From a virus, in IMG/VR virus record IMGVR_UViG_3300029951_000013, positions 24,896-88,895 of that record: a stretch of 64,000 bases of DNA; one strand, written 5' to 3'. The translations under genes were made by a program, and so were the position numbers. The notes beneath the pieces were generated by a model. That model worked only from the letters and a program-made list of their open reading frames with translations, was not told the origin of the DNA and did no database searches. The number at the start of each line of letters is the position of its first letter. Position 1 is the first letter of the stretch. This document shows, piece by piece, positions 1-64,000 of this stretch.

Positions 1-2
1 GG

Positions 3-320
3 CAGCGCTGGCAGAACGGCCGCCTGGTCGCTGAGAGCAGCCCGGAGCCCCGGGAGGTCCGCAAGGCGTTCGGCTGGCCCGCCCCGCAGCCGGCGCACAT
101 CAGCCGGGAGACGGCCAACCACGTGCTCTACCACTTCGGTTCCGGCGGATACCCGGCAGGCAGTTTCACCACCAACCTGATCCACCTCCTGGCCACGGCC
201 CAGGGACCGAACGCTGTGCGGCTCGCGGAGACCTTCCCGGAGCACGCCGCGGCCATGCGGCTCGCCTCGGACGTGGAAGACGGGGCCGACCAACTGCGTG
301 CCATCGCCACCGGGGCGTGA
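3..320 (+). CDS. Hypothetical phage protein, 5'-truncated by the window edge
   Basis: Frame of track ORF 123..320 is open back to position 3; GC-rich third positions. Confidence 0.65.
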   Translation, partial: QRWQNGRLVAESSPEPREVRKAFGWPAPQPAHISRETANHVLYHFGSGGYPAGSFTTNLIHLLATAQGPNAVRLAETFPEHAAAMRLASDVEDGADQLRAIATGA

Positions 321-356
321 CAGGGCGTCAACTCGGAGGGGAAGGACCACTGACCA

Positions 357-560
357 ATGACCATGACCTGCTGCCCCTACGGCAGCGCCACCGTGTACCG
401 CAGTCCAGGCGGTGACAACGATGCCCTGCGCCTGGCCGACCGGAAGGCGGCCGAAGAGGGCGGCGGGGCGCACGTCCACATGGATGCCGCTTCGGCCATC
501 TTCGTCGTTGTCCGGGCTCTGCCCCGGCAGGCCGTCTATCTCGCCGCTCTTCGGTGCTGA
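357..560 (+). CDS. Hypothetical protein
   Basis: 67-aa ORF preceded by GAAGGA and the GACCACTGACCAA motif. Confidence 0.55.
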   Translation: MTMTCCPYGSATVYRSPGGDNDALRLADRKAAEEGGGAHVHMDAASAIFVVVRALPRQAVYLAALRC

Positions 561-778
561 CCGTGAGGTACCGTCTGCGCGACTGGCTGCGCCTGCGCCT
601 GCGGAGGCAGCGCACCTACCGCTGTGCCGATCCGGGCTGCCATGTGGTCGCCCGGATCGGCACCCGGGCCGACCCCGCTATCTCCCGCAGGATCATGGAG
701 GTGGTGGCGGCCCACCGCCTGCACCCGCCGCTGACTGAAGCTATGCGGAGGATCCGGGACAACAGGGGGTCTTCGTGA
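554..778 (+). CDS. Hypothetical protein (CxxxxC)
   Basis: Overlaps previous stop; fits the rightward small-gene run. Confidence 0.5.
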   Translation: MLTVRYRLRDWLRLRLRRQRTYRCADPGCHVVARIGTRADPAISRRIMEVVAAHRLHPPLTEAMRRIRDNRGSS

Positions 779-852
779 CCTTCCCTGGACTTCTCGGCCG
801 CAAGTCCCCGGCGTGAATCCGTCGGCCCACTACCAGTCCTGCACCGTTTCCA

Positions 853-887
853 ATTCCTCGAACATTGTTTCCACTCGTTCGAGGAAT
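853..887. repeat. Perfect 11-bp inverted repeat with 13-nt spacer in an AT-richer intergenic region
   Basis: ATTCCTCGAAC-attgtttccactc-GTTCGAGGAAT. Confidence 0.7.
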
Positions 888-1028
888 CCACCGGATGTGT
901 CCGACTCTGCCCGTATCCCGACTGACGAATTCATGCCAACCACTACATCTGGTGTCCGCTGACCCCATGACAACTCGCGTCGCAGGGAGCACAGTTTGTT
1001 CACAGCACCTTAAGAGAGGCCCTACCTC

Positions 1029-1280
1029 ATGGAGATCAGCAGAGAACCGTACCGCTTCAGTCCGGACCAGACCGGGGTCCTCCTCCCACCTGCGCACGAC
1101 GTCCTCGGACTTCCGTACCGGGGGGCCTACCTCGCCTGGGAGGACCATCTCGCCAGCTGTCCGCCGTGCGCCCACCGATCCCTGTGGGCCGAGAACGCCT
1201 GGTGCGAACGGGGCACCGCCTTGCAGTTGCAGGCCTCCACCGCACTGGCCCGCCAGCGCACTCTTGCGCACGCGAACTGA
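1029..1280 (+). CDS. Hypothetical protein (HxxxCxxC)
   Basis: 83 aa, AGAGAGG upstream of ATG. Confidence 0.6.
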   Translation: MEISREPYRFSPDQTGVLLPPAHDVLGLPYRGAYLAWEDHLASCPPCAHRSLWAENAWCERGTALQLQASTALARQRTLAHAN

Positions 1281-1285
1281 CCGCC

Positions 1286-1762
1286 GTGGCCCGATCACTG
1301 ACGACACGACACGCACCCTCCGACTGGGTGCACCGGTCCCGCTGCCGGGAGCTGGACCCGAACGAGGCAGACCTCCTGTTCTTCCCTCCCCGGGAGAACG
1401 AGGCAGCGGCCCAGGACGCCCGGGAGACCGTGTGCAGCCTGTGCCCAGTCTTCGATGAGTGCCTCGCCTACGCCCTCGTCCACCGGACCACCGGGGTCTG
1501 GGCGGGTACGACGACTGACGCCAGGACACGCATGCTCAAGACCCGCACACGGGTCAAGTGCGCGGTGTGCCGGGCCCCGGACCCGGTGCCGCTGACCGAC
1601 ACCCGCAGGGGACGCCAAGTCGCCTGGCAGGTATGCCTGTGCTGCGGGGCGTCCTGGCAGGCCGACCGGCGCACGCTGCCTCCGATGCAGCGGACGCAGG
1701 GCAGCGGGCGGTCCCCCGCTGCTGCCCCGGCTTCTGAGCCGTCTTGGGCGGAGGCCGGGTGA
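1286..1762 (+). CDS. WhiB-family Fe-S transcription regulator with C-terminal zinc ribbon
   Basis: DW..RSRC, LFFP, CSLCPVFDECL, GVWAGTT; then CAVC and CLCCG. Start moved to GTG 1286. Confidence 0.85.
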   Translation: MARSLTTRHAPSDWVHRSRCRELDPNEADLLFFPPRENEAAAQDARETVCSLCPVFDECLAYALVHRTTGVWAGTTTDARTRMLKTRTRVKCAVCRAPDPVPLTDTRRGRQVAWQVCLCCGASWQADRRTLPPMQRTQGSGRSPAAAPASEPSWAEAG

Positions 1763-1941
1763 CGGCCGCCCGCAGTGCGGCAGAACTGGTGGCCGAGGCC
1801 GCCGAGTTACACGAACTGCTCGACCGCAAGCGCACCGAACCCGGCCGCTGCCGCTGGAGCGTCCGCCAGTTGGACGCCCTGGCCGGCCGGATCACCGAGG
1901 TGGAGCTTCAGGCACTGGTCCTGGCAGCGACTCCGGCCTGA
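1759..1941 (+). CDS. Hypothetical protein
   Basis: GTGA overlap with the WhiB-like gene. Confidence 0.5.
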   Translation: MTAARSAAELVAEAAELHELLDRKRTEPGRCRWSVRQLDALAGRITEVELQALVLAATPA

Positions 1942-3002
1942 GCCCGCTCCAGCCGCAGTGCCTCGTCCCACACCTCCGCCCACCGCCACGCCTGCTGTTC
2001 GATCCTGAGCCCGTCTACAGCTTGCCGACCCTGGTCGGACAGCTCTAGGCGGGCTCTTTCGTCTGTCCGCAGCAGGTTCAGCTTCTGGTACCAGGTCCGG
2101 GGGCGCTCGGCGAGCAGGCCCGCCCCCAGTGCGTGGATGCGCGAGTACTCGATCCGGGGCGATGCCACCCACGGCACGCCCAGCGCGGACATCTCCAGCG
2201 GCTTGAGCCAGGACTTCGCCCGGTTGAACTTCGTGTCGGCCAGCGGCGCGATGCCGATGCCGATCCGGTTGACCGCCGCCGCCCATTCGTTGATGGACGG
2301 CGGAGCCTCGCCGGTGGGGTCGGCTCCGATGCCGAAGGCCGTGCCGCAGCCGTCCGGGATGCCGGTGACGTGGAACCGGCCGCCGTCGGCCCGGACCCGG
2401 GCCATCGCCCCTCCCATGACCTGCGGGTCGTCCGGGTGGCTGGGTAGGTACGCGGGCCAGCCGACCAGGTCCGAGTCGGTGTGGGGCTGGCCGAAGTAGT
2501 GCTCCGGCAGGTAGTTGTAGAGGACCCGGCCGCGGCCGTGCCGGGCGTAGACGTCCAGCAGCGCCGGCGTGGAGACGGTCACCAGCGTGGCGTCCCGGCA
2601 GGCGTCCGCCAGGTACGCCCAGGAGTGCCGCCTGCTGTTCCTCGACTGCGGCAGTTTGGCGTACTTCGGGTGCATCGACTCGTAGGCCGGGTTCGCCGGG
2701 TTGATCGAGGACAGGTCGTCGTCTATGTCCACGACCACGGCGATGCCCTTGGCCCGCAGGATCGGCACCGCCTGGGCCAGCCACGGGTGGGTGACCCGCT
2801 GGAGCACGACCACGTCCATCTCGCCGGGGTCGACCAGGACGTCCTCGACCCCGTCCCGGTCGTTGACGACCAGCCTGATGTCCCGCTCGTCGGGGGCCAG
2901 CACCCGCACGTCATGGCCCTGCCGGGCCAGCACTCCGGCGGGCCAGATGATCCGGAAGTGGCCGCAGCCGAAAGTGTCCGCGGGGTAGCAGGTGACGCGC
3001 AA
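1908..3002 (-). CDS. Glycosyltransferase (GT-B fold, GT4-like)
   Basis: GCGHFRI, VVVDIDDD, IGIAPL..TKFNRAKSWLKPLEMSALGVPWVAS; AAGGAG 6 nt before TTG. Confidence 0.85.
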   Translation of the reverse strand: MRVTCYPADTFGCGHFRIIWPAGVLARQGHDVRVLAPDERDIRLVVNDRDGVEDVLVDPGEMDVVVLQRVTHPWLAQAVPILRAKGIAVVVDIDDDLSSINPANPAYESMHPKYAKLPQSRNSRRHSWAYLADACRDATLVTVSTPALLDVYARHGRGRVLYNYLPEHYFGQPHTDSDLVGWPAYLPSHPDDPQVMGGAMARVRADGGRFHVTGIPDGCGTAFGIGADPTGEAPPSINEWAAAVNRIGIGIAPLADTKFNRAKSWLKPLEMSALGVPWVASPRIEYSRIHALGAGLLAERPRTWYQKLNLLRTDERARLELSDQGRQAVDGLRIEQQAWRWAEVWDEALRLERAQAGVAARTSA

Positions 3003-3051
3003 AGCCGGCTCCTTGGTCAGTGGTCGGTGAGGGGGCGTGCAGTGCCCCGGA

Positions 3052-3375
3052 TCAGTCCGGCGCGGGAGTGTACGGCGCCGGTGCCGGGGGCACGTCCGGG
3101 TACGACGACGGGTCGTCCAGGAACGCCGTGTAGGCGGCGCTGATCTGCGCGGTGGTGATCGCCCCGCCGTCCACCAGCATCTTCACCAGGACGCAGACCA
3201 TCCCCATGATCAAATTGAGGACGATCCGGTCCTCGGTGCTCTCGACAGCGATGTCCTCGCCCAGGGCCCGCCCGACCGCGACGGCCACCGGCCGCAGGGC
3301 GTCCACGTACTGGCGTACCGTCAGCGATCCCGTGGCGCCGGAGCTGGCCGCCGACAGGTCCACCGTCCGGCTCAC
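3052..3375 (-). CDS. Hypothetical protein (tail module)
   Basis: GTG at 3375 overlaps the upstream TGA; C-terminal part of track ORF 3052..4137. Confidence 0.65.
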   Translation of the reverse strand: MSRTVDLSAASSGATGSLTVRQYVDALRPVAVAVGRALGEDIAVESTEDRIVLNLIMGMVCVLVKMLVDGGAITTAQISAAYTAFLDDPSSYPDVPPAPAPYTPAPD

Positions 3376-3896
3376 AGGGGTATCACCGTGATCCCCCGAT
3401 TGGAGAAGGTGCCGGTGCCGGTGCCGGTGCGGTACACCGCTGTGAAGGTGTTGGAGCCAGGAGTCAGGGCGTTGATCAGGAAGAGGCCGCCGGCCTGCTG
3501 CTGGGAGCTGCCGACCGCCCGGGAGTCGGCACTGCTGATAGAGCTGCTGCCGGTGACCGTGAAACTCATCAGCGCCGCGTTGGCCGAACTGGAGCATGTG
3601 CAGTTGGCCAGGATGTGCACCAGGGCGTTGGCCCCGGTCACCGCGGTGACCGAGGGCCCCGAGGTAGAGCCCAGGTTCGTGTAGGAGCTGGACGTGGTGG
3701 TATCGGACGTCGTCACGATGGCGGATGTCGGGGTCCGGGCAGCCAGGGTGTTCGGCCCGGTGGCGACCAGGATCTGCCCGGTCGCGGTGACCAGCGCCGG
3801 ACCGGTCTGGTTCAGGTTGTCTCTGATGTTCGCATTGAACTGGGCGGCGGTGAACACACTGCCCGCCACCGCAGTCATTGGCGAGGTCCAGGCGAT
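3372..3896 (-). CDS. Minor tail protein (Ser/Thr-rich, beta-rich)
   Basis: AWTSPMTAVAGSVFTAAQFNANIRDNL resembles actinophage minor-tail N-termini; first ATG is 3878, RBS-positioned codon is ATC at 3896. Confidence 0.75.
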   Translation of the reverse strand: MAWTSPMTAVAGSVFTAAQFNANIRDNLNQTGPALVTATGQILVATGPNTLAARTPTSAIVTTSDTTTSSSYTNLGSTSGPSVTAVTGANALVHILANCTCSSSANAALMSFTVTGSSSISSADSRAVGSSQQQAGGLFLINALTPGSNTFTAVYRTGTGTGTFSNRGITVIPL

Positions 3897-3929
3897 GAGG
3901 ACCGCCCCCTCTCTCTGGCTGTAGGAGGG

Positions 3930-4164
3930 CTACTTGGCCGAGCCGGTCGCCTGCGCCGGGCCCGCGTTCGCCGCAGTGCCGCGCGCCGGCTTCGCGGCGG
4001 GTGCCTTGGCGGCGTCGGGCCGATCGGCGTTGACATCGGCCTCCAGACCGACTATCCGGGCGTCCAAAGCCTCCAGCTTCGCGTCGATCCCGGCAGCGTG
4101 CTCCCCGATCAGCTTGCGGACCCGGTCGTCCACCCACTCTTCGAGCTTCCCCTGTGCGGACATG
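3930..4164 (-). CDS. Hypothetical coiled-coil protein
   Basis: GGAGGAG before ATG (MSAQGKLEEW). Confidence 0.65.
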
Positions 4165-4221
4165 CGCTCCTCCTGCGGTCGTTCCCGCCAGGATGCCACG
4201 CGGTGGGAGGCGGGCTGTCCG

Positions 4222-4587
4222 CTAGGCGACGCCGTGCTCCCGGCTCTCCGCGCGCAACTGCTCCAGAGTCTGGCCGTGCTCGATCCGGAAGCCGACCGCT
4301 CCCGCGTGGTCGGCCGGGTACCAGTTCCGGGTGGACGGGATCGGCCGCCGGCCCAGCAGTTCGACCACGGCGTCCATGAAAGGCTGCGGCGGCCATTCGA
4401 TCCGGGCCGCCTGTCCGCAGTAGGAGCACAGGAACGCGGGCTTGCGCACGTCGCGGGGGTTGCCGGGCCCCGCCGGGCAGCCGGGGCGTCGCAGGCCGAA
4501 CAGGTATTCGGCGTTGGCGCAGCCCTCGCGCGGGCAGTCTGCCGTCCACTCGCCGCTGTAGAGGTAGGCGCGCGCGGTCTCCGCCAT
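4222..4587 (-). CDS. Cys-rich tail-associated hypothetical protein
   Basis: TGATG-coupled to minor tail gene; CPREGC and CSYC. Confidence 0.7.
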   Translation of the reverse strand: MAETARAYLYSGEWTADCPREGCANAEYLFGLRRPGCPAGPGNPRDVRKPAFLCSYCGQAARIEWPPQPFMDAVVELLGRRPIPSTRNWYPADHAGAVGFRIEHGQTLEQLRAESREHGVA

Positions 4588-7478
4588 CAGGTCCCCAGGA
4601 GGTTGACGTCGAACTGGCCGTTGGTCGGCGAGTCGAACACGAACACGGTAGCGGCACTGTCACTGGACGGGGGGTCGAAGACACCCGCGTCGAAGCCCGC
4701 ACCGCGCTGGTCGAAAGTGAACGGGTTGGTGCTTGCGTACGGTGCGGCCTCGCAGCCGAGGACCACGGCGTGGACCGGGGGCAGTCCGGGCTCGTTCATG
4801 CGCTGAACGGTGTGAGTGATCGTTTCTACAAAGAAGTCGCTGTTCAGGCCCAATTCGTCGTTCTCGATAGAGACCATGTCCGAGATCTGGCGGCCGACCA
4901 CCTGCATGTAGTGGACCGGGTCGCCTGAGACGACGCGCAGTTGGACGGTAGGGCGGCGCTGGGCGTAGTGCAGGAGGATGATCTCGCCGATGGCGTTGGC
5001 GTCCTCGACCCCGGCCCAGGGACACGACCCGGTGTAGTCCTGCTCGCCGTGCTCGGCCATGCTCCCGGTGTCCTGCTGGAGGACGGCCACCGTGGTCACC
5101 ACGGGCACCGTGTACGCCTGGAGCTGCATCCCGGTGACGACGATGTCCCCGCCGACGGCCTGGACCATCACCGTCACTGCCGCGCCGGAGGTCTGGCTCA
5201 GTGTGACACTCGCAGTCCCGGCACCGGTAGAGGTGACCTGGTAGTCGGTCCCGGCTACGGGGATCTGCGCCATCAGGAACGGATCGCTGGTCTGGACGGC
5301 CAGCAGCAGGGAGGTCCCGTTGCTGATGGCGTAGGTCGACGTGGTGGACCAGACCGGGGACAGGGCCTGGGCGACCGCCCGTTGGCCCACGGAGAACGGC
5401 ACACTGTTGACGATCTCCAGCCAGCCGTCGTCATAGGTGAACGGCGGTGTGAACGACAGCCCGGTGGGCGCCGGGGAGGCGCAGTCGAAGGCCTCGCCCG
5501 CCTGGAAGTACCCCTGCGGGGTCTGGCACCGGGGGTTGAGCAGCCGGTGGTCGCGGTCCTGGAAGGTGAAGGTCCCGTCGGGGGCGATGAAGGCGATCGA
5601 CGGCGGTCCCTCCGATGCCACCAGGTCGTTGATGGCGCTGCCCGCAGCGGACGAGGCCGTGCCGTCCAGCCACCACCAGGGCATCACGGTCGCCCCCGGG
5701 TCGACGTTCCGGGGCCCGGTCCAGCCGACCGCGTCCAGGATGTGGTTGACCGCGTCCCCGGTCCGGATGCCGGAGTACAGCGGAGTTATGATCTTGGTGG
5801 CCTGGAACAGGCCCTCGTCGTCCAGCAGGGTGAAGGCCACTGTGCGGTTGCTCTTGTCGGCGGTGACCGTGTAACCGTTGATCTGTCCGTGGAACAGCGG
5901 GTAGGCGGTGCCGGCGAACGTGACGAACCCCGCGGTGGGCCTGGCCGAGTCCAGTGTCCCCGCCAGCGGGGAGGACGACCAGCTCGGGGAGTAGGTGCGG
6001 TGGCTGTTGTTCAGCGTGTAGCTGGCGCTGCCGAGCTGCGCCGGGGTGGTCTGCCGCTGCTGGTCCCTGCCGTAGGTGAACGTGATGCCCGGATCGAGCA
6101 GGTCAGGCAGGATGTCGTTGCCCGGCTCGATCCGCAGGCCCGTCGCGGGCAGGGTCGGGTCCAGCAGCATCAGGCCCCACACGTAGTAGGCAGCCGAGGA
6201 AGCGGGTGTGCCGCTGTGCCGGGCCCTGGCGACCCCGGAGGAGGCCCCGGCCGGAGCCGTGAAGGCCTGGACCGACCGGGTCCAGGCCCCGGTTCCGACA
6301 GGGTTGGCAGACCCGGTGCTGGTGCTGATGAATGCCCCGGTGCTGGTGTACCAGTCGATGCAGGCCTGGATGTCGGTCCAGCCCGGAGGCGAGTAGACCC
6401 AGCAGTCCGCGGCGTAGCTGTTCCCGGGGACGACGGAGCCGGCGGGCGTGGGGGCCAGGTTGACCCCTCCGGTTGCCGAGGTTCCGTTGGGGGTTACCAG
6501 AGCGCAGGGCACCGCGGGTGAGAACGGCACGGTGTGCGCGGCCGAGGTGCGCCGCATCCACTGGAGGGTGCAGTTCGAGGGGTTCCAGCCGGACAGCCCG
6601 TAGACCGGGTACGGGTTGGTGCTCAGGACAGCGCCGATGAAGTCGAAGCCGTTCAGGGACCAGTCGGTGGCCCAGGAGTACTGCGGATAGCCCTGGGTGG
6701 TGCAGACGGTCGACCAGGGCTGCGCGACTGCGATCACAGCGGCAGCCGGGACAGTGCCGGAGGCGGAGGCGGTCTGCGCGAAGGCGGTGGTCTCTCCGGC
6801 GGAGGATCCGGGCACGATGCTGACGGCCAGCATGACGTCGCCCATAGACGTCCCGTTGTGGACTGCCGTGGTCTGCCGCTGGGTCTGCACTCCAGCAGAG
6901 AGGGAGCCGCTGTCCGCCAGGAAGTAGGACAGCTCGTTCGCCTGGCTGGAGTTGATGCGGACCGTGTCCGCCGGGGAGACCGAGCAGGTGGTCCCGGGCC
7001 CGTTGCGGAACCGCAGGGTGAGCACCCACTCACCGGCCTGGGAGGTGGTCAGCTGCGGATGCGCCTGCGCATCGGCCCCGCCGGCCGTGACGGTGTAGGC
7101 CCGGTAGTTGTCGATGGGGCCGCTGGCGCTGACCCCTGAGTACGCCCAGATGAACGCCGCTACCGTGGGGTCTCCCTTCGGCCAGGAGTCCTCGGCGTCC
7201 AGGTAGATGAACTGCTCTACGCCTTCGGTGCCGTCGGCGATCCGGTAGTAGACCGCCGCCATGGCGGGGGCCAGGGAGCCGCCGGAGGTGCCGGAGCGCC
7301 AGCGGCCCAGGAACGTCCAGCCGAAGGGCGGGCGCTCGTTGGCGTTGCAGTCGAACTGCAACGCCATCAGGAGCAGGTTGCCCGCGACGAAAGTCGGCGG
7401 AGTGGGTACGGACAGCGCTCCGGAGACCGGGGCGTACGCGGTGGCCACCGCGCCGATGGACTGGAAGGCGACGGCCAC
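4587..7478 (-). CDS. Large minor tail protein with beta-sandwich and carbohydrate-binding-like domains
   Basis: Directly downstream of tape measure; 963 aa; central CBM-like segment (IDWYTSTGAFIS), C-terminal tail-hub-like region. Confidence 0.85.
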   Translation of the reverse strand: MAVAFQSIGAVATAYAPVSGALSVPTPPTFVAGNLLLMALQFDCNANERPPFGWTFLGRWRSGTSGGSLAPAMAAVYYRIADGTEGVEQFIYLDAEDSWPKGDPTVAAFIWAYSGVSASGPIDNYRAYTVTAGGADAQAHPQLTTSQAGEWVLTLRFRNGPGTTCSVSPADTVRINSSQANELSYFLADSGSLSAGVQTQRQTTAVHNGTSMGDVMLAVSIVPGSSAGETTAFAQTASASGTVPAAAVIAVAQPWSTVCTTQGYPQYSWATDWSLNGFDFIGAVLSTNPYPVYGLSGWNPSNCTLQWMRRTSAAHTVPFSPAVPCALVTPNGTSATGGVNLAPTPAGSVVPGNSYAADCWVYSPPGWTDIQACIDWYTSTGAFISTSTGSANPVGTGAWTRSVQAFTAPAGASSGVARARHSGTPASSAAYYVWGLMLLDPTLPATGLRIEPGNDILPDLLDPGITFTYGRDQQRQTTPAQLGSASYTLNNSHRTYSPSWSSSPLAGTLDSARPTAGFVTFAGTAYPLFHGQINGYTVTADKSNRTVAFTLLDDEGLFQATKIITPLYSGIRTGDAVNHILDAVGWTGPRNVDPGATVMPWWWLDGTASSAAGSAINDLVASEGPPSIAFIAPDGTFTFQDRDHRLLNPRCQTPQGYFQAGEAFDCASPAPTGLSFTPPFTYDDGWLEIVNSVPFSVGQRAVAQALSPVWSTTSTYAISNGTSLLLAVQTSDPFLMAQIPVAGTDYQVTSTGAGTASVTLSQTSGAAVTVMVQAVGGDIVVTGMQLQAYTVPVVTTVAVLQQDTGSMAEHGEQDYTGSCPWAGVEDANAIGEIILLHYAQRRPTVQLRVVSGDPVHYMQVVGRQISDMVSIENDELGLNSDFFVETITHTVQRMNEPGLPPVHAVVLGCEAAPYASTNPFTFDQRGAGFDAGVFDPPSSDSAATVFVFDSPTNGQFDVNLLGT

Positions 7479-7481
7479 GGG

Positions 7482-10400
7482 TCACGGCCCCGTCAGGGAC
7501 CGCAGGCGGCCCTTTTGCTTGGCGGCCTGGAGTGCGCTGATCATCCAGTTCTCCAGCTCCTGCTGGCTGCCGATGGGCCCGTGGAAGTGGAAGTTGTAGG
7601 TGTCTCCGCCGCCCGCCGACTCGCCGGGGCCGACGACCCGCTCCGGCTTGCCGGTGCCGTTGTGGGCCACCGTCGTGCCGGGCATGAGCCAGCCGCCCTT
7701 GTCGTACCAGTTGTCGGCGACCTCGTGGGACCAGGCCGCCGCCGGACTGCCGTACCGCTGGGCGATGTAGTCCTCGCCCCAGGCGACCTGGGCCTTGTAG
7801 TCTCCGAGTGCGTACGGGTGGCCGTGGCCGAGCGCCTGGGGGATTCCGTAGGCTCCTGAGCTGGCGTTCACCGCATTGGGGTTCCACCCGCTCTCCTGGT
7901 TCCAGAGCTTGATCAGCGGGCCCATCTGGTTGGACCCCCAGCCGTGGCCGGCCAGCAGGCTCTGTGCGAACTGCTGGATGGGGCCCACGGCGGTCCCGGA
8001 GAAGCCTCCGGAGTTGGTCGTCATCGCCGCGTACAGCGAGGACGCACTGGTCTGCGCGAGCTGGGAGACGGCCGACAGGACGGCTGCGCTGATCTGGGTG
8101 GCCGTGGGGCGTGCCACACGGACGTCGAAGCCGCCGACCGGGCCGCCGGCGGCGAAGGCGGGCAGTGTCCCGGCCACGGCCGCGCCGCGCATGTTCGCCA
8201 CGGCTCCGTGGCCGCCCGCCGACTGCACCTCGGCAGCCGTCCACATGTGCTCTCCGTTGGAGCCCAGCATCACCACGCTGTCCGAGGTGGCCGTACCGGG
8301 GCCGCGCACGGGGCCGCCGCCGGCCAGCCCGGGCAGGCCCTTCTTGCCGGTGTTCGCCGCGGCGGCGAAGTCCACCGACGCGGTGAAGGTCTTGTTCCGG
8401 ATCCCGCCCATGGAGGCGTTCACATCGTTCTTGAACGAGTTGATCGCCGCCGCCGCCGTCTTCAGCTTCCCGCCCAGGCCGGGCACCCAGCCGAAGGCGT
8501 CTGCGGCCCCCTTGACGATGACCTCGGCCACCTCCAGCCACAGGTCGATGATGAAGTTGAAGTACGGCTCCAGGACTTTCGACCACATGAACTTGGCGGC
8601 GGTCTCAATTCCTGAGAAGGTATCCTCGACTATCGAGCGGAAGGTCTGGCTGTGCTCCCAGGCCTCGTAGAAGCCGACCCCCAGGGCGACCAGTGCGATG
8701 ACCACAAGTCCGATGGGGTTGGCGTCCAGGACTACGTCCAGTGCGCCCTGCGCGATCGACAGCGCCCCGGTAGCGATAGTGGCGACTCCCTGGGCCCCTG
8801 CGAGGACAAGCGTCTTTGCAGCAGCCAGAGCCGTTCCGTCAGCCAGGGCGGTCATCGCTCCGGCGAGGCCCTCCCAGATAGCGATCCCGATAAGGCGGAC
8901 CCGGAGCACCAGCAGGCTGTCGTTGAACAGGTACGTCTTAACCGCGGCCAGGGCAGTCCCGTCGGCCACGGCGGTCACGGCCCCGGCGATGCCGTCCCAC
9001 ACGGCCATCGTGATCAGCCGGCCGCGCAGGACGAGCAGGCTGTCATCGAAGAGGTACGTCTTCACGGCGGCCAGAGCGGTGCCGTCGGCCAGGTTGGTGA
9101 CCGCGGTGGTGATCCCGTCCCACACGGATACCGCGATCAGCCTGCCGCGCAGAACGACCATGGAGTTGCCCAGGTTGAACACCGCGGTGGAGATGCCGTC
9201 CCAGACGGCCATGCCGATCAGCCGGCCGCGCAGGACGAGCATCGTGTTGCCCAGATTGGTGACCGCAGTGGTGATCCCGTCCCACACTGCGATGGCGATG
9301 AGCTTGCCGCGCAGCACGAACATGCTGTCGCCTACGCCGCCGACCACACCGGCGAGGTACGTCCATGCGGCAGAGACGGTCCCGCGCAGTTTCGTCGCTC
9401 CGGAGGACAGGCTGTCACTGATGATCAGCCATCGGAGGTACATCGTGTCCATCACGCCCTGGACCGCGGCTACCCCGCCCTGGATCCCGGACCAGATGAG
9501 GGCGGACTGCTGGAACGGGAACTTGACGATGCTGACAGCCAGACTGGTGATCGCCATGATTGGCTTGATCACCGCGAGAGCGGTCAGCCGGACTTCCAGC
9601 GGGATGAGGGCCAGTTCGACAAAGTTGTCGATTGCACCCTTGTTGGTGTCGATGAACTGCGACAGGTGCACCAGGGCCGGTCCGAGTGTGTTCGCCAGGA
9701 TCCCGGCGATGCTCTCGATGGCCTGGAACCCGGTGCCTCCCAGGTAGAGCAGCACGGGGGTGGCGGCGACCGACAGGTTGGTGAATGCGGTGCCTACGTC
9801 CTGGGCTGCGGTCGCGAAGTCCAGGAGGATCTTCTGGGTCTGGGAGCCGAAGGACTTCCCCAGCTGATCCGCTATGGACGTACTGGTCAGCGGCATCCCG
9901 GACAGGCCCCCGGCCAGCGGCAGTCCGACCGGGGCCTTGGCCGAGGACAGGTCCGTGTTGGTGGGGGCCTTCGGTGCCAGGTTCGAGCTGAAGGTCCCGA
10001 ACAGGGTGTTGGGGTCGACCAGGGCGGCTGCCTTCGCCTTGGTCTGCGTCAGGCTGCCGATGAAGCCGTTCAGGAACCCCTCAGCGACGTGCGTGTCCTG
10101 CTCCAGCTGACTGACCGGGATCAGGTTGCTCAGGTCCGAGGTGAAACGGGCCAGCAGGGGGAGGCCGGACTCGTTGACGAACGAGAAGAACTGGGTGGTG
10201 ACCGGGATCAGCTTCTCGCCGATCGAGATGGCCGCCGACTGGACGTTGCTCTCGAAGATCTTGATCTGCGCCGACATGGTCGCCTGCTGCGCGGCCTCGG
10301 CGGCAGCCAGGTTGCCCGACGTTGACTGGATCTGCACCAGTTTCTTCTGGAGGGTCGAGTAGTTGTTGACCATCGTCAGGATGGCCGAACTCGACCGACC

Positions 10401-11261
10401 GCCGCCGAACGCCTTGCTCAGCAGGATGGCCTGCTGGGACAGCGACAGGCCCGACTTGTCCAGGGCCGTCTTCAGCAGGCCGATGGTGCCGACCAGGCCC
10501 GCCGGGGAGCGCATCTCGTTGGCCAGCTGGAGGCCCGTCAGGCCGATCGTGGCCAGCTGCTTGGACGCGACGGAGGACGGGGCCGCCAGCAGGGACAGGC
10601 TCATCTTGAGCCTGGTGGCCGCGTCGGTGGCCGGGACGCCCTCGTCCGTCATCAGCGCGAGGGACGCGCCGATCTGGGACAGGCTCACGCCGAACGTCTT
10701 GGCGGCGGGCAGGATCCCGGTGCCGATGGCGGAGACGAAATCCGTCATCTTCATGTTGCCCGCGCCGATGATGGCGTTGACAGTCCCGGCAGCCATGGCG
10801 AAGGTCTGCGCCCCGGCGATGCCCGAACGCCAGGCCCCGGCCAGTGCGTTGGTCGTGGCCTCCAGGTTGCTGCCGCCGACCGCCGCCAGGTCGGACGCCT
10901 GCTTCAGGTCGACCATCGCCTGGGTGTTGTCCAGGCCCACGGACTTGAGGTGGTACAGCGCCTCGGCGAGCTGGTCGGGCCCCTGCTGGACGTCCTTCAT
11001 GCCGAGCACAGCGGTGGTCAGCGTCTTGACGTCCTTGGCGGACCCGCCTGCCTGGGTCTGGATCGTCTTCATGACGTTGTTGAAGGTGTTCGCCATCACC
11101 ACGGTGGTGGCCGCCGCGGCGCCGAGCGCCAGGACACCGACGGCCGCCCCGGCGGCGACTTTGCCGAACCCGCCCAGGGACTCCTCCGCGGCGGCGGTGT
11201 CGGCCGTCATGGTGATGTACCCCATGCCGAGCAGCGTGCCGCGCCCGATGCTAAGCGCCAC
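7482..11261 (-). CDS. Tape measure protein with C-terminal lytic transglycosylase domain
   Basis: 1259 aa, Ala/Gly-rich, TP901-type core, GPGTATSDSV motif, QESGWNPNAVNASSGAYGIPQAL. Confidence 0.95.
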   Translation of the reverse strand: MALSIGRGTLLGMGYITMTADTAAAEESLGGFGKVAAGAAVGVLALGAAAATTVVMANTFNNVMKTIQTQAGGSAKDVKTLTTAVLGMKDVQQGPDQLAEALYHLKSVGLDNTQAMVDLKQASDLAAVGGSNLEATTNALAGAWRSGIAGAQTFAMAAGTVNAIIGAGNMKMTDFVSAIGTGILPAAKTFGVSLSQIGASLALMTDEGVPATDAATRLKMSLSLLAAPSSVASKQLATIGLTGLQLANEMRSPAGLVGTIGLLKTALDKSGLSLSQQAILLSKAFGGGRSSSAILTMVNNYSTLQKKLVQIQSTSGNLAAAEAAQQATMSAQIKIFESNVQSAAISIGEKLIPVTTQFFSFVNESGLPLLARFTSDLSNLIPVSQLEQDTHVAEGFLNGFIGSLTQTKAKAAALVDPNTLFGTFSSNLAPKAPTNTDLSSAKAPVGLPLAGGLSGMPLTSTSIADQLGKSFGSQTQKILLDFATAAQDVGTAFTNLSVAATPVLLYLGGTGFQAIESIAGILANTLGPALVHLSQFIDTNKGAIDNFVELALIPLEVRLTALAVIKPIMAITSLAVSIVKFPFQQSALIWSGIQGGVAAVQGVMDTMYLRWLIISDSLSSGATKLRGTVSAAWTYLAGVVGGVGDSMFVLRGKLIAIAVWDGITTAVTNLGNTMLVLRGRLIGMAVWDGISTAVFNLGNSMVVLRGRLIAVSVWDGITTAVTNLADGTALAAVKTYLFDDSLLVLRGRLITMAVWDGIAGAVTAVADGTALAAVKTYLFNDSLLVLRVRLIGIAIWEGLAGAMTALADGTALAAAKTLVLAGAQGVATIATGALSIAQGALDVVLDANPIGLVVIALVALGVGFYEAWEHSQTFRSIVEDTFSGIETAAKFMWSKVLEPYFNFIIDLWLEVAEVIVKGAADAFGWVPGLGGKLKTAAAAINSFKNDVNASMGGIRNKTFTASVDFAAAANTGKKGLPGLAGGGPVRGPGTATSDSVVMLGSNGEHMWTAAEVQSAGGHGAVANMRGAAVAGTLPAFAAGGPVGGFDVRVARPTATQISAAVLSAVSQLAQTSASSLYAAMTTNSGGFSGTAVGPIQQFAQSLLAGHGWGSNQMGPLIKLWNQESGWNPNAVNASSGAYGIPQALGHGHPYALGDYKAQVAWGEDYIAQRYGSPAAAWSHEVADNWYDKGGWLMPGTTVAHNGTGKPERVVGPGESAGGGDTYNFHFHGPIGSQQELENWMISALQAAKQKGRLRSLTGP
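8800..9325 (-). repeat. Tandem coding repeats in tape measure (about 27-aa then 41-aa units)
   Basis: LRGRLI..VWDGI..AV recurs six times at about 81-bp and 123-bp spacing. Confidence 0.8.
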
Positions 11262-11609
11262 CCGGGGTCACCCCCATCGCGCTCAGGAAGCTGGACGAGG
11301 CCTCTTCCTCATCGGTCCACCAGCCGGGGGCCCGTGGATCGCGGGTACTCTCGCGCTGGTCCTGTACGCGGTCCACGCGCCAGACGTCCACCAGGAGGTC
11401 GTTGTCGAGGGCCCGCTGAGCGTCCTGCACGGTCCCTCCCTCCGCCGCCGACTGCCCTTCGTAGAGCGTGTAGTAGACGAGGTTCAGGAACTGGTCGAGG
11501 GGGAGTTCGCGGAGATCGATACCCCTCCCTGCGTACTTTCCGTCGAGAAGGTGCCAGACTCCAGGCCTGACTGCCCATCCGGCGAGTTGTCGGATGGCTG
11601 CGTAGGGCG
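11251..11609 (-). CDS. Tail assembly chaperone, frameshift-extended (gpT-like) part
   Basis: -1 frame ORF overlapping the chaperone and ending at the tape measure start. Confidence 0.75.
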
Positions 11610-11924
11610 CAGCCCGTACTCTCCAAACAGCCACATGGCTATGTCGTTGAGCTGGCCCAGGTCGACCGGCCGGTCGTTGTCGCCCAGCCGCTCATCAAAC
11701 CGGACGTACGACTCCTTCTGGAGGCAAAGCTGCATGACCTCGCGGCACGCCTCGTATTGGGCCTCGACACCGCCCGCGCTCTGGGCGGACAGGATCGCCG
11801 TGTTGACCTTGGTCACATAGCCGATCAGGGTCTTGGCGGCCATGCCCGGATAGGCGTGGAAGGTCTCACCCTCCAGCGTGAAGGAGATGTCATCGCGGGT
11901 CCTGCTGAAATCCTTGGTCGGCAT
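11484..11924 (-). CDS. Tail assembly chaperone (gpG-like)
   Basis: Upstream of tape measure; ends YGLRPT followed by a Ser-rich tail. Confidence 0.8.
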   Translation of the reverse strand: MPTKDFSRTRDDISFTLEGETFHAYPGMAAKTLIGYVTKVNTAILSAQSAGGVEAQYEACREVMQLCLQKESYVRFDERLGDNDRPVDLGQLNDIAMWLFGEYGLRPTQPSDNSPDGQSGLESGTFSTESTQGGVSISANSPSTSS

Positions 11925-11961
11925 GCGTTCACGGTAGAGCTGCGAATTCCATGATCGTTCC

Positions 11962-12345
11962 CTAGAGGTCGACTTCCTCCATCGCCCTGGTCAGGAACGG
12001 GTTGGCCTTGGTCCCCGGGTGGTGTACGACGGGTCCGAAGACCTGGCCGCTCGACACGTTCCTCAGCGGCCAGGAGCCCTTGCTGCGGATGATGTGCGGC
12101 CGGGTCCCCTCGTTGACGAACACCGTGGCCGGGTGGGTGCTGCGGATCACCACGGTGGTGCCGAGGATGTTGCCGGTGTAGTCCGAGCTGATGCCCTTGC
12201 GCATGCCCTCTGGGGCCAGTTCCTTGGCCCGCTTGGCGACGGCCTGGCCGCGCAGGATCATCCGGCGGCCGACGGCCCCGGTGGGGCTGCGGAGCATCCG
12301 GCGGATGGCGATCTGGTCCATCTCGATGCGGATGTGCTCAGCCAC
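11962..12345 (-). CDS. Neck/tail completion protein (HK97 gp10-like)
   Basis: VFVNEGTRPHII, VHHPGTKANPFL. Confidence 0.8.
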   Translation of the reverse strand: MAEHIRIEMDQIAIRRMLRSPTGAVGRRMILRGQAVAKRAKELAPEGMRKGISSDYTGNILGTTVVIRSTHPATVFVNEGTRPHIIRSKGSWPLRNVSSGQVFGPVVHHPGTKANPFLTRAMEEVDL

Positions 12346-12853
12346 GGGGCATCCCCACCAGGAAGCGCAGTTCCGTGCCGACGCAGCCGCCCTCGGGCCC
12401 CATGGTGGCCTGCTGGTCGATCACGTAGTCGATGAGGTCGTTGTCGCCCTTCTCCTGGCACAGGAACGCTGCCGAGGTGGTCAGCACAGTCCAGGCGTCC
12501 CCGAGGAGAGTCTGAGCAGCCGTCGTCATGGCCTGCTCAGTGGGGTAGATCGTGGTGTTGTTCTGCGGTACCGGGGCGCAGCGGATGATCTGCACCACGT
12601 ATTCCGCCACCTCCCAGGCTGGCTGGCAGCTGCCGACGACCTCGGTCTGCTGCTCGGGGAAGCGGTCGGAGAGGTAGATCCGGTCGACACTGATGGCCAG
12701 CATGCCGCAGTCGCAGGCGTCCCACGGGATCGACCCGGGCACCATGCAGGCCCTCTGGACCGCGACCGGCAGCGCCGCCTGAATCAGGGTCAGCAACGCG
12801 GTACCCAGGTCGAAGAACTTGATGGCGCCGGTCTCCGGCGCGGTGGTGGTCAC
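12338..12853 (-). CDS. Putative tail terminator
   Basis: Synteny; WDACDCGML, IIRCAP, GPEGGCVG. Confidence 0.65.
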   Translation of the reverse strand: MTTTAPETGAIKFFDLGTALLTLIQAALPVAVQRACMVPGSIPWDACDCGMLAISVDRIYLSDRFPEQQTEVVGSCQPAWEVAEYVVQIIRCAPVPQNNTTIYPTEQAMTTAAQTLLGDAWTVLTTSAAFLCQEKGDNDLIDYVIDQQATMGPEGGCVGTELRFLVGMPRG

Positions 12854-13080
12854 GGTGTTCCCGTGGATCCGCTGAGTACCTCGGCGGCCAGCTTGTCGAT
12901 CACCGCGTTGCTCAGGCCCTTGCAGGCGGCGGGCTCGGTTCCGGTGACGCCCTGCTCCCCGGCCTTGAGTTCCTGGACCAGTGCCGCCTTGCAGGCGGAC
13001 TGGCTGGGTGCCGGGCTGCTGCCGCAGGCAGCCAGCAGCGGTAGAACGGCGATGACGAGGAGCAGAGCAGCGCGCTTCAT
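12850..13080 (-). CDS. Small lipoprotein
   Basis: GGAGG RBS; MKR, hydrophobic stretch, LAAC lipobox. Confidence 0.8.
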   Translation of the reverse strand: MKRAALLLVIAVLPLLAACGSSPAPSQSACKAALVQELKAGEQGVTGTEPAACKGLSNAVIDKLAAEVLSGSTGTP

Positions 13081-13138
13081 CCGTGCCTCCGGGAGTGGGT
13101 GACGGTCCGGGAGGGCCAGTGTCGCAGCCGGGTCCATT

Positions 13139-13948
13139 TCACGTCCCGGTCCTCCGCACGCGTGGCCGGTCCACGCTGTAGACCCGGGCCCGGCTCTGGA
13201 GCATGTTCGGGTTCTCGGAGGCCAGGAACAGGTCGCACAGGTACAGCCCGGTCCGGCCTTCGTTGATGATCGAGTTGATGTCCGGGAAGGTCATCGTCAC
13301 ACCCTGGCGAGCGAGGTTGGTCACCGTGGTCGGCAGGTGGCAGTCCCCGTCGCCGGTGATGGCGGCGATGATCTCGCAGGCGAGCTGGCCGACCGCCAGT
13401 TGACCGCTGACCGGGACGGCCAGGCCGTAGTCGGCGGTGACCGACCAGGTGCCCGGCTGGCTGTCGGCCAGCGCCAAGTTGTTGCACCGGGGCCAGTGCC
13501 CGCCGTCGGTGCGGACCACGATCCGGTTGTTATCGAGCCGGTAGGCGGAGGAGTCCAGGACCGCCCCGTCCACCAGGATCTGGGTGATGTCGGCGACCTC
13601 GGCCGGAAGGTAGAACTCCGGGACGAAGGCACAGGAGCAGCTGTCCCCGCAGGACCCGCAGCCCATGGGGAACCAGTAGGAGAAGTCCCAGGCGGCGGTG
13701 GCCAATGGTGCCCCGTAGGAGGCCCAGGGCACCGCGTACGCCCCGCCGTCGCCGGGGCCGCCGTCGTAGTCCTCGCGGCGGCACGGCCGCAGCGTCACCG
13801 AGCAGGTGCCGAACCGGCGCCCCGACAGCGACCACAGGATTCGTGTCGCGCTCTGCACGGCGTAGCCGGTCACAGTCGGGGAGGCCGTGGAGACGTCGCA
13901 CGACCAGTACACGGGCCACGGTGAGCAGGGCCCTGCGTCCAAGGTCAT
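13139..13948 (-). CDS. Head-to-tail adaptor
   Basis: LWSLSGRRFGTCSVTLRPC, LACE, ARQGVT, GRTGL; position in the head-tail module. Confidence 0.75.
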   Translation of the reverse strand: MTLDAGPCSPWPVYWSCDVSTASPTVTGYAVQSATRILWSLSGRRFGTCSVTLRPCRREDYDGGPGDGGAYAVPWASYGAPLATAAWDFSYWFPMGCGSCGDSCSCAFVPEFYLPAEVADITQILVDGAVLDSSAYRLDNNRIVVRTDGGHWPRCNNLALADSQPGTWSVTADYGLAVPVSGQLAVGQLACEIIAAITGDGDCHLPTTVTNLARQGVTMTFPDINSIINEGRTGLYLCDLFLASENPNMLQSRARVYSVDRPRVRRTGT

Positions 13949-13964
13949 GGCCTGGCTCCTCTCA

Positions 13965-15860
13965 TCACGCCGCCATCAGGGCGAACAGGCTCTGGGTGAT
14001 CCGACGGGCCAGGTAGGCGTGCCCGGCGTCGTTCGGGTGGACGTTGTCGGTCGCGTTCACGTAGGTCGAGGCGTTCGCGGCGGTGATCCAGGGCCCGCTG
14101 GTGAACACCTGGGCCCCGGCGGCGTTGTAGACGTTCCCGGTGATCGGGCTGACGAACGGCAGCCCGGCCGCCAGCGCCGCAGCCTGGAGGGTGCTGTCCG
14201 TGGCGGTGACCGAGGGCGCCGCGGTGCCGCTGGGCGACCAGCAGCCGAACACGGTGACCGCCGCGTTCGGGGCCGCCGCCTTCAGGTCGGTGTAGACCTG
14301 CGCGGCGGCTGCGGAGATGGCCGGCTGGCTGCCGGTGTTGTCGTTGTAGCCGCCCCAGACGATCAGCCGGTCGAAGGCGTAAGGTGCGATGTCCTGGGCT
14401 ATGCGCACGTCGAAGACCGCGTACGCGCCCGGCGTGATGTAGCCGGTTCCGCCGCGCGCCTGGTCCCAGACGTCGGTGCAGCCGAGCAGCCGGGCCGCCC
14501 GCAGCAGCCAGGTGCCGCTGCCCGCACCGGTGTTGTAGGCGGAGCCGTCGGTGATGGAGTCGCCCAGGACGCCGAGACGGCCGCCGAGCGAGGCGACCTG
14601 CCAGGCGGTGCCGGTAGCGCCCAGGAACAGACCGCCGAACGGCATCGACAGGAAATCGAACCGGATCCGGCGCGGCGCGGCCGACCCGAGGTCGAACTTG
14701 AGGGTGTACCGGCTGCCCGCGGTCACCGCGCCGGTGGCCTGCATGAGGTCGGTGACCTTGCGCCCGTCGATGGACAGCCGGTACATGGTGGCGCTGCTGA
14801 TGTACTTGAACAGGATCTCGACCAGCTGCGCGTCGGTGGCGAACTCGACCGACCAGACAGCCTGGCCGGAAGCGTACGTGTTCGGGTACTTGCTCAGCGG
14901 CAGGTACATCGTGGTGTCGGGGAACGCCGCCCCGAAGGCGAAGTCGCCGGCACCCAGGTAGGTGAAGGGCCCGGTGTTCGGCGCCATCAAGGCCTGGGCG
15001 CCGCTGATCGTACTGGTGGACCCGAGGGTGGTCGTGATGACCGGAGCGGTCCCGGCGTACAGCGAGTCAGCCGTCACCTGGTCGGGCAGGTCACGGCGGC
15101 GCCAGGCCGTCGTGCCCACGTACCGGGCGTCCGAGGTGGCCGGATAGTCCACCAGGGAGGTGAGCGACGGGCGCACCTCGCGCAGGAAGGACGTGCCGTT
15201 GCCGACCAGCTCCATGCTGCCGTACTGGTGGGTGAGCGAAGGGTTCACCGTGCCGTCGACCGTGCCGACCACGCTGACCGCGTTGGCGGTGCTGTCCATC
15301 TTCTTGACGGTCAGCCGGATGCCCGCCGCGGGCGCGGGGAGGACGACGGCCACCGGCTGGGATGCGGCGCTGACCTCCAGCACCTGCCATGCGGACCCGG
15401 TGACGGTCGGCGTGCTGGCCGACACCACGGTGGAGACGGGGGTGCCGTCCAGGTTGGCCAGCGCCGCAGCGGGGTTGCCGACGTCGGACAGGTCGTTGGC
15501 GGCTGCGAGGTACACCGTGGGGGCAGGCACGTTGAAGGGGTCCTCCGTGTACTGGACCTGGAAGTTGATCGGCACGCTGGTGATCCGGTTGGTGCCGTTG
15601 TCGGCCCAGAAGTACGCGGTGTACCGGCCTTGGGTGGAGAACTCCCCGCCGGCCCAGGTGTATGTCACCTGGCCCTCGGGACCGCTGGTGACCTCTGCCG
15701 TGCCACTGAAGGGCGGCCCGTCGTGCTCCTGGCAGGTGAACGCGGCGGAGTAGCCCTCGGACAGGTCGATCGGGACCCCGGTGCTGTCCAGGAAGGAATA
15801 GACCAGCGGAGGCGGCACGTCGCCCAGTGCGTAGGTGCCCAGAGCAACCGATGCTGTCAT
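13965..15860 (-). CDS. Virion-type protein with BppU-like N-terminus and C-terminal SGNH/GDSL hydrolase
   Basis: ATGA-coupled start at 15860; blocks LGDSIT, GGTGY, GGYND, DNVHPN. Confidence 0.85.
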   Translation of the reverse strand: MTASVALGTYALGDVPPPLVYSFLDSTGVPIDLSEGYSAAFTCQEHDGPPFSGTAEVTSGPEGQVTYTWAGGEFSTQGRYTAYFWADNGTNRITSVPINFQVQYTEDPFNVPAPTVYLAAANDLSDVGNPAAALANLDGTPVSTVVSASTPTVTGSAWQVLEVSAASQPVAVVLPAPAAGIRLTVKKMDSTANAVSVVGTVDGTVNPSLTHQYGSMELVGNGTSFLREVRPSLTSLVDYPATSDARYVGTTAWRRRDLPDQVTADSLYAGTAPVITTTLGSTSTISGAQALMAPNTGPFTYLGAGDFAFGAAFPDTTMYLPLSKYPNTYASGQAVWSVEFATDAQLVEILFKYISSATMYRLSIDGRKVTDLMQATGAVTAGSRYTLKFDLGSAAPRRIRFDFLSMPFGGLFLGATGTAWQVASLGGRLGVLGDSITDGSAYNTGAGSGTWLLRAARLLGCTDVWDQARGGTGYITPGAYAVFDVRIAQDIAPYAFDRLIVWGGYNDNTGSQPAISAAAAQVYTDLKAAAPNAAVTVFGCWSPSGTAAPSVTATDSTLQAAALAAGLPFVSPITGNVYNAAGAQVFTSGPWITAANASTYVNATDNVHPNDAGHAYLARRITQSLFALMAA

Positions 15861-17779
15861 GGCTCGTTCCCCGCGATCGTCGTGGACGGCTCCCTGCCCG
15901 AGACGGCCGTGACGGGCTCCCGGCCCTGGACTCTGGTCCGTGCCGCTGTGACGGGCCATCTCGACAGGACGCCGAAGGCTGTGCCGGAAACCGCCGCTGC
16001 CAGGGCCGTTCCCACGATAGCCGTGCTCGAAGGCGCGCTCGTCCCGACCGCTGAACTGGTGCTCGGGAGCACGGTCACGCCGGACAGCCCCGTGAGAGCG
16101 GTGCCCTGCGCCTGCGCCGTCCCGGCCACCGCCACCGAGGCCGACCCCGCGGTGGGCAGGTACGCCGTGCCAGTGGCCGTAGCCGTGGAAGCCGTGGCGC
16201 CGGTGGACATCCCAGGGGCGTACGCCGTGCCGGTTGCTGCGGCGGGACCCGGCTGGACAGAAGTCCCCGGCGCGGGCTGCCCGGCAGCCCCGGTCACTGC
16301 CGCTGATCCGGCCAAGGCACCCAGCGCGACCGCAGCCGGGTAGGCGGCGCCCAAGACTCCGGCTGTGCCGGCAAGGACACTCGGAGCAGCGGCACCCGGA
16401 CAGGCCGTGCCGGTCACCGCTGCCGCCGTGGCGAGGGCACCCAGGGCGACCGTGCTCGAGTAGGCCGCACCGGCCGCAGTGGCGGTTCCCGCAGTTCCCG
16501 TGGCCGAGACGGAAGCTGCGGCCACCGCCGCGTAGGCCGTGCCGGTGGCCGCAGCCGTCTCCGCCGTGGCCGTGCCGGGGACGGAGGCGCTGCCGGTCGC
16601 GGGATAGGCCGTGCCGGTGGCCGCGGCCGATCCAGCGGAGACGGCCAGGGCTGCGGCCACCGGCACGCCGGTCCCGGTTGCACCCGCGGATCCGGCAGGG
16701 ACGGCCAGGGCAGGGCTCGGCTGCAAGGCGGTACCGGTGGCCGCACCGGTCCCGGCGGAGACGGTCACCGCGGTTCCCGGCGGCCAACCGGTACCGGTGC
16801 CGGCCGCCGACCCGGCGGAGACCGCCAGCCCGGCGGCCGGTGCGGAGCCTGTCCCTGTCGCAGCAGCGGACCCCGCGGAGGCCGTCAGTGCCGCAGTGGT
16901 GGCCAGGCTCACTCCGACGGCCTGGGCTACCCCCGCGAGCCCGGTGACGGGCGTCGAGGTTCCGGCGGAGACGGTGTAGGCCGTGCCTGTGGCAGGGGCA
17001 GATCCGGCGGAGACCTGCACGCCACTGTTCGGCGCCAGGCCCGTGCCGGTGGCCGCCGCAGACACGGCAGAGGCGGCCAGTCCGGTGCTCGGCGCGAGGC
17101 CGGTCCCCGTGGCAGCTGCGGATCCGGCGGAGACCGCCAGACCCAGGGGCGAGATCACGATCGCGGCCATGACGGCGTCCGCCAAGGACTGGGACGCGGT
17201 GGACGTCCAGGTGGCGCTGCCCACCGGCGCCGCGCCGCTGGTGTCGAAGACGGCGATGCTCGCGTCCGCCGAGCCGGTGTTGCCGGTGGCGGCGCGCGAG
17301 GCGGTGCCGACCGGCACGGTCCAGGTGGAGGTGATGGTGGACGCGCGGTCGGCGAAGATCTGGACGACCCAGTCACCCGTCCCGATACTGGTGACCGAGG
17401 GAGTGGTGTGCGTGGTCGAGGCCCCGGACTGCGCAACGGCCGCTGAGGCCTCGACCGGCGCGGAGGTCGAGGTCCCCGAGTAGGCGAGGCAGGCCAGGAG
17501 CAGTTTGGAGACGGGCGAGATCGTCCAGGTGTAGGAGGACGGCTCGGAGGCGGCGATCCGGTAGAACGCATCGACGGTGCAGTTCACGGCCGTGACCGGG
17601 AAGTTGGGGATGCGTGTCCAGCCGGAGGCGACGGTGACCGCCGAACCGGCGGTGTTGAGGACGGCCACCGTCAGCAGCAGGTTCCCGTTGGCGGTGCCCG
17701 ACGGCACGGCGACAGCCAGGGAGGAGGTGGTGTTGGCAACGGCGACGTCGGCGTTTACCGGGGCGATCGTCACGGCCAC
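15857..17779 (-). CDS. Ala/Thr/Gly-rich repeat fibre-like structural protein
   Basis: N-terminal ~210-aa beta domain, then many degenerate VSAGSAAATGT repeats. Confidence 0.75.
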   Translation of the reverse strand: MAVTIAPVNADVAVANTTSSLAVAVPSGTANGNLLLTVAVLNTAGSAVTVASGWTRIPNFPVTAVNCTVDAFYRIAASEPSSYTWTISPVSKLLLACLAYSGTSTSAPVEASAAVAQSGASTTHTTPSVTSIGTGDWVVQIFADRASTITSTWTVPVGTASRAATGNTGSADASIAVFDTSGAAPVGSATWTSTASQSLADAVMAAIVISPLGLAVSAGSAAATGTGLAPSTGLAASAVSAAATGTGLAPNSGVQVSAGSAPATGTAYTVSAGTSTPVTGLAGVAQAVGVSLATTAALTASAGSAAATGTGSAPAAGLAVSAGSAAGTGTGWPPGTAVTVSAGTGAATGTALQPSPALAVPAGSAGATGTGVPVAAALAVSAGSAAATGTAYPATGSASVPGTATAETAAATGTAYAAVAAASVSATGTAGTATAAGAAYSSTVALGALATAAAVTGTACPGAAAPSVLAGTAGVLGAAYPAAVALGALAGSAAVTGAAGQPAPGTSVQPGPAAATGTAYAPGMSTGATASTATATGTAYLPTAGSASVAVAGTAQAQGTALTGLSGVTVLPSTSSAVGTSAPSSTAIVGTALAAAVSGTAFGVLSRWPVTAARTRVQGREPVTAVSGREPSTTIAGNEP

Positions 17780-17797
17780 CTCCGATCAGGGAACGGA

Positions 17798-18289
17798 TCA
17801 GACCGTGAAGGTGAAGATCCCGGATCCGCTGAAGTTCAGGGAGAAGGTCCCTGAGGTGACGGACTGCGCCCCGCCGAAGTAGTTGAAGCAGACGCCCTGC
17901 TTGGCCACGGTGCCGCCGGTGATGGCGGAGTCGTAGACCAGGGTCCCGTAGATGTTGGCCATGGTGCAGGTGGCCGAACCAGCGATGTTCGAAGCCGAGT
18001 AGGTGACCGTGCCCGCGCTGCCCGCCACAGCGCCGCCGCTCAGGGCGACGCCTCCGGCGACCCACTGGGTACCGTTGGCCACCTCGTTGGCGGTGACCCA
18101 TTGGCCGGTGTTGTAGCCGCTCAACGCTGCGGCCACGGTCCGGTCCGGCGTGCCGGTGTTGTTGAACAGGGCGGCCTTGACCGTGTCGGCGACCAGGCCG
18201 GCGTAGCTGGTCGGCATGCTGGCGGTGTTAGCCAGCATGGGGTTGACCACCCAGGCCTGGAAGATGTTGCTGGAGGACCATCCGGACAT
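17798..18289 (-). CDS. Structural protein (fibre-associated hypothetical)
   Basis: DTVKAALF, TSGTFSLNFSGSGIFT; within the virion operon. Confidence 0.7.
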   Translation of the reverse strand: MSGWSSSNIFQAWVVNPMLANTASMPTSYAGLVADTVKAALFNNTGTPDRTVAAALSGYNTGQWVTANEVANGTQWVAGGVALSGGAVAGSAGTVTYSASNIAGSATCTMANIYGTLVYDSAITGGTVAKQGVCFNYFGGAQSVTSGTFSLNFSGSGIFTFTV

Positions 18290-18290
18290 C

Positions 18291-18599
18291 TCAGGCCACC
18301 GTCCCTTGTGCCGTCGGCACGTTCACCATCACGTCGTTGCTGCCGTCCGGCCGCTCAGTGACGACGGCCATGACCGGACGCCCCTCGCCGTCGAAATGGA
18401 CCAGCTCACTGCCCACGTAGTCCTCGCGCTCCACCGCGATGACGCGGCCCAGGAAGCCGTCCAGGACCATCGGCGCGAGCAGCCCTCGCAGGCCGCCGCA
18501 GTTGTGGTAGCGGTTCGGCTTCCCGGCCGTCACCGCGGTCGTGGTGCAGTTCGGGCAGGTCCAGTGCTGCTCCGGAGGCTGGAGGATCACGGCACTCAC
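18291..18599 (-). CDS. Zinc-ribbon hypothetical protein
   Basis: WTCPNC, HNC. Confidence 0.65.
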   Translation of the reverse strand: MSAVILQPPEQHWTCPNCTTTAVTAGKPNRYHNCGGLRGLLAPMVLDGFLGRVIAVEREDYVGSELVHFDGEGRPVMAVVTERPDGSNDVMVNVPTAQGTVA

Positions 18600-18608
18600 T
18601 GCGGCCCC

Positions 18609-19301
18609 CTACAGGTAGAGCGGGTTGCAGGCGGGCGCGGGCGGCGCGACCGAGGTGATGCTCCAGTACCAGTGGTCGGCGGCCTGGGCGGCGAAGCCCG
18701 GCGGCAGGTAACTGGTACTGCTCTGGTTCGAGGGCTTGCCCCAGCCCACCGTGGGTGCCAGGGACACCGCCCGGGTCTCCGCCGTGATCGTCAGCGTCGA
18801 CTTGTCGTTCAAGATCGTGTAGGCCCCGAGCTGGGCGGCGCCGACGTTGGGCCACGCGTTGTAGATGTACTGCTGGGCGCCGTTGATGTCGCAGGAGTAC
18901 TGGCCGGCGATCCTCTGCCAGACCTCCAGGGACCAGCGGTTGGTCATCTGGCCCTCCTGCCCGGCGAAGCCGTAGCCGGTGGCACCGTTGCTGGAGGTCA
19001 GCTCGCGCATGGAGGCCATCCAGGAGGCACCGGTCTGGTTCGTCTCGCAGAAGTCCATGACCAGCTCGTAGCGCTTGAGGACCGCGTCGTCTATCTGGTT
19101 GACGCAGGGCGTGCCGTCGGCGGTGACCTCGAAGAACTCGACCCCGGCCTGGTACTGCGGGGTCATCGCCACCTGGACGAAGCCCTTGGAGGTGATCACG
19201 TTCCCGCCGGTGCCCGTGATCGGGTTGCCGCAGGTATCGAGCGCGATCATTCGGTAGACGGTGCCCTTGATCGGGACTACACAGCTAGCTGTGGCTGACA
19301 T
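18609..19301 (-). CDS. Major tail protein
   Basis: PIKGTVYRMIALDTCG, TADGTPCV, WSLEVW; follows the capsid genes. Confidence 0.8.
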   Translation of the reverse strand: MSATASCVVPIKGTVYRMIALDTCGNPITGTGGNVITSKGFVQVAMTPQYQAGVEFFEVTADGTPCVNQIDDAVLKRYELVMDFCETNQTGASWMASMRELTSSNGATGYGFAGQEGQMTNRWSLEVWQRIAGQYSCDINGAQQYIYNAWPNVGAAQLGAYTILNDKSTLTITAETRAVSLAPTVGWGKPSNQSSTSYLPPGFAAQAADHWYWSITSVAPPAPACNPLYL

Positions 19302-19310
19302 CTTCACCCC

Positions 19311-20216
19311 TCACGTGGGCACGCCGAGTTCTATCTGAGCCGCCAGGTGGCAGCACTCGAAACCGATTGCATACGTACGAAAAGCCTGGGCCTTGACGGT
19401 GTTCTTGGCCCGGTCGAAGGTCTCCGGCATGTGGCGGACGGTCACATCCGACCGGTAGCCGAAGACTGCGCCGGTGGCGTAGAGCCACGCGTACCCGGCG
19501 GCCGGGGCGGCTCCGGCCGGGGAGGTCCCCGGGTAGCCGCCGCCGACGACGACCTTGTTCCCGGCGGCGGTGTACAGCATCCCGTCGTCCTTGCTGATCA
19601 TCACTAGCTGCCAGGCCCTCAGCGTGGACAGGGCCAGGCGCGGGACATGGATGACGCCTTGGCCGCCGTAGCAGGAAGCAAGAGCGGTCTCCAGCTGGCC
19701 CATCGCTGTGGCCGCGTCCACCCCGGTCCCGGTGACGACCGGGCTGGCGGCGGTCTGGATCAGGATCCCGTTGGCGTCGTCCAGCACGGTGTTGGAGGAC
19801 AGGTGCGGCCACACGGTCGCCTGTCCCCCGGACACGCCGGTCCAGAACGCCTGCTCGACCGTGAACGGCTCCATGCGGGCCAGGTTGGTCTCCGCCAGCG
19901 CCCGGGCCCCGAGCGAGTCCAGGCCGACCGGCGAGGCGTCGAACTCCGCGTAGATCGTGAACGGCGTCGCACCTCGGACAGTCTGGGTGACGTCGCTGGC
20001 GACCAGCGGCGGAGCAGAGGGCGCCCCGCCGGTGCCGGTGACCGCTATGCAGTCGTCATAGGTGGTCGACCCGATGGGGGACGGGCAGATGTCCACCCAG
20101 GTGATGCCGTTCTGCCAGTGCGGGTCGGTCGCGGTCCGCTGCTGGATGGTGTCCCACAGCCCGAACGGAAGCGTGGTGAAGTCCGGGCCGTCGACTATCT
20201 GCCTTGCTCCGGCCAT
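19311..20216 (-). CDS. Second capsid protein (pentamer-type, as in Rosebush-like phages)
   Basis: Immediately after major capsid; HWQNGITW, PFTIYA, GVIH, GNKVVVGGGY, WLYATG. Confidence 0.7.
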   Translation of the reverse strand: MAGARQIVDGPDFTTLPFGLWDTIQQRTATDPHWQNGITWVDICPSPIGSTTYDDCIAVTGTGGAPSAPPLVASDVTQTVRGATPFTIYAEFDASPVGLDSLGARALAETNLARMEPFTVEQAFWTGVSGGQATVWPHLSSNTVLDDANGILIQTAASPVVTGTGVDAATAMGQLETALASCYGGQGVIHVPRLALSTLRAWQLVMISKDDGMLYTAAGNKVVVGGGYPGTSPAGAAPAAGYAWLYATGAVFGYRSDVTVRHMPETFDRAKNTVKAQAFRTYAIGFECCHLAAQIELGVPT

Positions 20217-20255
20217 GGCTCACTCCTCCCGCTCGGACTGTGGACTGACAGCGGA

Positions 20256-22058
20256 TCAGAGGTTGGGCTGGCCGCCGGTAGCGAGGCTGGCGACGCCCTG
20301 GCCGCTGACCATGAAGGTCAGCGTGTAGAGGCGGGACTCGTGGCCGACCTTGGCCACCAGGTGCGCCTCTTCTGCCCAGGCCGCGGTGAAGTCGTTCTCC
20401 GCGTTGAGGATGGAGTCCCGGATCACGCCGAGGTCCAGGCTCAGACCCGTGCCGTGCAGGAACGTCCCGGCGGCGTACATCATGAACTGCACCGTGGTCG
20501 GCCACGCGGTCATCTGGGCTGCGGCCTGCCCGAACTGGCTGGCACCGCGCACCTGCCAGTCGCTGACGAACTGGACGGCCACGCCGCGGGTGGCGAACAT
20601 GGCGATGATCGCCGAGTCCGGGACCGACAGGGTGGAGTCGTCGCCGTAGGTGCGCCAGGTCAGGTCGGCCCGGATCGCAGCCAGCACCCACGTGGGGAGC
20701 ACAACCTCCAGGACGGCAGTGTCGCTCATGCCGAACCGGTTGCGGTAGTCGACCGCAGCCAGCTCGATGCCGTTCATGACGCCCTGGAAGGCGGGGACGG
20801 TAGCGCTGGCCGGAAGGGCTGCGGTGACGGTGGACGCGGCGGACATCAGCGAGATGAGCCTGGCGTTGATGACGTGAGCGTAGGCGTTGCGCAGCAGCCG
20901 CAGGAAGTTCTGCGCGGCCTCGGGGTACGCGCTGTCGGTCAGGTTGCCCGCGGTGAGCGTGATGCCGTAGACCTCAAGGCGCGAGTTGCTGAAGCTGGCG
21001 CAGGGTACCCGCAGGGTCGGCTTGTTGATCGAGCCGGTGACGGTGTTGATGTCGTCGGTCTCGCTCCACAGCCACGGGTCGCTCGTGTTGGCGAAGGTGG
21101 CCGCGAAACCGCCCATGCCGGTCGCCGGGTTGCTCCCGCCTGCGGTGAAGAACACGTCCTTGATGGACGGGCTGGTCGGGAATTGGATGCCGCCACGGCT
21201 GATCCCGACGGTCGGCAGGTCGATGATCCCGCTCGGCACGTCGGAGATGTTGAACAGGTCGTAGTAGATCTCGCTGGGCGCGCACCATCCGCCGCCGGCA
21301 AGGAGTGCCTGCTGCTTGTCGCCGCCGGTCAGCTCCCGGACCAGGCGGTCGATCTGCGCCGGGCCCGTGCGCTCGTCCACCGTGTGGGTGAACTGGTTCT
21401 GGATCGAGGCGACGGGGTAGCGCGCGGCGCCCTGGCCCTGGGCCGTGGTCGGGATGTTGCTGGCCCGCTGGATGAACGCGTCAGCCATCGCCTCCATCGA
21501 GACGACCACGCCGCCGGAGGCCACGCCGCGCTTCGGAATATCCACCGAGGCAGTGATCACCTTGAGGTTCGCCTTGGCCGGGGCGACGCCCGGGTCCGGC
21601 GCGAACTGCCTCGAGGCGCTGAGGCTGGCGGCCTGGCGGACCACGTCCGCCGGGCTGTTGCCGCCGCGTCCGCTGCCCATCGCGGCGACCAGGCCCTGGG
21701 TGACACCGCGGGCTGCCGCAGCAGCGACGGCCTCCAGGTCGCCGGTGGTCTGCGATGCGGCTGCCGGATCGGCCGGCCCGTGGACCCGCTCGCTCAGCTT
21801 GGCCATCGCCTGCGCGGCGGTGTCCTTGGCCGCGGTGGCCTTCAGTTCGGCACGCACGTCGCGGACGCGCAGCTCCTCGTTGATCCGGTCCAGGTCGTCG
21901 GCCACCGAAGTGGCCTGCTGGAGGATCTCCGGGGTCAGGTCGTCCTGGCCGTGGACCCGCTCGAACGCGGCGACAGCCTGGTCCCGCAGGGCGGCCAGTT
22001 CGGCGTCACCCATGAGGGTGAGTTCGAGAGGGCAGGAAAAGACTTCGTCTCCCGACAC
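20256..22058 (-). CDS. Major capsid protein (hexamer-type) with N-terminal coiled-coil scaffold-like domain
   Basis: GGWCAPSEIYYDL, RGGIQF, ENDFTAAWAEE; GGAGG 5 nt before GTG 22058. Confidence 0.9.
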   Translation of the reverse strand: MSGDEVFSCPLELTLMGDAELAALRDQAVAAFERVHGQDDLTPEILQQATSVADDLDRINEELRVRDVRAELKATAAKDTAAQAMAKLSERVHGPADPAAASQTTGDLEAVAAAAARGVTQGLVAAMGSGRGGNSPADVVRQAASLSASRQFAPDPGVAPAKANLKVITASVDIPKRGVASGGVVVSMEAMADAFIQRASNIPTTAQGQGAARYPVASIQNQFTHTVDERTGPAQIDRLVRELTGGDKQQALLAGGGWCAPSEIYYDLFNISDVPSGIIDLPTVGISRGGIQFPTSPSIKDVFFTAGGSNPATGMGGFAATFANTSDPWLWSETDDINTVTGSINKPTLRVPCASFSNSRLEVYGITLTAGNLTDSAYPEAAQNFLRLLRNAYAHVINARLISLMSAASTVTAALPASATVPAFQGVMNGIELAAVDYRNRFGMSDTAVLEVVLPTWVLAAIRADLTWRTYGDDSTLSVPDSAIIAMFATRGVAVQFVSDWQVRGASQFGQAAAQMTAWPTTVQFMMYAAGTFLHGTGLSLDLGVIRDSILNAENDFTAAWAEEAHLVAKVGHESRLYTLTFMVSGQGVASLATGGQPNL

Positions 22059-22096
22059 AACAGCCTCCAAGGCGGGCGGGGTGGCATCTGCCCGAA

Positions 22097-22155
22097 CCGT
22101 ACGCCCGACCTTGGAAATAGCAAGGAGAAGCTTTTCACTTCACCGAATCGGTGAA
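22097..22155 (-). promoter_or_regulatory. Probable capsid promoter plus 8-1-8 palindrome
   Basis: Minus strand TTGCTA-16-TACGGT; TTCACCGA-A-TCGGTGAA at 22139-22155. Confidence 0.45.
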
Positions 22156-22156
22156 A

Positions 22157-22300
22157 TTAAAGCGCTGCGACCTCAGAATTGTCGGATGTCTCTTGGGGGT
22201 CCCCCGCTGCCTCCGGGCCTGCCGCCTGCTGGATCGGCGCTGGTGCCTGGACGGGCGGTGTCTGGTACGGCGGGGGCAGCTGGTTGCCGCAGTTGCACAT
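22157..22300 (-). CDS. 47-aa protein (MCNCGNQLPPPY...), below ORF-track cutoff
   Basis: GGAGG RBS; ATG 22300 to TAA 22157. Confidence 0.7.
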   Translation of the reverse strand: MCNCGNQLPPPYQTPPVQAPAPIQQAAGPEAAGDPQETSDNSEVAAL

Positions 22301-22309
22301 CGTGTCCTC

Positions 22310-22423
22310 CTAGACCGTGCGCTCGGTGAAGCGGAAGATCCGGGTGCCGAACTGCCACCAGGACGCCTTCCGCCGGGTGTTGCTGGCCACATCGAAGTAC
22401 TCGGTGCGGTAGTAACCGATCAT
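22310..22423 (-). CDS. 37-aa micro-ORF (MIGYYRTEYFDV...)
   Basis: ATGA overlap with the protease stop; TAG overlaps the next RBS. Confidence 0.5.
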   Translation of the reverse strand: MIGYYRTEYFDVASNTRRKASWWQFGTRIFRFTERTV

Positions 22424-25400
22424 GCGTCCGCCTTCACTCGTTTGGCCAGCATCTCCAGGACCCGGCGCATCGCCATCTGGTCCAGGTCGTGCTCGCTGGG
22501 TCCAGCCACGCCCGGCGCCACGGTGGGCTGACCTGCGGCGACCAGCGCCACCTGGGCCCCGGCGGAGACCCGGGCGCGCATACGCGGCACCGGGAACCCC
22601 GGCACGTTGACGGCCAGCAGGCCGACCAGGCGCAGCTTGCCGCCGATGCGCCGCCAGTCGCCGGACACCTGGCCCGCCGCACGCAGTGCCGCCACCTTCC
22701 CCGCGTCCGCGTCAGCCCGGATCGAGCCGGCGACCCAGATGCCGTGGACGTCGTTGCCCACGACCACGTCGGCCACTGCCCATCCGGTGTGGTCGTAGTG
22801 CTCCTTGGCCGCCTGGGCCCCGACGTTGAGGCTGGCGTGGCCGGTGCCGACGGTGATCTGGCCGACGGAGGCGGTAGTGCCGTCGTCCAGGCCGACCTCC
22901 CCGGTCATGTAGTAGGCGTGGTAGTCCTCGCGCGGCGGCTGGACGCACTGCCCGGTCTGGCCGATGTGGCAGGTCCCCCACTGCGCGGCGTGGCCGTAGA
23001 TCCGGCCGGAGTCGGACACGGTGATCGGGGTGGGCACCGACAACCCCGGGTCGGCGAACCACTCGGCGGGCGGAGTGTAGACGCCGAGGGAGGCGGTGAC
23101 CGCCCCGGTCTCGTCAGGCTCCTCGACCTGGGCGGCCTCCCACTCGGCCGGGTCCATCGCGCCGCCGGCCACCACAGCGCCGGTGTCGGCGTCGGTGAGC
23201 TGGATGTACGCGTCCTTGAACGCGGGTATGTCGCACAGGGTCGCCGCGCGGATCTGGCCGCCGTGGAAGATGACCTTCTCCGGCTGGGCGAAGAGCATGG
23301 CGAAGATGTCCTCTTCGTCGTCGCCCTCGTTGTTCCGCTCGGGCCAGACCATCTCGATATCGGCATCGCCGATCGAGTCGGCGTCGATGCTGACTCCGCG
23401 GACGAAACGGCCCGCGATCTTGTCGCGCGCGGCCACGCCGTTCGGGTCGGAGAGGTCGAGGACGCCGGTGGCCTGGATCTGGTTGCCGACCCGCTGGATC
23501 GTGTCGATCCGGCCGACGTTGACCGCTACCGTCCTCGGCTCCCCGCCGTGGGAGTCCTGGATGTTCCAGCGCAACGGGATCGGCGGGTCCTGCCAGGTCA
23601 GCGCGTCCGGCGCGAACTCGCGGCCGTCGCCGGTGGTCACGCCCTCCACCGCGAGGACACCCGACCACGGCGCGGTCGGACCGCCGGGCGCGATGACCGG
23701 AGCAGGCTGGATCGCCGGGGCTCCGGTGGCTGCTGCGGCCTTGAGGTTGTCCGGCACCGGCTCCTTGATGGCGTTGTAGTGCGCCACCAGGTGGGACTTC
23801 GCCGCCGCGACGGCCGCCGGGCTGTGCCCGGTCAGGCTGCTAAACCGGCCTGCTGCCGCGGCCAGTCCGGCGCGGTTCAGCTCGCCGTCCGGGTCGTGGT
23901 GCGGCAGGAAGCACTCCTCCTCGGGAGTCCCGTTGCCGGGGTCGCAGGCGGCCGACGCCGTCTTGTACTGCACGGGGGTGAAGTTCGAGGGACTGCCGTC
24001 CCAGGGTGCGTCGCTGACGGTGTTGCTGGAGCCGAAGTGCGCAGCGTCGTCCGGGCACTCGGCGCAGGGCGCACCGCCGCTGTCGGACATGCCGCTGGGG
24101 GCGGTGCTCCCGTCCGGCTTGTTCTTGCTCAGCCGCTTGTCCTTGGCGGTCCCCTTGTTCGGCTTGCCGCCGAGCTCTTCCTCAACAACGGTGGTCACGG
24201 GCGTACCCTCCTCGGCGGATGCCAGCATCCCCTGGTCCCAGACAGCGTAGATCGTGCCCCGGCAGTTACCGCCCCCTAGGCAGTCGGCATAGCCGCCGCC
24301 CGGGTAGGCGTCCTCGGCGTCGTCCAGCGAATTGAACGCCTTTCCGTCGACTGATTGACAGGGCTGACATGTCCGGTCGTCCAGAATCTCGGTGGCGTAG
24401 TAAGTGGCTGGAGGCGCGGCTTCCAGCACGGCGATGCGTCCGGCGTTCTGGGCAGCCGACATGGCCTCGCCCAGCCACTGCTTGTCGAAAGCGTCGGACA
24501 GGCCCTGTAGTGCCAACTCCACCTCGGACGCGAGCCTGATCCCGGAGAGGACGCTGAACAGGCCCATCGCGCGGTGCTTCGCGGCCTGCACCAGCCGGTT
24601 GCCCATGGTGTCGGCGGCGATGGACGCCACCTGGCGCAGCAGGTCGAGACCGGCCAGCGCAGCGACCCGGCCCGGTTCCAGACTCCAAGGCGGGACGTGG
24701 ACGCCCTGCTGCTCGGCCTCCTGCTGCTGCGCCACCCCGGCGGCCTGCGCAGTAGTGCGCATCCGGCCGTACAGGGTGTCGGCGGCCGTGTCCGTGGTGA
24801 TGGACAGCGTGGACAGGGCATCAGTGCCGCCGGCCAGGATCTGGTCCTTGATCTGGGTGCGCCAGTCGGCGGTGACCGCCTGCCAGTCCGTCAGGGCCCC
24901 GTTCACGGCCTGCTGCCAGCTGCGCTGGTGTGCCGCGAAGTCGACGCGTGCGGCCAGCTCGGTGGCGTTCGGCAGGCGGCGGAACTCGTCCGGGCGCTTC
25001 GCCCGCTTCGGCTTAGCGGCGGCGGTGATCGCGGTGCCGGTCGCGGCCAGGCTCGCGGTCAGCGGGATGTCCGTGTCCTCGTTTCCGAAGCTGACGCGGA
25101 TCCGGTCGAACGTCACCGGGCCGAGTTTCGCCTCCAGCGTGGAAGCCAGGCTCAGGTCGTCGGTGTAGGCAGCGCAGATGTGCGCCACCCACGGACTGTG
25201 CTGGTCCGGCAGCGGAACCGGATCGCCGCCGCGCTGCTGGTGGAGCATCAGCGCGTCCTGGACCGCCATGGCCGCCAGCTGGTGGAAGTCGTCCAACGGG
25301 CAGTCCGCAGCGTCGGCGTCCGGGTTGTCGCCGACGTTCCAGACCCAGGACGCGCCCGGGCTGTCGCCGTTCCAGTGTCCGATGCCGAAGACCTTGGTGG

Positions 25401-25737
25401 TGACTTGGTCCTGGTCGCCGGGGTACTGGTGCAGGGCGGCGATGATGTTCTGCTGCACTTCGGGCGGGAACGCCGAGGCGTCACCGCCGAGGAACATCAG
25501 CGTGCAGTGCAGCTCAGCCGCCACCTCGCCGCCCTTGACCGCGAGCCGCTTGGCATCGGCTGGAGTCGGCATCAGTGCGATCATGGCCCCGGAATGGGCG
25601 TCCGCGCCGGCGTCGGACGCCAGCATCCGGCGGCCGTGGGCGGACTGTACGTGGTGGCCGCGCTGATGGAGCTGCTCGACCACCGGCTGGCCGTCCCGGG
25701 TGCCGATACGCAATCGGGACGGTGTTCCCTCAGACAT
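22420..25737 (-). CDS. Fusion of 2H phosphoesterase, MuF-like head protein and capsid maturation protease
   Basis: LHCTLMFLG and WVAHICAAY (2H); ILDDRTCQPC..CLGGGNCRG (MuF); EGVTTGDGR, RGVSID, ATLCDIPAF (protease). Confidence 0.85.
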   Translation of the reverse strand: MSEGTPSRLRIGTRDGQPVVEQLHQRGHHVQSAHGRRMLASDAGADAHSGAMIALMPTPADAKRLAVKGGEVAAELHCTLMFLGGDASAFPPEVQQNIIAALHQYPGDQDQVTTKVFGIGHWNGDSPGASWVWNVGDNPDADAADCPLDDFHQLAAMAVQDALMLHQQRGGDPVPLPDQHSPWVAHICAAYTDDLSLASTLEAKLGPVTFDRIRVSFGNEDTDIPLTASLAATGTAITAAAKPKRAKRPDEFRRLPNATELAARVDFAAHQRSWQQAVNGALTDWQAVTADWRTQIKDQILAGGTDALSTLSITTDTAADTLYGRMRTTAQAAGVAQQQEAEQQGVHVPPWSLEPGRVAALAGLDLLRQVASIAADTMGNRLVQAAKHRAMGLFSVLSGIRLASEVELALQGLSDAFDKQWLGEAMSAAQNAGRIAVLEAAPPATYYATEILDDRTCQPCQSVDGKAFNSLDDAEDAYPGGGYADCLGGGNCRGTIYAVWDQGMLASAEEGTPVTTVVEEELGGKPNKGTAKDKRLSKNKPDGSTAPSGMSDSGGAPCAECPDDAAHFGSSNTVSDAPWDGSPSNFTPVQYKTASAACDPGNGTPEEECFLPHHDPDGELNRAGLAAAAGRFSSLTGHSPAAVAAAKSHLVAHYNAIKEPVPDNLKAAAATGAPAIQPAPVIAPGGPTAPWSGVLAVEGVTTGDGREFAPDALTWQDPPIPLRWNIQDSHGGEPRTVAVNVGRIDTIQRVGNQIQATGVLDLSDPNGVAARDKIAGRFVRGVSIDADSIGDADIEMVWPERNNEGDDEEDIFAMLFAQPEKVIFHGGQIRAATLCDIPAFKDAYIQLTDADTGAVVAGGAMDPAEWEAAQVEEPDETGAVTASLGVYTPPAEWFADPGLSVPTPITVSDSGRIYGHAAQWGTCHIGQTGQCVQPPREDYHAYYMTGEVGLDDGTTASVGQITVGTGHASLNVGAQAAKEHYDHTGWAVADVVVGNDVHGIWVAGSIRADADAGKVAALRAAGQVSGDWRRIGGKLRLVGLLAVNVPGFPVPRMRARVSAGAQVALVAAGQPTVAPGVAGPSEHDLDQMAMRRVLEMLAKRVKADA

Positions 25738-27595
25738 GAGCGCGGCCGTTCACCCGGCTGTGCGGAGTGACCAGGGTGGACTCCATGGCCGTCGTGTCCA
25801 GATACGGCGACAGGCCGTCCAGGCGCACGCGGCCGAAGGCGTCCAGGTGGCACAGGTAGGTGCCGGGCGTTCCGGGGATCGCCGCCGGGGCGTCCTGCAT
25901 CACCGCCTCGGTGAAGGGGCACGAATAGGAGTGGTCCCGGCAGACATCGGGGTGCCGCAGGTCCCAGCGTCCGTCCAGCCGGAACAGCACCGCGTGCTGG
26001 ACCTTCCCCTGCCGCACCCGCCGCGCCAACTCCGGGTTGACCGCCGCCGCTTGGGTCGGCGGCCCTGCGGCGGGAGCCGGGGCAGCGGGCACCGTCGGTC
26101 CGGCGGGCGGCGTGTGCTCGTCCGGCTCGCCGGTCTGGCCGGGGGCCGGGATGACGCCCTGGATCTCCTGCGCCGCGCCCGGGCCGGAGGTGGCCGGGGT
26201 GACCAGCTCGGTGCCGGTCAGGACGTCCAGCGCACCGGGGGCCGCGCCGTGCGCGAGCCGGATCAGGGATTTGAGGCCCTGGTCCCGCAGATCCTGCGGA
26301 GTCGGTGCGTCGTCCTCGCTCATACCGATCTCGCGCCGGTACGCCTGCCCGCTCAATTCCAGCCGGTCGTAGGCGTTCTGAGCGTTGATGCTCTTGTCCG
26401 GACGGAGTGTCAGCTCGGACAGGTCGTACCAGACGACGATGCTGGGGTCGGTCACGCCAGCGGCTGCCAGCAGGGGCTGGAGGTAGCCTGTGGTCAGTGC
26501 GGCGCAGATGATCTCAGCCAGCGGAGCTATGTGGACCTTGAGTCCGGACTCCTCGACGGCCCACGCCGACCAGTGGTTACTGTCGCCCAGGCCGAGCATG
26601 ACGTCCGAGGGGATGTCGAGCTGGGTGGCCACGCGGCGTATCGCCTGATCCCGCTTGTTGATCACCTGGTCGTCTATCTTGAGGGTGAAATCCAAGTGCT
26701 GGACGTCCTTGACCCACTCCGCCGGTACCCGCAGCGGGATCGGGATCACAGCGGATGCGGTTCCCGGCGTCTTGATCGCCTCGGCGGCGACCGTGATCCA
26801 CTCCTCCATGAAGGGGTCTTCGGCGTCGGCGAACTCCTCGCGCGCCGGGAAGGACACCTCCTCCGGCAGGATCAGTACTCCCGCTGAGGCGAGGCGGCTC
26901 AGGTACTGTGCCGTGATGTGCCGGTTGACCAGCTCCAGCTCCCGCATGGCGGTCAGCGCGGACCGGGCTGGGCTGGTGGCTAGGTGGTAGAAGCGGTCGT
27001 GTGGACGCCACACCCGGATCGGGACCATGGAGTCCTCGGCCAGGGGCCGCCAGACCGTCCCCAGGTTCGGGTTGTTCTCGTCGGTGACCTCGTAGCCAGT
27101 CCGCCCGGTCACCGCGCCCACCGCGCGGACCTCGTCCACCGCGCGCACCTGCCAACGGTAGAGGCCGTTGACCTTCTCGCCGATCAGGTACCCCTCGCCG
27201 GGGACCGAGAGCTGGACCGTGAGCCGCTTCATGATCTCGGACCGGCCGCCGATGCCGTTGCCGAGCTGCTGGATCAGGTCGGCGGCCGGTCCGGTGTCCA
27301 GGACGGTGGGCTCGTCGTTGCCGGGCTCCATCTGGCCCGCCCGGAGCCGTACCCGGGACAGCATGTTGGCCAGCCAGCTCACCCCGTAGTTGAACTCCCC
27401 CAGGGTGTCGAAGTACCCCCACACCTCGTTCTGCCAGCGGTCGGTGTGGCGCATGAACTGGGCGGAAGGCCCGGCGGCCGGGACGGCGGCGGCGGTGACC
27501 GCGGACGGTTCGGCTGCGGCGGTCAGAGACGCGGGCTCAAGCCCGGCCTCGTCGGGCAGCATCCGCCGGTACCCGACGTTGTGGTACCAGGCCAT
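25730..27595 (-). CDS. Portal protein
   Basis: GGAGG before ATG 27595; SRLASAGVL, NHWSAW, WYDLSELTLRPD; upstream of the protease. Confidence 0.9.
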   Translation of the reverse strand: MAWYHNVGYRRMLPDEAGLEPASLTAAAEPSAVTAAAVPAAGPSAQFMRHTDRWQNEVWGYFDTLGEFNYGVSWLANMLSRVRLRAGQMEPGNDEPTVLDTGPAADLIQQLGNGIGGRSEIMKRLTVQLSVPGEGYLIGEKVNGLYRWQVRAVDEVRAVGAVTGRTGYEVTDENNPNLGTVWRPLAEDSMVPIRVWRPHDRFYHLATSPARSALTAMRELELVNRHITAQYLSRLASAGVLILPEEVSFPAREEFADAEDPFMEEWITVAAEAIKTPGTASAVIPIPLRVPAEWVKDVQHLDFTLKIDDQVINKRDQAIRRVATQLDIPSDVMLGLGDSNHWSAWAVEESGLKVHIAPLAEIICAALTTGYLQPLLAAAGVTDPSIVVWYDLSELTLRPDKSINAQNAYDRLELSGQAYRREIGMSEDDAPTPQDLRDQGLKSLIRLAHGAAPGALDVLTGTELVTPATSGPGAAQEIQGVIPAPGQTGEPDEHTPPAGPTVPAAPAPAAGPPTQAAAVNPELARRVRQGKVQHAVLFRLDGRWDLRHPDVCRDHSYSCPFTEAVMQDAPAAIPGTPGTYLCHLDAFGRVRLDGLSPYLDTTAMESTLVTPHSRVNGRAHV

Positions 27596-27808
27596 AGCAC
27601 TGTCCTCCCGCCGGTCCGGTTGGGCCCAAGGTACCGCCGGTTCCGGGGGCGATCGTCCCGGGCGCGATAGCGGCACCGCAGTCCCGGTCCGGCGCTGCGC
27701 TTGCCCGGGTACTGGGCGATCCACCAGACTCAGGGCAGTGCCCTTCCTGCACTGGCTCGGAATCGGGATGACAGGGCGGGACCACCGTGTTGGCGCACGG
27801 CCCGCCGG

Positions 27809-27841
27809 GAGCCGGCACCCCTGCAAGGGTGCCGGCTCTTT
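27809..27841 (+). terminator. Intrinsic terminator-like hairpin
   Basis: GAGCCGGCACCC-ctgcaa-GGGTGCCGGCTC followed by TTT. Confidence 0.6.
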
Positions 27842-27852
27842 CCGTAGGCGTC

Positions 27853-27880
27853 GCTCTCGATAATCTGCCTTATCGAGAGC
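27853..27880. other. Candidate tyrosine-recombinase crossover site (lox/dif-like, 11-6-11)
   Basis: GCTCTCGATAA-tctgcc-TTATCGAGAGC, perfect arms, ending 53 bp before the recombinase ATG. Confidence 0.8.
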
Positions 27881-27933
27881 CAGAATCAGCGTGTTTCTGC
27901 GATTCGATCAATCAGACCTGAGACAATCAGGTC

Positions 27934-28938
27934 ATGACACCAGGCGAACTGACCCTCTTCGGATCATCAGATCACGCGCAGGCCCTGGCAGACCGGGCTC
28001 TGTCCGACCGGACGCGCGACCGCCTGGAGCGGTCGGTGCCGGAGAACACCCGGCGAGCCTACGCCCGGCAGTGGACCCAGTTCGCGAACTGGTGCGCGGC
28101 GCAGGGCCGTACCGACCTCCCGGCCACCGGGCACACCCTGGCCGAGTACACCGGCCACCTCGCCGACCTCGACCGGGCGCCCGCGACGATCGAGCAGGCG
28201 ATCGCCGCCGTCCGCACCGCGCACCGCACCGCCGGGTACCGCCAGCAGCCGGACACCTGTGACGCCCTGGCCGTCCTCAAGGTCCACAAACAGGACCGGG
28301 CGGAAGCCGGCAAGCGGAAGCGGAAGGCGCCCCCGGTCACCCTGGAGCCGCTGCGCGCCATGGTCGAAACTACCGACCCGGGCACCCTCGCCGGGAAGCG
28401 GGACCGCGCGCTGCTCGTCCTCGGCTTCGCCATGATGGCCCGCCGCTCCGAGCTGGCCGTTCTGCGCATCGCCGACATCAGGTTCACCGATGACGGGCTC
28501 ACCGTCACCGTGCGGGCCAGCAAGACCGACCAGGACGCCGAAGGCGTCGAGGTCAACATCCCGGCCGGCGTTCACCCCGACACCGACCCCGTCCGGGTGG
28601 TCCGGGCGTGGCTGGCCGCCCTGGCCGGACTCGGGGTGACCGGGGGATCGCTGCTGCGCAGCGTCGACCGCTGGGGACGGCTCGGTGCGAGCATGACCGG
28701 CGAGGCCGTCAACGAGGCAGTACAGCGGCGGGCCGCTACGGCGGGTCTGGAGGACGCCGGGGCCTACAGCGCCCACGGCCTGCGGGCGGGCGGGCCCACC
28801 GAGGCCGCCCGGGCCGGGCACCCGGTCAGCTTTATCGCCGAGCACGGCCGCTGGTCCAAATCGTCGCCGGTGGTGTACGAGTACGTCCGCGCGGTAGACA
28901 AGTGGCGGGACAACCCGATGCGCGGGATCGGTCTCTGA
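27934..28938 (+). CDS. Tyrosine recombinase, Cre-like (core-binding plus catalytic domain)
   Basis: ENTRRAY, RRSEL, SKTDQ, HGLRAG, HGRW, YVR. Confidence 0.93.
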   Translation: MTPGELTLFGSSDHAQALADRALSDRTRDRLERSVPENTRRAYARQWTQFANWCAAQGRTDLPATGHTLAEYTGHLADLDRAPATIEQAIAAVRTAHRTAGYRQQPDTCDALAVLKVHKQDRAEAGKRKRKAPPVTLEPLRAMVETTDPGTLAGKRDRALLVLGFAMMARRSELAVLRIADIRFTDDGLTVTVRASKTDQDAEGVEVNIPAGVHPDTDPVRVVRAWLAALAGLGVTGGSLLRSVDRWGRLGASMTGEAVNEAVQRRAATAGLEDAGAYSAHGLRAGGPTEAARAGHPVSFIAEHGRWSKSSPVVYEYVRAVDKWRDNPMRGIGL

Positions 28939-28986
28939 CTGTCAGCTCCTCCTGACATCCTGAACCCGTTCTTCGAACCGCATGAA

Positions 28987-29544
28987 GTGGAGACAGACCT
29001 GATGGACGACGAACCGCGCGGTGCCCGTACCCACGCCATCCCATTGCCGCAGGCCCGGCAGGTCAAACGGGCGATCAACTCCCTGGACCTCGGCCTGGAG
29101 GTGCGCAGGCCGCCCGGCACGGTCCACCCGATGGGTGATCGCGGCGAAGCGGCGCAGTACCTCGGGATGCTGAAAGCCGTCGTGGCCCAGATGGAGTACG
29201 GCCTGCGGGGCGGCCCGCTCCAGAACGACGTGCAGAAGGGCTGGTTCCAGGGTTTCGACCGGGAGACGCCGCCCATCCTGGCGAACATCGCCTCGCAGGT
29301 ACGGGAGTTGTCCGCGTTCGCCCGACAGGGCATCCTCCAGGTCCCGCACGCCTCGCAGCAGATGGGCGTCGCCGCTGCGGCTCTTCTGGCTGCGGCTCAC
29401 GCGTTCGCCGCTGCCGCCGAGATCGCGGTGGGCCTCGACTCACCGAACTTCGATGAGAACAAGGTGGTCAGGCAATCCGAGCAGATGTACGAGGCGTTCA
29501 GTGTGCTCGCCGAGTACGTGGCCCAGAAGATGGACGGCCTCTGA
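28987..29544 (+). CDS. Hypothetical helical protein
   Basis: 185-aa ORF with coding-like codon use; start may be ATG 29002. Confidence 0.7.
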   Translation: METDLMDDEPRGARTHAIPLPQARQVKRAINSLDLGLEVRRPPGTVHPMGDRGEAAQYLGMLKAVVAQMEYGLRGGPLQNDVQKGWFQGFDRETPPILANIASQVRELSAFARQGILQVPHASQQMGVAAAALLAAAHAFAAAAEIAVGLDSPNFDENKVVRQSEQMYEAFSVLAEYVAQKMDGL

Positions 29545-29550
29545 CCGGGG

Positions 29551-29838
29551 CTATTCCCGGGTGCCGACAGACTGCAACGCCGCGCGGTGCGCGTCCTGGA
29601 CGTCCCGCGCGGTGAGCCTGTCGTCCGGGTGGTGCTTGCGGCAGACCGTATGGCCGCCGGCTGTGGTGTGGCGGCCGAGCCGCCAGCAGCCGTGGACCTC
29701 GCAGTTGTGCTTGCGCAGGACCATCAGCAGACCGCCGATGATGGTGATCTCGCCGAGGTCCGAGCCGATACCGGACCAGAACGAGTAGGCGTGCCCGGCG
29801 GCATTGGTGATGCCGAACCAGATCAGGAGTCCGTGCAC
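29551..29838 (-). CDS. Small membrane protein with Cys/His tail
   Basis: TM segment, then HNCEVHGCWR and CRKHH. Confidence 0.7.
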   Translation of the reverse strand: MHGLLIWFGITNAAGHAYSFWSGIGSDLGEITIIGGLLMVLRKHNCEVHGCWRLGRHTTAGGHTVCRKHHPDDRLTARDVQDAHRAALQSVGTRE

Positions 29839-29839
29839 G

Positions 29840-30097
29840 TCAGCCTCCCGGGAGGATCAGGCCGTTCATCTTGGCCACCTCGGCGCGGATCTGGTCGGCC
29901 CAGCGCAGGGCGTCGTCCTTGGCCAGCAGCACCGAGACGGTGGTGTTGGGGACGCGCACCGCCAGGGCCAGCCGCTGGCCGCCGAGGGTCGGCACCACCT
30001 CGGTCACCAAGAAGGCGGGCACCTCGCCGACGAAGGGGTGGTCCAGGTCGCGCCAGGATCCCGGCTGGGCCCCGGTCACGAGCGGAGGAGTTGTCAT
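29840..30097 (-). CDS. Hypothetical protein
   Basis: ATGA-coupled start (MTTPPL). Confidence 0.6.
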   Translation of the reverse strand: MTTPPLVTGAQPGSWRDLDHPFVGEVPAFLVTEVVPTLGGQRLALAVRVPNTTVSVLLAKDDALRWADQIRAEVAKMNGLILPGG

Positions 30098-30498
30098 CGG
30101 CCACCGTCCACGTAGAGACCGACCGGGTATCGGACATGCGTCGAGTCGTACCGCTTGTTGGCGTCGGACATCCGCTGGATCTGGAAGTCGACCGGCAGTC
30201 CGGTTCGCTGCCTGCCCAGTTCGGACAGGGCCGCGCACATCAGCGACCACATCGGATTCGTTCGAGACGGCTTGACCAGCTTCGGGAACAGCGCGTCGAA
30301 CTGGGCGTCCGGCAGAATCAGCCGAAGGTCGACGTCTCGCCACGTCGTGCTAGTGGCTGACGAGCCAACGAGCATCGGGAACGAGTCGAAGGCGTCGTTG
30401 ACCTCGCGACCGAACGCGTCCAGATGAAGTGACGCGGGCATTCCGACGCCGATGGGGCCGACACCTCGGCTCGGGCTGCGGCGTTCGGTACCTGTCAC
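30094..30498 (-). CDS. Minimal nucleotidyltransferase (Pol-beta superfamily)
   Basis: LVGSS..WRDVDLRLIL and distal VDFQIQ; GTGA-coupled start. Confidence 0.75.
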   Translation of the reverse strand: MTGTERRSPSRGVGPIGVGMPASLHLDAFGREVNDAFDSFPMLVGSSATSTTWRDVDLRLILPDAQFDALFPKLVKPSRTNPMWSLMCAALSELGRQRTGLPVDFQIQRMSDANKRYDSTHVRYPVGLYVDGGR

Positions 30499-31118
30499 TT
30501 CGCCAGCACCGCCTGGAAGAGGCCGACCTGCTCGTGCCGTTCGATCTGCCAGCCCGCCCGGCGCAGCAGCGCAGCGTAGCCGTCCATGTCCCAGGCCCAG
30601 GCGTGCTCGGGGCAGTGGTTGCCGGGCCCCTCGTTCCACGGGCTGGAGCACACCAAGCGCTTCGACCCGGCACGCACCCAGCGCAGGACGTCCTCCGGGT
30701 CGGCAACGTGCTCCAGCACCTCGGTCATGACCGAGACCTCCCCTAGAGCCGCCTCGGACCGGCCTGCACCGAAGACGTCCAGGAGTTCGGCGTCCACCCC
30801 GCGCTCCCGCCAGCCGGCTTCGTTGGACGGCTGGAAGTCGTAGCCCCAGTGCAGTTGATCCGGCATCCCTTTGAGCAGGGAGAGAAGTCCGCCGTCTCCG
30901 CATCCCAGATCGGAGACGGTGACCCAGCCGTCCTGGCCCTCAGGGCGCGAGATGTCAGCGTGCAACTCGTAGACCGCCTGCCGGACGAACCCGGCGGCCG
31001 TCTCCAGCCGTGGCCGGTGGTGGTCCTGCTCCAGGTGCGGGGCCCGCTCGCGGTCGGCGTGGAACTGGGCGGTGGAGACGTGCGGCACCTCTTCGGTGAA
31101 CAGCCGGTGCTCGGTCAC
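30495..31118 (-). CDS. Class I SAM-dependent methyltransferase
   Basis: DLGCGDGG, GYD, EVLEHV.DP. Confidence 0.85.
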   Translation of the reverse strand: MTEHRLFTEEVPHVSTAQFHADRERAPHLEQDHHRPRLETAAGFVRQAVYELHADISRPEGQDGWVTVSDLGCGDGGLLSLLKGMPDQLHWGYDFQPSNEAGWRERGVDAELLDVFGAGRSEAALGEVSVMTEVLEHVADPEDVLRWVRAGSKRLVCSSPWNEGPGNHCPEHAWAWDMDGYAALLRRAGWQIERHEQVGLFQAVLAK

Positions 31119-31294
31119 GCGACCCACTTCCCGATGATGGCGAGGATCTCGGCAGGGTCCACCAGATCAGCAGTCGTCCAGTTCCCGTCATCATCCGGCA
31201 CCTGGTGCTCCCGGCACAGTCCGATCACCTGATTCAATGCCCCGGCCAGACCAGACTGTCCTGCTACCGCCGTGGGCCCTGCTCGCTCCGTCAT
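31115..31294 (-). CDS. Hypothetical protein
   Basis: 4-bp overlaps on both sides. Confidence 0.55.
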   Translation of the reverse strand: MTERAGPTAVAGQSGLAGALNQVIGLCREHQVPDDDGNWTTADLVDPAEILAIIGKWVA

Positions 31295-31476
31295 GGCGCG
31301 GCGTCCTTCGTCTTGTCGGGCCTGCCACCAGGACAAGTCGTACCGCCTTCGGCGGTCTGGCGGTTGTGCGCCGTGATCCGGGCCTCGCGCGGCCCGAGGG
31401 TCCGCACATCACCGCAGACTGGGCAGTAGAACCGGCGCAGGATCCCGCGCGGTCGGCGCGCGTAGGTCTGGGTCAC
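31291..31476 (-). CDS. Small zinc-finger-like protein
   Basis: CPVC..H..C; coupled overlaps. Confidence 0.55.
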   Translation of the reverse strand: MTQTYARRPRGILRRFYCPVCGDVRTLGPREARITAHNRQTAEGGTTCPGGRPDKTKDAAP

Positions 31477-32006
31477 AGCGACCGCCCGGTCTTCAGGTCG
31501 ACCGGGTCCAGAACGGTCCTCAGTCGGTAGAGGTCGCCCGGCGTGGCGTAGCCCGGCCAGCGGCCGTCGGCGAAGAGGTGCCAGCCGCCGTCGGCCGCCG
31601 CGCGGTCGGCCAGCTGGGAGCAGATCATGTGGCCTGTATCGCCGATGTACTCCCGTAGCCCCGGTGCCGGGAGGTGCAGCCGGTGTGCGGCGATCGCGGC
31701 GTAGTCGAGGAACGAGTACGGCACGCCGAGGTACGCCTCTGCTGCTGCGGCCACGGCCGACCCGTACTGGACCGGGCAGTGCAGCCAGGCCACCGTGTTC
31801 GAGGCGTACTCGGCCAGGGCCGCCTTGCGCGCGCCGCTGGGTTCGGCTTCCACGATCCAGCCGTTCCCGGTGTAGACGAACGCGTGTTCGTAGTTCACAA
31901 AACCGTCACCGTCGAGCCACTGAGCAGCCCTGATGCCCAGGCCCACGCCACTCTGGATCTGAGTCAGCCCGATGTCCCCCGGACTCGGCGTGTAGAGGTC
32001 GACCAC
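31473..32006 (-). CDS. Permuted papain-like NlpC/P60 (YiiX/YebB-type) protein
   Basis: PGDI, EHAFVY, VEA, GVPYS, ICSQL (His precedes Cys). Confidence 0.8.
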   Translation of the reverse strand: MVDLYTPSPGDIGLTQIQSGVGLGIRAAQWLDGDGFVNYEHAFVYTGNGWIVEAEPSGARKAALAEYASNTVAWLHCPVQYGSAVAAAAEAYLGVPYSFLDYAAIAAHRLHLPAPGLREYIGDTGHMICSQLADRAAADGGWHLFADGRWPGYATPGDLYRLRTVLDPVDLKTGRSL

Positions 32007-32021
32007 GGTGCGCTCCCAGTC

Positions 32022-33200
32022 TCAGATGTTGTCGCCGTCGGCGACGTAGACGAACCGCAGGGACGAGGCATCGGCCCCGTCAGTCACCAGGAAGGTGGCG
32101 GCCGTCCTGTTGTTCTTCCTGGTGCAGCCCTCGTACAGAGCGAGCTGCCGGACCAGCGGTGCCGTGGCGTGGTAGGCGTGCTTTCCGGTCAGGTCGCAGT
32201 TCCGGTAGGCCACCATGCCCGGGTTGGTGTAGTCCGAGGTGACCAGGGCACTGCTGAACGGCTCGAAGCCGAGCGCGGTGTCCGAGCAGCCGTCGAAGAC
32301 GACCTGGCCGTTCCACAGGGAGGTGATGACCCGGTGGGTGGCGTTGCGCAGCTCGAACCGGACGTCCCGGACGGCCAGCTTCTGGACGGAGTCGGCATGG
32401 CCCGCTACCGGGAAGTCGAAGAACTGGCTGATTCCGCCGTCGGCCCGGGTGCCCTCCAGGATGTAGCTGCCGCCCTGGCACTTCACGAAGCCGCCGCGGT
32501 CCATCCGGATGAAAGTGCCCGAATTGAACTCGATCTTGCAGTCGTTGAACCAGTAGTTGAGGAACTGGTCCTGCTGGCTGATCGCAGGCTGCATGCCGCC
32601 GTAGAGGAAGGCGATGCCGTAGTCCCCGCCGACCTGGCAGTTGTTCCAGCCGAACTCCGAGTTGAGGTTGTTGCCGTCCAGGCCGATGCCGTAGTTCCAG
32701 GTGCCGCGCCACTCGACGTTGTCGAAGCCCCAGTCCTGGGCCCCGGTGCTGGCGTAGCTGTAGAGGAACTCCGCACCGGAGGCCGCGCCCCGGAAGGAGC
32801 AGTCCCTGATCCGGACACCCATCCAGCGGTCCTGGTTGACGAACAGTGGACCGGGGCCGGTCTTGACGATCTCGCTGGTCCGCTTGCCGAGGCCGGTGAT
32901 GGTCAGGCCCTCGGCCCGGCCCGGCTTGGCGACCATGATGGTGCCGGACACCGGGTAGGACGCACCGGACAGCAGGACCACGGCCGTGCACACCGGTACG
33001 CTGCCGCCCTCGTCGGAGGCGAGGGACCCCTCCAGGTCGTCCATCAGAGCGGTGAAGGCGGCGGTCCAGTCGACCGGATCCTGCCCGCCCGCCACGTAGT
33101 CCTCAGGGCGAAGCACCAGGGCCTGGCGGCCCAGCAGGGTCTGGACGGTCGACGTCAGTGCGGCGAAGTCGGCTTCGGTCGGTACGGATACGGCGCTCAT
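32022..33200 (-). CDS. Pectate-lyase-like beta-helix protein (candidate depolymerase)
   Basis: DWTAAF, GASYPVS, GLTITGLG, Asn/Cys/Phe stacked beta repeats; ATGA-coupled start 33200. Confidence 0.65.
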   Translation of the reverse strand: MSAVSVPTEADFAALTSTVQTLLGRQALVLRPEDYVAGGQDPVDWTAAFTALMDDLEGSLASDEGGSVPVCTAVVLLSGASYPVSGTIMVAKPGRAEGLTITGLGKRTSEIVKTGPGPLFVNQDRWMGVRIRDCSFRGAASGAEFLYSYASTGAQDWGFDNVEWRGTWNYGIGLDGNNLNSEFGWNNCQVGGDYGIAFLYGGMQPAISQQDQFLNYWFNDCKIEFNSGTFIRMDRGGFVKCQGGSYILEGTRADGGISQFFDFPVAGHADSVQKLAVRDVRFELRNATHRVITSLWNGQVVFDGCSDTALGFEPFSSALVTSDYTNPGMVAYRNCDLTGKHAYHATAPLVRQLALYEGCTRKNNRTAATFLVTDGADASSLRFVYVADGDNI

Positions 33201-33604
33201 GACCAAGTCCTGGAGGCGAGTAGGGCGGCGGCGGCCCACACAGCGGGGGCGACCAGCCAGGGATCGGGGATGCCGGTGGTCAGCGCGACCGCGGCGGTGA
33301 GTGCCCCGGCCAGCCACCCCGAGCAGCACCAGGGGCAGCTGACCAGTTCGGCCAGCCAGTGGGGAGACCAGTCCGCCCGGTTGACGTAGCGGTTCTCTAC
33401 GCCGTCGACCGCCTGGTGGACGAACGGCTCCCCGTCTCCGGCCGTTCTCCGGAGCAGCGCCCACTCTGGTTCAGTCAGTGGCCGCCAGCCGCCTGCAAGG
33501 CGGTCGCGCACCCACAGCACCGGCGGGAAATCGTCCTTCGTGACGATCCGCGCGGCCCGGTAGGTGGTAAGCGCCATCAGGACCAGGAGGAGTGGCAGGC
33601 TCAT
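33197..33604 (-). CDS. DUF1360-like membrane protein
   Basis: YR..RIVTKD, ELVSCPWCCSGW. Confidence 0.75.
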   Translation of the reverse strand: MSLPLLLVLMALTTYRAARIVTKDDFPPVLWVRDRLAGGWRPLTEPEWALLRRTAGDGEPFVHQAVDGVENRYVNRADWSPHWLAELVSCPWCCSGWLAGALTAAVALTTGIPDPWLVAPAVWAAAALLASRTWS

Positions 33605-33912
33605 ACGGCTTCCCTCAGACCGGGGCACTGAGCGGCCAGTTCGCCGTCCGCCCAGGAGTGCTGCGCGTGGACCTCTTCGGCGTACCAGCGGGGACAGGGC
33701 AGCGCCAGCATGTCGCTGCTCCGGCGCTGGGAACGCATGTGCTGGTTCAGAGGCCATCCCTCGGAGTCCAGGTGCGCGCCGCGGTTCCGGTTGAAGTCGG
33801 CCAGGGCCTGCTCCGGATCGACCGCACTTCCGGCAGCGCAGGCAGGAGGCTCGGCACTACGCCCTGCGTACTTCTCCTGGATGTGGCGGAGCCCCCGCTG
33901 GAGGGCGCTCAC
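33601..33912 (-). CDS. Hypothetical protein
   Basis: Coupled overlaps with both neighbours. Confidence 0.55.
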   Translation of the reverse strand: MSALQRGLRHIQEKYAGRSAEPPACAAGSAVDPEQALADFNRNRGAHLDSEGWPLNQHMRSQRRSSDMLALPCPRWYAEEVHAQHSWADGELAAQCPGLREAV

Positions 33913-34274
33913 GCCTGGACGGCTGGTGCCGGTGCAGGCGTGCGCTTCACCAGGGTCACCGGGGTGACGTGGCCTCGGGAGATCAGCATCAGGAGCGCGA
34001 GGACGAGGCCGTTGACGGCCCCGACGACCCCTGGGCTGATGGAGAAGTGGAAGGTGGCCAGCAGGTCGACGGCGGCCACGACCAGGCCGGTGAAGGCGGT
34101 AGGTGCCAGCGGCCGGGTGAGGACGGCGGCCACGACGGCGAAGACAGCGGTGATGATCGCGGTGATGGCCCCGGCCTGGTCGGTCGTCAGACCGACGTTC
34201 AGGGTCACCACCACGGAGAGCACGGCGGATATGAAGGTGGTGATCAGGACAGGCTCGTTGCCCAGCGGCTTCAT
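33909..34274 (-). CDS. Multi-TM membrane protein, holin candidate
   Basis: NEPVL start, four hydrophobic segments, VTP tail; AGAAGGA RBS. Confidence 0.7.
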   Translation of the reverse strand: MKPLGNEPVLITTFISAVLSVVVTLNVGLTTDQAGAITAIITAVFAVVAAVLTRPLAPTAFTGLVVAAVDLLATFHFSISPGVVGAVNGLVLALLMLISRGHVTPVTLVKRTPAPAPAVQA

Positions 34275-34331
34275 CGGGATCCTTCTCTCGGTTGGCAGCA
34301 GTATGACCCGAGTGTTTTCAAGATCTGTCCG

Positions 34332-36704
34332 CTAGCCGATGGCCCGGGAGGCAGCCTTGCTGCCGAGGCCGGACCGGCCGGTACCCCTGGAAGTGGTGTG
34401 CACCAGTTTCTGCCCCCAGGCGTTCCAGACGCTGTTGTGCACCAGGATCCCGTTGGCGAAGAACTCCGGAACTTCCTCCACCGTCAGGTCATAGACCGGC
34501 CGCCTTCCTACGGGCTCGGAGATGCGCTCCACAGGAGTTGGAGCAAGTCGCGGGCACGGGCCGGTACTTGCTCTGCATGAACCCGGCGCCGCAGACGGGG
34601 CATTCAGCAGGCACCCTGTACCGGTCAGCCCGGTCGGACATACGCCGGTTGCAGGCTCGGGAGCAGTGCCGCGACTCTCCGGCATGCCGGGTCGAGTAGG
34701 TCTTTCCGCAAGCCTCGCAGGCCGAAGTGCGGGCCTCCCGGTTCGCGTAGCTGGCAGTAGCCTGCTGGGAATGCCAGGTCCGGCCTTCGTCACTCCGGTG
34801 CCAGTCCACGGCGAGGCCCCGGATAGCGTCCAGGTGGGCCAGCCACTCGGCGCTTCCCCGGTCGAAGTCTCCGGGATGTATCCGGGAATGCTCAAGGCGG
34901 GTGACGCACTGGAGGTTGGACGGGTCGTTGTTGAGAGGATCGAAGTCGACGTGATGGATGACGCAGCCGCGAGGTACACCGCTCGCTCCGTGAGCCGCCT
35001 TCCACACCTCGGTATGGAGTTGACCGACGCCCCGAAGCCGTTTCCCGTCGGCGTAAGCGGTGTAGTAGACCCGGGCCGACCTGTGTCCAGATGCCGGATT
35101 CCGGCTGTAGGTGATGCCGTTGAAGACCACGGACTCCTTCTCGGATGCCATGCCCCCAGTCTATCGCCCCAGACTATGGCGTCCAGTCTTACGAACCCTT
35201 TGCCGAGCACCCAGACCCGATGGTTGGCCGTCCCGGTAAGGGGGCCCGCAGGGGTGTCCACGCGGATGACCTCCTCGCTGGAGGACGTCATCCAGGAGCG
35301 CAGAACGCGCCGCCAGCCCTGTCGCGTCATTACCTGGTCGTCCGTAGTCACCGCTTCGATCGGGACCGGCCCCCGGCGGGTGGTGACCAGGGTCCCCGCT
35401 ACAAGGCAGGCGTCCAAGTGGTCCGGAGACCAGTCGAGTTCGGGGTACCAGGTGGTCATCTGATCTTCCAAAACTTCGAAGACGCCGGCATGCCTCCAAT
35501 ACCCCTGTGAGGTCAGAGCGCTGACAGGCTGCGCCCGGATCGCCTTGCCCCGGGTGGCCGTCACGATCCGGATGGGGATGTTCACCCCCATGGCCTCGGC
35601 GGCCGTCCGGAGAGTCGAGACGCACATGGCCCCGCCGTAGTTGGTCTCCACGAAGATCTCGTCCGCGTTCCAGTCCACGGCCGCACTGACCGCCTTCCGG
35701 CCCCACCCGTCCGGAGACAGGTGGCAGCTCCGGTCGTCCAGGACGAAGCCCTGGTGGCGGGCCCTGGACGGAGGGAGCGTCAGACCTTCCTCAACGGGCA
35801 TCACCGGAGGCAGTAGCAACCTCTTCGACTTGCCTACCACGATGATCCCCTGCTCCCCGGCTCCACCTGACGGGTCTACTCCGATCGAGATGCGGCCGAG
35901 ATCCGGGACCGACCCTGCGTCGATGCGGGCGGCATCAATCGTGGACCGCTTCCACAGGGCGTTCTCGTCCTCGTCAATCACCAGGCCCAGGAGTTCCTGC
36001 CGACCGAGTTGCGTCCCGCCGTACGCGTCCTCCAGTGCTTCCCTGATCGACAGCGGCAAGTGCGGGTTGTCGTACATGGACGCCCGCGTAACGACGGTGT
36101 CCCGGATGCCGTTCGCTGCCAGTTTCCGGATCAGGTCCCGGGGCTTGGGTGTGGTGGACCCGACCCAGTGCGGGTGCGGCCCGGCGCGCAAGCCGAACCT
36201 CATGTGGTCCCAGGCGTCCGCCAGGTACCGCCAGGCAGCTAGCTCCTCAGCCCAAACAGAGCACCGGTTCCCGCCAGAGCGGAGGCGCTCCACGTCATCG
36301 GCACTGTTGGCGCCGAACAGCTTGGCCTCGGAACCGTTCGGCCAGATCACGGTGAGCCCGCCGGGCCGCTGCACCATCCGGGCCGTCGGGTCGTGGGCGC
36401 GTATTCCGGACGGCCCTGCGAAGCAGGATGTGGCGGCATCGCCCAAGGTCGGCGCGATGATGCCGACCCAGTGCGGGACGGGGCCGGGCAGGCATGCGGG
36501 GCCCTTGACGTGCTCCACGATGTGGTTGGCGCAGACGTCCGTCTTCCCGGCACCGCGTCCGGCGAGCAGCAGCCAGCCGTACCAGTCCCCCGGCGGGGTC
36601 ACCTGGTGCGGCAGCGGGGTCCAACGCGGCGAGCGCAGCTCGGCGACCCGCTGGGCCAGCAGGTCGGCCGCCTTGCGGGCGACTATCTCAGCGTCACCGG
36701 GCAT
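34332..36704 (-). CDS. terL: Terminase large subunit containing a 325-aa intein
   Basis: AGRGAGKT Walker A, WAEE Walker B, TTP, GVDPS, ETNYGG, SPDHLDA/SVW. Confidence 0.95.
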   Translation of the reverse strand: MPGDAEIVARKAADLLAQRVAELRSPRWTPLPHQVTPPGDWYGWLLLAGRGAGKTDVCANHIVEHVKGPACLPGPVPHWVGIIAPTLGDAATSCFAGPSGIRAHDPTARMVQRPGGLTVIWPNGSEAKLFGANSADDVERLRSGGNRCSVWAEELAAWRYLADAWDHMRFGLRAGPHPHWVGSTTPKPRDLIRKLAANGIRDTVVTRASMYDNPHLPLSIREALEDAYGGTQLGRQELLGLVIDEDENALWKRSTIDAARIDAGSVPDLGRISIGVDPSGGAGEQGIIVVGKSKRLLLPPVMPVEEGLTLPPSRARHQGFVLDDRSCHLSPDGWGRKAVSAAVDWNADEIFVETNYGGAMCVSTLRTAAEAMGVNIPIRIVTATRGKAIRAQPVSALTSQGYWRHAGVFEVLEDQMTTWYPELDWSPDHLDACLVAGTLVTTRRGPVPIEAVTTDDQVMTRQGWRRVLRSWMTSSSEEVIRVDTPAGPLTGTANHRVWVLGKGFVRLDAIVWGDRLGAWHPRRSPWSSTASPTAGIRHLDTGRPGSTTPLTPTGNGFGASVNSIPRCGRRLTERAVYLAAASSITSTSILSTTTRPTSSASPALSIPGYIPETSTGEAPSGWPTWTLSGASPWTGTGVTKAGPGIPSRLLPATRTGRPALRPARLAERPTRPGMPESRGTAPEPATGVCPTGLTGTGCLLNAPSAAPGSCRASTGPCPRLAPTPVERISEPVGRRPVYDLTVEEVPEFFANGILVHNSVWNAWGQKLVHTTSRGTGRSGLGSKAASRAIG
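34489..35151 (-). CDS. HNH homing endonuclease nested out of frame inside the intein
   Basis: LHTEVW, IHHVDFDPLNNDPSNL, EHSRIH; two C-terminal CxxC..CSxxC zinc fingers. Confidence 0.9.
   Translation of the reverse strand: MASEKESVVFNGITYSRNPASGHRSARVYYTAYADGKRLRGVGQLHTEVWKAAHGASGVPRGCVIHHVDFDPLNNDPSNLQCVTRLEHSRIHPGDFDRGSAEWLAHLDAIRGLAVDWHRSDEGRTWHSQQATASYANREARTSACEACGKTYSTRHAGESRHCSRACNRRMSDRADRYRVPAECPVCGAGFMQSKYRPVPATCSNSCGAHLRARRKAAGL
35158..35163 (-). promoter_or_regulatory. -10 box for leaderless transcription of the nested HNH
   Basis: TAGACT-gggggc-ATG. Confidence 0.55.
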
Positions 36705-36724
36705 GGGCCCATGATGCCCGTGGA

Positions 36725-37192
36725 TCAGGCCTCGGCCTTCCGGCGGCGCTTCCGCTCGTGCCGGTGCCTGCCCTTCTCGGCCGCACTGATCTTCCGACGG
36801 GTGGCCGCTGACAGGTGGTGGTGGCTCTTGCTGCGCCGGGACTCCCGGGCCCGGCGCTTGCCCTTCTCTGCCAGACTGATCTTCCGGCGGGTGGCCGCAG
36901 ACTCCCGGTGACCCCTGTGCGGGTGCCGCTTGCCTAGGCGCTCCGCCCGCTCCTTCGCCCGGGTCGCCAAGGACTGCTTGTGCCCCTTGTGCGGGTGCTT
37001 TCTGCCGAGGCGCTCGGCCCGCTCCTTGGCCCGGGTGGCCGCCGAGGCCTTGTGGCCGCGGTGCGGGTGGTGCCTGCCGCGCTCGGCCGCACTGATCTTC
37101 CGGCGGGTGGCCGCAGACTCCGGCCGCCTGGCACGCCGGGCGCGGTGCGGGCCATCAGGCAGGGTCCCCGGTATCGGATATGACCTCGCCAT
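36725..37192 (-). CDS. Arg/His/Lys-rich protein of five NUMOD3-like repeats (start uncertain)
   Basis: ESAATRRKISAAERG, ASAATRAKERAERLG, QSLATRAKERAERLG, ESAATRRKISLAEKG, LSAATRRKISAAEKG. Confidence 0.7.
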   Translation of the reverse strand: MARSYPIPGTLPDGPHRARRARRPESAATRRKISAAERGRHHPHRGHKASAATRAKERAERLGRKHPHKGHKQSLATRAKERAERLGKRHPHRGHRESAATRRKISLAEKGKRRARESRRSKSHHHLSAATRRKISAAEKGRHRHERKRRRKAEA

Positions 37193-37748
37193 CGATCGCT
37201 GACAGCTTCGCCTGGGCAGCCTCCAGGGCGACCATCCGCTGCCTGGGGTCCAGGTTGATGGCACCGAGCCCGGCCAGGATCGCCTCCACCACGACGGTGG
37301 CCTCCAGGTCGGTGCGCTGCTCGAAAGCTATGGTCAGCGACGGAGAGGCGTCCAGGCCGTGGCGTTTGGAGTACCGCTCGCTGATCCGGCCGAGCCGGTC
37401 GATCGCCGCCATGTTGGGGCCGAAGTCACGGACCGGGTTTCCGTCGCGGTCCGTGACGACCTTTCCGCCCTGGATGAGCGGATGGCGGCCGGCGAGGATG
37501 GCGTACAGGGTGCGCCGCATACCGTCGTCGCGCTCGTCCTCGATCTGGCGCAGCATCTCGACACTCTCGGCGAGTTCGGCGCGGTGCTGCGCCAGGGCCC
37601 GGGATATGTCCATGTACGCGGCGGCTTTGTCACCGTGGTAGTGCTCCGCCATCTGGTCGGCGATCTGCTGGTAGGTGAAGCCGCTGCGCTTCAGCTCGAT
37701 GGCCTTGGTCCGCCGTGCCGCCAGGTGCGCCTGGTCTCCGGTGCCCAT
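37155..37748 (-). CDS. terS: Terminase small subunit (N-terminal HTH)
   Basis: AGGAGG RBS; AIELKRSGFTYQQIA, AIDRL..ISER..K.HGLD; upstream of terL. Confidence 0.75.
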   Translation of the reverse strand: MGTGDQAHLAARRTKAIELKRSGFTYQQIADQMAEHYHGDKAAAYMDISRALAQHRAELAESVEMLRQIEDERDDGMRRTLYAILAGRHPLIQGGKVVTDRDGNPVRDFGPNMAAIDRLGRISERYSKRHGLDASPSLTIAFEQRTDLEATVVVEAILAGLGAINLDPRQRMVALEAAQAKLSAIDGEVISDTGDPA

Positions 37749-37811
37749 GGGGAACCTCCTGGTCGGGGTCGCCCTTAGTGTAGGAGCGACCGCGCGGACG
37801 GAAGGACGCTG

Positions 37812-38780
37812 ATGGGGATCTACGGTGCCGACTGGGCCGACTACCAGTCCGCCAGGCCCTCGACCGCCGGACTGGCCTACGGCTTCACGAAGGTCAGTGA
37901 GGGCCTGGGCTACGTCAACCCGGAATGGGCCTCGCAGTACCGCACCGCCGTAGCGGCGGGACTCGTGCCGGGGAAGTACCACTATCCCCACATGGCCAAC
38001 GCGGCCTCGGCCGAAGTCGACTACTTCCTGGCGCACGCCGACGTGCGGCCCGGTGACCTACTGGCTCTGGACTGGGAGGGCAACGGCCCCGGCGAGGCCA
38101 ACGCCGGGCTGCCGGACTCACAGCTGGCCGCCTTCAAGGACGACTGGCTGGCCGAAGCCAAGGCCCGCTGCCCGGAGAACCCGGTGGGCCTGTACTGCGA
38201 CAAGTCCTTCTGGCTGGACATCGATACGACGTCCTACTGCCAGGACTTCCTGTGGATCGCCACCGCCGGCGTGGCCGCCGGCGAGCCCGGCATCCAGTAC
38301 CCCTGGCTGTTCCACCAGTACGGCACCGCCGCCGGAGCGGACGCCGACTACTGCCACCTGCCGTCCGCCGCGGCCCTGCGCGCCTGGGCCGCCACCTTCC
38401 AAGGAGTACCCCCCGTGGCCCAGACCCTGACCCCTGAAGACCTGACCGCCCTCCAGAACCTGATCATGTCCGGGCCCGTCCGGGACAACCAGGCGTTCGC
38501 CGACCTCTACTGGCTCAACAGGGCCCTGGACCCGTCCATCACTTTGTCGGCCGCTGCCGAGGCGACCGGCGTGGGCCAGCAGGTCGTGGCGATCCGCAAG
38601 GTGCTGGCCGGCCAGCAGGCCGCGCAGACTGCCGCGCTGGCCAGGGTCGAGACGGCGCTGGCCGCCCTCCAGGCTGCCGTGGGCGCGGGGGGCACCCTGA
38701 CCGAGGCCCAGGCCACCGCTGCGGCGCAGGCCGGGGCCACCGCTGCTCTCGGCATCCTGGGAAAGGACCTGAGCGCCTGA
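37812..38780 (+). CDS. Endolysin, GH25 muramidase
   Basis: DWADYQ, KVSEG, GKYHY, LDWE, LWIA, FHQY, DAD. Confidence 0.9.
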   Translation: MGIYGADWADYQSARPSTAGLAYGFTKVSEGLGYVNPEWASQYRTAVAAGLVPGKYHYPHMANAASAEVDYFLAHADVRPGDLLALDWEGNGPGEANAGLPDSQLAAFKDDWLAEAKARCPENPVGLYCDKSFWLDIDTTSYCQDFLWIATAGVAAGEPGIQYPWLFHQYGTAAGADADYCHLPSAAALRAWAATFQGVPPVAQTLTPEDLTALQNLIMSGPVRDNQAFADLYWLNRALDPSITLSAAAEATGVGQQVVAIRKVLAGQQAAQTAALARVETALAALQAAVGAGGTLTEAQATAAAQAGATAALGILGKDLSA

Positions 38781-38787
38781 GTCCGGA

Positions 38788-38833
38788 CAGCAAGGAGCCC
38801 TGCCTCATCCCAACCAGGCAGGGCTCCTTGCTG
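38788..38833. terminator. Bidirectional terminator hairpin between convergent genes
   Basis: Perfect 18-bp stem CAGCAAGGAGCCCTGCCT / AGGCAGGGCTCCTTGCTG with 10-nt loop. Confidence 0.8.
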
Positions 38834-38859
38834 ACTGTGTTCCTCGACCAGGGCCGAGC

Positions 38860-39084
38860 CTACTCCTGGAGGAAGCCCGCATGCACGACAAACGAGTTCT
38901 TCGCCTCCCACAGGCTGCGCAGCCCGGCGGTCAGCTCGGGGCCGTCCGGCAGCAGGTCGACCATCTGCTGCGCCAGGTCGTGGCACGGCTTGCTGACCGC
39001 CTGGAGGTGCGGCGGAAGGTGGTCGTAGGCGAACATGCGGCTGAAGTGCTTCGTTCCGGCGTGCCGGTCGGGTGCGATGTCCAT
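38860..39084 (-). CDS. 74-aa helical-hairpin protein, candidate Acb2/Tad1-like signal sponge
   Basis: FAYDHLPPHLQAVSKP..LPDGPELTAGLRSLWEAK; TGATG-coupled. Confidence 0.6.
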   Translation of the reverse strand: MDIAPDRHAGTKHFSRMFAYDHLPPHLQAVSKPCHDLAQQMVDLLPDGPELTAGLRSLWEAKNSFVVHAGFLQE

Positions 39085-39998
39085 CAGGACAGACCCGCCT
39101 TGGATGCAGTGGTCTTGAAGGCGTCCCAGAGGGACTGTGCCGTGACCGGTGTCGGCTCGGGCGTCGGCGGGACCGGCGCGGGCGGTACAGGTGCCGGGGT
39201 AGGCGGAACCACGGCCGGGAACGGCTTGCCGGTGACCGCGGTGTAGTCGGCCGCGAAGGTCACCAGGTTGAGCCCCGCCAGGAAGTCGGGGTCTGCCAGG
39301 TGCTCCGGCCAGATGACGGCGTAGCACTCCTCGACCTCATGGCTCCAGAAGCCGTCGGTGAAGGACGTCTCCTGCGCCCAGGTGATGAACCGCTCGTCCC
39401 CGCCGAGGGCACCGGTGCCCGCCGGGCCGTAGCCGCCGGTGATGACCGAGTGCCCGCCGTCCACCTGGGAGTCGGAGTAGGCCCACGGCTGGCCGTCCTC
39501 GAACTCGGTCTGGTTGGCGTCCAGGACGTTGATCCCGGTCCACACCGAGCCGAAGACGGCTATCGCCGCCTGCACCTCGGCGGCATTGGCGTGGTCGACC
39601 AGGGCGAAGCCGACCGCCTTGACGCCGTCCGGGCCGCCTTCCTTGACCAGGTACTCCAGAGCGGTCTGGATGTCCATGCCGTCGTCCTCGGACGGGAAGT
39701 CCGGGTTCTGGGTCTTGTAGAACTGGAAGACCTGACCCTGGTTCGGGTAGTTCTCGGTGCTCAGCCAGGCGGTGACGAGGCGTCGGACGTTGGCCCAGGT
39801 GACCGCGACGCAGTCGCCGTACTGGTCGTTGCCGAGCATCTGCCAGTCCGCCAGACGGGACAGGTAGTCGGCGGCGGCGGGGTGGGCTGGGACCACGCCG
39901 GTGAGGTGGTCGCCCAGCCGGATGACCGGCGCCCGCTTGGGGGAGCGCCGGCCGTAGTGGCGCTCCACGTTCCGGTGGTTCCGGTGAAAGAGGCTCAT
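39084..39998 (-). CDS. Papain-like (C1-type) cysteine peptidase
   Basis: GNDQYGDCV, DDG, GGHSVITGGY, ITW; Pro-rich tail. Confidence 0.75.
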   Translation of the reverse strand: MSLFHRNHRNVERHYGRRSPKRAPVIRLGDHLTGVVPAHPAAADYLSRLADWQMLGNDQYGDCVAVTWANVRRLVTAWLSTENYPNQGQVFQFYKTQNPDFPSEDDGMDIQTALEYLVKEGGPDGVKAVGFALVDHANAAEVQAAIAVFGSVWTGINVLDANQTEFEDGQPWAYSDSQVDGGHSVITGGYGPAGTGALGGDERFITWAQETSFTDGFWSHEVEECYAVIWPEHLADPDFLAGLNLVTFAADYTAVTGKPFPAVVPPTPAPVPPAPVPPTPEPTPVTAQSLWDAFKTTASKAGLS

Positions 39999-40128
39999 GC
40001 GCGGCACCCTACAGCTGTATCCGACGCGGTCCGCCCCGCGCCGGACGTCACGGTTCGGCCTTCTCGCGGACGAGCGAAGATCCGGAATGCCGCACTATGG
40101 CTGAACAACGGATGGGGAGGCTGAACCG

Positions 40129-40434
40129 GTGGTGGACGCGATCAACGCGGCTCTGGCGGGATACGGGGCAGTGGGCATCTTCTCCGTGGTCGCCATGCTC
40201 GCGGTGCGGTCCCTGTTCAAGCAGATGCAGGAGGACCACGACCAGGAATTGCAGCGGCTGGCCGACGAGAGCGGTCTCAAGCAGCAGCGGGCGGATCGGC
40301 TTGAAGCGGAGCTGGGTAGGCTCAATGAATCGGTGAGGAATGACTACATCAACACGATCGCCCGGACAGCCCAGACCGTGGCCGACGCCCAGCGTGCCGT
40401 TGCGGATGCCATGGCCGCCGTGCGCAGGAGCTGA
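40129..40434 (+). CDS. Membrane protein (TM plus coiled coil), lysis-cassette candidate
   Basis: GGAGG RBS; N-terminal TM. Confidence 0.75.
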   Translation: MVDAINAALAGYGAVGIFSVVAMLAVRSLFKQMQEDHDQELQRLADESGLKQQRADRLEAELGRLNESVRNDYINTIARTAQTVADAQRAVADAMAAVRRS

Positions 40435-40438
40435 TCAC

Positions 40439-40642
40439 ATGGCCAAGAGCAGCCCGGTGGACCAGCTGCTGGCCGAGTCCGAACGGCTGCGCGCCGAACT
40501 CCAGCAGCGGGCTGACGAGTTGCGGCAGACCACGGACGGGGTGGAGGACTTCACCCGGGAATTGACGGACGCAATCAATCAGTTGCGGACAGGGAAGGCT
40601 GTCCCGCCACAGGACGACCGTGAGGGAAGGGCGAAGCCGTGA
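40439..40642 (+). CDS. Small coiled-coil protein
   Basis: AGGAG before ATG (MAKSSPVDQLL). Confidence 0.65.
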   Translation: MAKSSPVDQLLAESERLRAELQQRADELRQTTDGVEDFTRELTDAINQLRTGKAVPPQDDREGRAKP

Positions 40643-41136
40643 GCACCGAACCGGAGCCCGACGCGGCACAGGAGTCCCTGGACCGGCTGGCGGACGCCGC
40701 GCCCCGGATCGTGGAGGAGCTGCACCGGATCGGCCGCGACAGCGGGGAGCAGTTCGTATCGCTGGCGCGGCAGGACGCCGCGACACTGAAGCTGGTCCGC
40801 AGGGTGCGCCGGTTCAACTGGGCCCTGGCCGCGAGCGTCCTCCTGGACATCGCGCTGTCGGTCGCCCTCGCCGTCAGCCTGGTGCAGCTGGACGGCAACA
40901 CCCGCCGGATCAGCACTCTGACGGAGCGGCTGGACATCTCGCAGACGACCACCCGCAAGGACACCCTGTGCCCGCTGTACACCCTGCTGCTCAGCGGCGA
41001 CACAGCGGCGGCCCGGCAGCAGTCGGTGGACAAGGTGCAGTTCGACCACTCCTTCGCGGTGATCTCCGCCGGGTACAAGGCGCTGGGCTGCACTGCGGTG
41101 GTCTCCAAGGCAGTCCCTCCGCCGAAGCTGGGCTGA
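40639..41136 (+). CDS. Membrane protein with central TM
   Basis: GTGA overlap; WALAASVLLDIALSVALAV. Confidence 0.75.
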   Translation: MSTEPEPDAAQESLDRLADAAPRIVEELHRIGRDSGEQFVSLARQDAATLKLVRRVRRFNWALAASVLLDIALSVALAVSLVQLDGNTRRISTLTERLDISQTTTRKDTLCPLYTLLLSGDTAAARQQSVDKVQFDHSFAVISAGYKALGCTAVVSKAVPPPKLG

Positions 41137-41139
41137 CCT

Positions 41140-41598
41140 GTGTCCGAGTGGACGGTCGACACGCTGCGGGAGCACCTGGAGACCGTGCTGTCGGAACGTG
41201 ATCTGCGGCTCCAGCAGCGGTTCGACGCCCAGCAGGCCGCTCTGGACGCGGCGATGATCGCCGCCAAGGAGGCTGTGGCCACCGCCATGACGGCGGCGAA
41301 GGAGGCGACCGCCAAGGCCGAACTGGCGGCGGACAAGCGGTTCGAAGCAGTAAACGAGTTCCGCCAGACATTGACCGACCAGCAGCAGACTTTCATCACC
41401 CGGCCTGAGGCCCTGGCGGCGATCGACCGGAACACCGAACGTACCCAGGACGTGGCCAAGACCGTGCAGACATTGACCGACCGGGTCAATACCCGGGACG
41501 GCCGGAGCGAGGGGCTCAGCTCCGGATGGGCTGTGCTGGCCACGGCGCTGCTCGTCATCGCCGCAGTGGCCGGAGTGATCGGGCACTTCATCCACTGA
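41140..41598 (+). CDS. Coiled-coil protein with C-terminal TM
   Basis: KRFEAVNEFR, terminal hydrophobic helix. Confidence 0.75.
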   Translation: MSEWTVDTLREHLETVLSERDLRLQQRFDAQQAALDAAMIAAKEAVATAMTAAKEATAKAELAADKRFEAVNEFRQTLTDQQQTFITRPEALAAIDRNTERTQDVAKTVQTLTDRVNTRDGRSEGLSSGWAVLATALLVIAAVAGVIGHFIH

Positions 41599-41670
41599 TC
41601 ACAGCACGCCGAGGACGGCCAGCACCGCGAGGATCAGCAGGACGACGATCAGTAGGTAGAGCATGTTCAC
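41599..41670 (-). CDS. 23-aa hydrophobic peptide MNMLYLLIVVLLILAVLAVLGVL
   Basis: GGAGG 5 nt before GTG; entirely hydrophobic; below track cutoff. Confidence 0.55.
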   Translation of the reverse strand: MNMLYLLIVVLLILAVLAVLGVL

Positions 41671-41720
41671 GGGGTCCTCCGCCCGGTAGGATCCCCCGCA
41701 CCTACCCCGGCGCGCCCTGG

Positions 41721-42248
41721 TCACTTGCGGGCGGCCACCATGTGGTCGTGAATCGCCCGGTGGCGGGTCGAAGCCTGCTTGGCGACAACCGGATCCAGGA
41801 TCACGGTCAACTCGTTGTCCTGGAGGCCCTCGCCGCCGCCGGACCAGTTGGTCGAGCCGCTGATCCGCAGGACGCCGTCCACCACGATCTCTTTAAGGTG
41901 CATGATAGCGCCGTGCTCGCTGCGCCCCACCGCGACGTCGGAGTCCGGGTAGGACTCGACCGCGAGGATCTGGCGTTCGTGGGCGCCGCCGGCCTGGCTG
42001 GAGTCGAGGGTGAGCAGCACTCGGACGTGCTCGTCCAGCAGCTTGGACCGTATGGCGTCGGCCAGTTCCTGGTCATCGAACCCGTACATCGCTACGGACA
42101 GGCTGGTCTGGGCGGAGCCGATGAGGGCGACCAGGGCGGCGTGCACCCGGTCCACCGGGCTGTACAGCGTGCGGACGTTGGCCGGATACGCGGCGTCCAG
42201 CGGCTCGGCGAAGTACTGGTCCAGGACGGACAGGTCAGCGAAGGTCAC
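41721..42248 (-). CDS. Single-HKD phospholipase D / Nuc-like protein
   Basis: MHLKEIVVDG..SGSTNWS..DNEL; AMYGFDD. Confidence 0.85.
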   Translation of the reverse strand: MTFADLSVLDQYFAEPLDAAYPANVRTLYSPVDRVHAALVALIGSAQTSLSVAMYGFDDQELADAIRSKLLDEHVRVLLTLDSSQAGGAHERQILAVESYPDSDVAVGRSEHGAIMHLKEIVVDGVLRISGSTNWSGGGEGLQDNELTVILDPVVAKQASTRHRAIHDHMVAARK

Positions 42249-42561
42249 GGCAGGCTCCCGGGTCGGCGGTCGCCGCGAGCGTACGTCCGTCCCGGGAGCC
42301 TGCCGTCCGCTAGGCCCTCCGGCTGCGGTACCGCCGTCGCTGTCCCCGTGATCAGGCGGTAAGCCTCCTGGCCGCAGCAGCCCCGCGCCGGACAGCGGTA
42401 CCGCCGTCGCGCGTGCCCAGGAGGACCAGCATCAGGAAGAGGTCCGTCACAGCGTGCATCATGGTTTCTCCGATTCGTAGAATTACTGGAGTCACCGTAC
42501 GCTACGGACCGCTGACTGGGAGACTTGACGCCGTCTCAACCACTCGACCAGAGGAACCGCC

Positions 42562-42885
42562 GTGCCCCATACGGACTCCGCCCCCGTACTGCTCGCCGCC
42601 TTACAGGCGGCCGGCCTGACCCGCACCGCAGTGGTGCGCGACCTGCGCCTGCCGAGCGAGGTCGGCGTGCACCTGCCGCCCGCCGACTCCGAGGCCCTGA
42701 TGAAGGCCCTGTTCGCCGGGCCCGTGCTGCTCCCCATGGCGCTGGCCGACCTGGGCCTGTGGCCGCGCGGCGGCAGCCTCACCGCACAGGGCTGCTCGGT
42801 GTACCTGACCGACACCGACGGCCTGCGCCTGGCCCGGCTGGTGCGCGAGGCCTTCCACCTGCCGGGGCTGCTCCCGGCCGGGTGA
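42562..42885 (+). CDS. Hypothetical protein (one in-frame TTA codon)
   Basis: AGAGGAA RBS; TTA at 42601. Confidence 0.6.
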   Translation: MPHTDSAPVLLAALQAAGLTRTAVVRDLRLPSEVGVHLPPADSEALMKALFAGPVLLPMALADLGLWPRGGSLTAQGCSVYLTDTDGLRLARLVREAFHLPGLLPAG

Positions 42886-42888
42886 CGG

Positions 42889-43905
42889 CTACCAGTGCAG
42901 AACCTCGCCCGGATAGATCAGGCCCGGATCGGCGCCGATCGTCCGGGCGTTGTCGCGGTACAGCGCCTGCCAGCCGCCGGGGACGCGGTACTCCGCCGCG
43001 ATGCCGGACAGGGTGTCGCCGCGCCGGACAGTGACGGTGTGTCCGGTCGTCCTGGGCACCGGGGCAGGCTTGGACGGCTTCGAGGCCGGACTGGACGTCA
43101 GGCGCACTCCGGCCGGGCGCACGGCGTACCAGCCGCGTCCCTGGGCGTCGTAGGCGACCGTGCGCAGCCTCACCCCGGTGGACGGGTTCTCCGCCACCAC
43201 GACGTCCCCGTGGCCGATGTACAGGGCCACATGGCTGCCGTTCGTGTAGACGATGATGTCCCCGGCGGCCAGGGCGGCGCGCGGCAGGCGGGCGTCGGCG
43301 GACGAAGTGCGGGGCACAGCAACGCCTGCGGCCCGCCAAGCGGCCTGGACGAGGCCGGAGCAGTCGAAGGCTCGTGGCCCTTCGTCACCGTAGCCGTACG
43401 CCGTGCCAACCTGGGCCAGGGCATAGTCCACGGCCCGGCTGGCGGAGACGCTGCGCACGGCCGCTGTCTCCCGGACTGCGGCGTGGACCACCGGGGACGC
43501 CTGGACTACGGCGGGCGCTGAGCCTGCGTCACCCCGGCTGAGTCCGGCGCGCGGTCCGCAGACAGGCCACGCGCCGGGGCCCTGCGCCGACAGTACCCGG
43601 TTGGCGACAGCGATCTGGGCCGATTCCGAAGCCCCGCTGGCGGTGGCGGCGTAGGCCCGGCCACCGTAAGCGTCCCAGGTGGAGGCGGAGAACTGGAGGC
43701 CGCCGTAGTAGCCGTTCCCGGTGTCGGCCGACCAGTTGCCACTGGACTCGCAGGCGGCGACCCGGTCCCAGACCGAGGAGTCGGCGGCACGGGCGGGCAC
43801 CGCGAAGGCGGCGATCCCGGCGGCGCACAGGGCCCCGGCGGTGAGCAGTCGTGCGGTTGTGCGCGGTACGGAAGTGCGTCCTTGGGGCGTGCGAACAGCA
43901 GCCAC
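42889..43905 (-). CDS. Secreted Rpf transglycosylase + NlpC/P60 + LysM protein
   Basis: Signal peptide ending ARA; [27 protein letters not shown]; FDCSGLV, HVALYIG; [18 protein letters not shown]. Confidence 0.92.
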
Positions 43906-43946
43906 AATCGGTCCTTCGGTAGGCGGTCCCCCCGACATGGGGGCGG

Positions 43947-43976
43947 ACGCTACCCACACGATCCACTGCGTTGCAA
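43947..43976 (-). promoter_or_regulatory. Housekeeping-sigma-type promoter of the rpf-like gene
   Basis: TTGCAA-18-TAGCGT. Confidence 0.55.
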
Positions 43977-44063
43977 GGAGTTCTCGATCGGTACCCCATG
44001 CGGAGTCCGGGATTCCGCCATCGGTCGCTGTCAAGGTCGACCGGAGCCGGCTACGGCATCGCC

Positions 44064-44113
44064 GCTGCTCACTGCCCCCTTGGTACCTCCTCGCCGGGGA
44101 GGCAGTGAGCAGC
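44064..44113. terminator. Hairpin ending the ParB/ABC-GNAT/CoA-transferase operon
   Basis: 13-bp arms GCTGCTCACTGCC / GGCAGTGAGCAGC. Confidence 0.65.
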
Positions 44114-44138
44114 AGTGGCCGGAGAGGCAGGGACCAAT

Positions 44139-44831
44139 TCAGATCGTGTACCGCCCACCATCGTTCCGCAGGTTCGCCCGGCGCCACGCGGCGTCCCGGA
44201 ACGGCTCGGCGATGACCTCGCCGCGGTACTCCACCCGGACGCCGTCACCGTCCCGGCCGTAGGTGCCCGGGTCGTCCCAGGGGGTCGCCGCACCGTCCCG
44301 GACGGCGGGCACCACGTCCTCCCCCTCGACCAGCTTCGCCAGCGCCGCGGCCTGCCGGACGACGAAGTGCCCGGGCCCGTCCACGGCCATCGCCTTGAAG
44401 GCCAGCCAGAGCCCGGCCGTGGTGTCGCCGATGTACACCGGGACGTAGCCGACGTGGTCTCCCCAGGCCCGCGCCTGCGCCACGGCATCGAAGGACCGGC
44501 CGTCGAAGTCGTCCCGCAGAGAGACCCAGCGCACCCCGAGCCGCTTGGCCTCCACCGCCGGGTCGATGCCCCAGGAGTCCCAGGTGGCCGCACGTATGTT
44601 GTCCACCACCACGTCGTAGGCGCCGGGCGGCAGCGAGGCCACCTCCAGGGCGTGCCTGGTCATGACCCGTTTCTGCCAGTTGAGCCAGTCCCACAGCAGC
44701 TCGCCGTCGGCGAGGCCCTGCACCGGGTCGGCCCGCTCGCCGACCCACTTCTCCACTTCGTGGCCCTGCTCAGCCAGGAGCATCCCGCAGTAGGCGGGGG
44801 CCAGGTACACCCCGAGTTCGAGGATCTTCAC
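44139..44831 (-). CDS. Family III CoA-transferase-like (CaiB/BaiF) protein, short form
   Basis: [50 protein letters not shown]; GTGA-coupled. Confidence 0.8.
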
Positions 44832-45922
44832 GGTGCCGCCTTGGGTGCGGTGTACTCGAAGGACCGGGTGGTCAACCGGCGCGGGTTCAACTGCGCGGCA
44901 CGTAGGCCCCGATCCCTGGTGGTGGTCTGGAGCCGCCCGCCTGCGGAGGTGTCCCGCCAGCGCGGCGACTGCTGGTAGTAGTGGATCATCGCCGGGTGGG
45001 CGACCACGTTCCGGTACCGGTAGTTCCGGTCCCACAGGTACTGGCCCAGCCAGTCGTCCAGCCGGCCGCCGATGCCCAGGCCCTGGTAGTCAGGCAGGAC
45101 GACCAGCCGGTGGCCCATCTTGATGTTCCTGGTCTGAGCGTGCGGGAAGTGCCGGTAGCTGGTGAAGGCGACCAGGTCGTCCCCGAGGAAGCCGCCGAAG
45201 CACTTCGCGCCGGTAGCGAGGGACCCGCTCAGATAGTGATGCGGGCGAAACAGGGGCCAGACGGAACGATCGACCTGGTGGACGCGGAGGTCCAGGTGTG
45301 GCCGGGATGGAACCGACCCCCAGGTGAGCGTATCCGTGGGCACCTCGTAGACCCAGTCCGGCTGGAGCCACTCGGCGATGTCGTAGTGGCAGGACACGGC
45401 GACGAACCGGCGCCCGCTGCGCCGCACGGCCTTCTGGACGGTGTGGCTGGCCACCTTGGCCACCTGGCGGTCCACCACCGAGGTGAACTCATCGATCACC
45501 ACCAGGCCGTCGGCCTCGGCGAGTGCCCGGGCTATGTCGGCGCGGAACTGCTCCCCGTTGGACAGGGTCCCGTGCGGCCGGAGCCAGACCGGCACCGAGC
45601 CGAGGCCCACCGAGCCGAGCAGCCCGGTGATGTCCTTGATGCCCATCCCGGCCGGGAAGTCGTCCACCAGGGACCGGTCCGAGGACCAGCGGTGGCCCTG
45701 GCTGTAGGCGTCCGGCCACAGGGCCCGGGCCACCGACGACTTCCCGGAGCCGGACGGGCCGACCACCAGGCCGACCGCCCAATCCCGGTCCTCGACCGGC
45801 AGGTGGACGTCCCAGGAGTTGGTCGCCTTCTCCTCGACCGTGACGTCCATCAGGGAGCTGATCTGGGCCAGCCGGGAGGACCCCCGGACCGGGGAGCTGA
45901 CCTCTACGCGCATCTCGGGCAC
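44828..45922 (-). CDS. ABC-type ATPase fused to GNAT acyltransferase
   Basis: GPSGSGKS, LSNGE, VIDEFTS, SCH; RLVVLPDYQGLGIG. Confidence 0.9.
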   Translation of the reverse strand: MPEMRVEVSSPVRGSSRLAQISSLMDVTVEEKATNSWDVHLPVEDRDWAVGLVVGPSGSGKSSVARALWPDAYSQGHRWSSDRSLVDDFPAGMGIKDITGLLGSVGLGSVPVWLRPHGTLSNGEQFRADIARALAEADGLVVIDEFTSVVDRQVAKVASHTVQKAVRRSGRRFVAVSCHYDIAEWLQPDWVYEVPTDTLTWGSVPSRPHLDLRVHQVDRSVWPLFRPHHYLSGSLATGAKCFGGFLGDDLVAFTSYRHFPHAQTRNIKMGHRLVVLPDYQGLGIGGRLDDWLGQYLWDRNYRYRNVVAHPAMIHYYQQSPRWRDTSAGGRLQTTTRDRGLRAAQLNPRRLTTRSFEYTAPKAAP

Positions 45923-45932
45923 GGCCGCCCCC

Positions 45933-46526
45933 TCAGGTGATCAGAGCGCGGACCCGCAGGCCCTCGGCGGCGAACCGGTCCAGCAGACCGGCCTGCTCGG
46001 CCTCGTCGGCGCAGTCCACCACCAAGGCCCAGGTGCCAGGGACGGCCTCGACCGCGGCGTCGCCGGCGGGAGGCATCGCCTCGTCCTGGCCGAGCAGCTT
46101 GGCCAGGTCCTCGTCCGTGTACCCGGTGCCGTAGAGCACCTGGCCGTCCGAGGCGGCGTCGGCCTCGGCCGCAGCGGTGAGCAGGTCGGCCAGGGCCTGC
46201 TGGTCGTACCCCCCGGCGTCCGAGGTGCGGTTGTCGGCGAGATTTACACGCCGCGCGGTGTCGTCGTCGCACTCGACCAGCTCACAGCGGACGGTGGTGT
46301 GGCGCTCGGCCGCCATGGCCCGCATCGTGTGGTTCCCGGCGAGCACGGTCAGCACCGGCTTCGCCTTGGCGGTGCCGCCCGGCATCCGGCGGACCACCAG
46401 GGAGCGGTACTGGCCGTTGCGGCGGAGCGATTCCCGGATCAGGGCGACGTCGCCGCGCTTGGCGTTTCCGGGGTAGGGCGTCAGATCCTTGATCGGGACG
46501 TCCTCCACCCCCAAGTGAGTGATCAT
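45933..46526 (-). CDS. ParB/Srx N-terminal domain protein
   Basis: LTPYPGNA, ESLRRNGQ, VLAGNHT, LADNR. Confidence 0.85.
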   Translation of the reverse strand: MITHLGVEDVPIKDLTPYPGNAKRGDVALIRESLRRNGQYRSLVVRRMPGGTAKAKPVLTVLAGNHTMRAMAAERHTTVRCELVECDDDTARRVNLADNRTSDAGGYDQQALADLLTAAAEADAASDGQVLYGTGYTDEDLAKLLGQDEAMPPAGDAAVEAVPGTWALVVDCADEAEQAGLLDRFAAEGLRVRALIT

Positions 46527-46588
46527 CGGCTGCTCCCGGCGGTTAACGGCGTTTGAGTGTTCGCGCCATTGTGGGCCCGCCGGGCCGG

Positions 46589-46837
46589 TCAACCGTCCTG
46601 CCCGTCCCCGGTGTACTTGTCCTCCAGCAGCTCGGGCAGCCAGCGCGCCGCGTCATCGCTGTCCTCCCAGCAGTCGTCCGCATAGCGGTCCGTGCCGTAA
46701 ACCCGGTCGAGCTGCGCCGTCAAGAACTCCGGGCCGTACGGCTCCAGCCCTGCCGAGTCCGGCGCGTAGCCGCCCAGGTCCGCCTCCGGTAGCGGCAGGC
46801 CGTAGCCGTACGACTCGCGGTACGCCTGCACAGACAT
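46589..46837 (-). CDS. Acidic hypothetical protein (start uncertain)
   Basis: C-terminal part of track ORF 46589..47044. Confidence 0.5.
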   Translation of the reverse strand: MSVQAYRESYGYGLPLPEADLGGYAPDSAGLEPYGPEFLTAQLDRVYGTDRYADDCWEDSDDAARWLPELLEDKYTGDGQDG

Positions 46838-46941
46838 CGGGCGGAGGTAGCCGTAGTATCTGACCTCCAGGTCAGCCGACGACTGACGGCGTACCGGAGC
46901 GCGTCCAGCCGGTCGAGGGCGCTCCGGCTCCACTCCGCTGC

Positions 46942-47115
46942 TCACATCCAGTCCTCTCGAGTGGCCTCGGCCGTCGTCCAGGGCACCAGCACCCCTGCGG
47001 CGGCGAAGAGGAAGAACACCTGGGCCGACCAGGGGCTGGTGCACCCCATCCAGGCGAAGAGGCCCAGACAGGCCGTGCTGGCCGCACGCATGTACCAGAG
47101 CAGTGCCGTCTTCAT
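46942..47115 (-). CDS. Small two-TM membrane protein
   Basis: GGAGG RBS; MKTALLWY. Confidence 0.6.
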   Translation of the reverse strand: MKTALLWYMRAASTACLGLFAWMGCTSPWSAQVFFLFAAAGVLVPWTTAEATREDWM

Positions 47116-47140
47116 GGTCGAGTCCTCCCGATCGTCATTT

Positions 47141-47344
47141 CTACCGGTCATCTTTCTTTTCGTCACGTGACGAATTTGAAGCCGCCTCAAGAGCCGAGGC
47201 GATTCGCTCCTGCTCCCGGCGGCCCTCGTAGGCGCGCTGGCGGCAGTTCCGGCCGCAGTAGATGGCCCGGCGGCCGATGGTCTTGGGGCGGAAGGCGGTG
47301 CCGCACCAGGCGCACCGCCGGACCTCGTCTGGTTGGTCGGTCAT
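47141..47344 (-). CDS. Small zinc-finger protein
   Basis: CAWC..YCGRNCRQRAY; TACCGT 7 nt before ATG. Confidence 0.7.
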   Translation of the reverse strand: MTDQPDEVRRCAWCGTAFRPKTIGRRAIYCGRNCRQRAYEGRREQERIASALEAASNSSRDEKKDDR

Positions 47345-47367
47345 GCCGACGACGGTAGTCGGCGCGG

Positions 47368-47730
47368 TCAGTCCTTGTAGGCCAAGGCACCGAGTCCGCT
47401 GTGCGCCCGGTCCAGGCTGCGGTACAGGGCGTCTGCCGCCCGGGCGGCGTCGGCCAGTCCGGCCAGGGACTCGGCTACACGCCGGTTGAGACTCCCCCGG
47501 TCGCTGCTGAGATGCCCGCCTTCGGCCAGTCCGGACAGGAACAGGCTGATCTGGTCGAGGCACTGCGGCAGGCTGCTGGCCACCTGCTTGAGGTTGGCGA
47601 CGGTGTCGTAGGCGTCACAGGGCGTCCGCAGTTCATCCTTGCCGGACTGGGTGGCATGTGCCAGACCCCGGATCGCGTCACCGGCGATGGAGGCCAGTTC
47701 GGCCGGGGTCGAAGTCGTCTCGTTCGTCAT
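47368..47730 (-). CDS. Hypothetical helical protein
   Basis: ATGA overlap with the RuvC-like stop. Confidence 0.65.
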   Translation of the reverse strand: MTNETTSTPAELASIAGDAIRGLAHATQSGKDELRTPCDAYDTVANLKQVASSLPQCLDQISLFLSGLAEGGHLSSDRGSLNRRVAESLAGLADAARAADALYRSLDRAHSGLGALAYKD

Positions 47731-48248
47731 GCCGCCGATCCTCCCGCAGTCGGCCGGAGCCCCGCAGGCCACTGGAACTTCCCGAGGTAGGCCCGCTGGG
47801 CCGCAGGCAGGGTGAACTCCGCTGCGCCGTAGTGGTCCAGGCCCGCGTGCCGCAGCCACCAGGCGTCGCACTCGTCATCGGTGGGGAACTCCAGTGAGGC
47901 CCGTTTGAGGGCGGCCACGGCCAGCTGTGACTTGGTCGCGTTTCCCTTGGCGACCGCGTAGGACTTGAGCGCCGCCGGGAGACAGAGAGCGTAGGGAACT
48001 CCCATGTCCAGCAGCTGGGAACGGACCGCCCCGTGCACCATCGCGAGGGACTTGGTCGAGAACGAGGTCTTGGGCACGTCCTCGATCACCGCCAAGTCCG
48101 CGCCCAGAGCCACGGCCGCCACCGCGTTTCTGATCTGGCAGAGCCGGGTGTCGCCGTCCCGGTCCCGGGTCTTGACGGCGAACGTGGTCCCGTCGGCCCG
48201 GGCCACTCCGGTCTGGGCCACGCTGAGGTCGAGTCCTATGACACGCAT
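47727..48248 (-). CDS. RuvC-like Holliday junction resolvase
   Basis: VIGLDLS..TG, AVIED, KGNATK, DDECDA. Confidence 0.88.
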   Translation of the reverse strand: MRVIGLDLSVAQTGVARADGTTFAVKTRDRDGDTRLCQIRNAVAAVALGADLAVIEDVPKTSFSTKSLAMVHGAVRSQLLDMGVPYALCLPAALKSYAVAKGNATKSQLAVAALKRASLEFPTDDECDAWWLRHAGLDHYGAAEFTLPAAQRAYLGKFQWPAGLRPTAGGSAA

Positions 48249-48280
48249 CTGCTGGTCTCCTTGGTCGGTGGTCGAAAAGC

Positions 48281-50116
48281 TCATTTGGCGTAGCAGGCAG
48301 CCCAGTCGGTGCCCGGCTTGCTCGCGCCACAGGTGATCGGCACGTCGTTCCAGGTGAAGGTCATCGCCTTCACGATCTCGTGCGACGCTTCCTCGGCATC
48401 CCCCTGCGGGATGTCGAACACGATCTCGTCGTGGACAACGCCCCGCAGCCATCCGGTGGCCTCCGGAATCCGGTCCACGACTGTCAGGAGGCCGGTGCAG
48501 AGGAGATCGCGCGCGCCCCCCTGCCCCATGAGGGCGGGTGCCTGGGTGTACGCCTTGGCACGGTCGCAGCGCATGAGTCGGCCGAAGCCGTTGTCCAGCA
48601 TCTCGCCGTCCCGGGCACGGTCACGGACATCACTGCGCCAGGACATCAGCTTCGGGAACTGCTCGGACATGGCCGCGTCGAACTGCTGGGCCAACTCCAT
48701 CTGAACGCCCTGGTTGGCGATCCCCTTGACGCCCATGCCGTAGTTCCAGCCGTGCCCGATTCTCTTGGCGTACTCGCGCCACTCCCCGTCATGACGTCCG
48801 AACACCCGGTCGGCGATCATGGAGTGCGCGTCCTCGCCGGGAGCGAACAGGGCCATGTAGGCGGGGTCCTGGCAGTGTCCGGCGATGGCGCGCATGTCGA
48901 CCTGGTCCATGTCGAACGCCATCAGGACGTTCCCCGGGTCCGGGACGAAGACAGCACGTTGGACCACCTTGCCGCCGCGCTTGCCCAGGTTGGTGGTCGA
49001 GGGCTTGACCATGGCCCACCGGCCGGAGGCCTGGTCGGTGGCGTTCCCCTCGTCCTCGCTGCCGATCCGCGCGTGGACCCGGTCGCCGACCAGGTGTTTG
49101 GCGATCTCGGCGTACTTCCCGGTGGTGCCGGTCACCCGGACCACGTGCTCGCAGATCTCCCGTACCGCGCTGTTGCCCCCATAGGCCCGGGGGTTGAGCA
49201 TCCCCGGGTGGAGCTTCCCCTCCGCACCCTTGCCGACCATGTAGCTTCCCTCGCCCAGAGCATCCGAGGACAGCGCCATGACTCCGGACTGCGTCCGGGG
49301 GACGTACGGTGCGCCGGCCCGCTTGAAAGCAGCCTCCAGGGCCTCCCGGCCGGGGCCCGACGACAGCGGCGACTTCCGCAGTTCCTCGTAGGCGACCTTC
49401 GCCGCACCCCGTCCCCGGTACTTCGTCTCGGTGAGCGGTACCCCGCAGTTGGCCGCGAGCCAGTCCAAGGACCCCTGCCGGGCGATTTCGTCCGCCTCTA
49501 TGCGCCGCTCCAGCTCCGGGACGTCGATGCGCCAGCCGTTGAGGGTCATCCGGTTCTGGAGGTGGGCGATCCGCATCTCCCGGCGGACGTAGTCCGGGAG
49601 GTCATCGCATCCGAGGGCCTGGTGGACCCCACGCAGGGCGAACAGGTCCCCGCGCAGGTACGAGACGTAGTCCGGGTCGTCCACCGGGATGCGGTCGTAC
49701 CCGCCGAACCGGGCGGCCAGTCCGGCCAGGTCATCGGTCTTGCCGGGTACGCCGAGCCGGGCGGCCAGCGAGTTCATGGAGTAGTACCCCTTCTCGCTCC
49801 AGGGCTTCTGGTGCTTGGAGCCGGGGGGGTCGTAGATCTGCGCCACCCGCATGGGGTCGACCATCTTCCGGGCCAGGGCGTCGTAGTCCGCCCCGCAGTA
49901 CCTCGCGATGGCGATCAGATCGAAAGCGAATCCGTTGTAGGCCGAGATCAAATCTGCGCGTTCCAGGACCGCCCGCAGCTTGGCAGGGTCCGCAGTGACG
50001 CCGGTGGTGTCACTGTCGTCGCGCAGCGCCCCGCAGATCCGGACGTATCCAGGGCCGTAGGTGAACAGGTCGGCGGCCGAGCCGGTCTCCAGGTCGAAGT
50101 ACACGGTGCCTGGCAT
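48281..50116 (-). CDS. polA: Family A DNA polymerase with 3'-5' exonuclease domain
   Basis: FDLET, YNGFAFD, YLRGD; motifs DMDQVDMR, AKRIGHGWNYG, VHDE; TGATG start 50116. Confidence 0.93.
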   Translation of the reverse strand: MPGTVYFDLETGSAADLFTYGPGYVRICGALRDDSDTTGVTADPAKLRAVLERADLISAYNGFAFDLIAIARYCGADYDALARKMVDPMRVAQIYDPPGSKHQKPWSEKGYYSMNSLAARLGVPGKTDDLAGLAARFGGYDRIPVDDPDYVSYLRGDLFALRGVHQALGCDDLPDYVRREMRIAHLQNRMTLNGWRIDVPELERRIEADEIARQGSLDWLAANCGVPLTETKYRGRGAAKVAYEELRKSPLSSGPGREALEAAFKRAGAPYVPRTQSGVMALSSDALGEGSYMVGKGAEGKLHPGMLNPRAYGGNSAVREICEHVVRVTGTTGKYAEIAKHLVGDRVHARIGSEDEGNATDQASGRWAMVKPSTTNLGKRGGKVVQRAVFVPDPGNVLMAFDMDQVDMRAIAGHCQDPAYMALFAPGEDAHSMIADRVFGRHDGEWREYAKRIGHGWNYGMGVKGIANQGVQMELAQQFDAAMSEQFPKLMSWRSDVRDRARDGEMLDNGFGRLMRCDRAKAYTQAPALMGQGGARDLLCTGLLTVVDRIPEATGWLRGVVHDEIVFDIPQGDAEEASHEIVKAMTFTWNDVPITCGASKPGTDWAACYAK

Positions 50117-50373
50117 CAGGCACCGTCCGCGGCGAACCAGTTGGCGGCGCCGGCCCTGTTCTCGTCCTGGCTGCGGTGGCCGGTGGGGGCGGAGGTGCAC
50201 CGGACGAGGCCCTGTGCCTCCAGTGCGGCCAGGGCGAGGTAGGCGGCTCCGGGGAACGCCTTGGGCGGGTAGCCGAGCCGGTTGCGGACGGCTCCGGCGG
50301 TCAGCCCGCCGGGCTCGGAGCGGAGCAGCTCCAGGACGGCGGCCGTGCGTGCGGCCTTGTGGTCGGTGGTCAT
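50116..50373 (-). CDS. Small winged-helix-like protein
   Basis: TGATG overlaps; L..LEAQGLV. Confidence 0.6.
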   Translation of the reverse strand: MTTDHKAARTAAVLELLRSEPGGLTAGAVRNRLGYPPKAFPGAAYLALAALEAQGLVRCTSAPTGHRSQDENRAGAANWFAADGA

Positions 50374-52901
50374 CAGGACTCCCAGTCGAATCCGTCGTCG
50401 GGGTCGGTCGGTTCTGCCGCCGGGGCGGCGGAGGGGTTCGGTTCGGGCAGCGGGTCCGGGGGAGCAGGCAGGGCGTCCGCCTCACACTCGGTAGTCGCCG
50501 GAAGAGGGCCGAAGAGGAAGGCGAGCGCGTCAGCGTCGGACACAGCCCGGGGCTTCGGAGGCACCGGACCGCCATCGGGTGTGGGAAGTGTGGGCTGGGG
50601 GCCACCACTCAAGAACTTTACGGCCGCATCGTCGGCCGCCGTCCGGCTTCCCGGAACGGGGTGTGGAACGGTGTGGGTAGTGTGGGCAGTCAGACCATTC
50701 CTGCCATAGGCCGACTGACTCACACCCTTAATGATCTCTTTCTCAGAGCCAACGTATGGTAGGGATGTCCCAGAACCCACACTACCCACACTCTGGGACA
50801 CCTCCGTGTCCTGGTTAGGCTGGATTTTCACCGGTTCGCGGTCTTCCCCGGTGTGGGTTGTCACGTTGACCCCGAGATTCTTGCTCCGGTGCCTGAGTCG
50901 GACCTCGCCCACACCGGGGATCGTCCGGAGCCGTTCGGCGAACTTCGGCCTGGACATGGGGTCAGCCCCACCGTCGTCCTTCACCCACGCTTGGAAGGCC
51001 TTGTACAGAACCGACAGGCCTTCTCCGTGCTCCGCCCCCACCAGCTGCCCGGCGACGTCCGGGTGGATGTCACACCGAGTGGCGACCCAACGCGCTACCC
51101 GGTCGCTCTTGGTCTCGAACTCCTCGGCTACGTCCGGGGCGGTCGGCAGGTAGGTGCCGCGCTCGTTGAAGGCCCGCCAGGCGGCTACCCAGCGACAGAG
51201 GATCCCCGGCAGCTCCTGGAGCATCGCCGCCTCGATCGTAGGGTCCTCACGCCCTGCGAAGGTCTTCCCGAACCGGTAGGGCTTGATCCGGTTGACGTAG
51301 GCCCGGGAGGTCTCGCTGACGGTCGGCAGCTCGTTGGCGGCGAAGACGAACAGGGCCTGGTTGGTGAACCGGAACGGCAGGCCGTACTTGCGGTCCGCCT
51401 CGATCAGGTCCTCGCCGGTCAGCATCTTGAAGAGCGAGATGTCGCTGACGTGCGCGGCCGACAGGTCACCGGAGACGTTGACCATCTTCTGGTACACGGC
51501 CGAGGACATGAACTTGTTGTCGGACAGCTGGAGCAGGCTGACCCCGCTCACATTCCCCTTTCCCGCTATGGCCTCGATCAGCCGCAGGAAGGTCCCCTTG
51601 CCCGACCGCGACGGCCCGAAGGCGAACAGGGCACGGCTCGGCGTCCTGGAGGGGTCGAGCATGGTCGAGGCCACCTCCTCCAGGGAGGTGTACTGGTTGG
51701 GGATGACCTGCCGGAGCCAGTCCTCGTAGACAGGGCACTGCGCGTCCGGTGTCCAGGCGATCGGGATCTGGAGTGCGCTCAGGTACTTGGGGCTGTGCTC
51801 CAGGAGTTCGCCGGTCTCCAGGTCGAGCATGCCGTTGGCGCAGTTGAGCAGCGGCCGGGGCTGCCGGTCGGGCAGCCGCATGCCGCGTTCGGCCAGTTCG
51901 CCGACCAGGTACTCCTCGATCGTGGCGCGCCAGTTGGGCCGGAAGTCCTCGCCCAGCATGGTCTTGACCCGGGCGATGAGCGGTTCCCGACCGCGCTCCA
52001 TCCGGAAGGCCCCGCCGCGGTACAGCGAGATCATGGACCCGCTGGCCAGGGCGGCCGGCTGGTCCTCCAGGACCGCCAGCGAGGCGGTGCGCGCCAGGAG
52101 CCCCTTGTCCGTGAAGTACGCCGACTCGGTCCGGCGCGACGGCGGGCGGCCCAGCTTGGTGACGGCTGCCTCGGCAATGCGCTGGATGTAGGACTCGCGC
52201 CGCTCGGGTGCCCGGCGTCCGAGGACGTCGTCCAGGCCCTCGCGCGCCTTGGCCCCGGCCAGCTTGGCGAACACGATCTCGTCCGCCCCCTCGGCCTCCA
52301 GCGCCTCCTTGAACGCCACCGCGGCGTCGTGGACGTTCCGGTTGGTCGCCACGTCGGCGTCGAACAGGACGACGACCCGGCGCCCCTCGGCCCAGGACAG
52401 GTCGGTGCCGATCCAGGAGTTGCAGCCGGGCACGGCGACCACGCCCCAGGCGGCAGGGGCCCACACGGCGGCGGCCAGTCCCTGCTTGGTGCCTTCCACG
52501 AAGAGGTACGGTGCGCTGTCCTCAGCGGGTGCGCGCAGGTGGGACAGAAAGGACCCGCAGCCCTTCGGCAGGATGTACTTGTGGGCCTCGCCCGCCTCGT
52601 CTACGACCGGGACGTCGGGCCGGAACTGGACGACGGTGCGGTCCAGGTCGCGCCACTCGAAGAGCATGCCCGGGCCGCGGCCGGGACCGGTGATCCAGTA
52701 CCTGGCGATCTCCTCAGGGACGTGCTCGGGCAGCCGGACGGCCCGTACGCCGAAGCGCACGGCCTGCTCGGGGGTCAGCGCGCCGGCGGCCAGGATCTCC
52801 AGGCTGTAGGGCGTGAACTCGTTGCCCAGGGCGTCCAGGACGCGCTGCCCGGCGTCGGGGACGTGGCCGTTGGACGAGGCGGGCGGTACCGCGGTCATCA
52901 T
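50373..52901 (-). CDS. DNA primase-helicase (Toprim-like domain plus P4/D5 SF3 helicase)
   Basis: FVEGTKQ, LFDAD, GLDD; NCANGMLDL, GPSRSGKGT, FKMLTGED, AANELP. Confidence 0.92.
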   Translation of the reverse strand: MMTAVPPASSNGHVPDAGQRVLDALGNEFTPYSLEILAAGALTPEQAVRFGVRAVRLPEHVPEEIARYWITGPGRGPGMLFEWRDLDRTVVQFRPDVPVVDEAGEAHKYILPKGCGSFLSHLRAPAEDSAPYLFVEGTKQGLAAAVWAPAAWGVVAVPGCNSWIGTDLSWAEGRRVVVLFDADVATNRNVHDAAVAFKEALEAEGADEIVFAKLAGAKAREGLDDVLGRRAPERRESYIQRIAEAAVTKLGRPPSRRTESAYFTDKGLLARTASLAVLEDQPAALASGSMISLYRGGAFRMERGREPLIARVKTMLGEDFRPNWRATIEEYLVGELAERGMRLPDRQPRPLLNCANGMLDLETGELLEHSPKYLSALQIPIAWTPDAQCPVYEDWLRQVIPNQYTSLEEVASTMLDPSRTPSRALFAFGPSRSGKGTFLRLIEAIAGKGNVSGVSLLQLSDNKFMSSAVYQKMVNVSGDLSAAHVSDISLFKMLTGEDLIEADRKYGLPFRFTNQALFVFAANELPTVSETSRAYVNRIKPYRFGKTFAGREDPTIEAAMLQELPGILCRWVAAWRAFNERGTYLPTAPDVAEEFETKSDRVARWVATRCDIHPDVAGQLVGAEHGEGLSVLYKAFQAWVKDDGGADPMSRPKFAERLRTIPGVGEVRLRHRSKNLGVNVTTHTGEDREPVKIQPNQDTEVSQSVGSVGSGTSLPYVGSEKEIIKGVSQSAYGRNGLTAHTTHTVPHPVPGSRTAADDAAVKFLSGGPQPTLPTPDGGPVPPKPRAVSDADALAFLFGPLPATTECEADALPAPPDPLPEPNPSAAPAAEPTDPDDGFDWES
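50579..50800. repeat. Iteron-like repeats, candidate replication origin inside the primase gene
   Basis: GTGTGGGAAGTGTGGG 50579-94, GTGTGGGTAGTGTGGG 50671-86, and its exact reverse complement 50776-91. Confidence 0.65.
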
Positions 52902-53197
52902 CGGCGGACCGCCCAGTCCCGGTCGGTGTGCATGACGGTGGCCGGGTGCAGGCCGCGCCGGGCGCACTCGGCGTCCAGGGCGTTGTGCGCGGCACTGGCC
53001 ATCGCTACGTACCAGTCGGAGGACGCCCGGGCTCCGGCGTCCTTGCGGGCCAAGTGCGTGCGGCCGGGGCACGGCTCGCCGACGGCCGGCCGGCAGATGC
53101 GGCACCGGACGTCCAGCAGGCCCGGCTGGGGGTGTTCCCGGCGGTAGGTCTGGAGAGCAGAGGCGTACACCGCGGCGGGTGTGGGGTCAGCGTGCAT
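52898..53197 (-). CDS. Small zinc-finger protein
   Basis: CRIC..C..H; GGAGGGG RBS; ATGA overlap. Confidence 0.65.
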   Translation of the reverse strand: MHADPTPAAVYASALQTYRREHPQPGLLDVRCRICRPAVGEPCPGRTHLARKDAGARASSDWYVAMASAAHNALDAECARRGLHPATVMHTDRDWAVRR

Positions 53198-53247
53198 GAG
53201 CGCCCCTCCGTTCGTGTCAGTGGTCGGTGTTCGGAAGGCTACGGGCG

Positions 53248-53835
53248 CTACGAAGCGCGCTGTCCTCCCTGTACGTGCGTGGCAGTCAGGTCTATCGGGG
53301 CGTCCGTGCCGGGCAGTTCAGGAGAGTGAGTCAACAGGGTCTCGACCTCTTCTACGGAGATACGGACGCGGTTCAGCCTGTCGTGGTACCGGGTCAGCCG
53401 TCCGTCGGCCAGCATGCGGTCTACAGAACGAATGTGAAGGCCCAACCGGGCAACGGCTTGCCGTCGAGACAGCCAGGGATACGTTGGACCGGGGAGAGGC
53501 TCCTCCTTGAGACGTTTGCCTCGGTGCATGCGCCAGGAATTGACCTGGGGTGTCACAGGCTCCAGGTGCCAGGGATTCCAGCAGCTGCGCACGTGGCACA
53601 GGTGATCGAGGTACAGCTCCGCCGGATAGTCGCCTCTGTGGAAGAGGTAGGAGGTCGTGTGCGCGGACCGGGTAACGGCACGACCATCCAAAATGATCTG
53701 ACTGGTCATGTAGTTCCCACGCTGGCCATTGCGGGCGACCCAGCACCCCGAGGTGAGGCCTCGGGTCAGGCAGGGGACCTCAATGGACCTCTGCTCCAAG
53801 CTGGCGATCCTCTCCGAGAGAAGATCCGTCGTCAT
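53248..53835 (-). CDS. HNH endonuclease fused to excisionase-like HTH
   Basis: CW, AH..SY, LDHLCHVRSCWNPWHLEPVT..N; WLSRRQAVARLGLHIRSVDR. Confidence 0.85.
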   Translation of the reverse strand: MTTDLLSERIASLEQRSIEVPCLTRGLTSGCWVARNGQRGNYMTSQIILDGRAVTRSAHTTSYLFHRGDYPAELYLDHLCHVRSCWNPWHLEPVTPQVNSWRMHRGKRLKEEPLPGPTYPWLSRRQAVARLGLHIRSVDRMLADGRLTRYHDRLNRVRISVEEVETLLTHSPELPGTDAPIDLTATHVQGGQRAS

Positions 53836-54023
53836 GCCTGAACCTCTGGCTCCGGCGGCTTTATCAGGAATGCGCCGACTTCTTGAGCACTCAGGCAGGG
53901 GCGTCCGCGATTGTCGCGGTAGGTGGTGAGCAGACCGCGCTTACGCCAGCCGTCCACGGTCCGCACGTGGACGCCCGCCTTGACGGCAACCTGCTTTCGA
54001 GTGAGAAACGTGTCTGGTTGCAT
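53832..54023 (-). CDS. MerR/Xis-like HTH DNA-binding protein
   Basis: LTRKQVAVKAGVHVRTVDGWRKRGLL. Confidence 0.8.
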   Translation of the reverse strand: MQPDTFLTRKQVAVKAGVHVRTVDGWRKRGLLTTYRDNRGRPCLSAQEVGAFLIKPPEPEVQA

Positions 54024-54088
54024 GACTCCCACACTATCACTCGCTTTCTCTTATTTACAGCTTCGCGCACTGCGTCTATCGTGGAGCC
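54024..54088. promoter_or_regulatory. Divergent promoter region with two leaderless-type -10 boxes
   Basis: Minus TAGTGT-7-ATG; plus TATCGT-6-ATG; AT-rich core; strand switch point. Confidence 0.65.
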
Positions 54089-54784
54089 ATGACCACAGAC
54101 CAGAAGCCCGACAAGAGTGCTGACGGCATGTCAGCCGAGGACCTCGTCCTGCGGCTGCTGACCGGCAGCGGCCAGCTGACCCCGGAGGACGCGCAGCGCC
54201 TCCTCACCGGGCTCCGCGCCGACTGGACCGGCCACGGTACTCCCGCCCTGGCCGTCCGCGAAGGAGAAGCGGACGTCCTCCAGCTGCCGGTGAGCCGCGG
54301 CGACCTGCGCGAGCTGGCCGCAGTCCTGACGGCCGAGCGCTACCGCCTCGACAGGGGCGACGACAGCCCGGTGCCGCAGCCGCGCTGGGCCGCGAACGTC
54401 CGGATCTCCCAGGCGGTCTATTCGGCGCTGGCTTCCAGCACCGGCACGCAGAAAGAGGCAGTACAGGGGGGCGCCCGCAGGGCTCTGGCCCGCATGCTGA
54501 CGCCGGGCCTCGGCGTGATGAGCGACCGGGAGGAGGAGGAACTCCTCGACGCCTACCGGGCTGAAGTGCTGCACGAAGCTCCCGGATCGGAGCCGGCCCG
54601 GCCGGGCTCCGACTACTCCGCCGTGTACCTGGACCAGCACGACAGGATCTGGTCCGACTACCCGGTGCTGCCGCCGAGCGACCTCGTACTGCCCATGGTC
54701 TGGGCGGACGAGCAGGCGCGGTCCAAGGCTGATCTCGTGGACGCCGGCACCGAGCTGCGGATCATCGGCTGGGTCGCCCCGTGA
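54089..54784 (+). CDS. Hypothetical early protein
   Basis: 231 aa, LLDAYRAEVL segment. Confidence 0.75.
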   Translation: MTTDQKPDKSADGMSAEDLVLRLLTGSGQLTPEDAQRLLTGLRADWTGHGTPALAVREGEADVLQLPVSRGDLRELAAVLTAERYRLDRGDDSPVPQPRWAANVRISQAVYSALASSTGTQKEAVQGGARRALARMLTPGLGVMSDREEEELLDAYRAEVLHEAPGSEPARPGSDYSAVYLDQHDRIWSDYPVLPPSDLVLPMVWADEQARSKADLVDAGTELRIIGWVAP

Positions 54785-54981
54785 CCACCGTCCACGAGCT
54801 GGCAGTGGAGCTGGACTGCCGTCCGGACGCCGTCCTCGAAGAGGTCTTCGGGCTGTGCGTCGCCCACCGGGAGGCAGCAGTGATCGTCGCCGGCGACCTG
54901 TGCGTGGCCCTCGGCCAGGACACGGAGCTGACTGCTTTCGGGGCAGCCCGGGTGCGCAGCCGGCTGGGAGCCTCCCGGTGA
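54781..54981 (+). CDS. Small HTH-like protein (paralog 1)
   Basis: TVHELAVELD..LTAFGA. Confidence 0.6.
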   Translation: MTTVHELAVELDCRPDAVLEEVFGLCVAHREAAVIVAGDLCVALGQDTELTAFGAARVRSRLGASR

Positions 54982-55193
54982 CCGCCGGCCAGCCGGGCGA
55001 GACCACGGTCTCCGACCTGGCGCAGGAGTTCGACGTCGCTGATACCCGGGAGGTCGCCGTCCAGGTGGCCGGCCTGTGTACCGCCTACGGCGCCAAGCGC
55101 ATCGTCGCCCGCGACGGAGGACTGAACGACATGGTCCTGACCGCCTGGGGCGCCTCGCTGGTCCGCCGCCGACTGACCGAAAGGGCGTACTGA
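54978..55193 (+). CDS. Small HTH-like protein (paralog 2)
   Basis: TVSDLAQEFD..LTAWGA; GTGA overlap. Confidence 0.6.
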   Translation: MTAGQPGETTVSDLAQEFDVADTREVAVQVAGLCTAYGAKRIVARDGGLNDMVLTAWGASLVRRRLTERAY

Positions 55194-55195
55194 GC

Positions 55196-55645
55196 ATGAG
55201 CAAGACCAAGAAGCCGAAGATCACACTGGGGGAACTGGCGACCGAGTTCGGCATCCCAGTCGAGACCGCCGGATGGGTGCTGTTCCTGGTAGTGGGGAAC
55301 CAGTTGAGCGTTGAAGGGGCGAAGAACGTTCTGGTTCTGGACGGAGGACGACTGGCCTCGGATTGGAAACAGTGCCCGGACACCAGACTGACCTCTTCAG
55401 GCGCGAAGCTCATGCGCCGGATTCTGACTGAGACGACGGCACGCGGCGAGGCGTACACCGAAGCGCTCTACTACCTGCTCGAAAAAGGCGCGCCTCCCTA
55501 CGGATCCGTCGTCGTCCTTGCTTCCCTTGACATAGCTGTCCGCGCCGACCAGCGGGAGAAGGACGCCACGCTGGTCGAGTCGAGAGCGACAGGCCCGCAA
55601 GTCCTCCGACTGGCAGCCGACGTCCGAAACGGAGTCAAGCCGTGA
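55196..55645 (+). CDS. HTH-like protein (paralog 3) with RADQRE tail
   Basis: TLGELATEFG..LTSSGA; VRADQREKDA. Confidence 0.6.
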   Translation: MSKTKKPKITLGELATEFGIPVETAGWVLFLVVGNQLSVEGAKNVLVLDGGRLASDWKQCPDTRLTSSGAKLMRRILTETTARGEAYTEALYYLLEKGAPPYGSVVVLASLDIAVRADQREKDATLVESRATGPQVLRLAADVRNGVKP

Positions 55646-55851
55646 GCGACCTGGTGCGCGCCGTTCGCGAACAGATGCGCGCAAGCGGTGACCTGGCCCG
55701 GATCGACTTGGCGCTGATCGAGTTCGAGACAGAGATCCGCGCCGACCAGCGCGAGCGGGACGCCGTGTTGGCCGAGCGCATCGAACACCTCAAGGCCCCC
55801 GGTATCGGCCGGGTCATCGCAGGGATGATCCGAGAGGCAGGGGAGTCATGA
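55642..55851 (+). CDS. Hypothetical protein (RADQRE motif)
   Basis: GTGA overlap; IRADQRERDA. Confidence 0.6.
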   Translation: MSDLVRAVREQMRASGDLARIDLALIEFETEIRADQRERDAVLAERIEHLKAPGIGRVIAGMIREAGES

Positions 55852-56066
55852 ACGGCCCGGTGGAGGTCAACGCGGTCACGCTGGCGGAGATCGACCTGCG
55901 CCGGGCCCAGCTCACCGAGTGGGCCGAACGGCTGCGCGAGCGGCAGGCGGCCACCACGTCCACATCAGGTGCCGCATGCACCCTGGCCCGCGAGGTGCGG
56001 CGCGTCCAGCGCCGGGCCGACGACTACGCCGCGATACTGCGGCTCCTGAGAGGAAGTGCGGCGTGA
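55848..56066 (+). CDS. Hypothetical coiled-coil protein
   Basis: ATGA overlap; QRRADDY. Confidence 0.6.
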   Translation: MNGPVEVNAVTLAEIDLRRAQLTEWAERLRERQAATTSTSGAACTLAREVRRVQRRADDYAAILRLLRGSAA

Positions 56067-56443
56067 GCGACTACGGAGTGCGTCTCGGTATGTCCCTGGA
56101 AATGCTGGTCGCACGAGGGGTAGCGGCAGATACCGCACGCCATATTCTGAGCCGTTTCGAGGAGGCGGTCCGTGCCGACCAGCGGGAGGAGGACGCCGCG
56201 CTGGCCACGAGGGCCGGATCCTCCCCGCTCGACAGGATGCTCGACTTCCTGGAGGTGAGGGATGGGATCCTGGCGGACCGTCCGCCTGAGTCCGTCGACT
56301 GGGCTGCGCGCGCGACAGATCGCCGATCTCGCACTCCACGAAGAGGCGGTCCGCGCCGACCGCCTGTCCGAAGTGCTACCCCGATGCAGCCCGCAAGAAG
56401 ATCTGACACCCAGCACGACTCGACCACTGACCAAGGAGAATGA
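56063..56443 (+). CDS. Hypothetical protein (RADQRE motif), 3' end possibly frameshifted
   Basis: GTGA overlap; a second EEAVRAD lies in the overlapping frame 56262..56453. Confidence 0.5.
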   Translation: MSDYGVRLGMSLEMLVARGVAADTARHILSRFEEAVRADQREEDAALATRAGSSPLDRMLDFLEVRDGILADRPPESVDWAARATDRRSRTPRRGGPRRPPVRSATPMQPARRSDTQHDSTTDQGE

Positions 56444-56449
56444 TCGATC

Positions 56450-56590
56450 ATGAAGGACATCCAGAAACTGGTCCTCGCGGCAGCCGTGCTCGCCGTGTTC
56501 TGGCTCTGGGGTCAGGGCAGCCAGCAGGCGGCGCACGCCGTCCGCCAGGCCCCGCACTCGACCGCCCCGGCGGTGCAGCACCGTGGCTGA
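56450..56590 (+). CDS. 46-aa membrane/secreted peptide
   Basis: AAGGAG upstream; MKDIQKLVLAAAVLAVFWLWG. Confidence 0.55.
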   Translation: MKDIQKLVLAAAVLAVFWLWGQGSQQAAHAVRQAPHSTAPAVQHRG

Positions 56591-56780
56591 CCGGGAGGAG
56601 TGCGCAGGCTGCGGTACCTGGACGTGCCTCGACTGCGGTTGGAAGCGGACCAGGGCCAATCTTGATCACACGCACGCGTGCGGGTCCTGCGGCAGCAGTC
56701 GTGGCGAGATGCGGCCGACCCGGCACCGGCGGGCCTTCCTCACCCGGGAGCACGGGCCGGAGGCGAACCACCATGCCTGA
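56583..56780 (+). CDS. Small zinc-ribbon protein
   Basis: Three CxxC pairs. Confidence 0.6.
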   Translation: MADREECAGCGTWTCLDCGWKRTRANLDHTHACGSCGSSRGEMRPTRHRRAFLTREHGPEANHHA

Positions 56781-57036
56781 CCGCTGGGAGATCCGCGAGA
56801 AGCCCGAGAATCCGCGCCTGGCCGCCGAGTACGGTTCCTGGGGCCCGGTGTTCCAGGTCTGGGACACGGTCGCCGATCGGCGGGTGGCGTTCGGCAAGTA
56901 CGACAGCCGCGAACACGCGCAGGCCCGGATCGACCGCATGGACTCTGCGGACCACTGCACTGGTTGCGGACTACGCAACGACGTCCTGCCATCGCCCTAT
57001 CGAACTTGCCCAACTCCGGAGGCGCACCATGTCTGA
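56773..57036 (+). CDS. Hypothetical protein (MPDRWEI)
   Basis: GGAGG RBS. Confidence 0.65.
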   Translation: MPDRWEIREKPENPRLAAEYGSWGPVFQVWDTVADRRVAFGKYDSREHAQARIDRMDSADHCTGCGLRNDVLPSPYRTCPTPEAHHV

Positions 57037-57259
57037 CCGCTGGGAGATCCCCTGCGTAGGCGATCGAGTCCGCTTCACTACGTGCGGTGAAACTCTGGAG
57101 GGCGTCGTGATGGATACCGACGGGGACGACCTGGAAACTGGCAAGCCGTACGTCTCGATTCGGGCTGACGATGGCCTGGATTACGGCCCGCTGGTTGAAC
57201 GAGTGACCCGCCTCGATCCCGGCACCGATCTGGGGGGACCCCAATGGATGACGCCCTGA
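57029..57259 (+). CDS. Small SH3/KOW-like protein (MSDRWEI)
   Basis: GGAGG RBS; VGDRVRF..GVV. Confidence 0.6.
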   Translation: MSDRWEIPCVGDRVRFTTCGETLEGVVMDTDGDDLETGKPYVSIRADDGLDYGPLVERVTRLDPGTDLGGPQWMTP

Positions 57260-57750
57260 GCCTGCACCTACCGGAGTCAGGCCATGCGTCGTGGTCGTCC
57301 CTGCACGAGTATGTGAGCACCGTGATCGCACAGAACACGTTGCCGAGCACAGACACCAATGAGTTCCGGTTGGCACGAGCCCTGCTTATGTCGCTGATGA
57401 ACCGGCTGGGGATCGATGCCACTGGGATGAACGACTGCACGTGCGCGGTGCCCAGCGACAGCGGGGACGTAGCGGACCACGAGATCAGGTGCCCCCGGGC
57501 GAACGGAAGGCTTGTCGTGGATGACGCTCTGGACCCGGCGCTGACGGCTCGGCAGAACGCCGAGAAGCGCACCCTCTGGACGCAGCAGCAGGTGCTGGAG
57601 ATGCTGACCCTCCAGCGCCGGGACGATGCGGCGGCCCTCCGGGCATTCATCAGCGGGTACGGAAGCTGGCCCGAGATGCAGCTCGAATGGGATGCCGCTG
57701 CGAGCTACCTGTGGATGCCCGAAGAGAAGAGGACCGATGAAGATCAGTGA
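57244..57750 (+). CDS. Hypothetical protein
   Basis: 168-aa ORF in the gene run. Confidence 0.6.
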   Translation: MDDALSLHLPESGHASWSSLHEYVSTVIAQNTLPSTDTNEFRLARALLMSLMNRLGIDATGMNDCTCAVPSDSGDVADHEIRCPRANGRLVVDDALDPALTARQNAEKRTLWTQQQVLEMLTLQRRDDAAALRAFISGYGSWPEMQLEWDAAASYLWMPEEKRTDEDQ

Positions 57751-58030
57751 ATTGACCCTGGCCGAACTGCGGCACGAGGCCGCCCAGCGGGCGCTGGAGC
57801 TGGCCCGCATCAAGGCGAGCGCCGTGATCGGACTGTCCGACACCGCCGAGGATCGGATGGCGCAGGCGCAGCAGCGCGCCGACGAGTACGCCCTGATCGT
57901 GGCCTGGGCGGAGGCGGAGAACGACGGGGACGTTCCGCCGCCGGTCGCCGACTGCCTGGAACCCTACGTCCACGATCCACACGTCTGGCAGTCCAAGAAC
58001 GGCGCGCGGCGCTGCCTCGGAGAGGGGTAA
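57737..58030 (+). CDS. Hypothetical protein
   Basis: GAGGA RBS; QQRADEY; C..H..H..C tail. Confidence 0.6.
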   Translation: MKISELTLAELRHEAAQRALELARIKASAVIGLSDTAEDRMAQAQQRADEYALIVAWAEAENDGDVPPPVADCLEPYVHDPHVWQSKNGARRCLGEG

Positions 58031-58033
58031 GGA

Positions 58034-58282
58034 GTGTCCGCTGACCCCAGCTACCGGGGCATCCCGGTGCCGACCGCCTACCGTGCCGACCCGCAGGCCC
58101 TGCGCGTCTGGAAGGAGGGCGTGGACGCGGTCAGGGACTGCGTTCAGCCTGATCCGGAGTGTGTCGCGCGGTACGGGCCGATCTCTGGGATTCAGCTCTA
58201 CCACGGTGAGGAGTTCCACTGGCACTCCGATTTCCACGGGCATGCCCGGCCGGAAGACCCGCTGGTCTACCGGCAGCAGTGA
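58034..58282 (+). CDS. Hypothetical protein
   Basis: 82-aa ORF directly after the previous stop. Confidence 0.55.
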   Translation: MSADPSYRGIPVPTAYRADPQALRVWKEGVDAVRDCVQPDPECVARYGPISGIQLYHGEEFHWHSDFHGHARPEDPLVYRQQ

Positions 58283-58329
58283 GAATCCCACGACTACGAA
58301 GACCACCGACAACGAGTAGGACACGACCG

Positions 58330-58704
58330 ATGACCACTGACCTGTACCTGCCCCGTCCGGCGTCCGTGCCGGACCCCGGGTTCCGTGAGACGGTCCAGGG
58401 CGGCCACGCCCTGGTCCTGGAGTACTCCCCCGGCCACGCGCTGGTGGTCGAGTACGGCGACTGCGAGTTCCGGATGGAGTGCCAGTGCGGCACGGTGTTC
58501 GTCCTCGGGCTGACGCCGGACCAGCCGTGGACCGGGCACATCCTGCGCTGGCTGTCCCACCGTTCCGGTCCGCGTGCGGCGGTCAAGCCGCATTGCCAGT
58601 GCCGGGCGGCCCTGCCGCGTCTCCCTCGCGCCTTCGGCGAAGCCGAGCTGAACCGGCTGTGTGACGCCTGGGAGCACCACACCATGACCGGGGTGCCGCG
58701 ATGA
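58330..58704 (+). CDS. Cys/His-rich hypothetical protein
   Basis: MTTDL start; CQCG, HCQC. Confidence 0.6.
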   Translation: MTTDLYLPRPASVPDPGFRETVQGGHALVLEYSPGHALVVEYGDCEFRMECQCGTVFVLGLTPDQPWTGHILRWLSHRSGPRAAVKPHCQCRAALPRLPRAFGEAELNRLCDAWEHHTMTGVPR

Positions 58705-59342
58705 GCGAGCAACTGCTGGGTCAGTGGTCCGTGAAGTCCTTCGAGACGTGGGACCGCAACGAGTGCGTGTTCCTGCGCCCGCCGGGCCTGCGCGGTCTGG
58801 ACGTCGAGGTACTGGCCGCTGACGGCCAGGACGTCTTCTGCGGTTGGACCGCGGTCCCGGCCGCCGACGGCGCGCTGCATGTCGTGTTCGATCCGCCCGA
58901 GGCGGGCTGGGTCTTCCCGATACAGGTCCGGGTCATCGGGATCACCGACGCAGGCGGTCATTTCACCGCTCCGGCGGCCAGCGCGCAGTACCGTGAGCTG
59001 ATCGCCCGGATGGGGCCGCTCGCAGAGGAGCTGGTCCGTAGCCTCCAGCAGGCGCTGGCACAGGCTGGTCTGATCCTGACCCCCCTCACTGAGGCGATGA
59101 ACGCTGCCGCCGCGTTGGGCGGTCAGTCGGTGGCAGACATCGATCGAGCGTTGAGCCAGACAGCAGCGCAGCCGACAGAGAGCTGGACGACCGCGTTCGT
59201 CGGCAGCCGACTGAAGAGCGCGGTAGCGCCGCTCGGACCGGCTTGCCCGGGATGTGCTCAGCCTTACCGGGTGACGCGGATCGGCCGATCGTGCCTGCAC
59301 TCCGAGGGCTGTGAGTACGGGAAGGCGGCCGACCATGGCTGA
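58701..59342 (+). CDS. Hypothetical protein
   Basis: ATGA overlap; C-terminal CPGC..C.H..C. Confidence 0.65.
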   Translation: MSEQLLGQWSVKSFETWDRNECVFLRPPGLRGLDVEVLAADGQDVFCGWTAVPAADGALHVVFDPPEAGWVFPIQVRVIGITDAGGHFTAPAASAQYRELIARMGPLAEELVRSLQQALAQAGLILTPLTEAMNAAAALGGQSVADIDRALSQTAAQPTESWTTAFVGSRLKSAVAPLGPACPGCAQPYRVTRIGRSCLHSEGCEYGKAADHG

Positions 59343-59532
59343 GGATCCGCGTACTGCCAGCGTGAAGGAGCTGACCCGGGCGATGCGCTGCCGCCGGGAT
59401 CGGCAGGGTGCCTTCGCCGATGCGGTGGCCGAGCTGGAGCGCCTGCGGGCGCACCCGTACTTCGCCGATCAGGCGCAGGGACTGGAGACCGCCATAAGCG
59501 CGGTCCGACGCGTGGAGGAGAACGATGTCTGA
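59335..59532 (+). CDS. Hypothetical protein
   Basis: 8-bp overlap; GGAAGG RBS. Confidence 0.55.
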   Translation: MAEDPRTASVKELTRAMRCRRDRQGAFADAVAELERLRAHPYFADQAQGLETAISAVRRVEENDV

Positions 59533-59680
59533 GGAACTGACCGACCGGCAGAAGGCCGCAGTCCAGCGGCTGGCCGAGCTGACCGGTGTGAGCGATGACG
59601 CGCGACAGAAGATGGAGGAGGCCGTTGCGGAGTTCAACCGAGGCGTGGCTGCCGACCGCAAGGCGCAGAAGGATGTCTGA
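59525..59680 (+). CDS. 51-aa hypothetical protein
   Basis: GGAGGAG RBS; MSEELTDRQKAAVQRL; below track cutoff. Confidence 0.55.
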   Translation: MSEELTDRQKAAVQRLAELTGVSDDARQKMEEAVAEFNRGVAADRKAQKDV

Positions 59681-60026
59681 CCAGAGAATCGCCCGGTCCG
59701 AGCTGGAGGAGTTGAAGACGGCTGTACTGGAGATGGCCGGGCAGACCGACGCTGATCCCGTGGCTGTTGGAATCCGTCGCGACTTGGACGGCCTGCTGCG
59801 GGCGCATCAGGAGCAGCGCGGCTTCATCGAGTACTTCGCTGAGGGCGATACGGTCTGGTTCCCGGGCGGCTGGCCGGACGAGAACAAGCGGGTTCCGTTT
59901 ACTGTAAAGACGATCTACGCCAACGGCGTGGTGGTGGCCAGTCTGGAAGGGTTCGAGCAGCAGCACCTGGACGAGGCCGTGATCCGGCTCGGCATGACGC
60001 ACACGCCGCCGGTCAGCGGCGAGTGA
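59673..60026 (+). CDS. Hypothetical protein
   Basis: 8-bp overlap; MSDQRIAR. Confidence 0.6.
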   Translation: MSDQRIARSELEELKTAVLEMAGQTDADPVAVGIRRDLDGLLRAHQEQRGFIEYFAEGDTVWFPGGWPDENKRVPFTVKTIYANGVVVASLEGFEQQHLDEAVIRLGMTHTPPVSGE

Positions 60027-60036
60027 CTGACCGTCA

Positions 60037-60078
60037 GGAGAAGTCCGACCGGGGAACCTGCCCCAGTCGGACTTCTCC
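60037..60078 (+). terminator. Terminator-like hairpin
   Basis: GGAGAAGTCCGAC / GTCGGACTTCTCC 13-bp stem with GGGG/CCCC extension. Confidence 0.7.
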
Positions 60079-60112
60079 GTCTCCGGGCTGGTGCCCGCGG
60101 GTCCCGAACGGG

Positions 60113-60134
60113 TAGACTTGGATTTAATTAAATC
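60113..60134 (+). promoter_or_regulatory. -10 box followed by a 14-bp AT-rich palindrome
   Basis: TAGACT-tg-GATTTAATTAAATC. Confidence 0.55.
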
Positions 60135-60150
60135 AGAGAAGGACGAATAC

Positions 60151-60369
60151 ATGACCACTGACTACGGACGAGGGATGCGGGAGCGGGCCGCCTCGATGAC
60201 GGAGGCGGAACTGCGCTGTGCGGTGGACCGCCTGCTGGAGCAGGCCGGACGCGAGGAACTGAACTCCAGTGAGTACCGGCGCTACCTGACGGTGTCGGAG
60301 ATCGGCTGGCTCTCGGGCACCGGCTCGGAGCAGGCGCTGGACAACGTGCGCAAGGCGGTCCGCGGATGA
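60151..60369 (+). CDS. Hypothetical protein
   Basis: GAAGGA RBS; MTTDY. Confidence 0.65.
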   Translation: MTTDYGRGMRERAASMTEAELRCAVDRLLEQAGREELNSSEYRRYLTVSEIGWLSGTGSEQALDNVRKAVRG

Positions 60370-60884
60370 GCGTCGGCATCCGCGTTCGGATCACGCCTGA
60401 ATTTCCAATCTTGGTGATTTCAGCAGACGGCACGATACAGGGTCCTGGACACGGAGGTCGGCACGTGTGGCTGCATCAACGCCCAGACCGACAGGGGTAC
60501 CTGTACATCTCGACCCGAGTAGCCGGAAGTCCGCGCAGGCAGGATCGAATTGCTGTTCAGACCGTGGTCTGCACGGCCTTTCACGGACCGCGACCCTCCC
60601 CAGCGCATCAGGTAGCGCATGCGAACGGGATCAACACGGACAACCGGGCTGAGAATCTGCGTTGGGCTACCTCTCTGGAGAACCATGCGGATCGTGTCCG
60701 GCATGGTCGGACGTCCGCAGGTGCAAAGAATCCGAAGGTCAAGCTGACGGAGGAACAGGTACGGCAGATCCGTCGCCTGCGCTCCGAGGGAGTCCCCCGC
60801 GCAGAGGTAGCTCTTCGGTACGGCGTCCACCAAGGGACGGTCAAAAGCATCACTTCGCGGACGACTTGGGGATGGTTGACATGA
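60366..60884 (+). CDS. HNH homing endonuclease with C-terminal HTH
   Basis: AFHGPRP, VAHANGINTDNRAENLRW..EN; KLTEEQVRQIR. Confidence 0.9.
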   Translation: MSVGIRVRITPEFPILVISADGTIQGPGHGGRHVWLHQRPDRQGYLYISTRVAGSPRRQDRIAVQTVVCTAFHGPRPSPAHQVAHANGINTDNRAENLRWATSLENHADRVRHGRTSAGAKNPKVKLTEEQVRQIRRLRSEGVPRAEVALRYGVHQGTVKSITSRTTWGWLT

Positions 60885-62509
60885 CCGCGGACATGATGGC
60901 GCTTCGGGAATACCAGCGCGAGACGATCGACGCTGTTGTGAAGGCGTGGGCGGCCGGGATGCGCCGTCCGGCGGTCGTCCTCCCAACAGGTGCCGGGAAG
61001 TCGGTGATCACAGCCCACCTGGCGAACGAGTACACCGCCCGGGAGGGCAAGCGCGTCCTGGTCCTCGTCCACAGGAACGAGTTGGCGCTCCAGGCGGTTG
61101 CCAAGCTCCATTCCGTGGCGCCGCACCTGTCGATCGGAAAGGTGAAGGCCGAGAGTGACGAGATCCACGCAGACATCGTGGTGGCCAGCGTGCAGACCCT
61201 CAGCAGGCCGAACCGGCTGGCCCGGCTGATCGGATCCCCTGCTAGGCCGATCGGCCTGGTGGTCCATGACGAATGCCACCACAGCGCTTCCCCCAGCTGG
61301 CTGGCCGTCGCGAACGCGTTCTCGGACGCGGTGCACACGGGGTTCACTGCGACACTGGCCCGCGGCGACGGCGTCGGTCTCGGTGACGTCTGGGAGGAAG
61401 TGGTCTATACCCGGTCGGTCCTCTGGATGGTGTCCAAGGGCTTCCTGGTGGATGCCCGCCAGATCGAGGTGACTGCGGACGGGCTGGACTTGGCAGCGGT
61501 GAAGCGCTCCGGCGGCGACTATTCGGACCGGGCGCTGGGGGCTGCGATGGTGGAGTCTGGCGTCGGGGCGGTCATCGCCGCCGCATACCGGGAACACGCC
61601 GCCGACCGGCCCGGGATCGTCTTCACCCCCACGGTGGCCGCCGCCCACGACACGGCGCAGGAGCTGGAGAAGCAGGACATCCGGGCTGCGGTCGTCCAGG
61701 CGAGTACTCCGACCGAGGAGCGGTCCCGGGTGTACGAGGCATCCCGGACCGGAGAGGTCCAGGTGATCGTCAACTGCGGCATCCTCACTGAGGGAGCCGA
61801 CTTCCCCTGGATCTCCTGCGTCGTCCCCCGCATGACGCAGTCCGCCGGACTCTGGATCCAGATGGCCGGGCGCGGACTGCGCCTGTGGCCAGGCAAGCCG
61901 GATGCACTGATCCTCAGCATCGGCGGATCCTCTGGGCGCATCCGGACCCTGATCGACCTGGAACCCGGGGTGGTTGAGTCCATCAGGCCCGGCGAGTCGC
62001 TGGCCGAGGCCGCGGTCCGCACCGAGGAGGAGGGCAACCGCCGGGCCCCGGCCGGGTCGCTGGCGTTCGCGCTCAAGCACCGCGAGCTGGACCTGTTCGC
62101 GGCCACCGGCATGAACTGGCTCCGCACCGACGCCGGGGTGATGTTCATCCCGGTCGAGGGCGGCTACCTGCTGCTCTGGCCCTCCGCCGTGACGCCGGGA
62201 AACTGGGACGTCCGGGTGGCCCCGGCGCAGGGCAGGAAGTTTCCGGTGATCCATGCGGACCTGCCGATGGGCACGGCGATGGCCTGGGCCGAGACCGAAG
62301 CCGACCTCACCCGGGACGCGGGCACCGGCGACCTGTCCGGCAGCAGGGCCCGGTGGCGCAAGGAGCCCGCCGGAACAGCCCAGTTGGCCAAGGCCCGGGG
62401 CCTGGGCCTGACTGTCGCGCCGGGCGCGCGCAAGGGCGACGTGACCGATCTGATCTCGGTCCGCCTCGCCTCCATGAAGTTCGACCGCTACGTAGGAGTG
62501 ATCGCATGA
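60881..62509 (+). CDS. SF2 DExH-box helicase
   Basis: LREYQ, PTGAGKS, DECHH, TAT, TEGAD, QMAGRGLR; ATGA start 60881. Confidence 0.93.
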   Translation: MTADMMALREYQRETIDAVVKAWAAGMRRPAVVLPTGAGKSVITAHLANEYTAREGKRVLVLVHRNELALQAVAKLHSVAPHLSIGKVKAESDEIHADIVVASVQTLSRPNRLARLIGSPARPIGLVVHDECHHSASPSWLAVANAFSDAVHTGFTATLARGDGVGLGDVWEEVVYTRSVLWMVSKGFLVDARQIEVTADGLDLAAVKRSGGDYSDRALGAAMVESGVGAVIAAAYREHAADRPGIVFTPTVAAAHDTAQELEKQDIRAAVVQASTPTEERSRVYEASRTGEVQVIVNCGILTEGADFPWISCVVPRMTQSAGLWIQMAGRGLRLWPGKPDALILSIGGSSGRIRTLIDLEPGVVESIRPGESLAEAAVRTEEEGNRRAPAGSLAFALKHRELDLFAATGMNWLRTDAGVMFIPVEGGYLLLWPSAVTPGNWDVRVAPAQGRKFPVIHADLPMGTAMAWAETEADLTRDAGTGDLSGSRARWRKEPAGTAQLAKARGLGLTVAPGARKGDVTDLISVRLASMKFDRYVGVIA

Positions 62510-62736
62510 CCAAGGACGAGCACGCTGAGACGATCCGCCGGGCTGTTGCCGCGGCCGAGGCCGACGGGATGGCGGTGTGGATCGAGAACGACTGCTGCGG
62601 TTGCGGGTTCGGGGCGCTTGTCGTCACCGATGACCGGCTGCCGGAGACGGAGCAGCGGATCCCGGCGAACCAGGCTCGGGTGATGGGAGCACTGAAGTCC
62701 GACGACCAACTGACTGAGAGGAATCCGTTCGTATGA
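62506..62736 (+). CDS. Hypothetical protein
   Basis: AGGAG RBS; ATGA overlap. Confidence 0.6.
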   Translation: MTKDEHAETIRRAVAAAEADGMAVWIENDCCGCGFGALVVTDDRLPETEQRIPANQARVMGALKSDDQLTERNPFV

Positions 62737-62948
62737 GCGTCGAGAAGGACCAGCTGTACCCGGCCTGCAACCCGCTGGACGAGGGGCGGACGCTCCGGAT
62801 CGTCGGAGTTGTCGGCGGCCATGCCCGGATCTTCACGGTCGGCGGCCCGGCGCGGGAACGCTGGATCGCCGTCAAGCACCTGCACGCCACTGCCACCACC
62901 CGGGACGGCCAGCCGCGCCGGTCCGGATACGCCCTCGTAGAGGAGTAG
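62733..62948 (+). CDS. Hypothetical protein
   Basis: ATGA overlap. Confidence 0.6.
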   Translation: MSVEKDQLYPACNPLDEGRTLRIVGVVGGHARIFTVGGPARERWIAVKHLHATATTRDGQPRRSGYALVEE

Positions 62949-62956
62949 GGAAGACC

Positions 62957-63223
62957 ATGACCACTGACCAGAATCCGACCACTGAGACCGAAGAGAACCG
63001 CATCCGGCGCATCGTTCGGCAGGAGATGCGCAACAACCTGGGTCCGCGCATGCGCCGCATCGCGCGAGAGGAGATCATCGCGACCTTGGCCGACATGTTC
63101 GATCACGCGCCGTCGGGATCTGAGGTCGAAGCCGTCGTCAAGGCAGCGCGAACGCTCGCCGACCAGCGACGCAAGGCGGAGATGACCACGCAGGGATCGA
63201 GGCTGGCCGATGACCAGCGCTGA
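62957..63223 (+). CDS. Hypothetical protein
   Basis: MTTDQ start; RRIVRQE / RRIAREE internal repeat. Confidence 0.6.
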   Translation: MTTDQNPTTETEENRIRRIVRQEMRNNLGPRMRRIAREEIIATLADMFDHAPSGSEVEAVVKAARTLADQRRKAEMTTQGSRLADDQR

Positions 63224-64000
63224 CGACTTCCTGCGCCTGGGTCAGCCCTACGACGCCACCGCGCCCGGCCCGTGGTTCCCTGCTCGCCACTCCGGAGAGT
63301 GCGGCACCTGCTTCATGGAGTTCGAGGAGGGCGACACGATCCGTGCCGATGGCGAGGGCGGATGGGAGGCGCAGGACCACGGGCACGAGGACGAGAGCGG
63401 GCAGGCCGCGCCGCGCGTCCAGGTGTTGGAGCCTGTCCCGACCGCGCCAGGAGAACAGAACGACCGCACACCCGACCACCGGCCAGAGGACGAGAACGTG
63501 AACGATGATGCGCAGAGCGAGTTGGACCAGGCCGAGGAGCGGTCGGCCGTGATGGAGTCGGACGGGAAGGTACGGTGCCCGGCGTGCCTGCGCGACTTCG
63601 CGCCCGTCAAGGGCGGAGGTGTCCGGGGGCACAAGCCCGCGCCCGATGACACGGTGTCACAGGGGAAGTACAGATGCGCGGGCGGCAAGGGCGGCGCTTA
63701 CCTGCCCGGCTGCGGACCGCTGACACCGGCACAGAAGATGGAGGCGCGCATCGCCGCCGGGCCTCAGCCGGGCCCGAACCCGCACCGGGTGCCGCTGCCG
63801 ACCATCGGCCCCTCTAGGGAGCTGACACAGGCCGCAGTTGAGGCGTTGCAGTGCCGGACGCCCGAGCAGAAAGCGGCCACGGCCGCGCGCATGGACGCTG
63901 TCGCCTCGGCGGTGCTGGGCCTGCCACTCGACGCGGGCAACCCGGTAGCGGAGGCCGTTGCCGACCTGCCCGTCGGGGCTCAGGTCGAGGTCGGTGGCCA
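63210..64000 (+). CDS. Large protein with zinc-finger segments, 3'-truncated by the window edge
   Basis: ATG 63210 open to the end; CGTC, CPAC..H..C. Confidence 0.65.
   Translation, partial: MTSADDFLRLGQPYDATAPGPWFPARHSGECGTCFMEFEEGDTIRADGEGGWEAQDHGHEDESGQAAPRVQVLEPVPTAPGEQNDRTPDHRPEDENVNDDAQSELDQAEERSAVMESDGKVRCPACLRDFAPVKGGGVRGHKPAPDDTVSQGKYRCAGGKGGAYLPGCGPLTPAQKMEARIAAGPQPGPNPHRVPLPTIGPSRELTQAAVEALQCRTPEQKAATAARMDAVASAVLGLPLDAGNPVAEAVADLPVGAQVEVGG

Follow-up and report, generated by a model that had tools for sequence, protein, structure and literature searches.

The stretch analysed here, referred to as the window, comprises 64,000 nucleotides of an IMG/VR virus record (IMGVR_UViG_3300029951_000013, positions 24,896 to 88,895), and all coordinates given are those of the window. 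It contains the gene of a tyrosine recombinase of the Cre/MrpA type (P0001, 334 aa, 27934-28938, plus strand), assigned via PF00589 and homology to Cre. The portal gene (25730-27595, minus strand) is divergent from the recombinase gene. It matches Pfam Phage_portal with an E-value of 1.5e-7, under the curated cut-off, and shares 56% identity with the gene annotated as portal in the plasmid pS1D4-14.2. The gene of the large terminase, terL (34332-36704, minus strand), is identified by Terminase_6N (E 1.1e-13) and Terminase_6C, and weaker Pfam matches to Hint_2 and Intein_splicing point to an intein-like insert. The recombinase gene is thus located antisense between terL and portal, as described in an earlier note on this DNA. 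Downstream of it lies an ORF of 185 aa (28987-29544, plus strand; 180 aa from the ATG at 29002), which may be co-transcribed with the recombinase. This ORF has no match in Pfam, NCBIfam or PHROG. A gene of pS1D4-14.2 shows 69% identity to it and is reversed there relative to terL and portal; the other homologous loci lack the ORF, which lies outside the conserved cassette.

Several elements are found 5' of the recombinase gene. A GC-rich stem-loop is located between the start of the portal gene and the recombination site (27809-27838). Its 15-nt arms are 93% complementary, with folding energies of -36.1 kcal/mol on the plus strand and -37.6 kcal/mol on the minus strand (z about -5), and it is likely to serve as a terminator or insulator. 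Next follows a putative mrpS-like recombination site (27849-27884, plus strand), recognised as a palindrome and by family comparison. Its core is a perfect 11-6-11 inverted repeat (27853-27880), consisting of GCTCTCGATAA (27853-27863), the spacer tctgcc (27864-27869), and TTATCGAGAGC (27870-27880). This bears out the ATAA-N6-TTAT geometry with symmetric arms and an asymmetric spacer noted previously. The right arm continues to the outer CAGA typical of the family, and the outer four nucleotides of the left arm are CGTC, mismatching the TCTG of the family. The site can be read as 11-6-11 or 15-6-15, and 14-8-14 is also possible because the centre is flanked by an invariant A and T.

The core ends 53 bp before the ATG of the recombinase gene (27934). 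Three copies of AATCAG lie between the site and the start codon (27884-27930, plus strand; starts at 27884, 27910, and 27925), the first of which overlaps the outer right arm of the site (CAGAAT). Since the whole window holds 10 copies on both strands, close to the 8.39 expected, only the local cluster of three in 47 bp is unusual. Directly adjoining the ATG is a 7-5-7 inverted repeat (27915-27933, plus strand) of GACCTGA (27915-27921) and TCAGGTC (27927-27933), which as RNA folds with -12.9 kcal/mol (z -3.2). It could possibly form an mRNA hairpin or act as a second protein-binding site. The AATCAG trio, this repeat, and the upstream hairpin had all been pointed out before and were recovered. 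A scan of 27400-29700 for sigma-70-like promoters returned no site, but in an actinomycete a negative outcome of this kind carries no information.

Perfect inverted repeats with arms of at least 11 nt and a spacer of 0-12 nt occur in nine registers in the window, six of them distinct, compared with a mean of 0.83 in 30 Markov-1 simulations. With a spacer of exactly 6 nt, two were observed and 0.07 expected. The recombination site is the sole AT-rich member of this set, its arms having 45% GC in a genome of 69% GC. The search for a second site proposed in the earlier note was carried out on the genome; neither arm recurs elsewhere at up to one mismatch, and the site is present as a single copy.

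The recombinase scores 31.9 bits against PF00589, over the Pfam cut-off. In a PDB sequence search, every one of the 17 matches is to Cre or Tre, with E-values from 2.6e-17 to 1.8e-15, and the alignments span residues 22-323 of the query and cover Cre residues 32-336 end to end. Foldseek analysis of the structure model (pLDDT 78, the C-terminal 38 residues with low confidence) likewise gives Cre as the top fold (E 1.2e-11), with XerA/XerD (about 1e-5) and lambda Int (about 1e-4) both weaker. The catalytic residues are R171, K197, H281, R284, W307, and Y317. This R-K-H-R-W-Y set is invariant in an alignment of 28 homologues, and the tryptophan of the HGRW motif aligns with W315 of Cre. Sequence, model, and homologue alignment agree on a two-domain fold of the Cre type with the complete catalytic set, which confirms the Cre-like enzyme with a Cre-type tryptophan proposed earlier. 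A lambda-type N-terminal arm-binding domain was found neither in the alignment, which follows Cre residues 32-336 throughout, nor by the fold search, and the previous description of an enzyme lacking this domain therefore stands. The site, a simple palindrome, likewise differs from the complex attP of lambda-type integrases. Membership in XerC/XerD was considered and rejected, as both NCBIfam equivalog scores are far under their cut-offs (XerD, 45.8 bits versus 329.6; XerC, 37.2 bits versus 335.15) and both alignments are limited to the N-terminal half. No Xer structure appears among the PDB sequence matches at E-values up to 0.01.

Among solved structures, Cre of the Cre/loxP system of P1 is matched best in both sequence and fold, and this system shares with the phage pair the R-K-H-R-W-Y set including the Cre-type tryptophan, the lack of an arm-binding domain, a palindromic site with an asymmetric centre, and probably a phage-plasmid as host element. 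However, the phage enzyme is just about 22-23% identical to Cre, and its site is of the 11-6-11 or 15-6-15 type (14-8-14 being possible), whereas loxP is a 34 bp site of the 13-8-13 type. The XerC/XerD-dif and single-Xer systems resemble the pair in the inner ATAA-N6-TTAT geometry and in dimer resolution, the role proposed below for the phage pair, but in the phage pair the site is borne by the element and not by the host.

The closest relative is the MrpA/mrpS system of the Streptomyces coelicolor plasmid SCP2, described by Warth, Haug and Altenbuchner (2011) and Warth and Altenbuchner (2013) (via PMC3218068, PMC4685060, PMC6486577). MrpA is reported to resolve plasmid multimers (PMC3218068), and an oligonucleotide-sized mrpS together with MrpA is reported to recombine plasmids in E. 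coli, also intermolecularly (PMC4685060). Among systems of this type, recombination independent of host factors is known for MrpA only (PMC4685060). SCP2.07c, encoded about 1 kb from parA, is identified as MrpA because it is the sole PF00589 gene and thus the sole tyrosine recombinase of SCP2. The phage recombinase is homologous to it across the full length, with 39.4% identity over residues 20-334 (94% of the length). A palindrome, TCTGGCTCTTGATAA-cgttcc-TTCTCTAGAGCCAGA, is located 17 bp before SCP2.07c, and we infer that it is mrpS.

Both pairs are single-gene systems of the same geometry, in which the gene is immediately preceded by an inverted-repeat site with a short, asymmetric centre. 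The inner arms are almost the same (GCTCTCGATAA in the phage and GCTCTTGATAA in SCP2), and the right outer CAGA is present in both. They differ in context, as the phage cassette is situated between terL and portal on a tailed-phage genome, while that of SCP2 is beside parA on a 31-kb plasmid. Furthermore, the inner arms of the phage site are perfect and its left outer arm is degenerate, and the spacer is tctgcc in the phage and cgttcc in SCP2. By homology of enzyme and site, the phage pair is a member of the already characterised MrpA/mrpS family rather than a new kind of system, and it opens no new kind of mechanism. The novelty and the new genetic tool suggested in the earlier note were consequently overstated, given that MrpA/mrpS of SCP2 has been characterised and used as a tool (PMC3218068, PMC4685060). 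With the phage pair, this family, the prototype of which is in use as a genetic tool, gains a further enzyme/site combination of putative activity.

A second comparison is offered by pZL12, described as a Streptomyces phage-plasmid (PMC4487206). The phage recombinase is 33% identical to the ZL12 integrase/recombinase pZL12.36c and 42-43% identical to copies on circular plasmids of Streptomyces that measure about 90 kb. ZL12 has a degenerate site, GGTTCGCGATAA-gctcac-ATATCGCCAGGC, about 20 bp before the gene. In contrast to the cassette described here, that of the ZL12 type follows the lysis genes, and the phage backbones are unlike.

The conservation of the site was tallied over 67 homologous loci. 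Eight of the 75 loci (L006-L080) were left out, namely L060, which has too little upstream DNA, and L072, L073, and L076-L080, which are truncated or partial matches. An 11-6-11 palindrome of the GATAA-N6-TTATC type is present between -500 and +30 of the gene start in 34 of the 67 loci, compared with a background of 4 matches in 1,172,487 bases; the other 33 loci have no site by the same criterion. In the closest clade, the site lies 1-21 bp from the recombinase ATG, and the homologue in Mwe-JY05 has a 12-6-12 site, TGATAA-N6-TTATCA. Mirrored changes in both arms occur at 11 of the 15 arm positions of the site alignment. The pairing percentage is inflated for the inner 11 nt because the sites were chosen for palindromy there; the outer four positions, which were not used in picking the sites, pair in 20, 28, 34, and 29 of 35 distinct rows. 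Across actinomycetes, six or more arm classes were observed in the family, every one with a 6-bp centre. The recombinase is the sole gene in common among 60 loci, and between contexts conservation is confined to this gene and its site. A conserved partner gene was rejected, as neighbours are held in common only inside single clades.

With position and geometry kept upstream of homologues and arms that co-vary, the palindrome is very probably the cognate site of the recombinase, and the pairing of the enzyme with an adjacent lox-like site proposed earlier is very probably right. The same symmetric co-variation would be expected of an operator bound by a dimer, and the distance to the ATG, 53 bp here and 1-21 bp in the closest clade, would also suit a palindrome that serves as an operator only, bound by the recombinase or another regulator with no recombination. 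This explanation is nevertheless highly improbable, since the family retains all catalytic residues without variation, the asymmetric 6-bp centre between an invariant A and T suits a crossover region, and the SCP2 homologue is reported to recombine a short cloned site (PMC4685060). Given the distance of 53 bp between site and ATG, binding by the recombinase probably represses transcription of its own gene as well.

The recombinase is the sole PF00589 match in the whole record of 88,895 bp, and no serine recombinase (PF00239) was detected there, in agreement with the previous statement that a classical integrase is lacking. As the only recombinase of the genome, and one placed by PHROGs among the integrases (phrog_1, E 6.9e-12), the enzyme could itself be the phage integrase, with the palindrome as a simple attP, giving rise to an integrated prophage or a cointegrate. 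The intermolecular recombination by MrpA reported in E. coli (PMC4685060) would fit such a role. However, the lack of an arm-binding domain argues against it, and so does the distribution of the site. With the arms fixed and the centre free, the site was found in none of the five genomes with the closest homologues at up to three mismatches and in none of 401 genomes from the family to which G001 belongs at up to two mismatches; these genomes are a sample and may not include the true host of the phage. This search, which the earlier note had called for, lends no support to its proposal that host dif is targeted, and targeting of either a host dif or an attB was rejected on this basis. An exact match to the site is likewise missing from viral_contigs.

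A metagenome scan revealed the same arms on three contigs, all from a single element, whose spacer is different and whose GC content is 56-60%. By tblastn (E up to 1e-5), none of the 88 called ORFs of the phage, among them that of the recombinase, has a homologue on these contigs. The neighbours scanned encode a phosphoketolase as well as BON, PepSY, and response-regulator proteins. This palindrome was treated as unrelated. Outside the phage, these contigs were the sole DNA found with the arms, and their differing spacer, lower GC content, and ordinary chromosomal context speak against the integrase explanation. In addition, no tRNA adjoins the recombinase gene in 19 of the closest loci, where three tRNAs were found at a distance of 5-10 kb.

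Homologous cassettes also occur in chromosomes, for instance at locus L014, where dimer resolution has no obvious use. L014 is a 67%-identical homologue on the chromosome arm of a complete Streptomyces genome, beside tail and lysin genes. The gene order is tail, amidase, site, recombinase, HTH protein, and host-type kinase, and the homologue thus ends a chromosomal prophage-like block, as an integrase might. Yet the full site is intact and single in this genome, and the 16-nt core is also single at up to two mismatches, so that the site does not flank the element; integration at the site was rejected for this genome, as neither site nor core is duplicated. Taken with these results, an integrase with a simple attP is considered unlikely.

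The source virus looks like a soil actinomycete phage resembling a plasmid-type prophage. Plasmid pS1D4-14.2, which comes from a cultured Streptomyces, has counterparts of 32 of the 88 phage ORFs in syntenic order. At its right end, the contig runs again into a variant of the first gene, suggesting a circular map. A 675-aa protein of the record is TraB-like, with 26-28% identity over 95-96% of the length to annotated plasmid genes by tblastn; this link comes from tblastn alone, Pfam giving no match for the 782-aa and 675-aa early proteins. A homologue of ParA is missing from the phage genome, and searches for PF02195 (ParB_N) and PF13614 (AAA_31) were also empty. The plasmid-like prophage of the earlier note is plausible as a lifestyle in view of the TraB-like gene and the syntenic plasmid, but a partition function was not found among the ParA, PF02195, and PF13614 searches. 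The recombinase/site pair in turn supports a plasmid-type, non-integrating prophage life for this 88-kb soil phage with a TraB-like gene.

The explanation that is favoured, and judged moderately probable, is that the cassette is a self-contained, Cre-like multimer-resolution module of the MrpA/mrpS type. Monomers of the recombinase would occupy both inverted arms of the site (28-36 bp) that directly precedes the gene encoding them. A pair of sites would then synapse, and strands would be exchanged across the asymmetric 6-bp centre (tctgcc), with neither an accessory protein nor an arm-type site required. For a one-site circular replicon, the reaction would matter only after homologous recombination or replication has yielded a dimer. 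The dimer, carrying two direct sites, would be converted to monomers, and this resolution would keep the plasmid-state prophage heritable. Weighing against this explanation are the empty ParA, PF02195, and PF13614 searches, the chromosomal cassettes such as L014, the 33 loci with no site, the unrelated recombinase of pS1D4-14.2 with no mrpS-like site near it, and five fragmentary phage relatives (15-66% complete) in which no tyrosine recombinase was found.

P1 Cre/loxP cyclises terminally redundant DNA, and on this precedent the phage enzyme could act mainly in the infection cycle, by circularising incoming DNA with terminal redundancy or processing replication products, a role that is compatible with dimer resolution. 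That terL and portal flank the cassette, placing it in the packaging region, points in this direction, and the Mwe-JY05 homologue is also encoded just upstream of the portal gene. Moreover, in pS1D4-14.2, which carries ParA, the corresponding terL-portal slot is also occupied by a tyrosine recombinase. This recombinase is not homologous to the phage enzyme (E 0.17), and no mrpS-like site is found near it. On the other hand, ZL12-type elements and L014 carry the cassette after the lysis genes, and L095, a relative with a 51% identical portal, has no tyrosine recombinase in its 12.8-kb record (15% complete), in which 3.9 kb upstream of the portal gene are covered. A mainly infection-cycle role is held to be rather improbable next to multimer resolution.

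A broader reading, in which the cassette does more than plasmid housekeeping, combines its action on incoming or packaged DNA, such as Cre-like cyclisation of genomes with terminal redundancy, with a family made up of mutually orthogonal recombinase/site pairs. The first part is proposed because different tyrosine recombinases would have filled the packaging-module slot independently in what would be a conjugative, TraB-bearing phage-plasmid lineage. As a joint proposal, it is regarded as tentative and rather doubtful. Arm classes with a 6-bp centre would have been missed by design in published screens for Cre-type pairs, one of which demanded an 8-bp spacer (PMC10250229). The main text of that study makes no mention of Streptomyces, MrpA or Actinobacteria, and its supplementary tables may list actinobacterial candidates. 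The many distinct arm classes of the family could provide orthogonal recombinases for high-GC actinomycetes.

The virus record comprises 88,895 bp with a GC content of 69%, and the window corresponds to its bases 24896–88895. In the collection it is listed as linear, with a CheckV completeness of 100%. The recombinase is encoded by an ORF of 334 aa on the plus strand (27934–28938), located antisense within the late operon headed by the intein-bearing terL (34332–36704, minus strand) and divergent from the portal gene (25730–27595, minus strand). Upstream of this ORF lies the recombination-site palindrome GCTCTCGATAA-tctgcc-TTATCGAGAGC (27853–27880), which has perfect arms and is preceded by a GC-rich stem-loop (27809–27838; 15-nt arms, folding energy −36 to −38 kcal/mol whichever strand is taken, z approximately −5). 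Downstream of the palindrome, the plus strand carries three copies of AATCAG (27884, 27910, and 27925) and a 7-5-7 inverted repeat, GACCTGA/TCAGGTC, which is directly followed by the ATG of the ORF. The sequence features described in the earlier note were thus recovered down to each detail. Perfect inverted repeats of the palindrome's size are rarely expected by chance: they occupy nine registers of the window versus 0.83 in 30 Markov-1 simulations, and those with a 6-nt spacer occur twice versus 0.07. The phage palindrome is the only AT-rich one among them, and neither of its arms was found elsewhere in the genome when up to one mismatch was allowed.

The recombinase matches the Pfam family Phage_integrase above the cut-off, and the SAM-like N-terminal domain scores slightly below its own cut-off. 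A sequence search against all solved structures (E ≤0.01) yielded 17 distinct matches, every one of them Cre or its evolved variant Tre, with E-values of 2.6e-17 to 1.8e-15 and residues 22–323 aligned to residues 32–336 of Cre. Residues R171, K197, H281, R284, W307, and Y317 line up with the catalytic set of Cre and are invariant across an alignment of 28 homologues. The AlphaFold2 model (mean pLDDT 78, pTM 0.64) is ill-defined at residues 297–334. In a structure search with this model, Cre and Tre ranked on top (E 1.2e-11, TM 0.55–0.6), followed at lower ranks by XerA and XerD (approximately 1e-5) and lambda Int (approximately 1e-4). The solved-structure sequence matches, the catalytic set, and the model-based fold search agree with the previous description of the enzyme as Cre-like and devoid of an arm-binding domain. 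Assignment as a Xer protein was rejected, as the NCBIfam scores for XerD (45.8 bits) and XerC (37.2 bits) are far below the cut-offs of about 330, and neither Xer nor lambda Int chains appeared within E ≤0.01 in the solved-structure sequence search.

The recombinase belongs to a large family, with at least 1,944 proteins at E 1e-10 or better among 8,000 candidates scored; the best 120 of these 1,944 share 61–100% identity with the phage enzyme. Named members originate from Streptomyces, Kitasatospora, Streptacidiphilus, and allies. Annotated records include homologues in the Microcystis phage Mwe-JY05 (49% identity) and the plasmid-phage ZL12 (33%). Homologues with 42–43% identity are also encoded by several circular plasmids of Streptomyces, roughly 88–93 kb in size, and in one of these plasmids, NZ_CP109510.1, the gene order around the recombinase is that of ZL12. 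SCP2.07c of the Streptomyces plasmid SCP2 shares 39.4% identity, with 94% of the length aligned. It is taken as MrpA because it is the sole tyrosine recombinase gene of SCP2 and lies about 1 kb from parA. According to PMC3218068, which cites Warth et al. 2011, plasmid multimers are resolved by MrpA of SCP2. The corresponding site mrpS has been cloned as an oligonucleotide pair, and MrpA drives multimerisation of the resulting plasmid in E. coli (PMC4685060); a mutational analysis of mrpS is the subject of a 2013 paper cited in PMC6486577. Since this prototype has already been characterised, the phage pair belongs to a known kind. A published screen for Cre-type pairs required an 8-bp spacer, and its main text makes no mention of the MrpA family (PMC10250229).

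The most likely reading, considered reasonably probable, is that the phage carries an MrpA/mrpS-type Cre-like module. Such a module would act on a circular phage genome kept in the plasmid state, resolving its multimers, and the recombinase probably also represses its own gene through the promoter-proximal site. That the palindrome acts solely as an operator is highly improbable.

The palindrome of SCP2, TCTGGCTCTTGATAA-cgttcc-TTCTCTAGAGCCAGA, is located 17 bp before SCP2.07c and differs from the phage site by one base in the inner left arm, while the right outer CAGA is common to both. In Mwe-JY05 the intergenic palindrome CACCGTTGATAA-tgtttc-TTATCAACGGTG is found about 520 bp upstream of the recombinase gene, in ZL12 a degenerate counterpart precedes the gene by about 20 bp, and an IMG/VR relative (64% identical) has a 15-6-15 version. 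For a wider survey, 75 homologous loci were taken from the viral and genome collections, of which eight were left out owing to truncated or partial matches or too little upstream DNA. The remaining 67 were scanned for 11-6-11 palindromes with at most two mismatches and TAA/TTA adjoining the centre. In 34 of the 67 loci, such a palindrome falls within the stretch from −500 to +30 relative to the projected start, compared with only four in all the remaining 1,172,487 bases of these loci. The aligned family site reads (T)TCTG-NNNNN-CGATAA-N6-TTATCG-NNNNN-CAGA(A). Its five variable positions set arm classes, including ACCCTC, GGTTGC, GGTCGC, GCTTGC, ACTTTC, and GCTCTC. Changes in one arm are mirrored in the other, with 11 of 15 arm positions varying on both sides, although the pairing rate of the inner 11 is inflated because the sites were picked for symmetry there. 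The outer four positions, outside this selection, pair in 20, 28, 34, and 29 of 35 distinct rows. Compared with the closest clade (ACCCTCGATAA, proteins 64–75% identical), the phage arm differs at two positions, both mirrored. Its left outer arm is CGTC where the family has TCTG, so only the gene-proximal arm is full length. The site centres are related across the family, roughly as C-N-T-G-N-C, and occur in both orientations relative to the gene. Judged by sequence, the phage palindrome is very probably the recombinase family's own site.

A different palindrome, GATCGCGGAGA-aggcga-TCACCGCGACC, is seen about 390–710 bp upstream of more distant homologues in Planobispora and Planomonospora (L053, L056, L059, and L075), with clade-specific neighbours alongside.

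The proposed targeting of host dif was not upheld, as the phage site is missing both from five genomes with the closest homologues (≤3 mismatches) and from 401 genomes of one family (≤2 mismatches). The viral collection contains no exact match. The same 11-nt arms, with the centre CAAATG, occur in one metagenomic element of 56–60% GC (contigs L091 7775–7802, L092 3435–3462, and L093 2261–2288), intergenic beside phosphoketolase, BON, PepSY, and response-regulator genes; no recombinase was found nearby. A homologue with 67% identity resides in an arm of a completely sequenced Streptomyces chromosome of 8.70 Mb (near 8.36 Mb), at the point where a prophage-like block ends; tail proteins and an amidase are followed there by the site, the recombinase, an HTH protein, and a kinase. 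This site is intact, and since neither it nor its 16-nt core has a second copy in the genome, it does not mark the junctions of the block. Furthermore, no tRNA adjoins the recombinase gene in any of the 19 closest loci. These genome, Streptomyces locus, and tRNA results weigh against integration at the phage site, and such integration is considered unlikely.

According to tblastn of the phage ORFs, the homologous loci have little in common except the recombinase. Clustering of neighbouring ORFs gave the recombinase as the one family common to 60 loci; the next largest was found in nine loci of a single clade. From this gene content, recombinase and site are predicted to form a self-contained cassette. 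Its position in the packaging region hints at circularisation of incoming DNA in the manner of P1, a minor possibility that is compatible with multimer resolution. An ORF of 185 aa that follows the recombinase (window 28987–29544, plus strand) is outside the cassette. It is 69% identical to a gene of pS1D4-14.2, a plasmid of a cultured Streptomyces; with respect to terL and portal, its orientation is the reverse of that in the plasmid, and it gave no match in a family search.

Neither a further tyrosine recombinase nor any serine recombinase was found in the phage genome. The phage encodes a family-A polymerase, a D5-type primase, a helicase, a GH25 lysin, and a holin. A 675-aa protein (record 8549–10576) resembles TraB or FtsK/SpoIIIE transfer proteins annotated on Streptomyces plasmids (26–28% identity over 95–96% of the length) and matches PHROG 24831, with no match in Pfam. 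The plasmid pS1D4-14.2 (98.8 kb) is labelled linear, and no terminal inverted or direct repeat was found in its record. Homologues of 32 of the 88 called phage ORFs are present there in synteny. The plasmid has a portal that is 56% identical and a TraB-like protein that is 41% identical to that of the phage. The plasmid encodes ParA, a ParB-family gene, and a P4-type primase; a ParA homologue was not found in the phage genome. The tyrosine recombinase of pS1D4-14.2 (plasmid 6056–7156) lies antisense between terL and portal in the same slot as that of the phage, is not homologous to it (E 0.17), and has no mrpS-like site nearby. The slot is conserved but its occupant is not, a pattern resembling non-orthologous replacement at one set location.

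At the right end of the record (window 63106–64000, compared with genome 1–895), an ORF remains open to the end; over its first 204 residues it shares 71% identity with the first gene's N-terminus. Bases 1–491 match bases 88001–88488 at 91.6%. This similarity suggests either that the map is circular and was assembled across a polymorphic stretch, or that the contig end truncates a tandem paralogue.

Follow-up and report, generated by a model that had tools for sequence, protein, structure and literature searches.

Could a three-gene operon in the replication module of a soil phage encode a system that acylates DNA with a donor that it prepares itself? The operon lies within a window of 64,000 nucleotides (positions 24,896 to 88,895 of IMG/VR record IMGVR_UViG_3300029951_000013, a complete 88.9-kb tailed-phage record) and encodes a ParB-like protein, an ABC ATPase fused to a GNAT domain (ABC-GNAT) and a very short CaiB-like protein, here called the mini-transferase. 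Hypermodification of DNA is a main means by which phages escape restriction and CRISPR, and is a source of new DNA chemistry. The original prediction was that the transferase supplies an unusual acyl-CoA, which an ATP-driven GNAT installs on phage DNA as a defence against restriction. Our analysis partly supports this reading of a transferase-fed GNAT; its DNA target, its anti-restriction role and the activity of the transferase stand as unproven predictions.

Some known enzymes resemble parts of such a system. TmcA/NAT10-type RNA cytidine acetyltransferases join a P-loop ATPase to a GNAT that N-acylates the exocyclic amine of a nucleobase at the expense of acyl-CoA and ATP; their ATPase is of the helicase rather than the ABC type, their substrate is RNA and their donor acetyl, and they are likened to ABC-GNAT by description only. 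The beta-alanine CoA-transferase of Clostridium propionicum converts an omega-amino acid and an acyl-CoA to an aminoacyl-CoA, the reaction proposed for the mini-transferase, but the beta-alanyl-CoA pathway of that organism is catabolic and not of phages, and this comparison is likewise one of description only. Mom of phage Mu belongs to the GNAT superfamily and uses acyl-CoA to acylate adenine at N6 (excerpts of PMC7824862), and in the sense proposed the present enzyme would be like it, an acyl-CoA-dependent GNAT-fold protein modifying phage DNA after replication; Mom has no ATPase, ParB partner or donor-supply enzyme, whereas the cassette described here has all three, the last in a predicted role.

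The trio was first presented as a candidate new system, a claim that fails for its core. The pairing of ParB with ABC-GNAT is not new: according to excerpts of PMC7824862, a 2013 study (Iyer, Zhang, Burroughs and Aravind, NAR) predicted that GNATs coupled with an ABC ATPase place an acyl group of uncharacterised kind on a DNA nucleobase. That predicted phage system shares with ours the fused ABC-GNAT (phrog_11143) and a ParB-like gene directly upstream; the present cassette has a mini family III CoA-transferase in addition, and most of its relatives also have an aspartate decarboxylase (PanD). Our literature searches found no paper on this extension, although Iyer et al. 2013 or Krishnan et al. 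2020 may already describe such neighbours, and none testing the ABC-GNAT family experimentally. ABC ATPases, GNATs and ParB were otherwise found mentioned in other systems only, and the excerpts of PMC12839542, PMC10853773 and PMC12704722 contain nothing on a ParB/ABC-GNAT/transferase cassette.

Organization of the locus

All three genes are on the minus strand and are translationally coupled. The ParB-like gene (45933-46526; 197 aa) has an ATG start preceded by GGGAG; its TGA is followed, after ten bases, by the GTG start of the ABC-GNAT gene (44828-45922; 364 aa), whose stop codon is overlapped in turn, within GTGA, by the GTG start of the mini-transferase gene (44139-44831; 230 aa). Open reading frames thus occur just where three co-oriented genes with a 10-bp gap and a GTGA overlap had been described, and the operon is confirmed. 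Upstream lie genes for a RuvC-like resolvase, a DNA polymerase and a primase, and downstream a gene for an Rpf/NlpC-P60/LysM protein; as had been noted before, there is no permease among these neighbours.

The terminator that was thought to close the operon is present in part. A GC-rich 18-bp hairpin (44062-44115, minus strand) begins 24 nt past the operon stop codon and is stable (dG -54.4 kcal/mol, z -2.79, with 2 of 200 shuffled sequences equally good), but it lacks a T-tract, has no U-run after it and was missed by a consensus terminator scan, which found no T-tailed terminator 3' of the operon. It is possible that the hairpin acts as a factor-independent terminator, or as an insulator before the Rpf-like gene.

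The ABC-ATPase–GNAT fusion

Both halves of the fusion retain their catalytic motifs, as do the GNAT acyl-CoA loop and the CoA-transferase aspartate described below, and the claim that an ABC ATPase is joined to a GNAT is upheld by Pfam scores above cut-off for each. The ABC-ATPase domain (45308-45922, minus strand; residues 1 to about 205) matches ABC_tran with 31.2 bits against a cut-off of 25. In an alignment of 25 sequences at 30-82% identity, Walker A residues G55, S57, G58, G60 and K61 (Lys61 codon at 45740-45742, minus strand), signature residues L120, S121 and G123, Walker B D144 and E145, and H-loop H179 are invariant. The GNAT domain (44828-45307, minus strand; residues about 206-364) ends in a conserved basic tail and matches Acetyltransf_1 (27.5 bits, cut-off 20.7); in its acyl-CoA loop, QGLGIG, Q280 is conserved at 90% and G281 and G283 are invariant, as are R272, V274 and P277. 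Eighteen Pfam families matched the fusion at E<=1, with no Mom-family model among them. The whole protein matches phrog_11143, annotated as a family of unknown function, over residues 4-360 of 364 (E 5.9e-103), and of 8000 candidates scored at least 7682 are relatives at E<=1e-5.

An AF2 model of the GNAT domain (pLDDT 88.7) gave 462 PDB matches at E<=0.001 in Foldseek; those listed were GNATs, the best being of the kind of RimI (5isv, 1.2e-6). We rejected the fold as a clue to substrate, since these structures belong to generic acetyltransferases of proteins and small molecules and so are uninformative on whether DNA is modified.

Among 11 annotated phages sampled, a ParB-like gene is directly upstream of ABC-GNAT in eight and the module stands just upstream of terminase in six; in Mu-like phiE255 and in Komp_PAO1_1, ABC-GNAT follows the tail-fibre genes. 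The slot in phiE255 corresponds, we presume, to the end of Mu where mom is found.

This setting also bears on whether the cassette might be a defence or superinfection-exclusion system of a phage-plasmid instead of a means of self-protection. ParB-superfamily and ABC ATPase proteins do occur in defence systems (excerpts of PMC10853773 and PMC12839542), and PADLOC returned weak matches to the ATPase motifs of mad3 and mad8. These matches cover generic motifs only (residues 115-153 for mad3 and 51-76 for mad8), however; the operon has no nuclease or other effector, and the module is carried by lytic as well as temperate phages, next to packaging genes. PADLOC also matched the ParB-like N-terminus of an MTase_II model and had no match for the mini-transferase. 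As it gave nothing specific, identity with a known defence system was rejected, and we allow a defensive role a very slim chance.

The ParB-like protein and the target of acylation

The assignment of the first gene product to the ParB/Srx type is borne out by its match to PHROG 723 (E 7.9e-42) and to eight further ParB-type PHROGs; no Pfam ParB model was matched at E<=1. A further match is to PHROG 498, 'DNA methyltransferase', in its N-terminal part. An alignment of 19 homologues divides the protein into three: a ParB/Srx-type domain at the N-terminus, then a linker of helices, then a small beta-alpha-beta domain at the C-terminus; an HTH DNA-binding domain is absent. At the Box II arginine position, as mapped onto the ParB alignment in the present analysis, the protein has T67 (in AGNHT); arginine occurs in 6 and threonine in 13 of the 19 aligned sequences. 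The phosphate-binding arginine of Box II is needed for NTP binding (excerpts of PMC12704722), so its replacement makes nucleotide-dependent clamping of this protein on DNA doubtful.

The view that phage ParB-like proteins partner DNA-modifying enzymes has experimental backing in the excerpts of PMC13229309, where one without a DNA-binding domain activates a DNA thymine dioxygenase, 5mYOX. That protein and ours both combine a domain of the ParB nucleotide-binding type with a C-terminal domain, lack a DNA-binding domain, and are encoded next to a DNA-modifying enzyme, which here is a predicted one. Mutations of NTP-binding residues were tolerated in the 5mYOX partner, according to the same excerpts, and here the Box II arginine is naturally threonine; the partners themselves differ, 5mYOX being an Fe/2OG dioxygenase and ours an ABC-GNAT.

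Linkage to ParB, position beside terminase or tail-fibre genes, the PHROG 498 match and the precedents in the excerpts of PMC13229309 and PMC7824862 all count in favour of DNA as the target, to which we give an even chance. The same enzymology could instead serve a different substrate: a DNA-binding, packaging or polymerase protein of phage or host, or RNA or tRNA, as in the ATPase-coupled RNA acetyltransferases. The nearest solved GNAT structures are indeed protein N-terminal or small-molecule acetyltransferases (RimI, SpeG, Naa50), none of the three proteins (ParB-like, ABC-GNAT or mini-transferase) has a recognisable DNA-binding domain, and the Box II arginine is replaced by threonine. For many phage GNATs the predicted substrates are proteins of the host, RNA polymerase among them (excerpts of PMC7824862), and soluble ABC ATPases also act on ribosomes, the fusion matching the ABC-F model NF000355 at E 3.1e-6. 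Against a non-DNA substrate stand the ParB-like gene, directly upstream in the eight sampled phages and matched in 39 of the 46 linked loci described below, its domain, which is shared with DNA methyltransferase fusions, the placing of the module ahead of terminase or at the mom position of Mu, and the published activator of a DNA-modifying enzyme (excerpts of PMC13229309). On balance we consider a protein or RNA substrate rather unlikely.

A reduced family III CoA-transferase

The third protein had been described as CaiB-like, much shorter than other members and yet keeping the aspartate of its IGDTTAG motif. Pfam CoA_transf_3 (PF02515) scores 22.4 bits against a cut-off of 23.3, over residues 1-92 only, although a precomputed PF02515 match is present on many homologues; being partial and sub-threshold, this score left the assignment in need of structural evidence. 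Other sequence searches were weak. With phmmer against PDB sequences there were chance matches to ribosomal proteins only; a 25-sequence profile placed formyl-CoA transferase and fatty-acyl-CoA racemase on top at E values of 0.24 and 0.37, which are not significant; and in an hhalign comparison of that profile with E. coli CaiB alone, only 26 columns at the N-terminus could be aligned (probability 0.7). A purely sequence-based route was dropped on account of the PDB profile and hhalign results, and the assignment rests on fold searches and a bridged alignment.

In Foldseek, the AF2 model (pLDDT 74.4, with a poorly predicted C-terminal third at 43-62) matched, among the hits listed, family III (CaiB/BaiF-type) CoA-transferases or racemases of the same fold throughout, the best at E 1e-7. 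VIA-align superposed residues 1-179 on CaiB 15-225 with Z 15.7 and an rmsd of 3.0 A over 176 residues; across 49 family III entries Z ranged from 15.7 to 12.7, rmsd from 2.5 to 3.9 A and aligned length from 164 to 179 residues. In a 12-sequence alignment, bridged from the mini-transferase to CaiB by six intermediates of 353-406 aa, D136 of YIGDTTAG (codon 44424-44426, minus strand) occupies an invariant column with the catalytic D169 of E. coli CaiB, and pairwise alignment sets YIGDTTAGL opposite YTADYFSGL of CaiB. Across 25 homologues, Y133, G135, D136 and T137 never vary. The earlier description is therefore sustained: the modelled protein folds as a family III CoA-transferase, keeps the catalytic aspartate and has a predicted activity.

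CaiB, Frc, YfdW, YfdE, Rv3272, SUGCT, BbsEF and the racemases of the same fold resemble the mini-transferase in their N-terminal large domain, but whereas family III members have about 350-430 aa in two domains, with a C-terminal return to the large one, it has 230, lacks roughly 170 C-terminal residues and scores below the Pfam cut-off. The missing part presumably includes the small domain that contributes to the active site of the interlocked dimer, and for this reason activity is not assured. The family is small: a search of 1.84 billion representatives gave 31 clusters at E<=1e-30, and the Atlas cluster containing the mini-transferase is 55% viral. Among 8000 longer candidates scored, one longer relative was found (P0243, 404 aa), which joins ABC residues 1-180 to the transferase from its residue 5 and has no GNAT; it comes from one sequence on one contig and may have arisen by deletion or by misjoining in assembly, and it was rejected as a Rosetta-stone fusion and left uncounted.

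Recurrence of the cassette and the identity of the donor

A neighbourhood survey, which the original prediction had called for, shows that the trio recurs. In 46 of 59 related loci (61 fetched, less L022 and L023, which match the N-terminal 90 residues only) an ABC-GNAT gene lies directly upstream of the mini-transferase relative on the same strand, and 39 of these 46 also have a ParB match. Of the 13 loci that lack ABC-GNAT, four are cut at the upstream contig end. A gene for PanD stands between GNAT and transferase in 41 of the 46 linked loci; in the other five the gap is 3-21 nt. The cultured phage Jace carries the four-gene form (gp85-88), its gp87 matching TIGR00223 panD at E 6e-27.

A tree of ABC-GNATs was built with nine unlinked phage proteins for contrast, leaving out 14 rows (eight exact duplicates and six partial or split matches, L014, L017, L056, L063, L068 and L073). 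Transferase-linked proteins require three changes on it, of which well-supported branches force only one. They do not cleanly form one clade, which counts against the model below, and may or may not share a single origin.

The unusual acyl-CoA of the original prediction is sharpened by PanD, whose place between GNAT and transferase makes beta-alanyl-CoA the most likely product. The record under study has no PanD, as a search of it showed, and for the window the assignment extends from relatives. On the transferase tree the window protein sits amid PanD-linked ones (its closest relative is L024, with 80% identity, followed by the PanD-linked L025, L026 and L032), and PanD-less forms, the window included, are scattered among PanD-bearing ones (five changes), a pattern that fits repeated loss with supply by the host. 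The Streptomyces genome that holds the PanD-less cassette L019 has one panD elsewhere.

These observations also weigh on the reading in which DNA is acylated from a different donor, be it GABA, a glycine-like or plain short acid, or acetyl-CoA used directly by the GNAT. The window and five of the 46 linked loci do without PanD, a sister clade on chromosomes is tied to GABA-forming enzymes, and most ABC-GNAT cassettes have no transferase, which among 61 phage records matching ABC-GNAT occurs in two copies of the Jace record only. Nesting of the window transferase among PanD-linked ones, the scatter of PanD-less forms and the host panD of L019 speak against another donor, which we consider distinctly unlikely. 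For the acyl group itself, beta-alanyl is about as probable as all others together.

The chromosomal clade just mentioned comprises eight actinobacterial loci (support 100 in the transferase tree). In seven, the mini-transferase is flanked on one side by a gene for a glutamate-decarboxylase-like protein (TIGR01788, E 2e-108) and on the other by one for an aminobutyraldehyde dehydrogenase (NF010000, 621.6 bits, cut-off 615). Both neighbouring enzymes make GABA, and these triads offer independent support, from gene context, for a probable omega-amino-acid substrate. L009 is inside the clade and has no decarboxylase or ALDH match; L020, a 3.2-kb contig, has no detected partner gene.

That a whole clade works in chromosomal GAD/ALDH triads, outside any ParB/ABC-GNAT context, might suggest that the phage transferase, with or without PanD, serves in auxiliary metabolism, on the omega-amino-acid or CoA pools of the host, and is a mere neighbour of ParB and ABC-GNAT, the more so as PanD is an enzyme of the pantothenate/CoA pathway. 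A CoA-transferase has no role in CoA synthesis, however; 46 of 59 loci keep the same GNAT-(PanD)-transferase order, the genes being 3-21 nt apart where PanD is missing; and in the window the transferase start overlaps the GNAT stop. We regard this explanation as quite improbable, and coupling of the transferase to the GNAT as donor supplier as probable.

A model for the cassette

We tentatively propose, with somewhat less than even confidence, that the operon is a phage cassette for ATP-dependent acyl transfer that carries its own donor-supply enzyme and acts on DNA. The mini-transferase would use a common acyl-CoA to load CoA onto an omega-amino acid. The likeliest such acid is beta-alanine from the host, whose PanD is the presumed source because the phage itself has none. 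Beta-alanyl-CoA would result, through an anhydride and thioester intermediate at Asp136. The GNAT domain would use this aminoacyl-CoA to N-acylate its target, predicted to be the exocyclic amine of a DNA base, while a dimer of the ABC ATPase and the ParB-like adaptor may hold or position the enzyme on phage DNA. A positively charged acyl-amino base might then shield packaged DNA from host nucleases.

In its most specific form, the proposal is a beta-alanyl mark (+71.04 Da) on a base amine of phage DNA, written after replication by an ATP-driven ABC-GNAT on a nucleotide-independent ParB adaptor, with the donor coming from a 230-aa transferase that lacks the small domain and belongs to a family activating GABA in actinobacterial chromosomes. 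As a whole, this combination is doubtful.

Implications

Were it true, the chemistry of the DNA mark would be new, and so would a minimal CoA-transferase for omega-amino acids. The mini-transferase is of enzymological interest because it keeps the catalytic aspartate but not the region with which every solved member completes its active site. By naming a concrete donor, the variants with PanD and mini-transferase would turn a vague prediction of acylation into a defined bench test, the search for a +71 Da adduct, in an ABC-GNAT family that is very large and for which the cultured phage Jace offers the four-gene form.

Genomic context and layout of the cassette

The virus record of 88,895 bp is complete (CheckV 100%), and the window, which spans its bases 24896–88895 and has a G+C content of approximately 70%, encodes a tape measure protein, major head protein, portal, endolysin and integrase-like recombinase in addition to a DNA polymerase, primase and helicase. 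The cassette lies on the minus strand within the replication module, where the gene order is primase (50373–53105), DNA polymerase (48281–50608), RuvC-like resolvase (47727–48452), small ORFs, the three cassette genes and a gene for an Rpf/NlpC-P60/LysM protein (42889–44187). The three-gene layout of the original prediction is exact in its coordinates, its 10-nt gap and its GTGA overlap: the gene for a ParB-like protein (P0001, 45933–46526) is followed after 10 nt by that for an ABC-ATPase-GNAT fusion (P0002, 44828–45922), which shares the GTGA stop/start with the gene for a 230-aa mini family III CoA-transferase (P0003, 44139–44831). The closing terminator stands only in part; an 18-bp GC hairpin exists on the minus strand at 44062–44115 (dG -54.4 kcal/mol, z -2.79), but it lacks a T-tract and was not picked up by the terminator scan. 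The gene after the hairpin, downstream of the cassette, encodes a product combining an Rpf-like transglycosylase, an NlpC/P60-like region and a LysM-type endolysin match, and is probably a secreted cell-wall enzyme outside the cassette. Elsewhere in the window (22420–25737), the product of a 1105-aa ORF has an RNA-ligase/2H-like match at its N terminus, together with a portal/MuF-like region and a head-maturation protease.

A truncated CoA-transferase

P0003 scores slightly below the cut-off for Pfam CoA_transf_3, and over residues 1–92 only, while PDB sequence searches with it returned nothing significant. Its AF2 model (pLDDT 74.4), which is good to about residue 110 and in the helix 131–149 and poor beyond 166, matches only family III CoA-transferases and racemases sharing that fold (Foldseek E 1e-7), and VIA-align places model residues 1–179 on CaiB 15–225 (Z 15.7, rmsd 3.0 Å, 176 residues). 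An exhaustive profile search across 1.84 billion representatives yielded 188 proteins with E<=0.001, of which 31 reached E<=1e-30, and several proteins of 353–406 aa match via profile positions 2–157 or 2–184 (E 1e-7 to 1e-10). When P0003 and four other mini members were aligned with E. coli CaiB through six of these 353–406-aa intermediates, Asp136 of P0003 shared an invariant column with CaiB Asp169, and the mini proteins stopped where their longer relatives run on for about 170 residues. Hence, by fold match, the Asp136 column and the missing stretch, P0003 has the family fold and nucleophile without the full architecture. Its Atlas cluster comprises 157 members, 55% of them viral. In one 404-aa protein (P0243, from a single 9.4-kb metagenome contig) ABC-ATPase residues 1–180 run directly into a mini-transferase that begins at its residue 5, and neither the GNAT nor a PanD is present; this single sequence may have arisen by deletion or by a join in assembly.

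Recurrence of the cassette

Pattern-based searches for mini-transferase relatives recovered 61 loci, 21 in species genomes and 40 on viral contigs, of which L022 and L023 were excluded for matching the first 90 residues only, leaving 59. The trio put forward in the original prediction proved recurrent, the ABC-GNAT gene lying directly upstream of the mini-transferase on the same strand at 46 of the 59 loci, with a ParB match present in 39 of these 46. An aspartate 1-decarboxylase gene (PanD) separates GNAT and transferase in 41 of the linked loci. Counting distinct transferase sequences only, linkage to ABC-GNAT is 35/48, and among the linked sequences ParB accompanies 29/35 and PanD 30/35. 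The remaining 13 loci comprise four that end at the upstream contig edge, eight that form a separate chromosomal group and one (L020, a 3.2-kb contig) in which no partner gene was seen. Linked loci derive from actinobacterial phages and prophages, Planctomycetota, Acidobacteriota and one Alphaproteobacterium. Among annotated phages, 61 records encode ABC-GNAT relatives and just two of them a mini-transferase, both being copies of the record of the cultured Rhodococcus/Gordonia phage Jace, whose genes 85–88 make up the four-gene form and are annotated as ParB-like, 'ATP binding protein', 'aspartate decarboxylase' and 'hypothetical protein'.

Decarboxylase linkage and the acyl donor

PanD produces beta-alanine. 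The match of Jace gp87 to TIGR00223 (E 6e-27) falls under the equivalog cut-off, and no PanD was found in the phage record containing the window. On the transferase tree, PanD-less forms (the window, L019, L024, L027, L041 and L046) are dispersed among PanD-bearing ones, with five changes. The Streptomyces genome that harbours L019, a cassette without PanD, has a panD gene of its own at another site, and a Nonomuraea genome (L010) has two host copies (167–170 bits against Pfam Asp_decarbox) besides a divergent extra copy in its cassette (102.8 bits; contig 10, 26956–27264). The scattered PanD-less forms and the host copies together fit a PanD that is dispensable and has been lost repeatedly, the host then supplying beta-alanine.

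Independent backing for an omega-amino-acid substrate comes from the chromosomal actinobacterial loci, most of which have a different decarboxylase. In seven of the eight (L003–L008 and L011; for example L004:6595–10151) the mini-transferase is flanked by a PLP decarboxylase and an aminobutyraldehyde dehydrogenase, and in L004 the decarboxylase stop overlaps the transferase start. The decarboxylase is nearest to glutamate decarboxylase (TIGR01788, E 2e-108), below the cut-off at 362.8 against 380.4 bits, and the dehydrogenase exceeds that of NF010000 (621.6 against 615 bits). GABA is the product of both glutamate decarboxylase and aminobutyraldehyde dehydrogenase, and the arrangement suggests a GABA-activating triad that belongs to no known pathway. 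The eight chromosomal transferases group together as a single clade (support 100) inside a set of 25 rows that are chiefly actinobacterial phage and prophage loci. Two unrelated decarboxylase types, PanD and the glutamate-decarboxylase-like enzyme, each giving an omega-amino acid, have therefore become fixed beside the mini-transferase family; from this linkage, the best available argument, we infer that the family uses an omega-amino acid as its acid substrate and yields an aminoacyl-CoA.

The ABC-GNAT and ParB-like proteins

P0002 exceeds the Pfam cut-offs for both ABC_tran and Acetyltransf_1 and belongs to phrog_11143 (E 5.9e-103), which has no assigned function. In 25 members of 30–82% identity the ATPase motif residues (Walker A and B, ABC signature and H-loop) stay invariant, as does the acyl-CoA loop of the GNAT. 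Modelled by itself (pLDDT 88.7), the GNAT domain matched generic GNATs only. One viral contig (L027:6386–6889) has, between its ParB and ABC-GNAT genes, an additional stand-alone GNAT that shares 49% identity with the GNAT domain of the window. In Lactococcus phage P335 (L068:3001–4055) and Streptococcus phage Javan464 (L073:2815–3884), the ABC-ATPase and GNAT match as two pieces in separately annotated genes, and the ParB-like gene of Javan464 is annotated 'DNA modification methylase'.

P0001 is matched by ParB-type PHROGs (PHROG 723 at E 7.9e-42) and by PHROG 498, a ParB-methyltransferase family, through its N-terminal part; among Pfam ParB models none reached E<=1. In an alignment of 19 homologues the protein divides into a ParB-N domain, a linker of helices and a small beta-alpha-beta domain at the C terminus, and no HTH is seen; PMC13229309 gives the same architecture for ParB-like activators of phage thymine dioxygenases. 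The motif G-N-H-T (residues 64–67, window 46324–46335, within AGNHT) ends in Thr67, a position occupied by Arg in 6/19 homologues and Thr in 13/19, with Thr in each of the twelve that come from transferase-linked cassettes and in that of phage NHagos. Judged from this substitution, NTP binding may have been lost in the Thr67 clade.

The target of modification

By linkage, analogy and a published prediction, the target is most likely phage DNA. The ParB-like gene is directly 5' of ABC-GNAT in 8/11 sampled annotated phages of Actinomycetota, Proteobacteria, Firmicutes and Spirochaetes, and in 6/11 the pair lies immediately ahead of the terminase genes. Experiments described in PMC13229309 show that a DNA-modifying enzyme is activated by a phage ParB-like protein that has no DNA-binding domain, and a passage of PMC7824862 cites Iyer et al. 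2013 for an ABC-ATPase-coupled GNAT predicted to acylate a DNA base. Against DNA, no recognisable DNA-binding domain was found in P0001, P0002 or P0003, the matches to the modelled GNAT fold do not point to a substrate, the ParB-like protein lacks the Box II Arg, and PMC7824862 describes many phage GNATs predicted to modify proteins.

Gene position in Mu-like phiE255 and in Komp_PAO1_1 also counts towards DNA: there the ABC-GNAT gene follows tail-fibre genes, with a formyltransferase downstream. The formyltransferase is PurN-like in Burkholderia phiE255 (L066:2801–4694) and Pseudomonas Komp_PAO1_1 (L069:2816–4691), as in a Porphyromonas phage (L067:2876–4601), and in all three a 42–54-aa protein replaces ParB ahead of ABC-GNAT. 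In phiE255 and Komp_PAO1_1 the short protein belongs to phrog_28816, a family that also matches residues 149–182, the C-terminal tail, of the SL25 ParB-like protein, so that the ParB C-terminal domain alone may be the adaptor.

Proposed mechanism

The core ParB and ABC-GNAT pair is a member of an already predicted phage system; the original prediction was literally right that no characterised system contains the trio but overstated its novelty, given the passage in PMC7824862. We found no literature on the mini-transferase extension, with or without PanD, although Iyer 2013, Krishnan 2020 and the supplements could contain it. Gene linkage and the modelled fold suggest that the mini-transferase would take CoA off an abundant acyl-CoA and load it onto beta-alanine of the host via an intermediate bound to Asp136. 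By linkage, analogy and the published prediction, beta-alanyl-CoA would then be the donor used by the GNAT, while the ABC dimer, by binding and hydrolysing ATP, would act with the ParB-like adaptor to link the enzyme to its substrate, most likely the DNA of the phage. The product would be an N-(3-aminopropanoyl) base, whose positive charge might hinder host nucleases. With every functional step inferred, the cassette offers a well-defined lead to a possibly new DNA chemistry.
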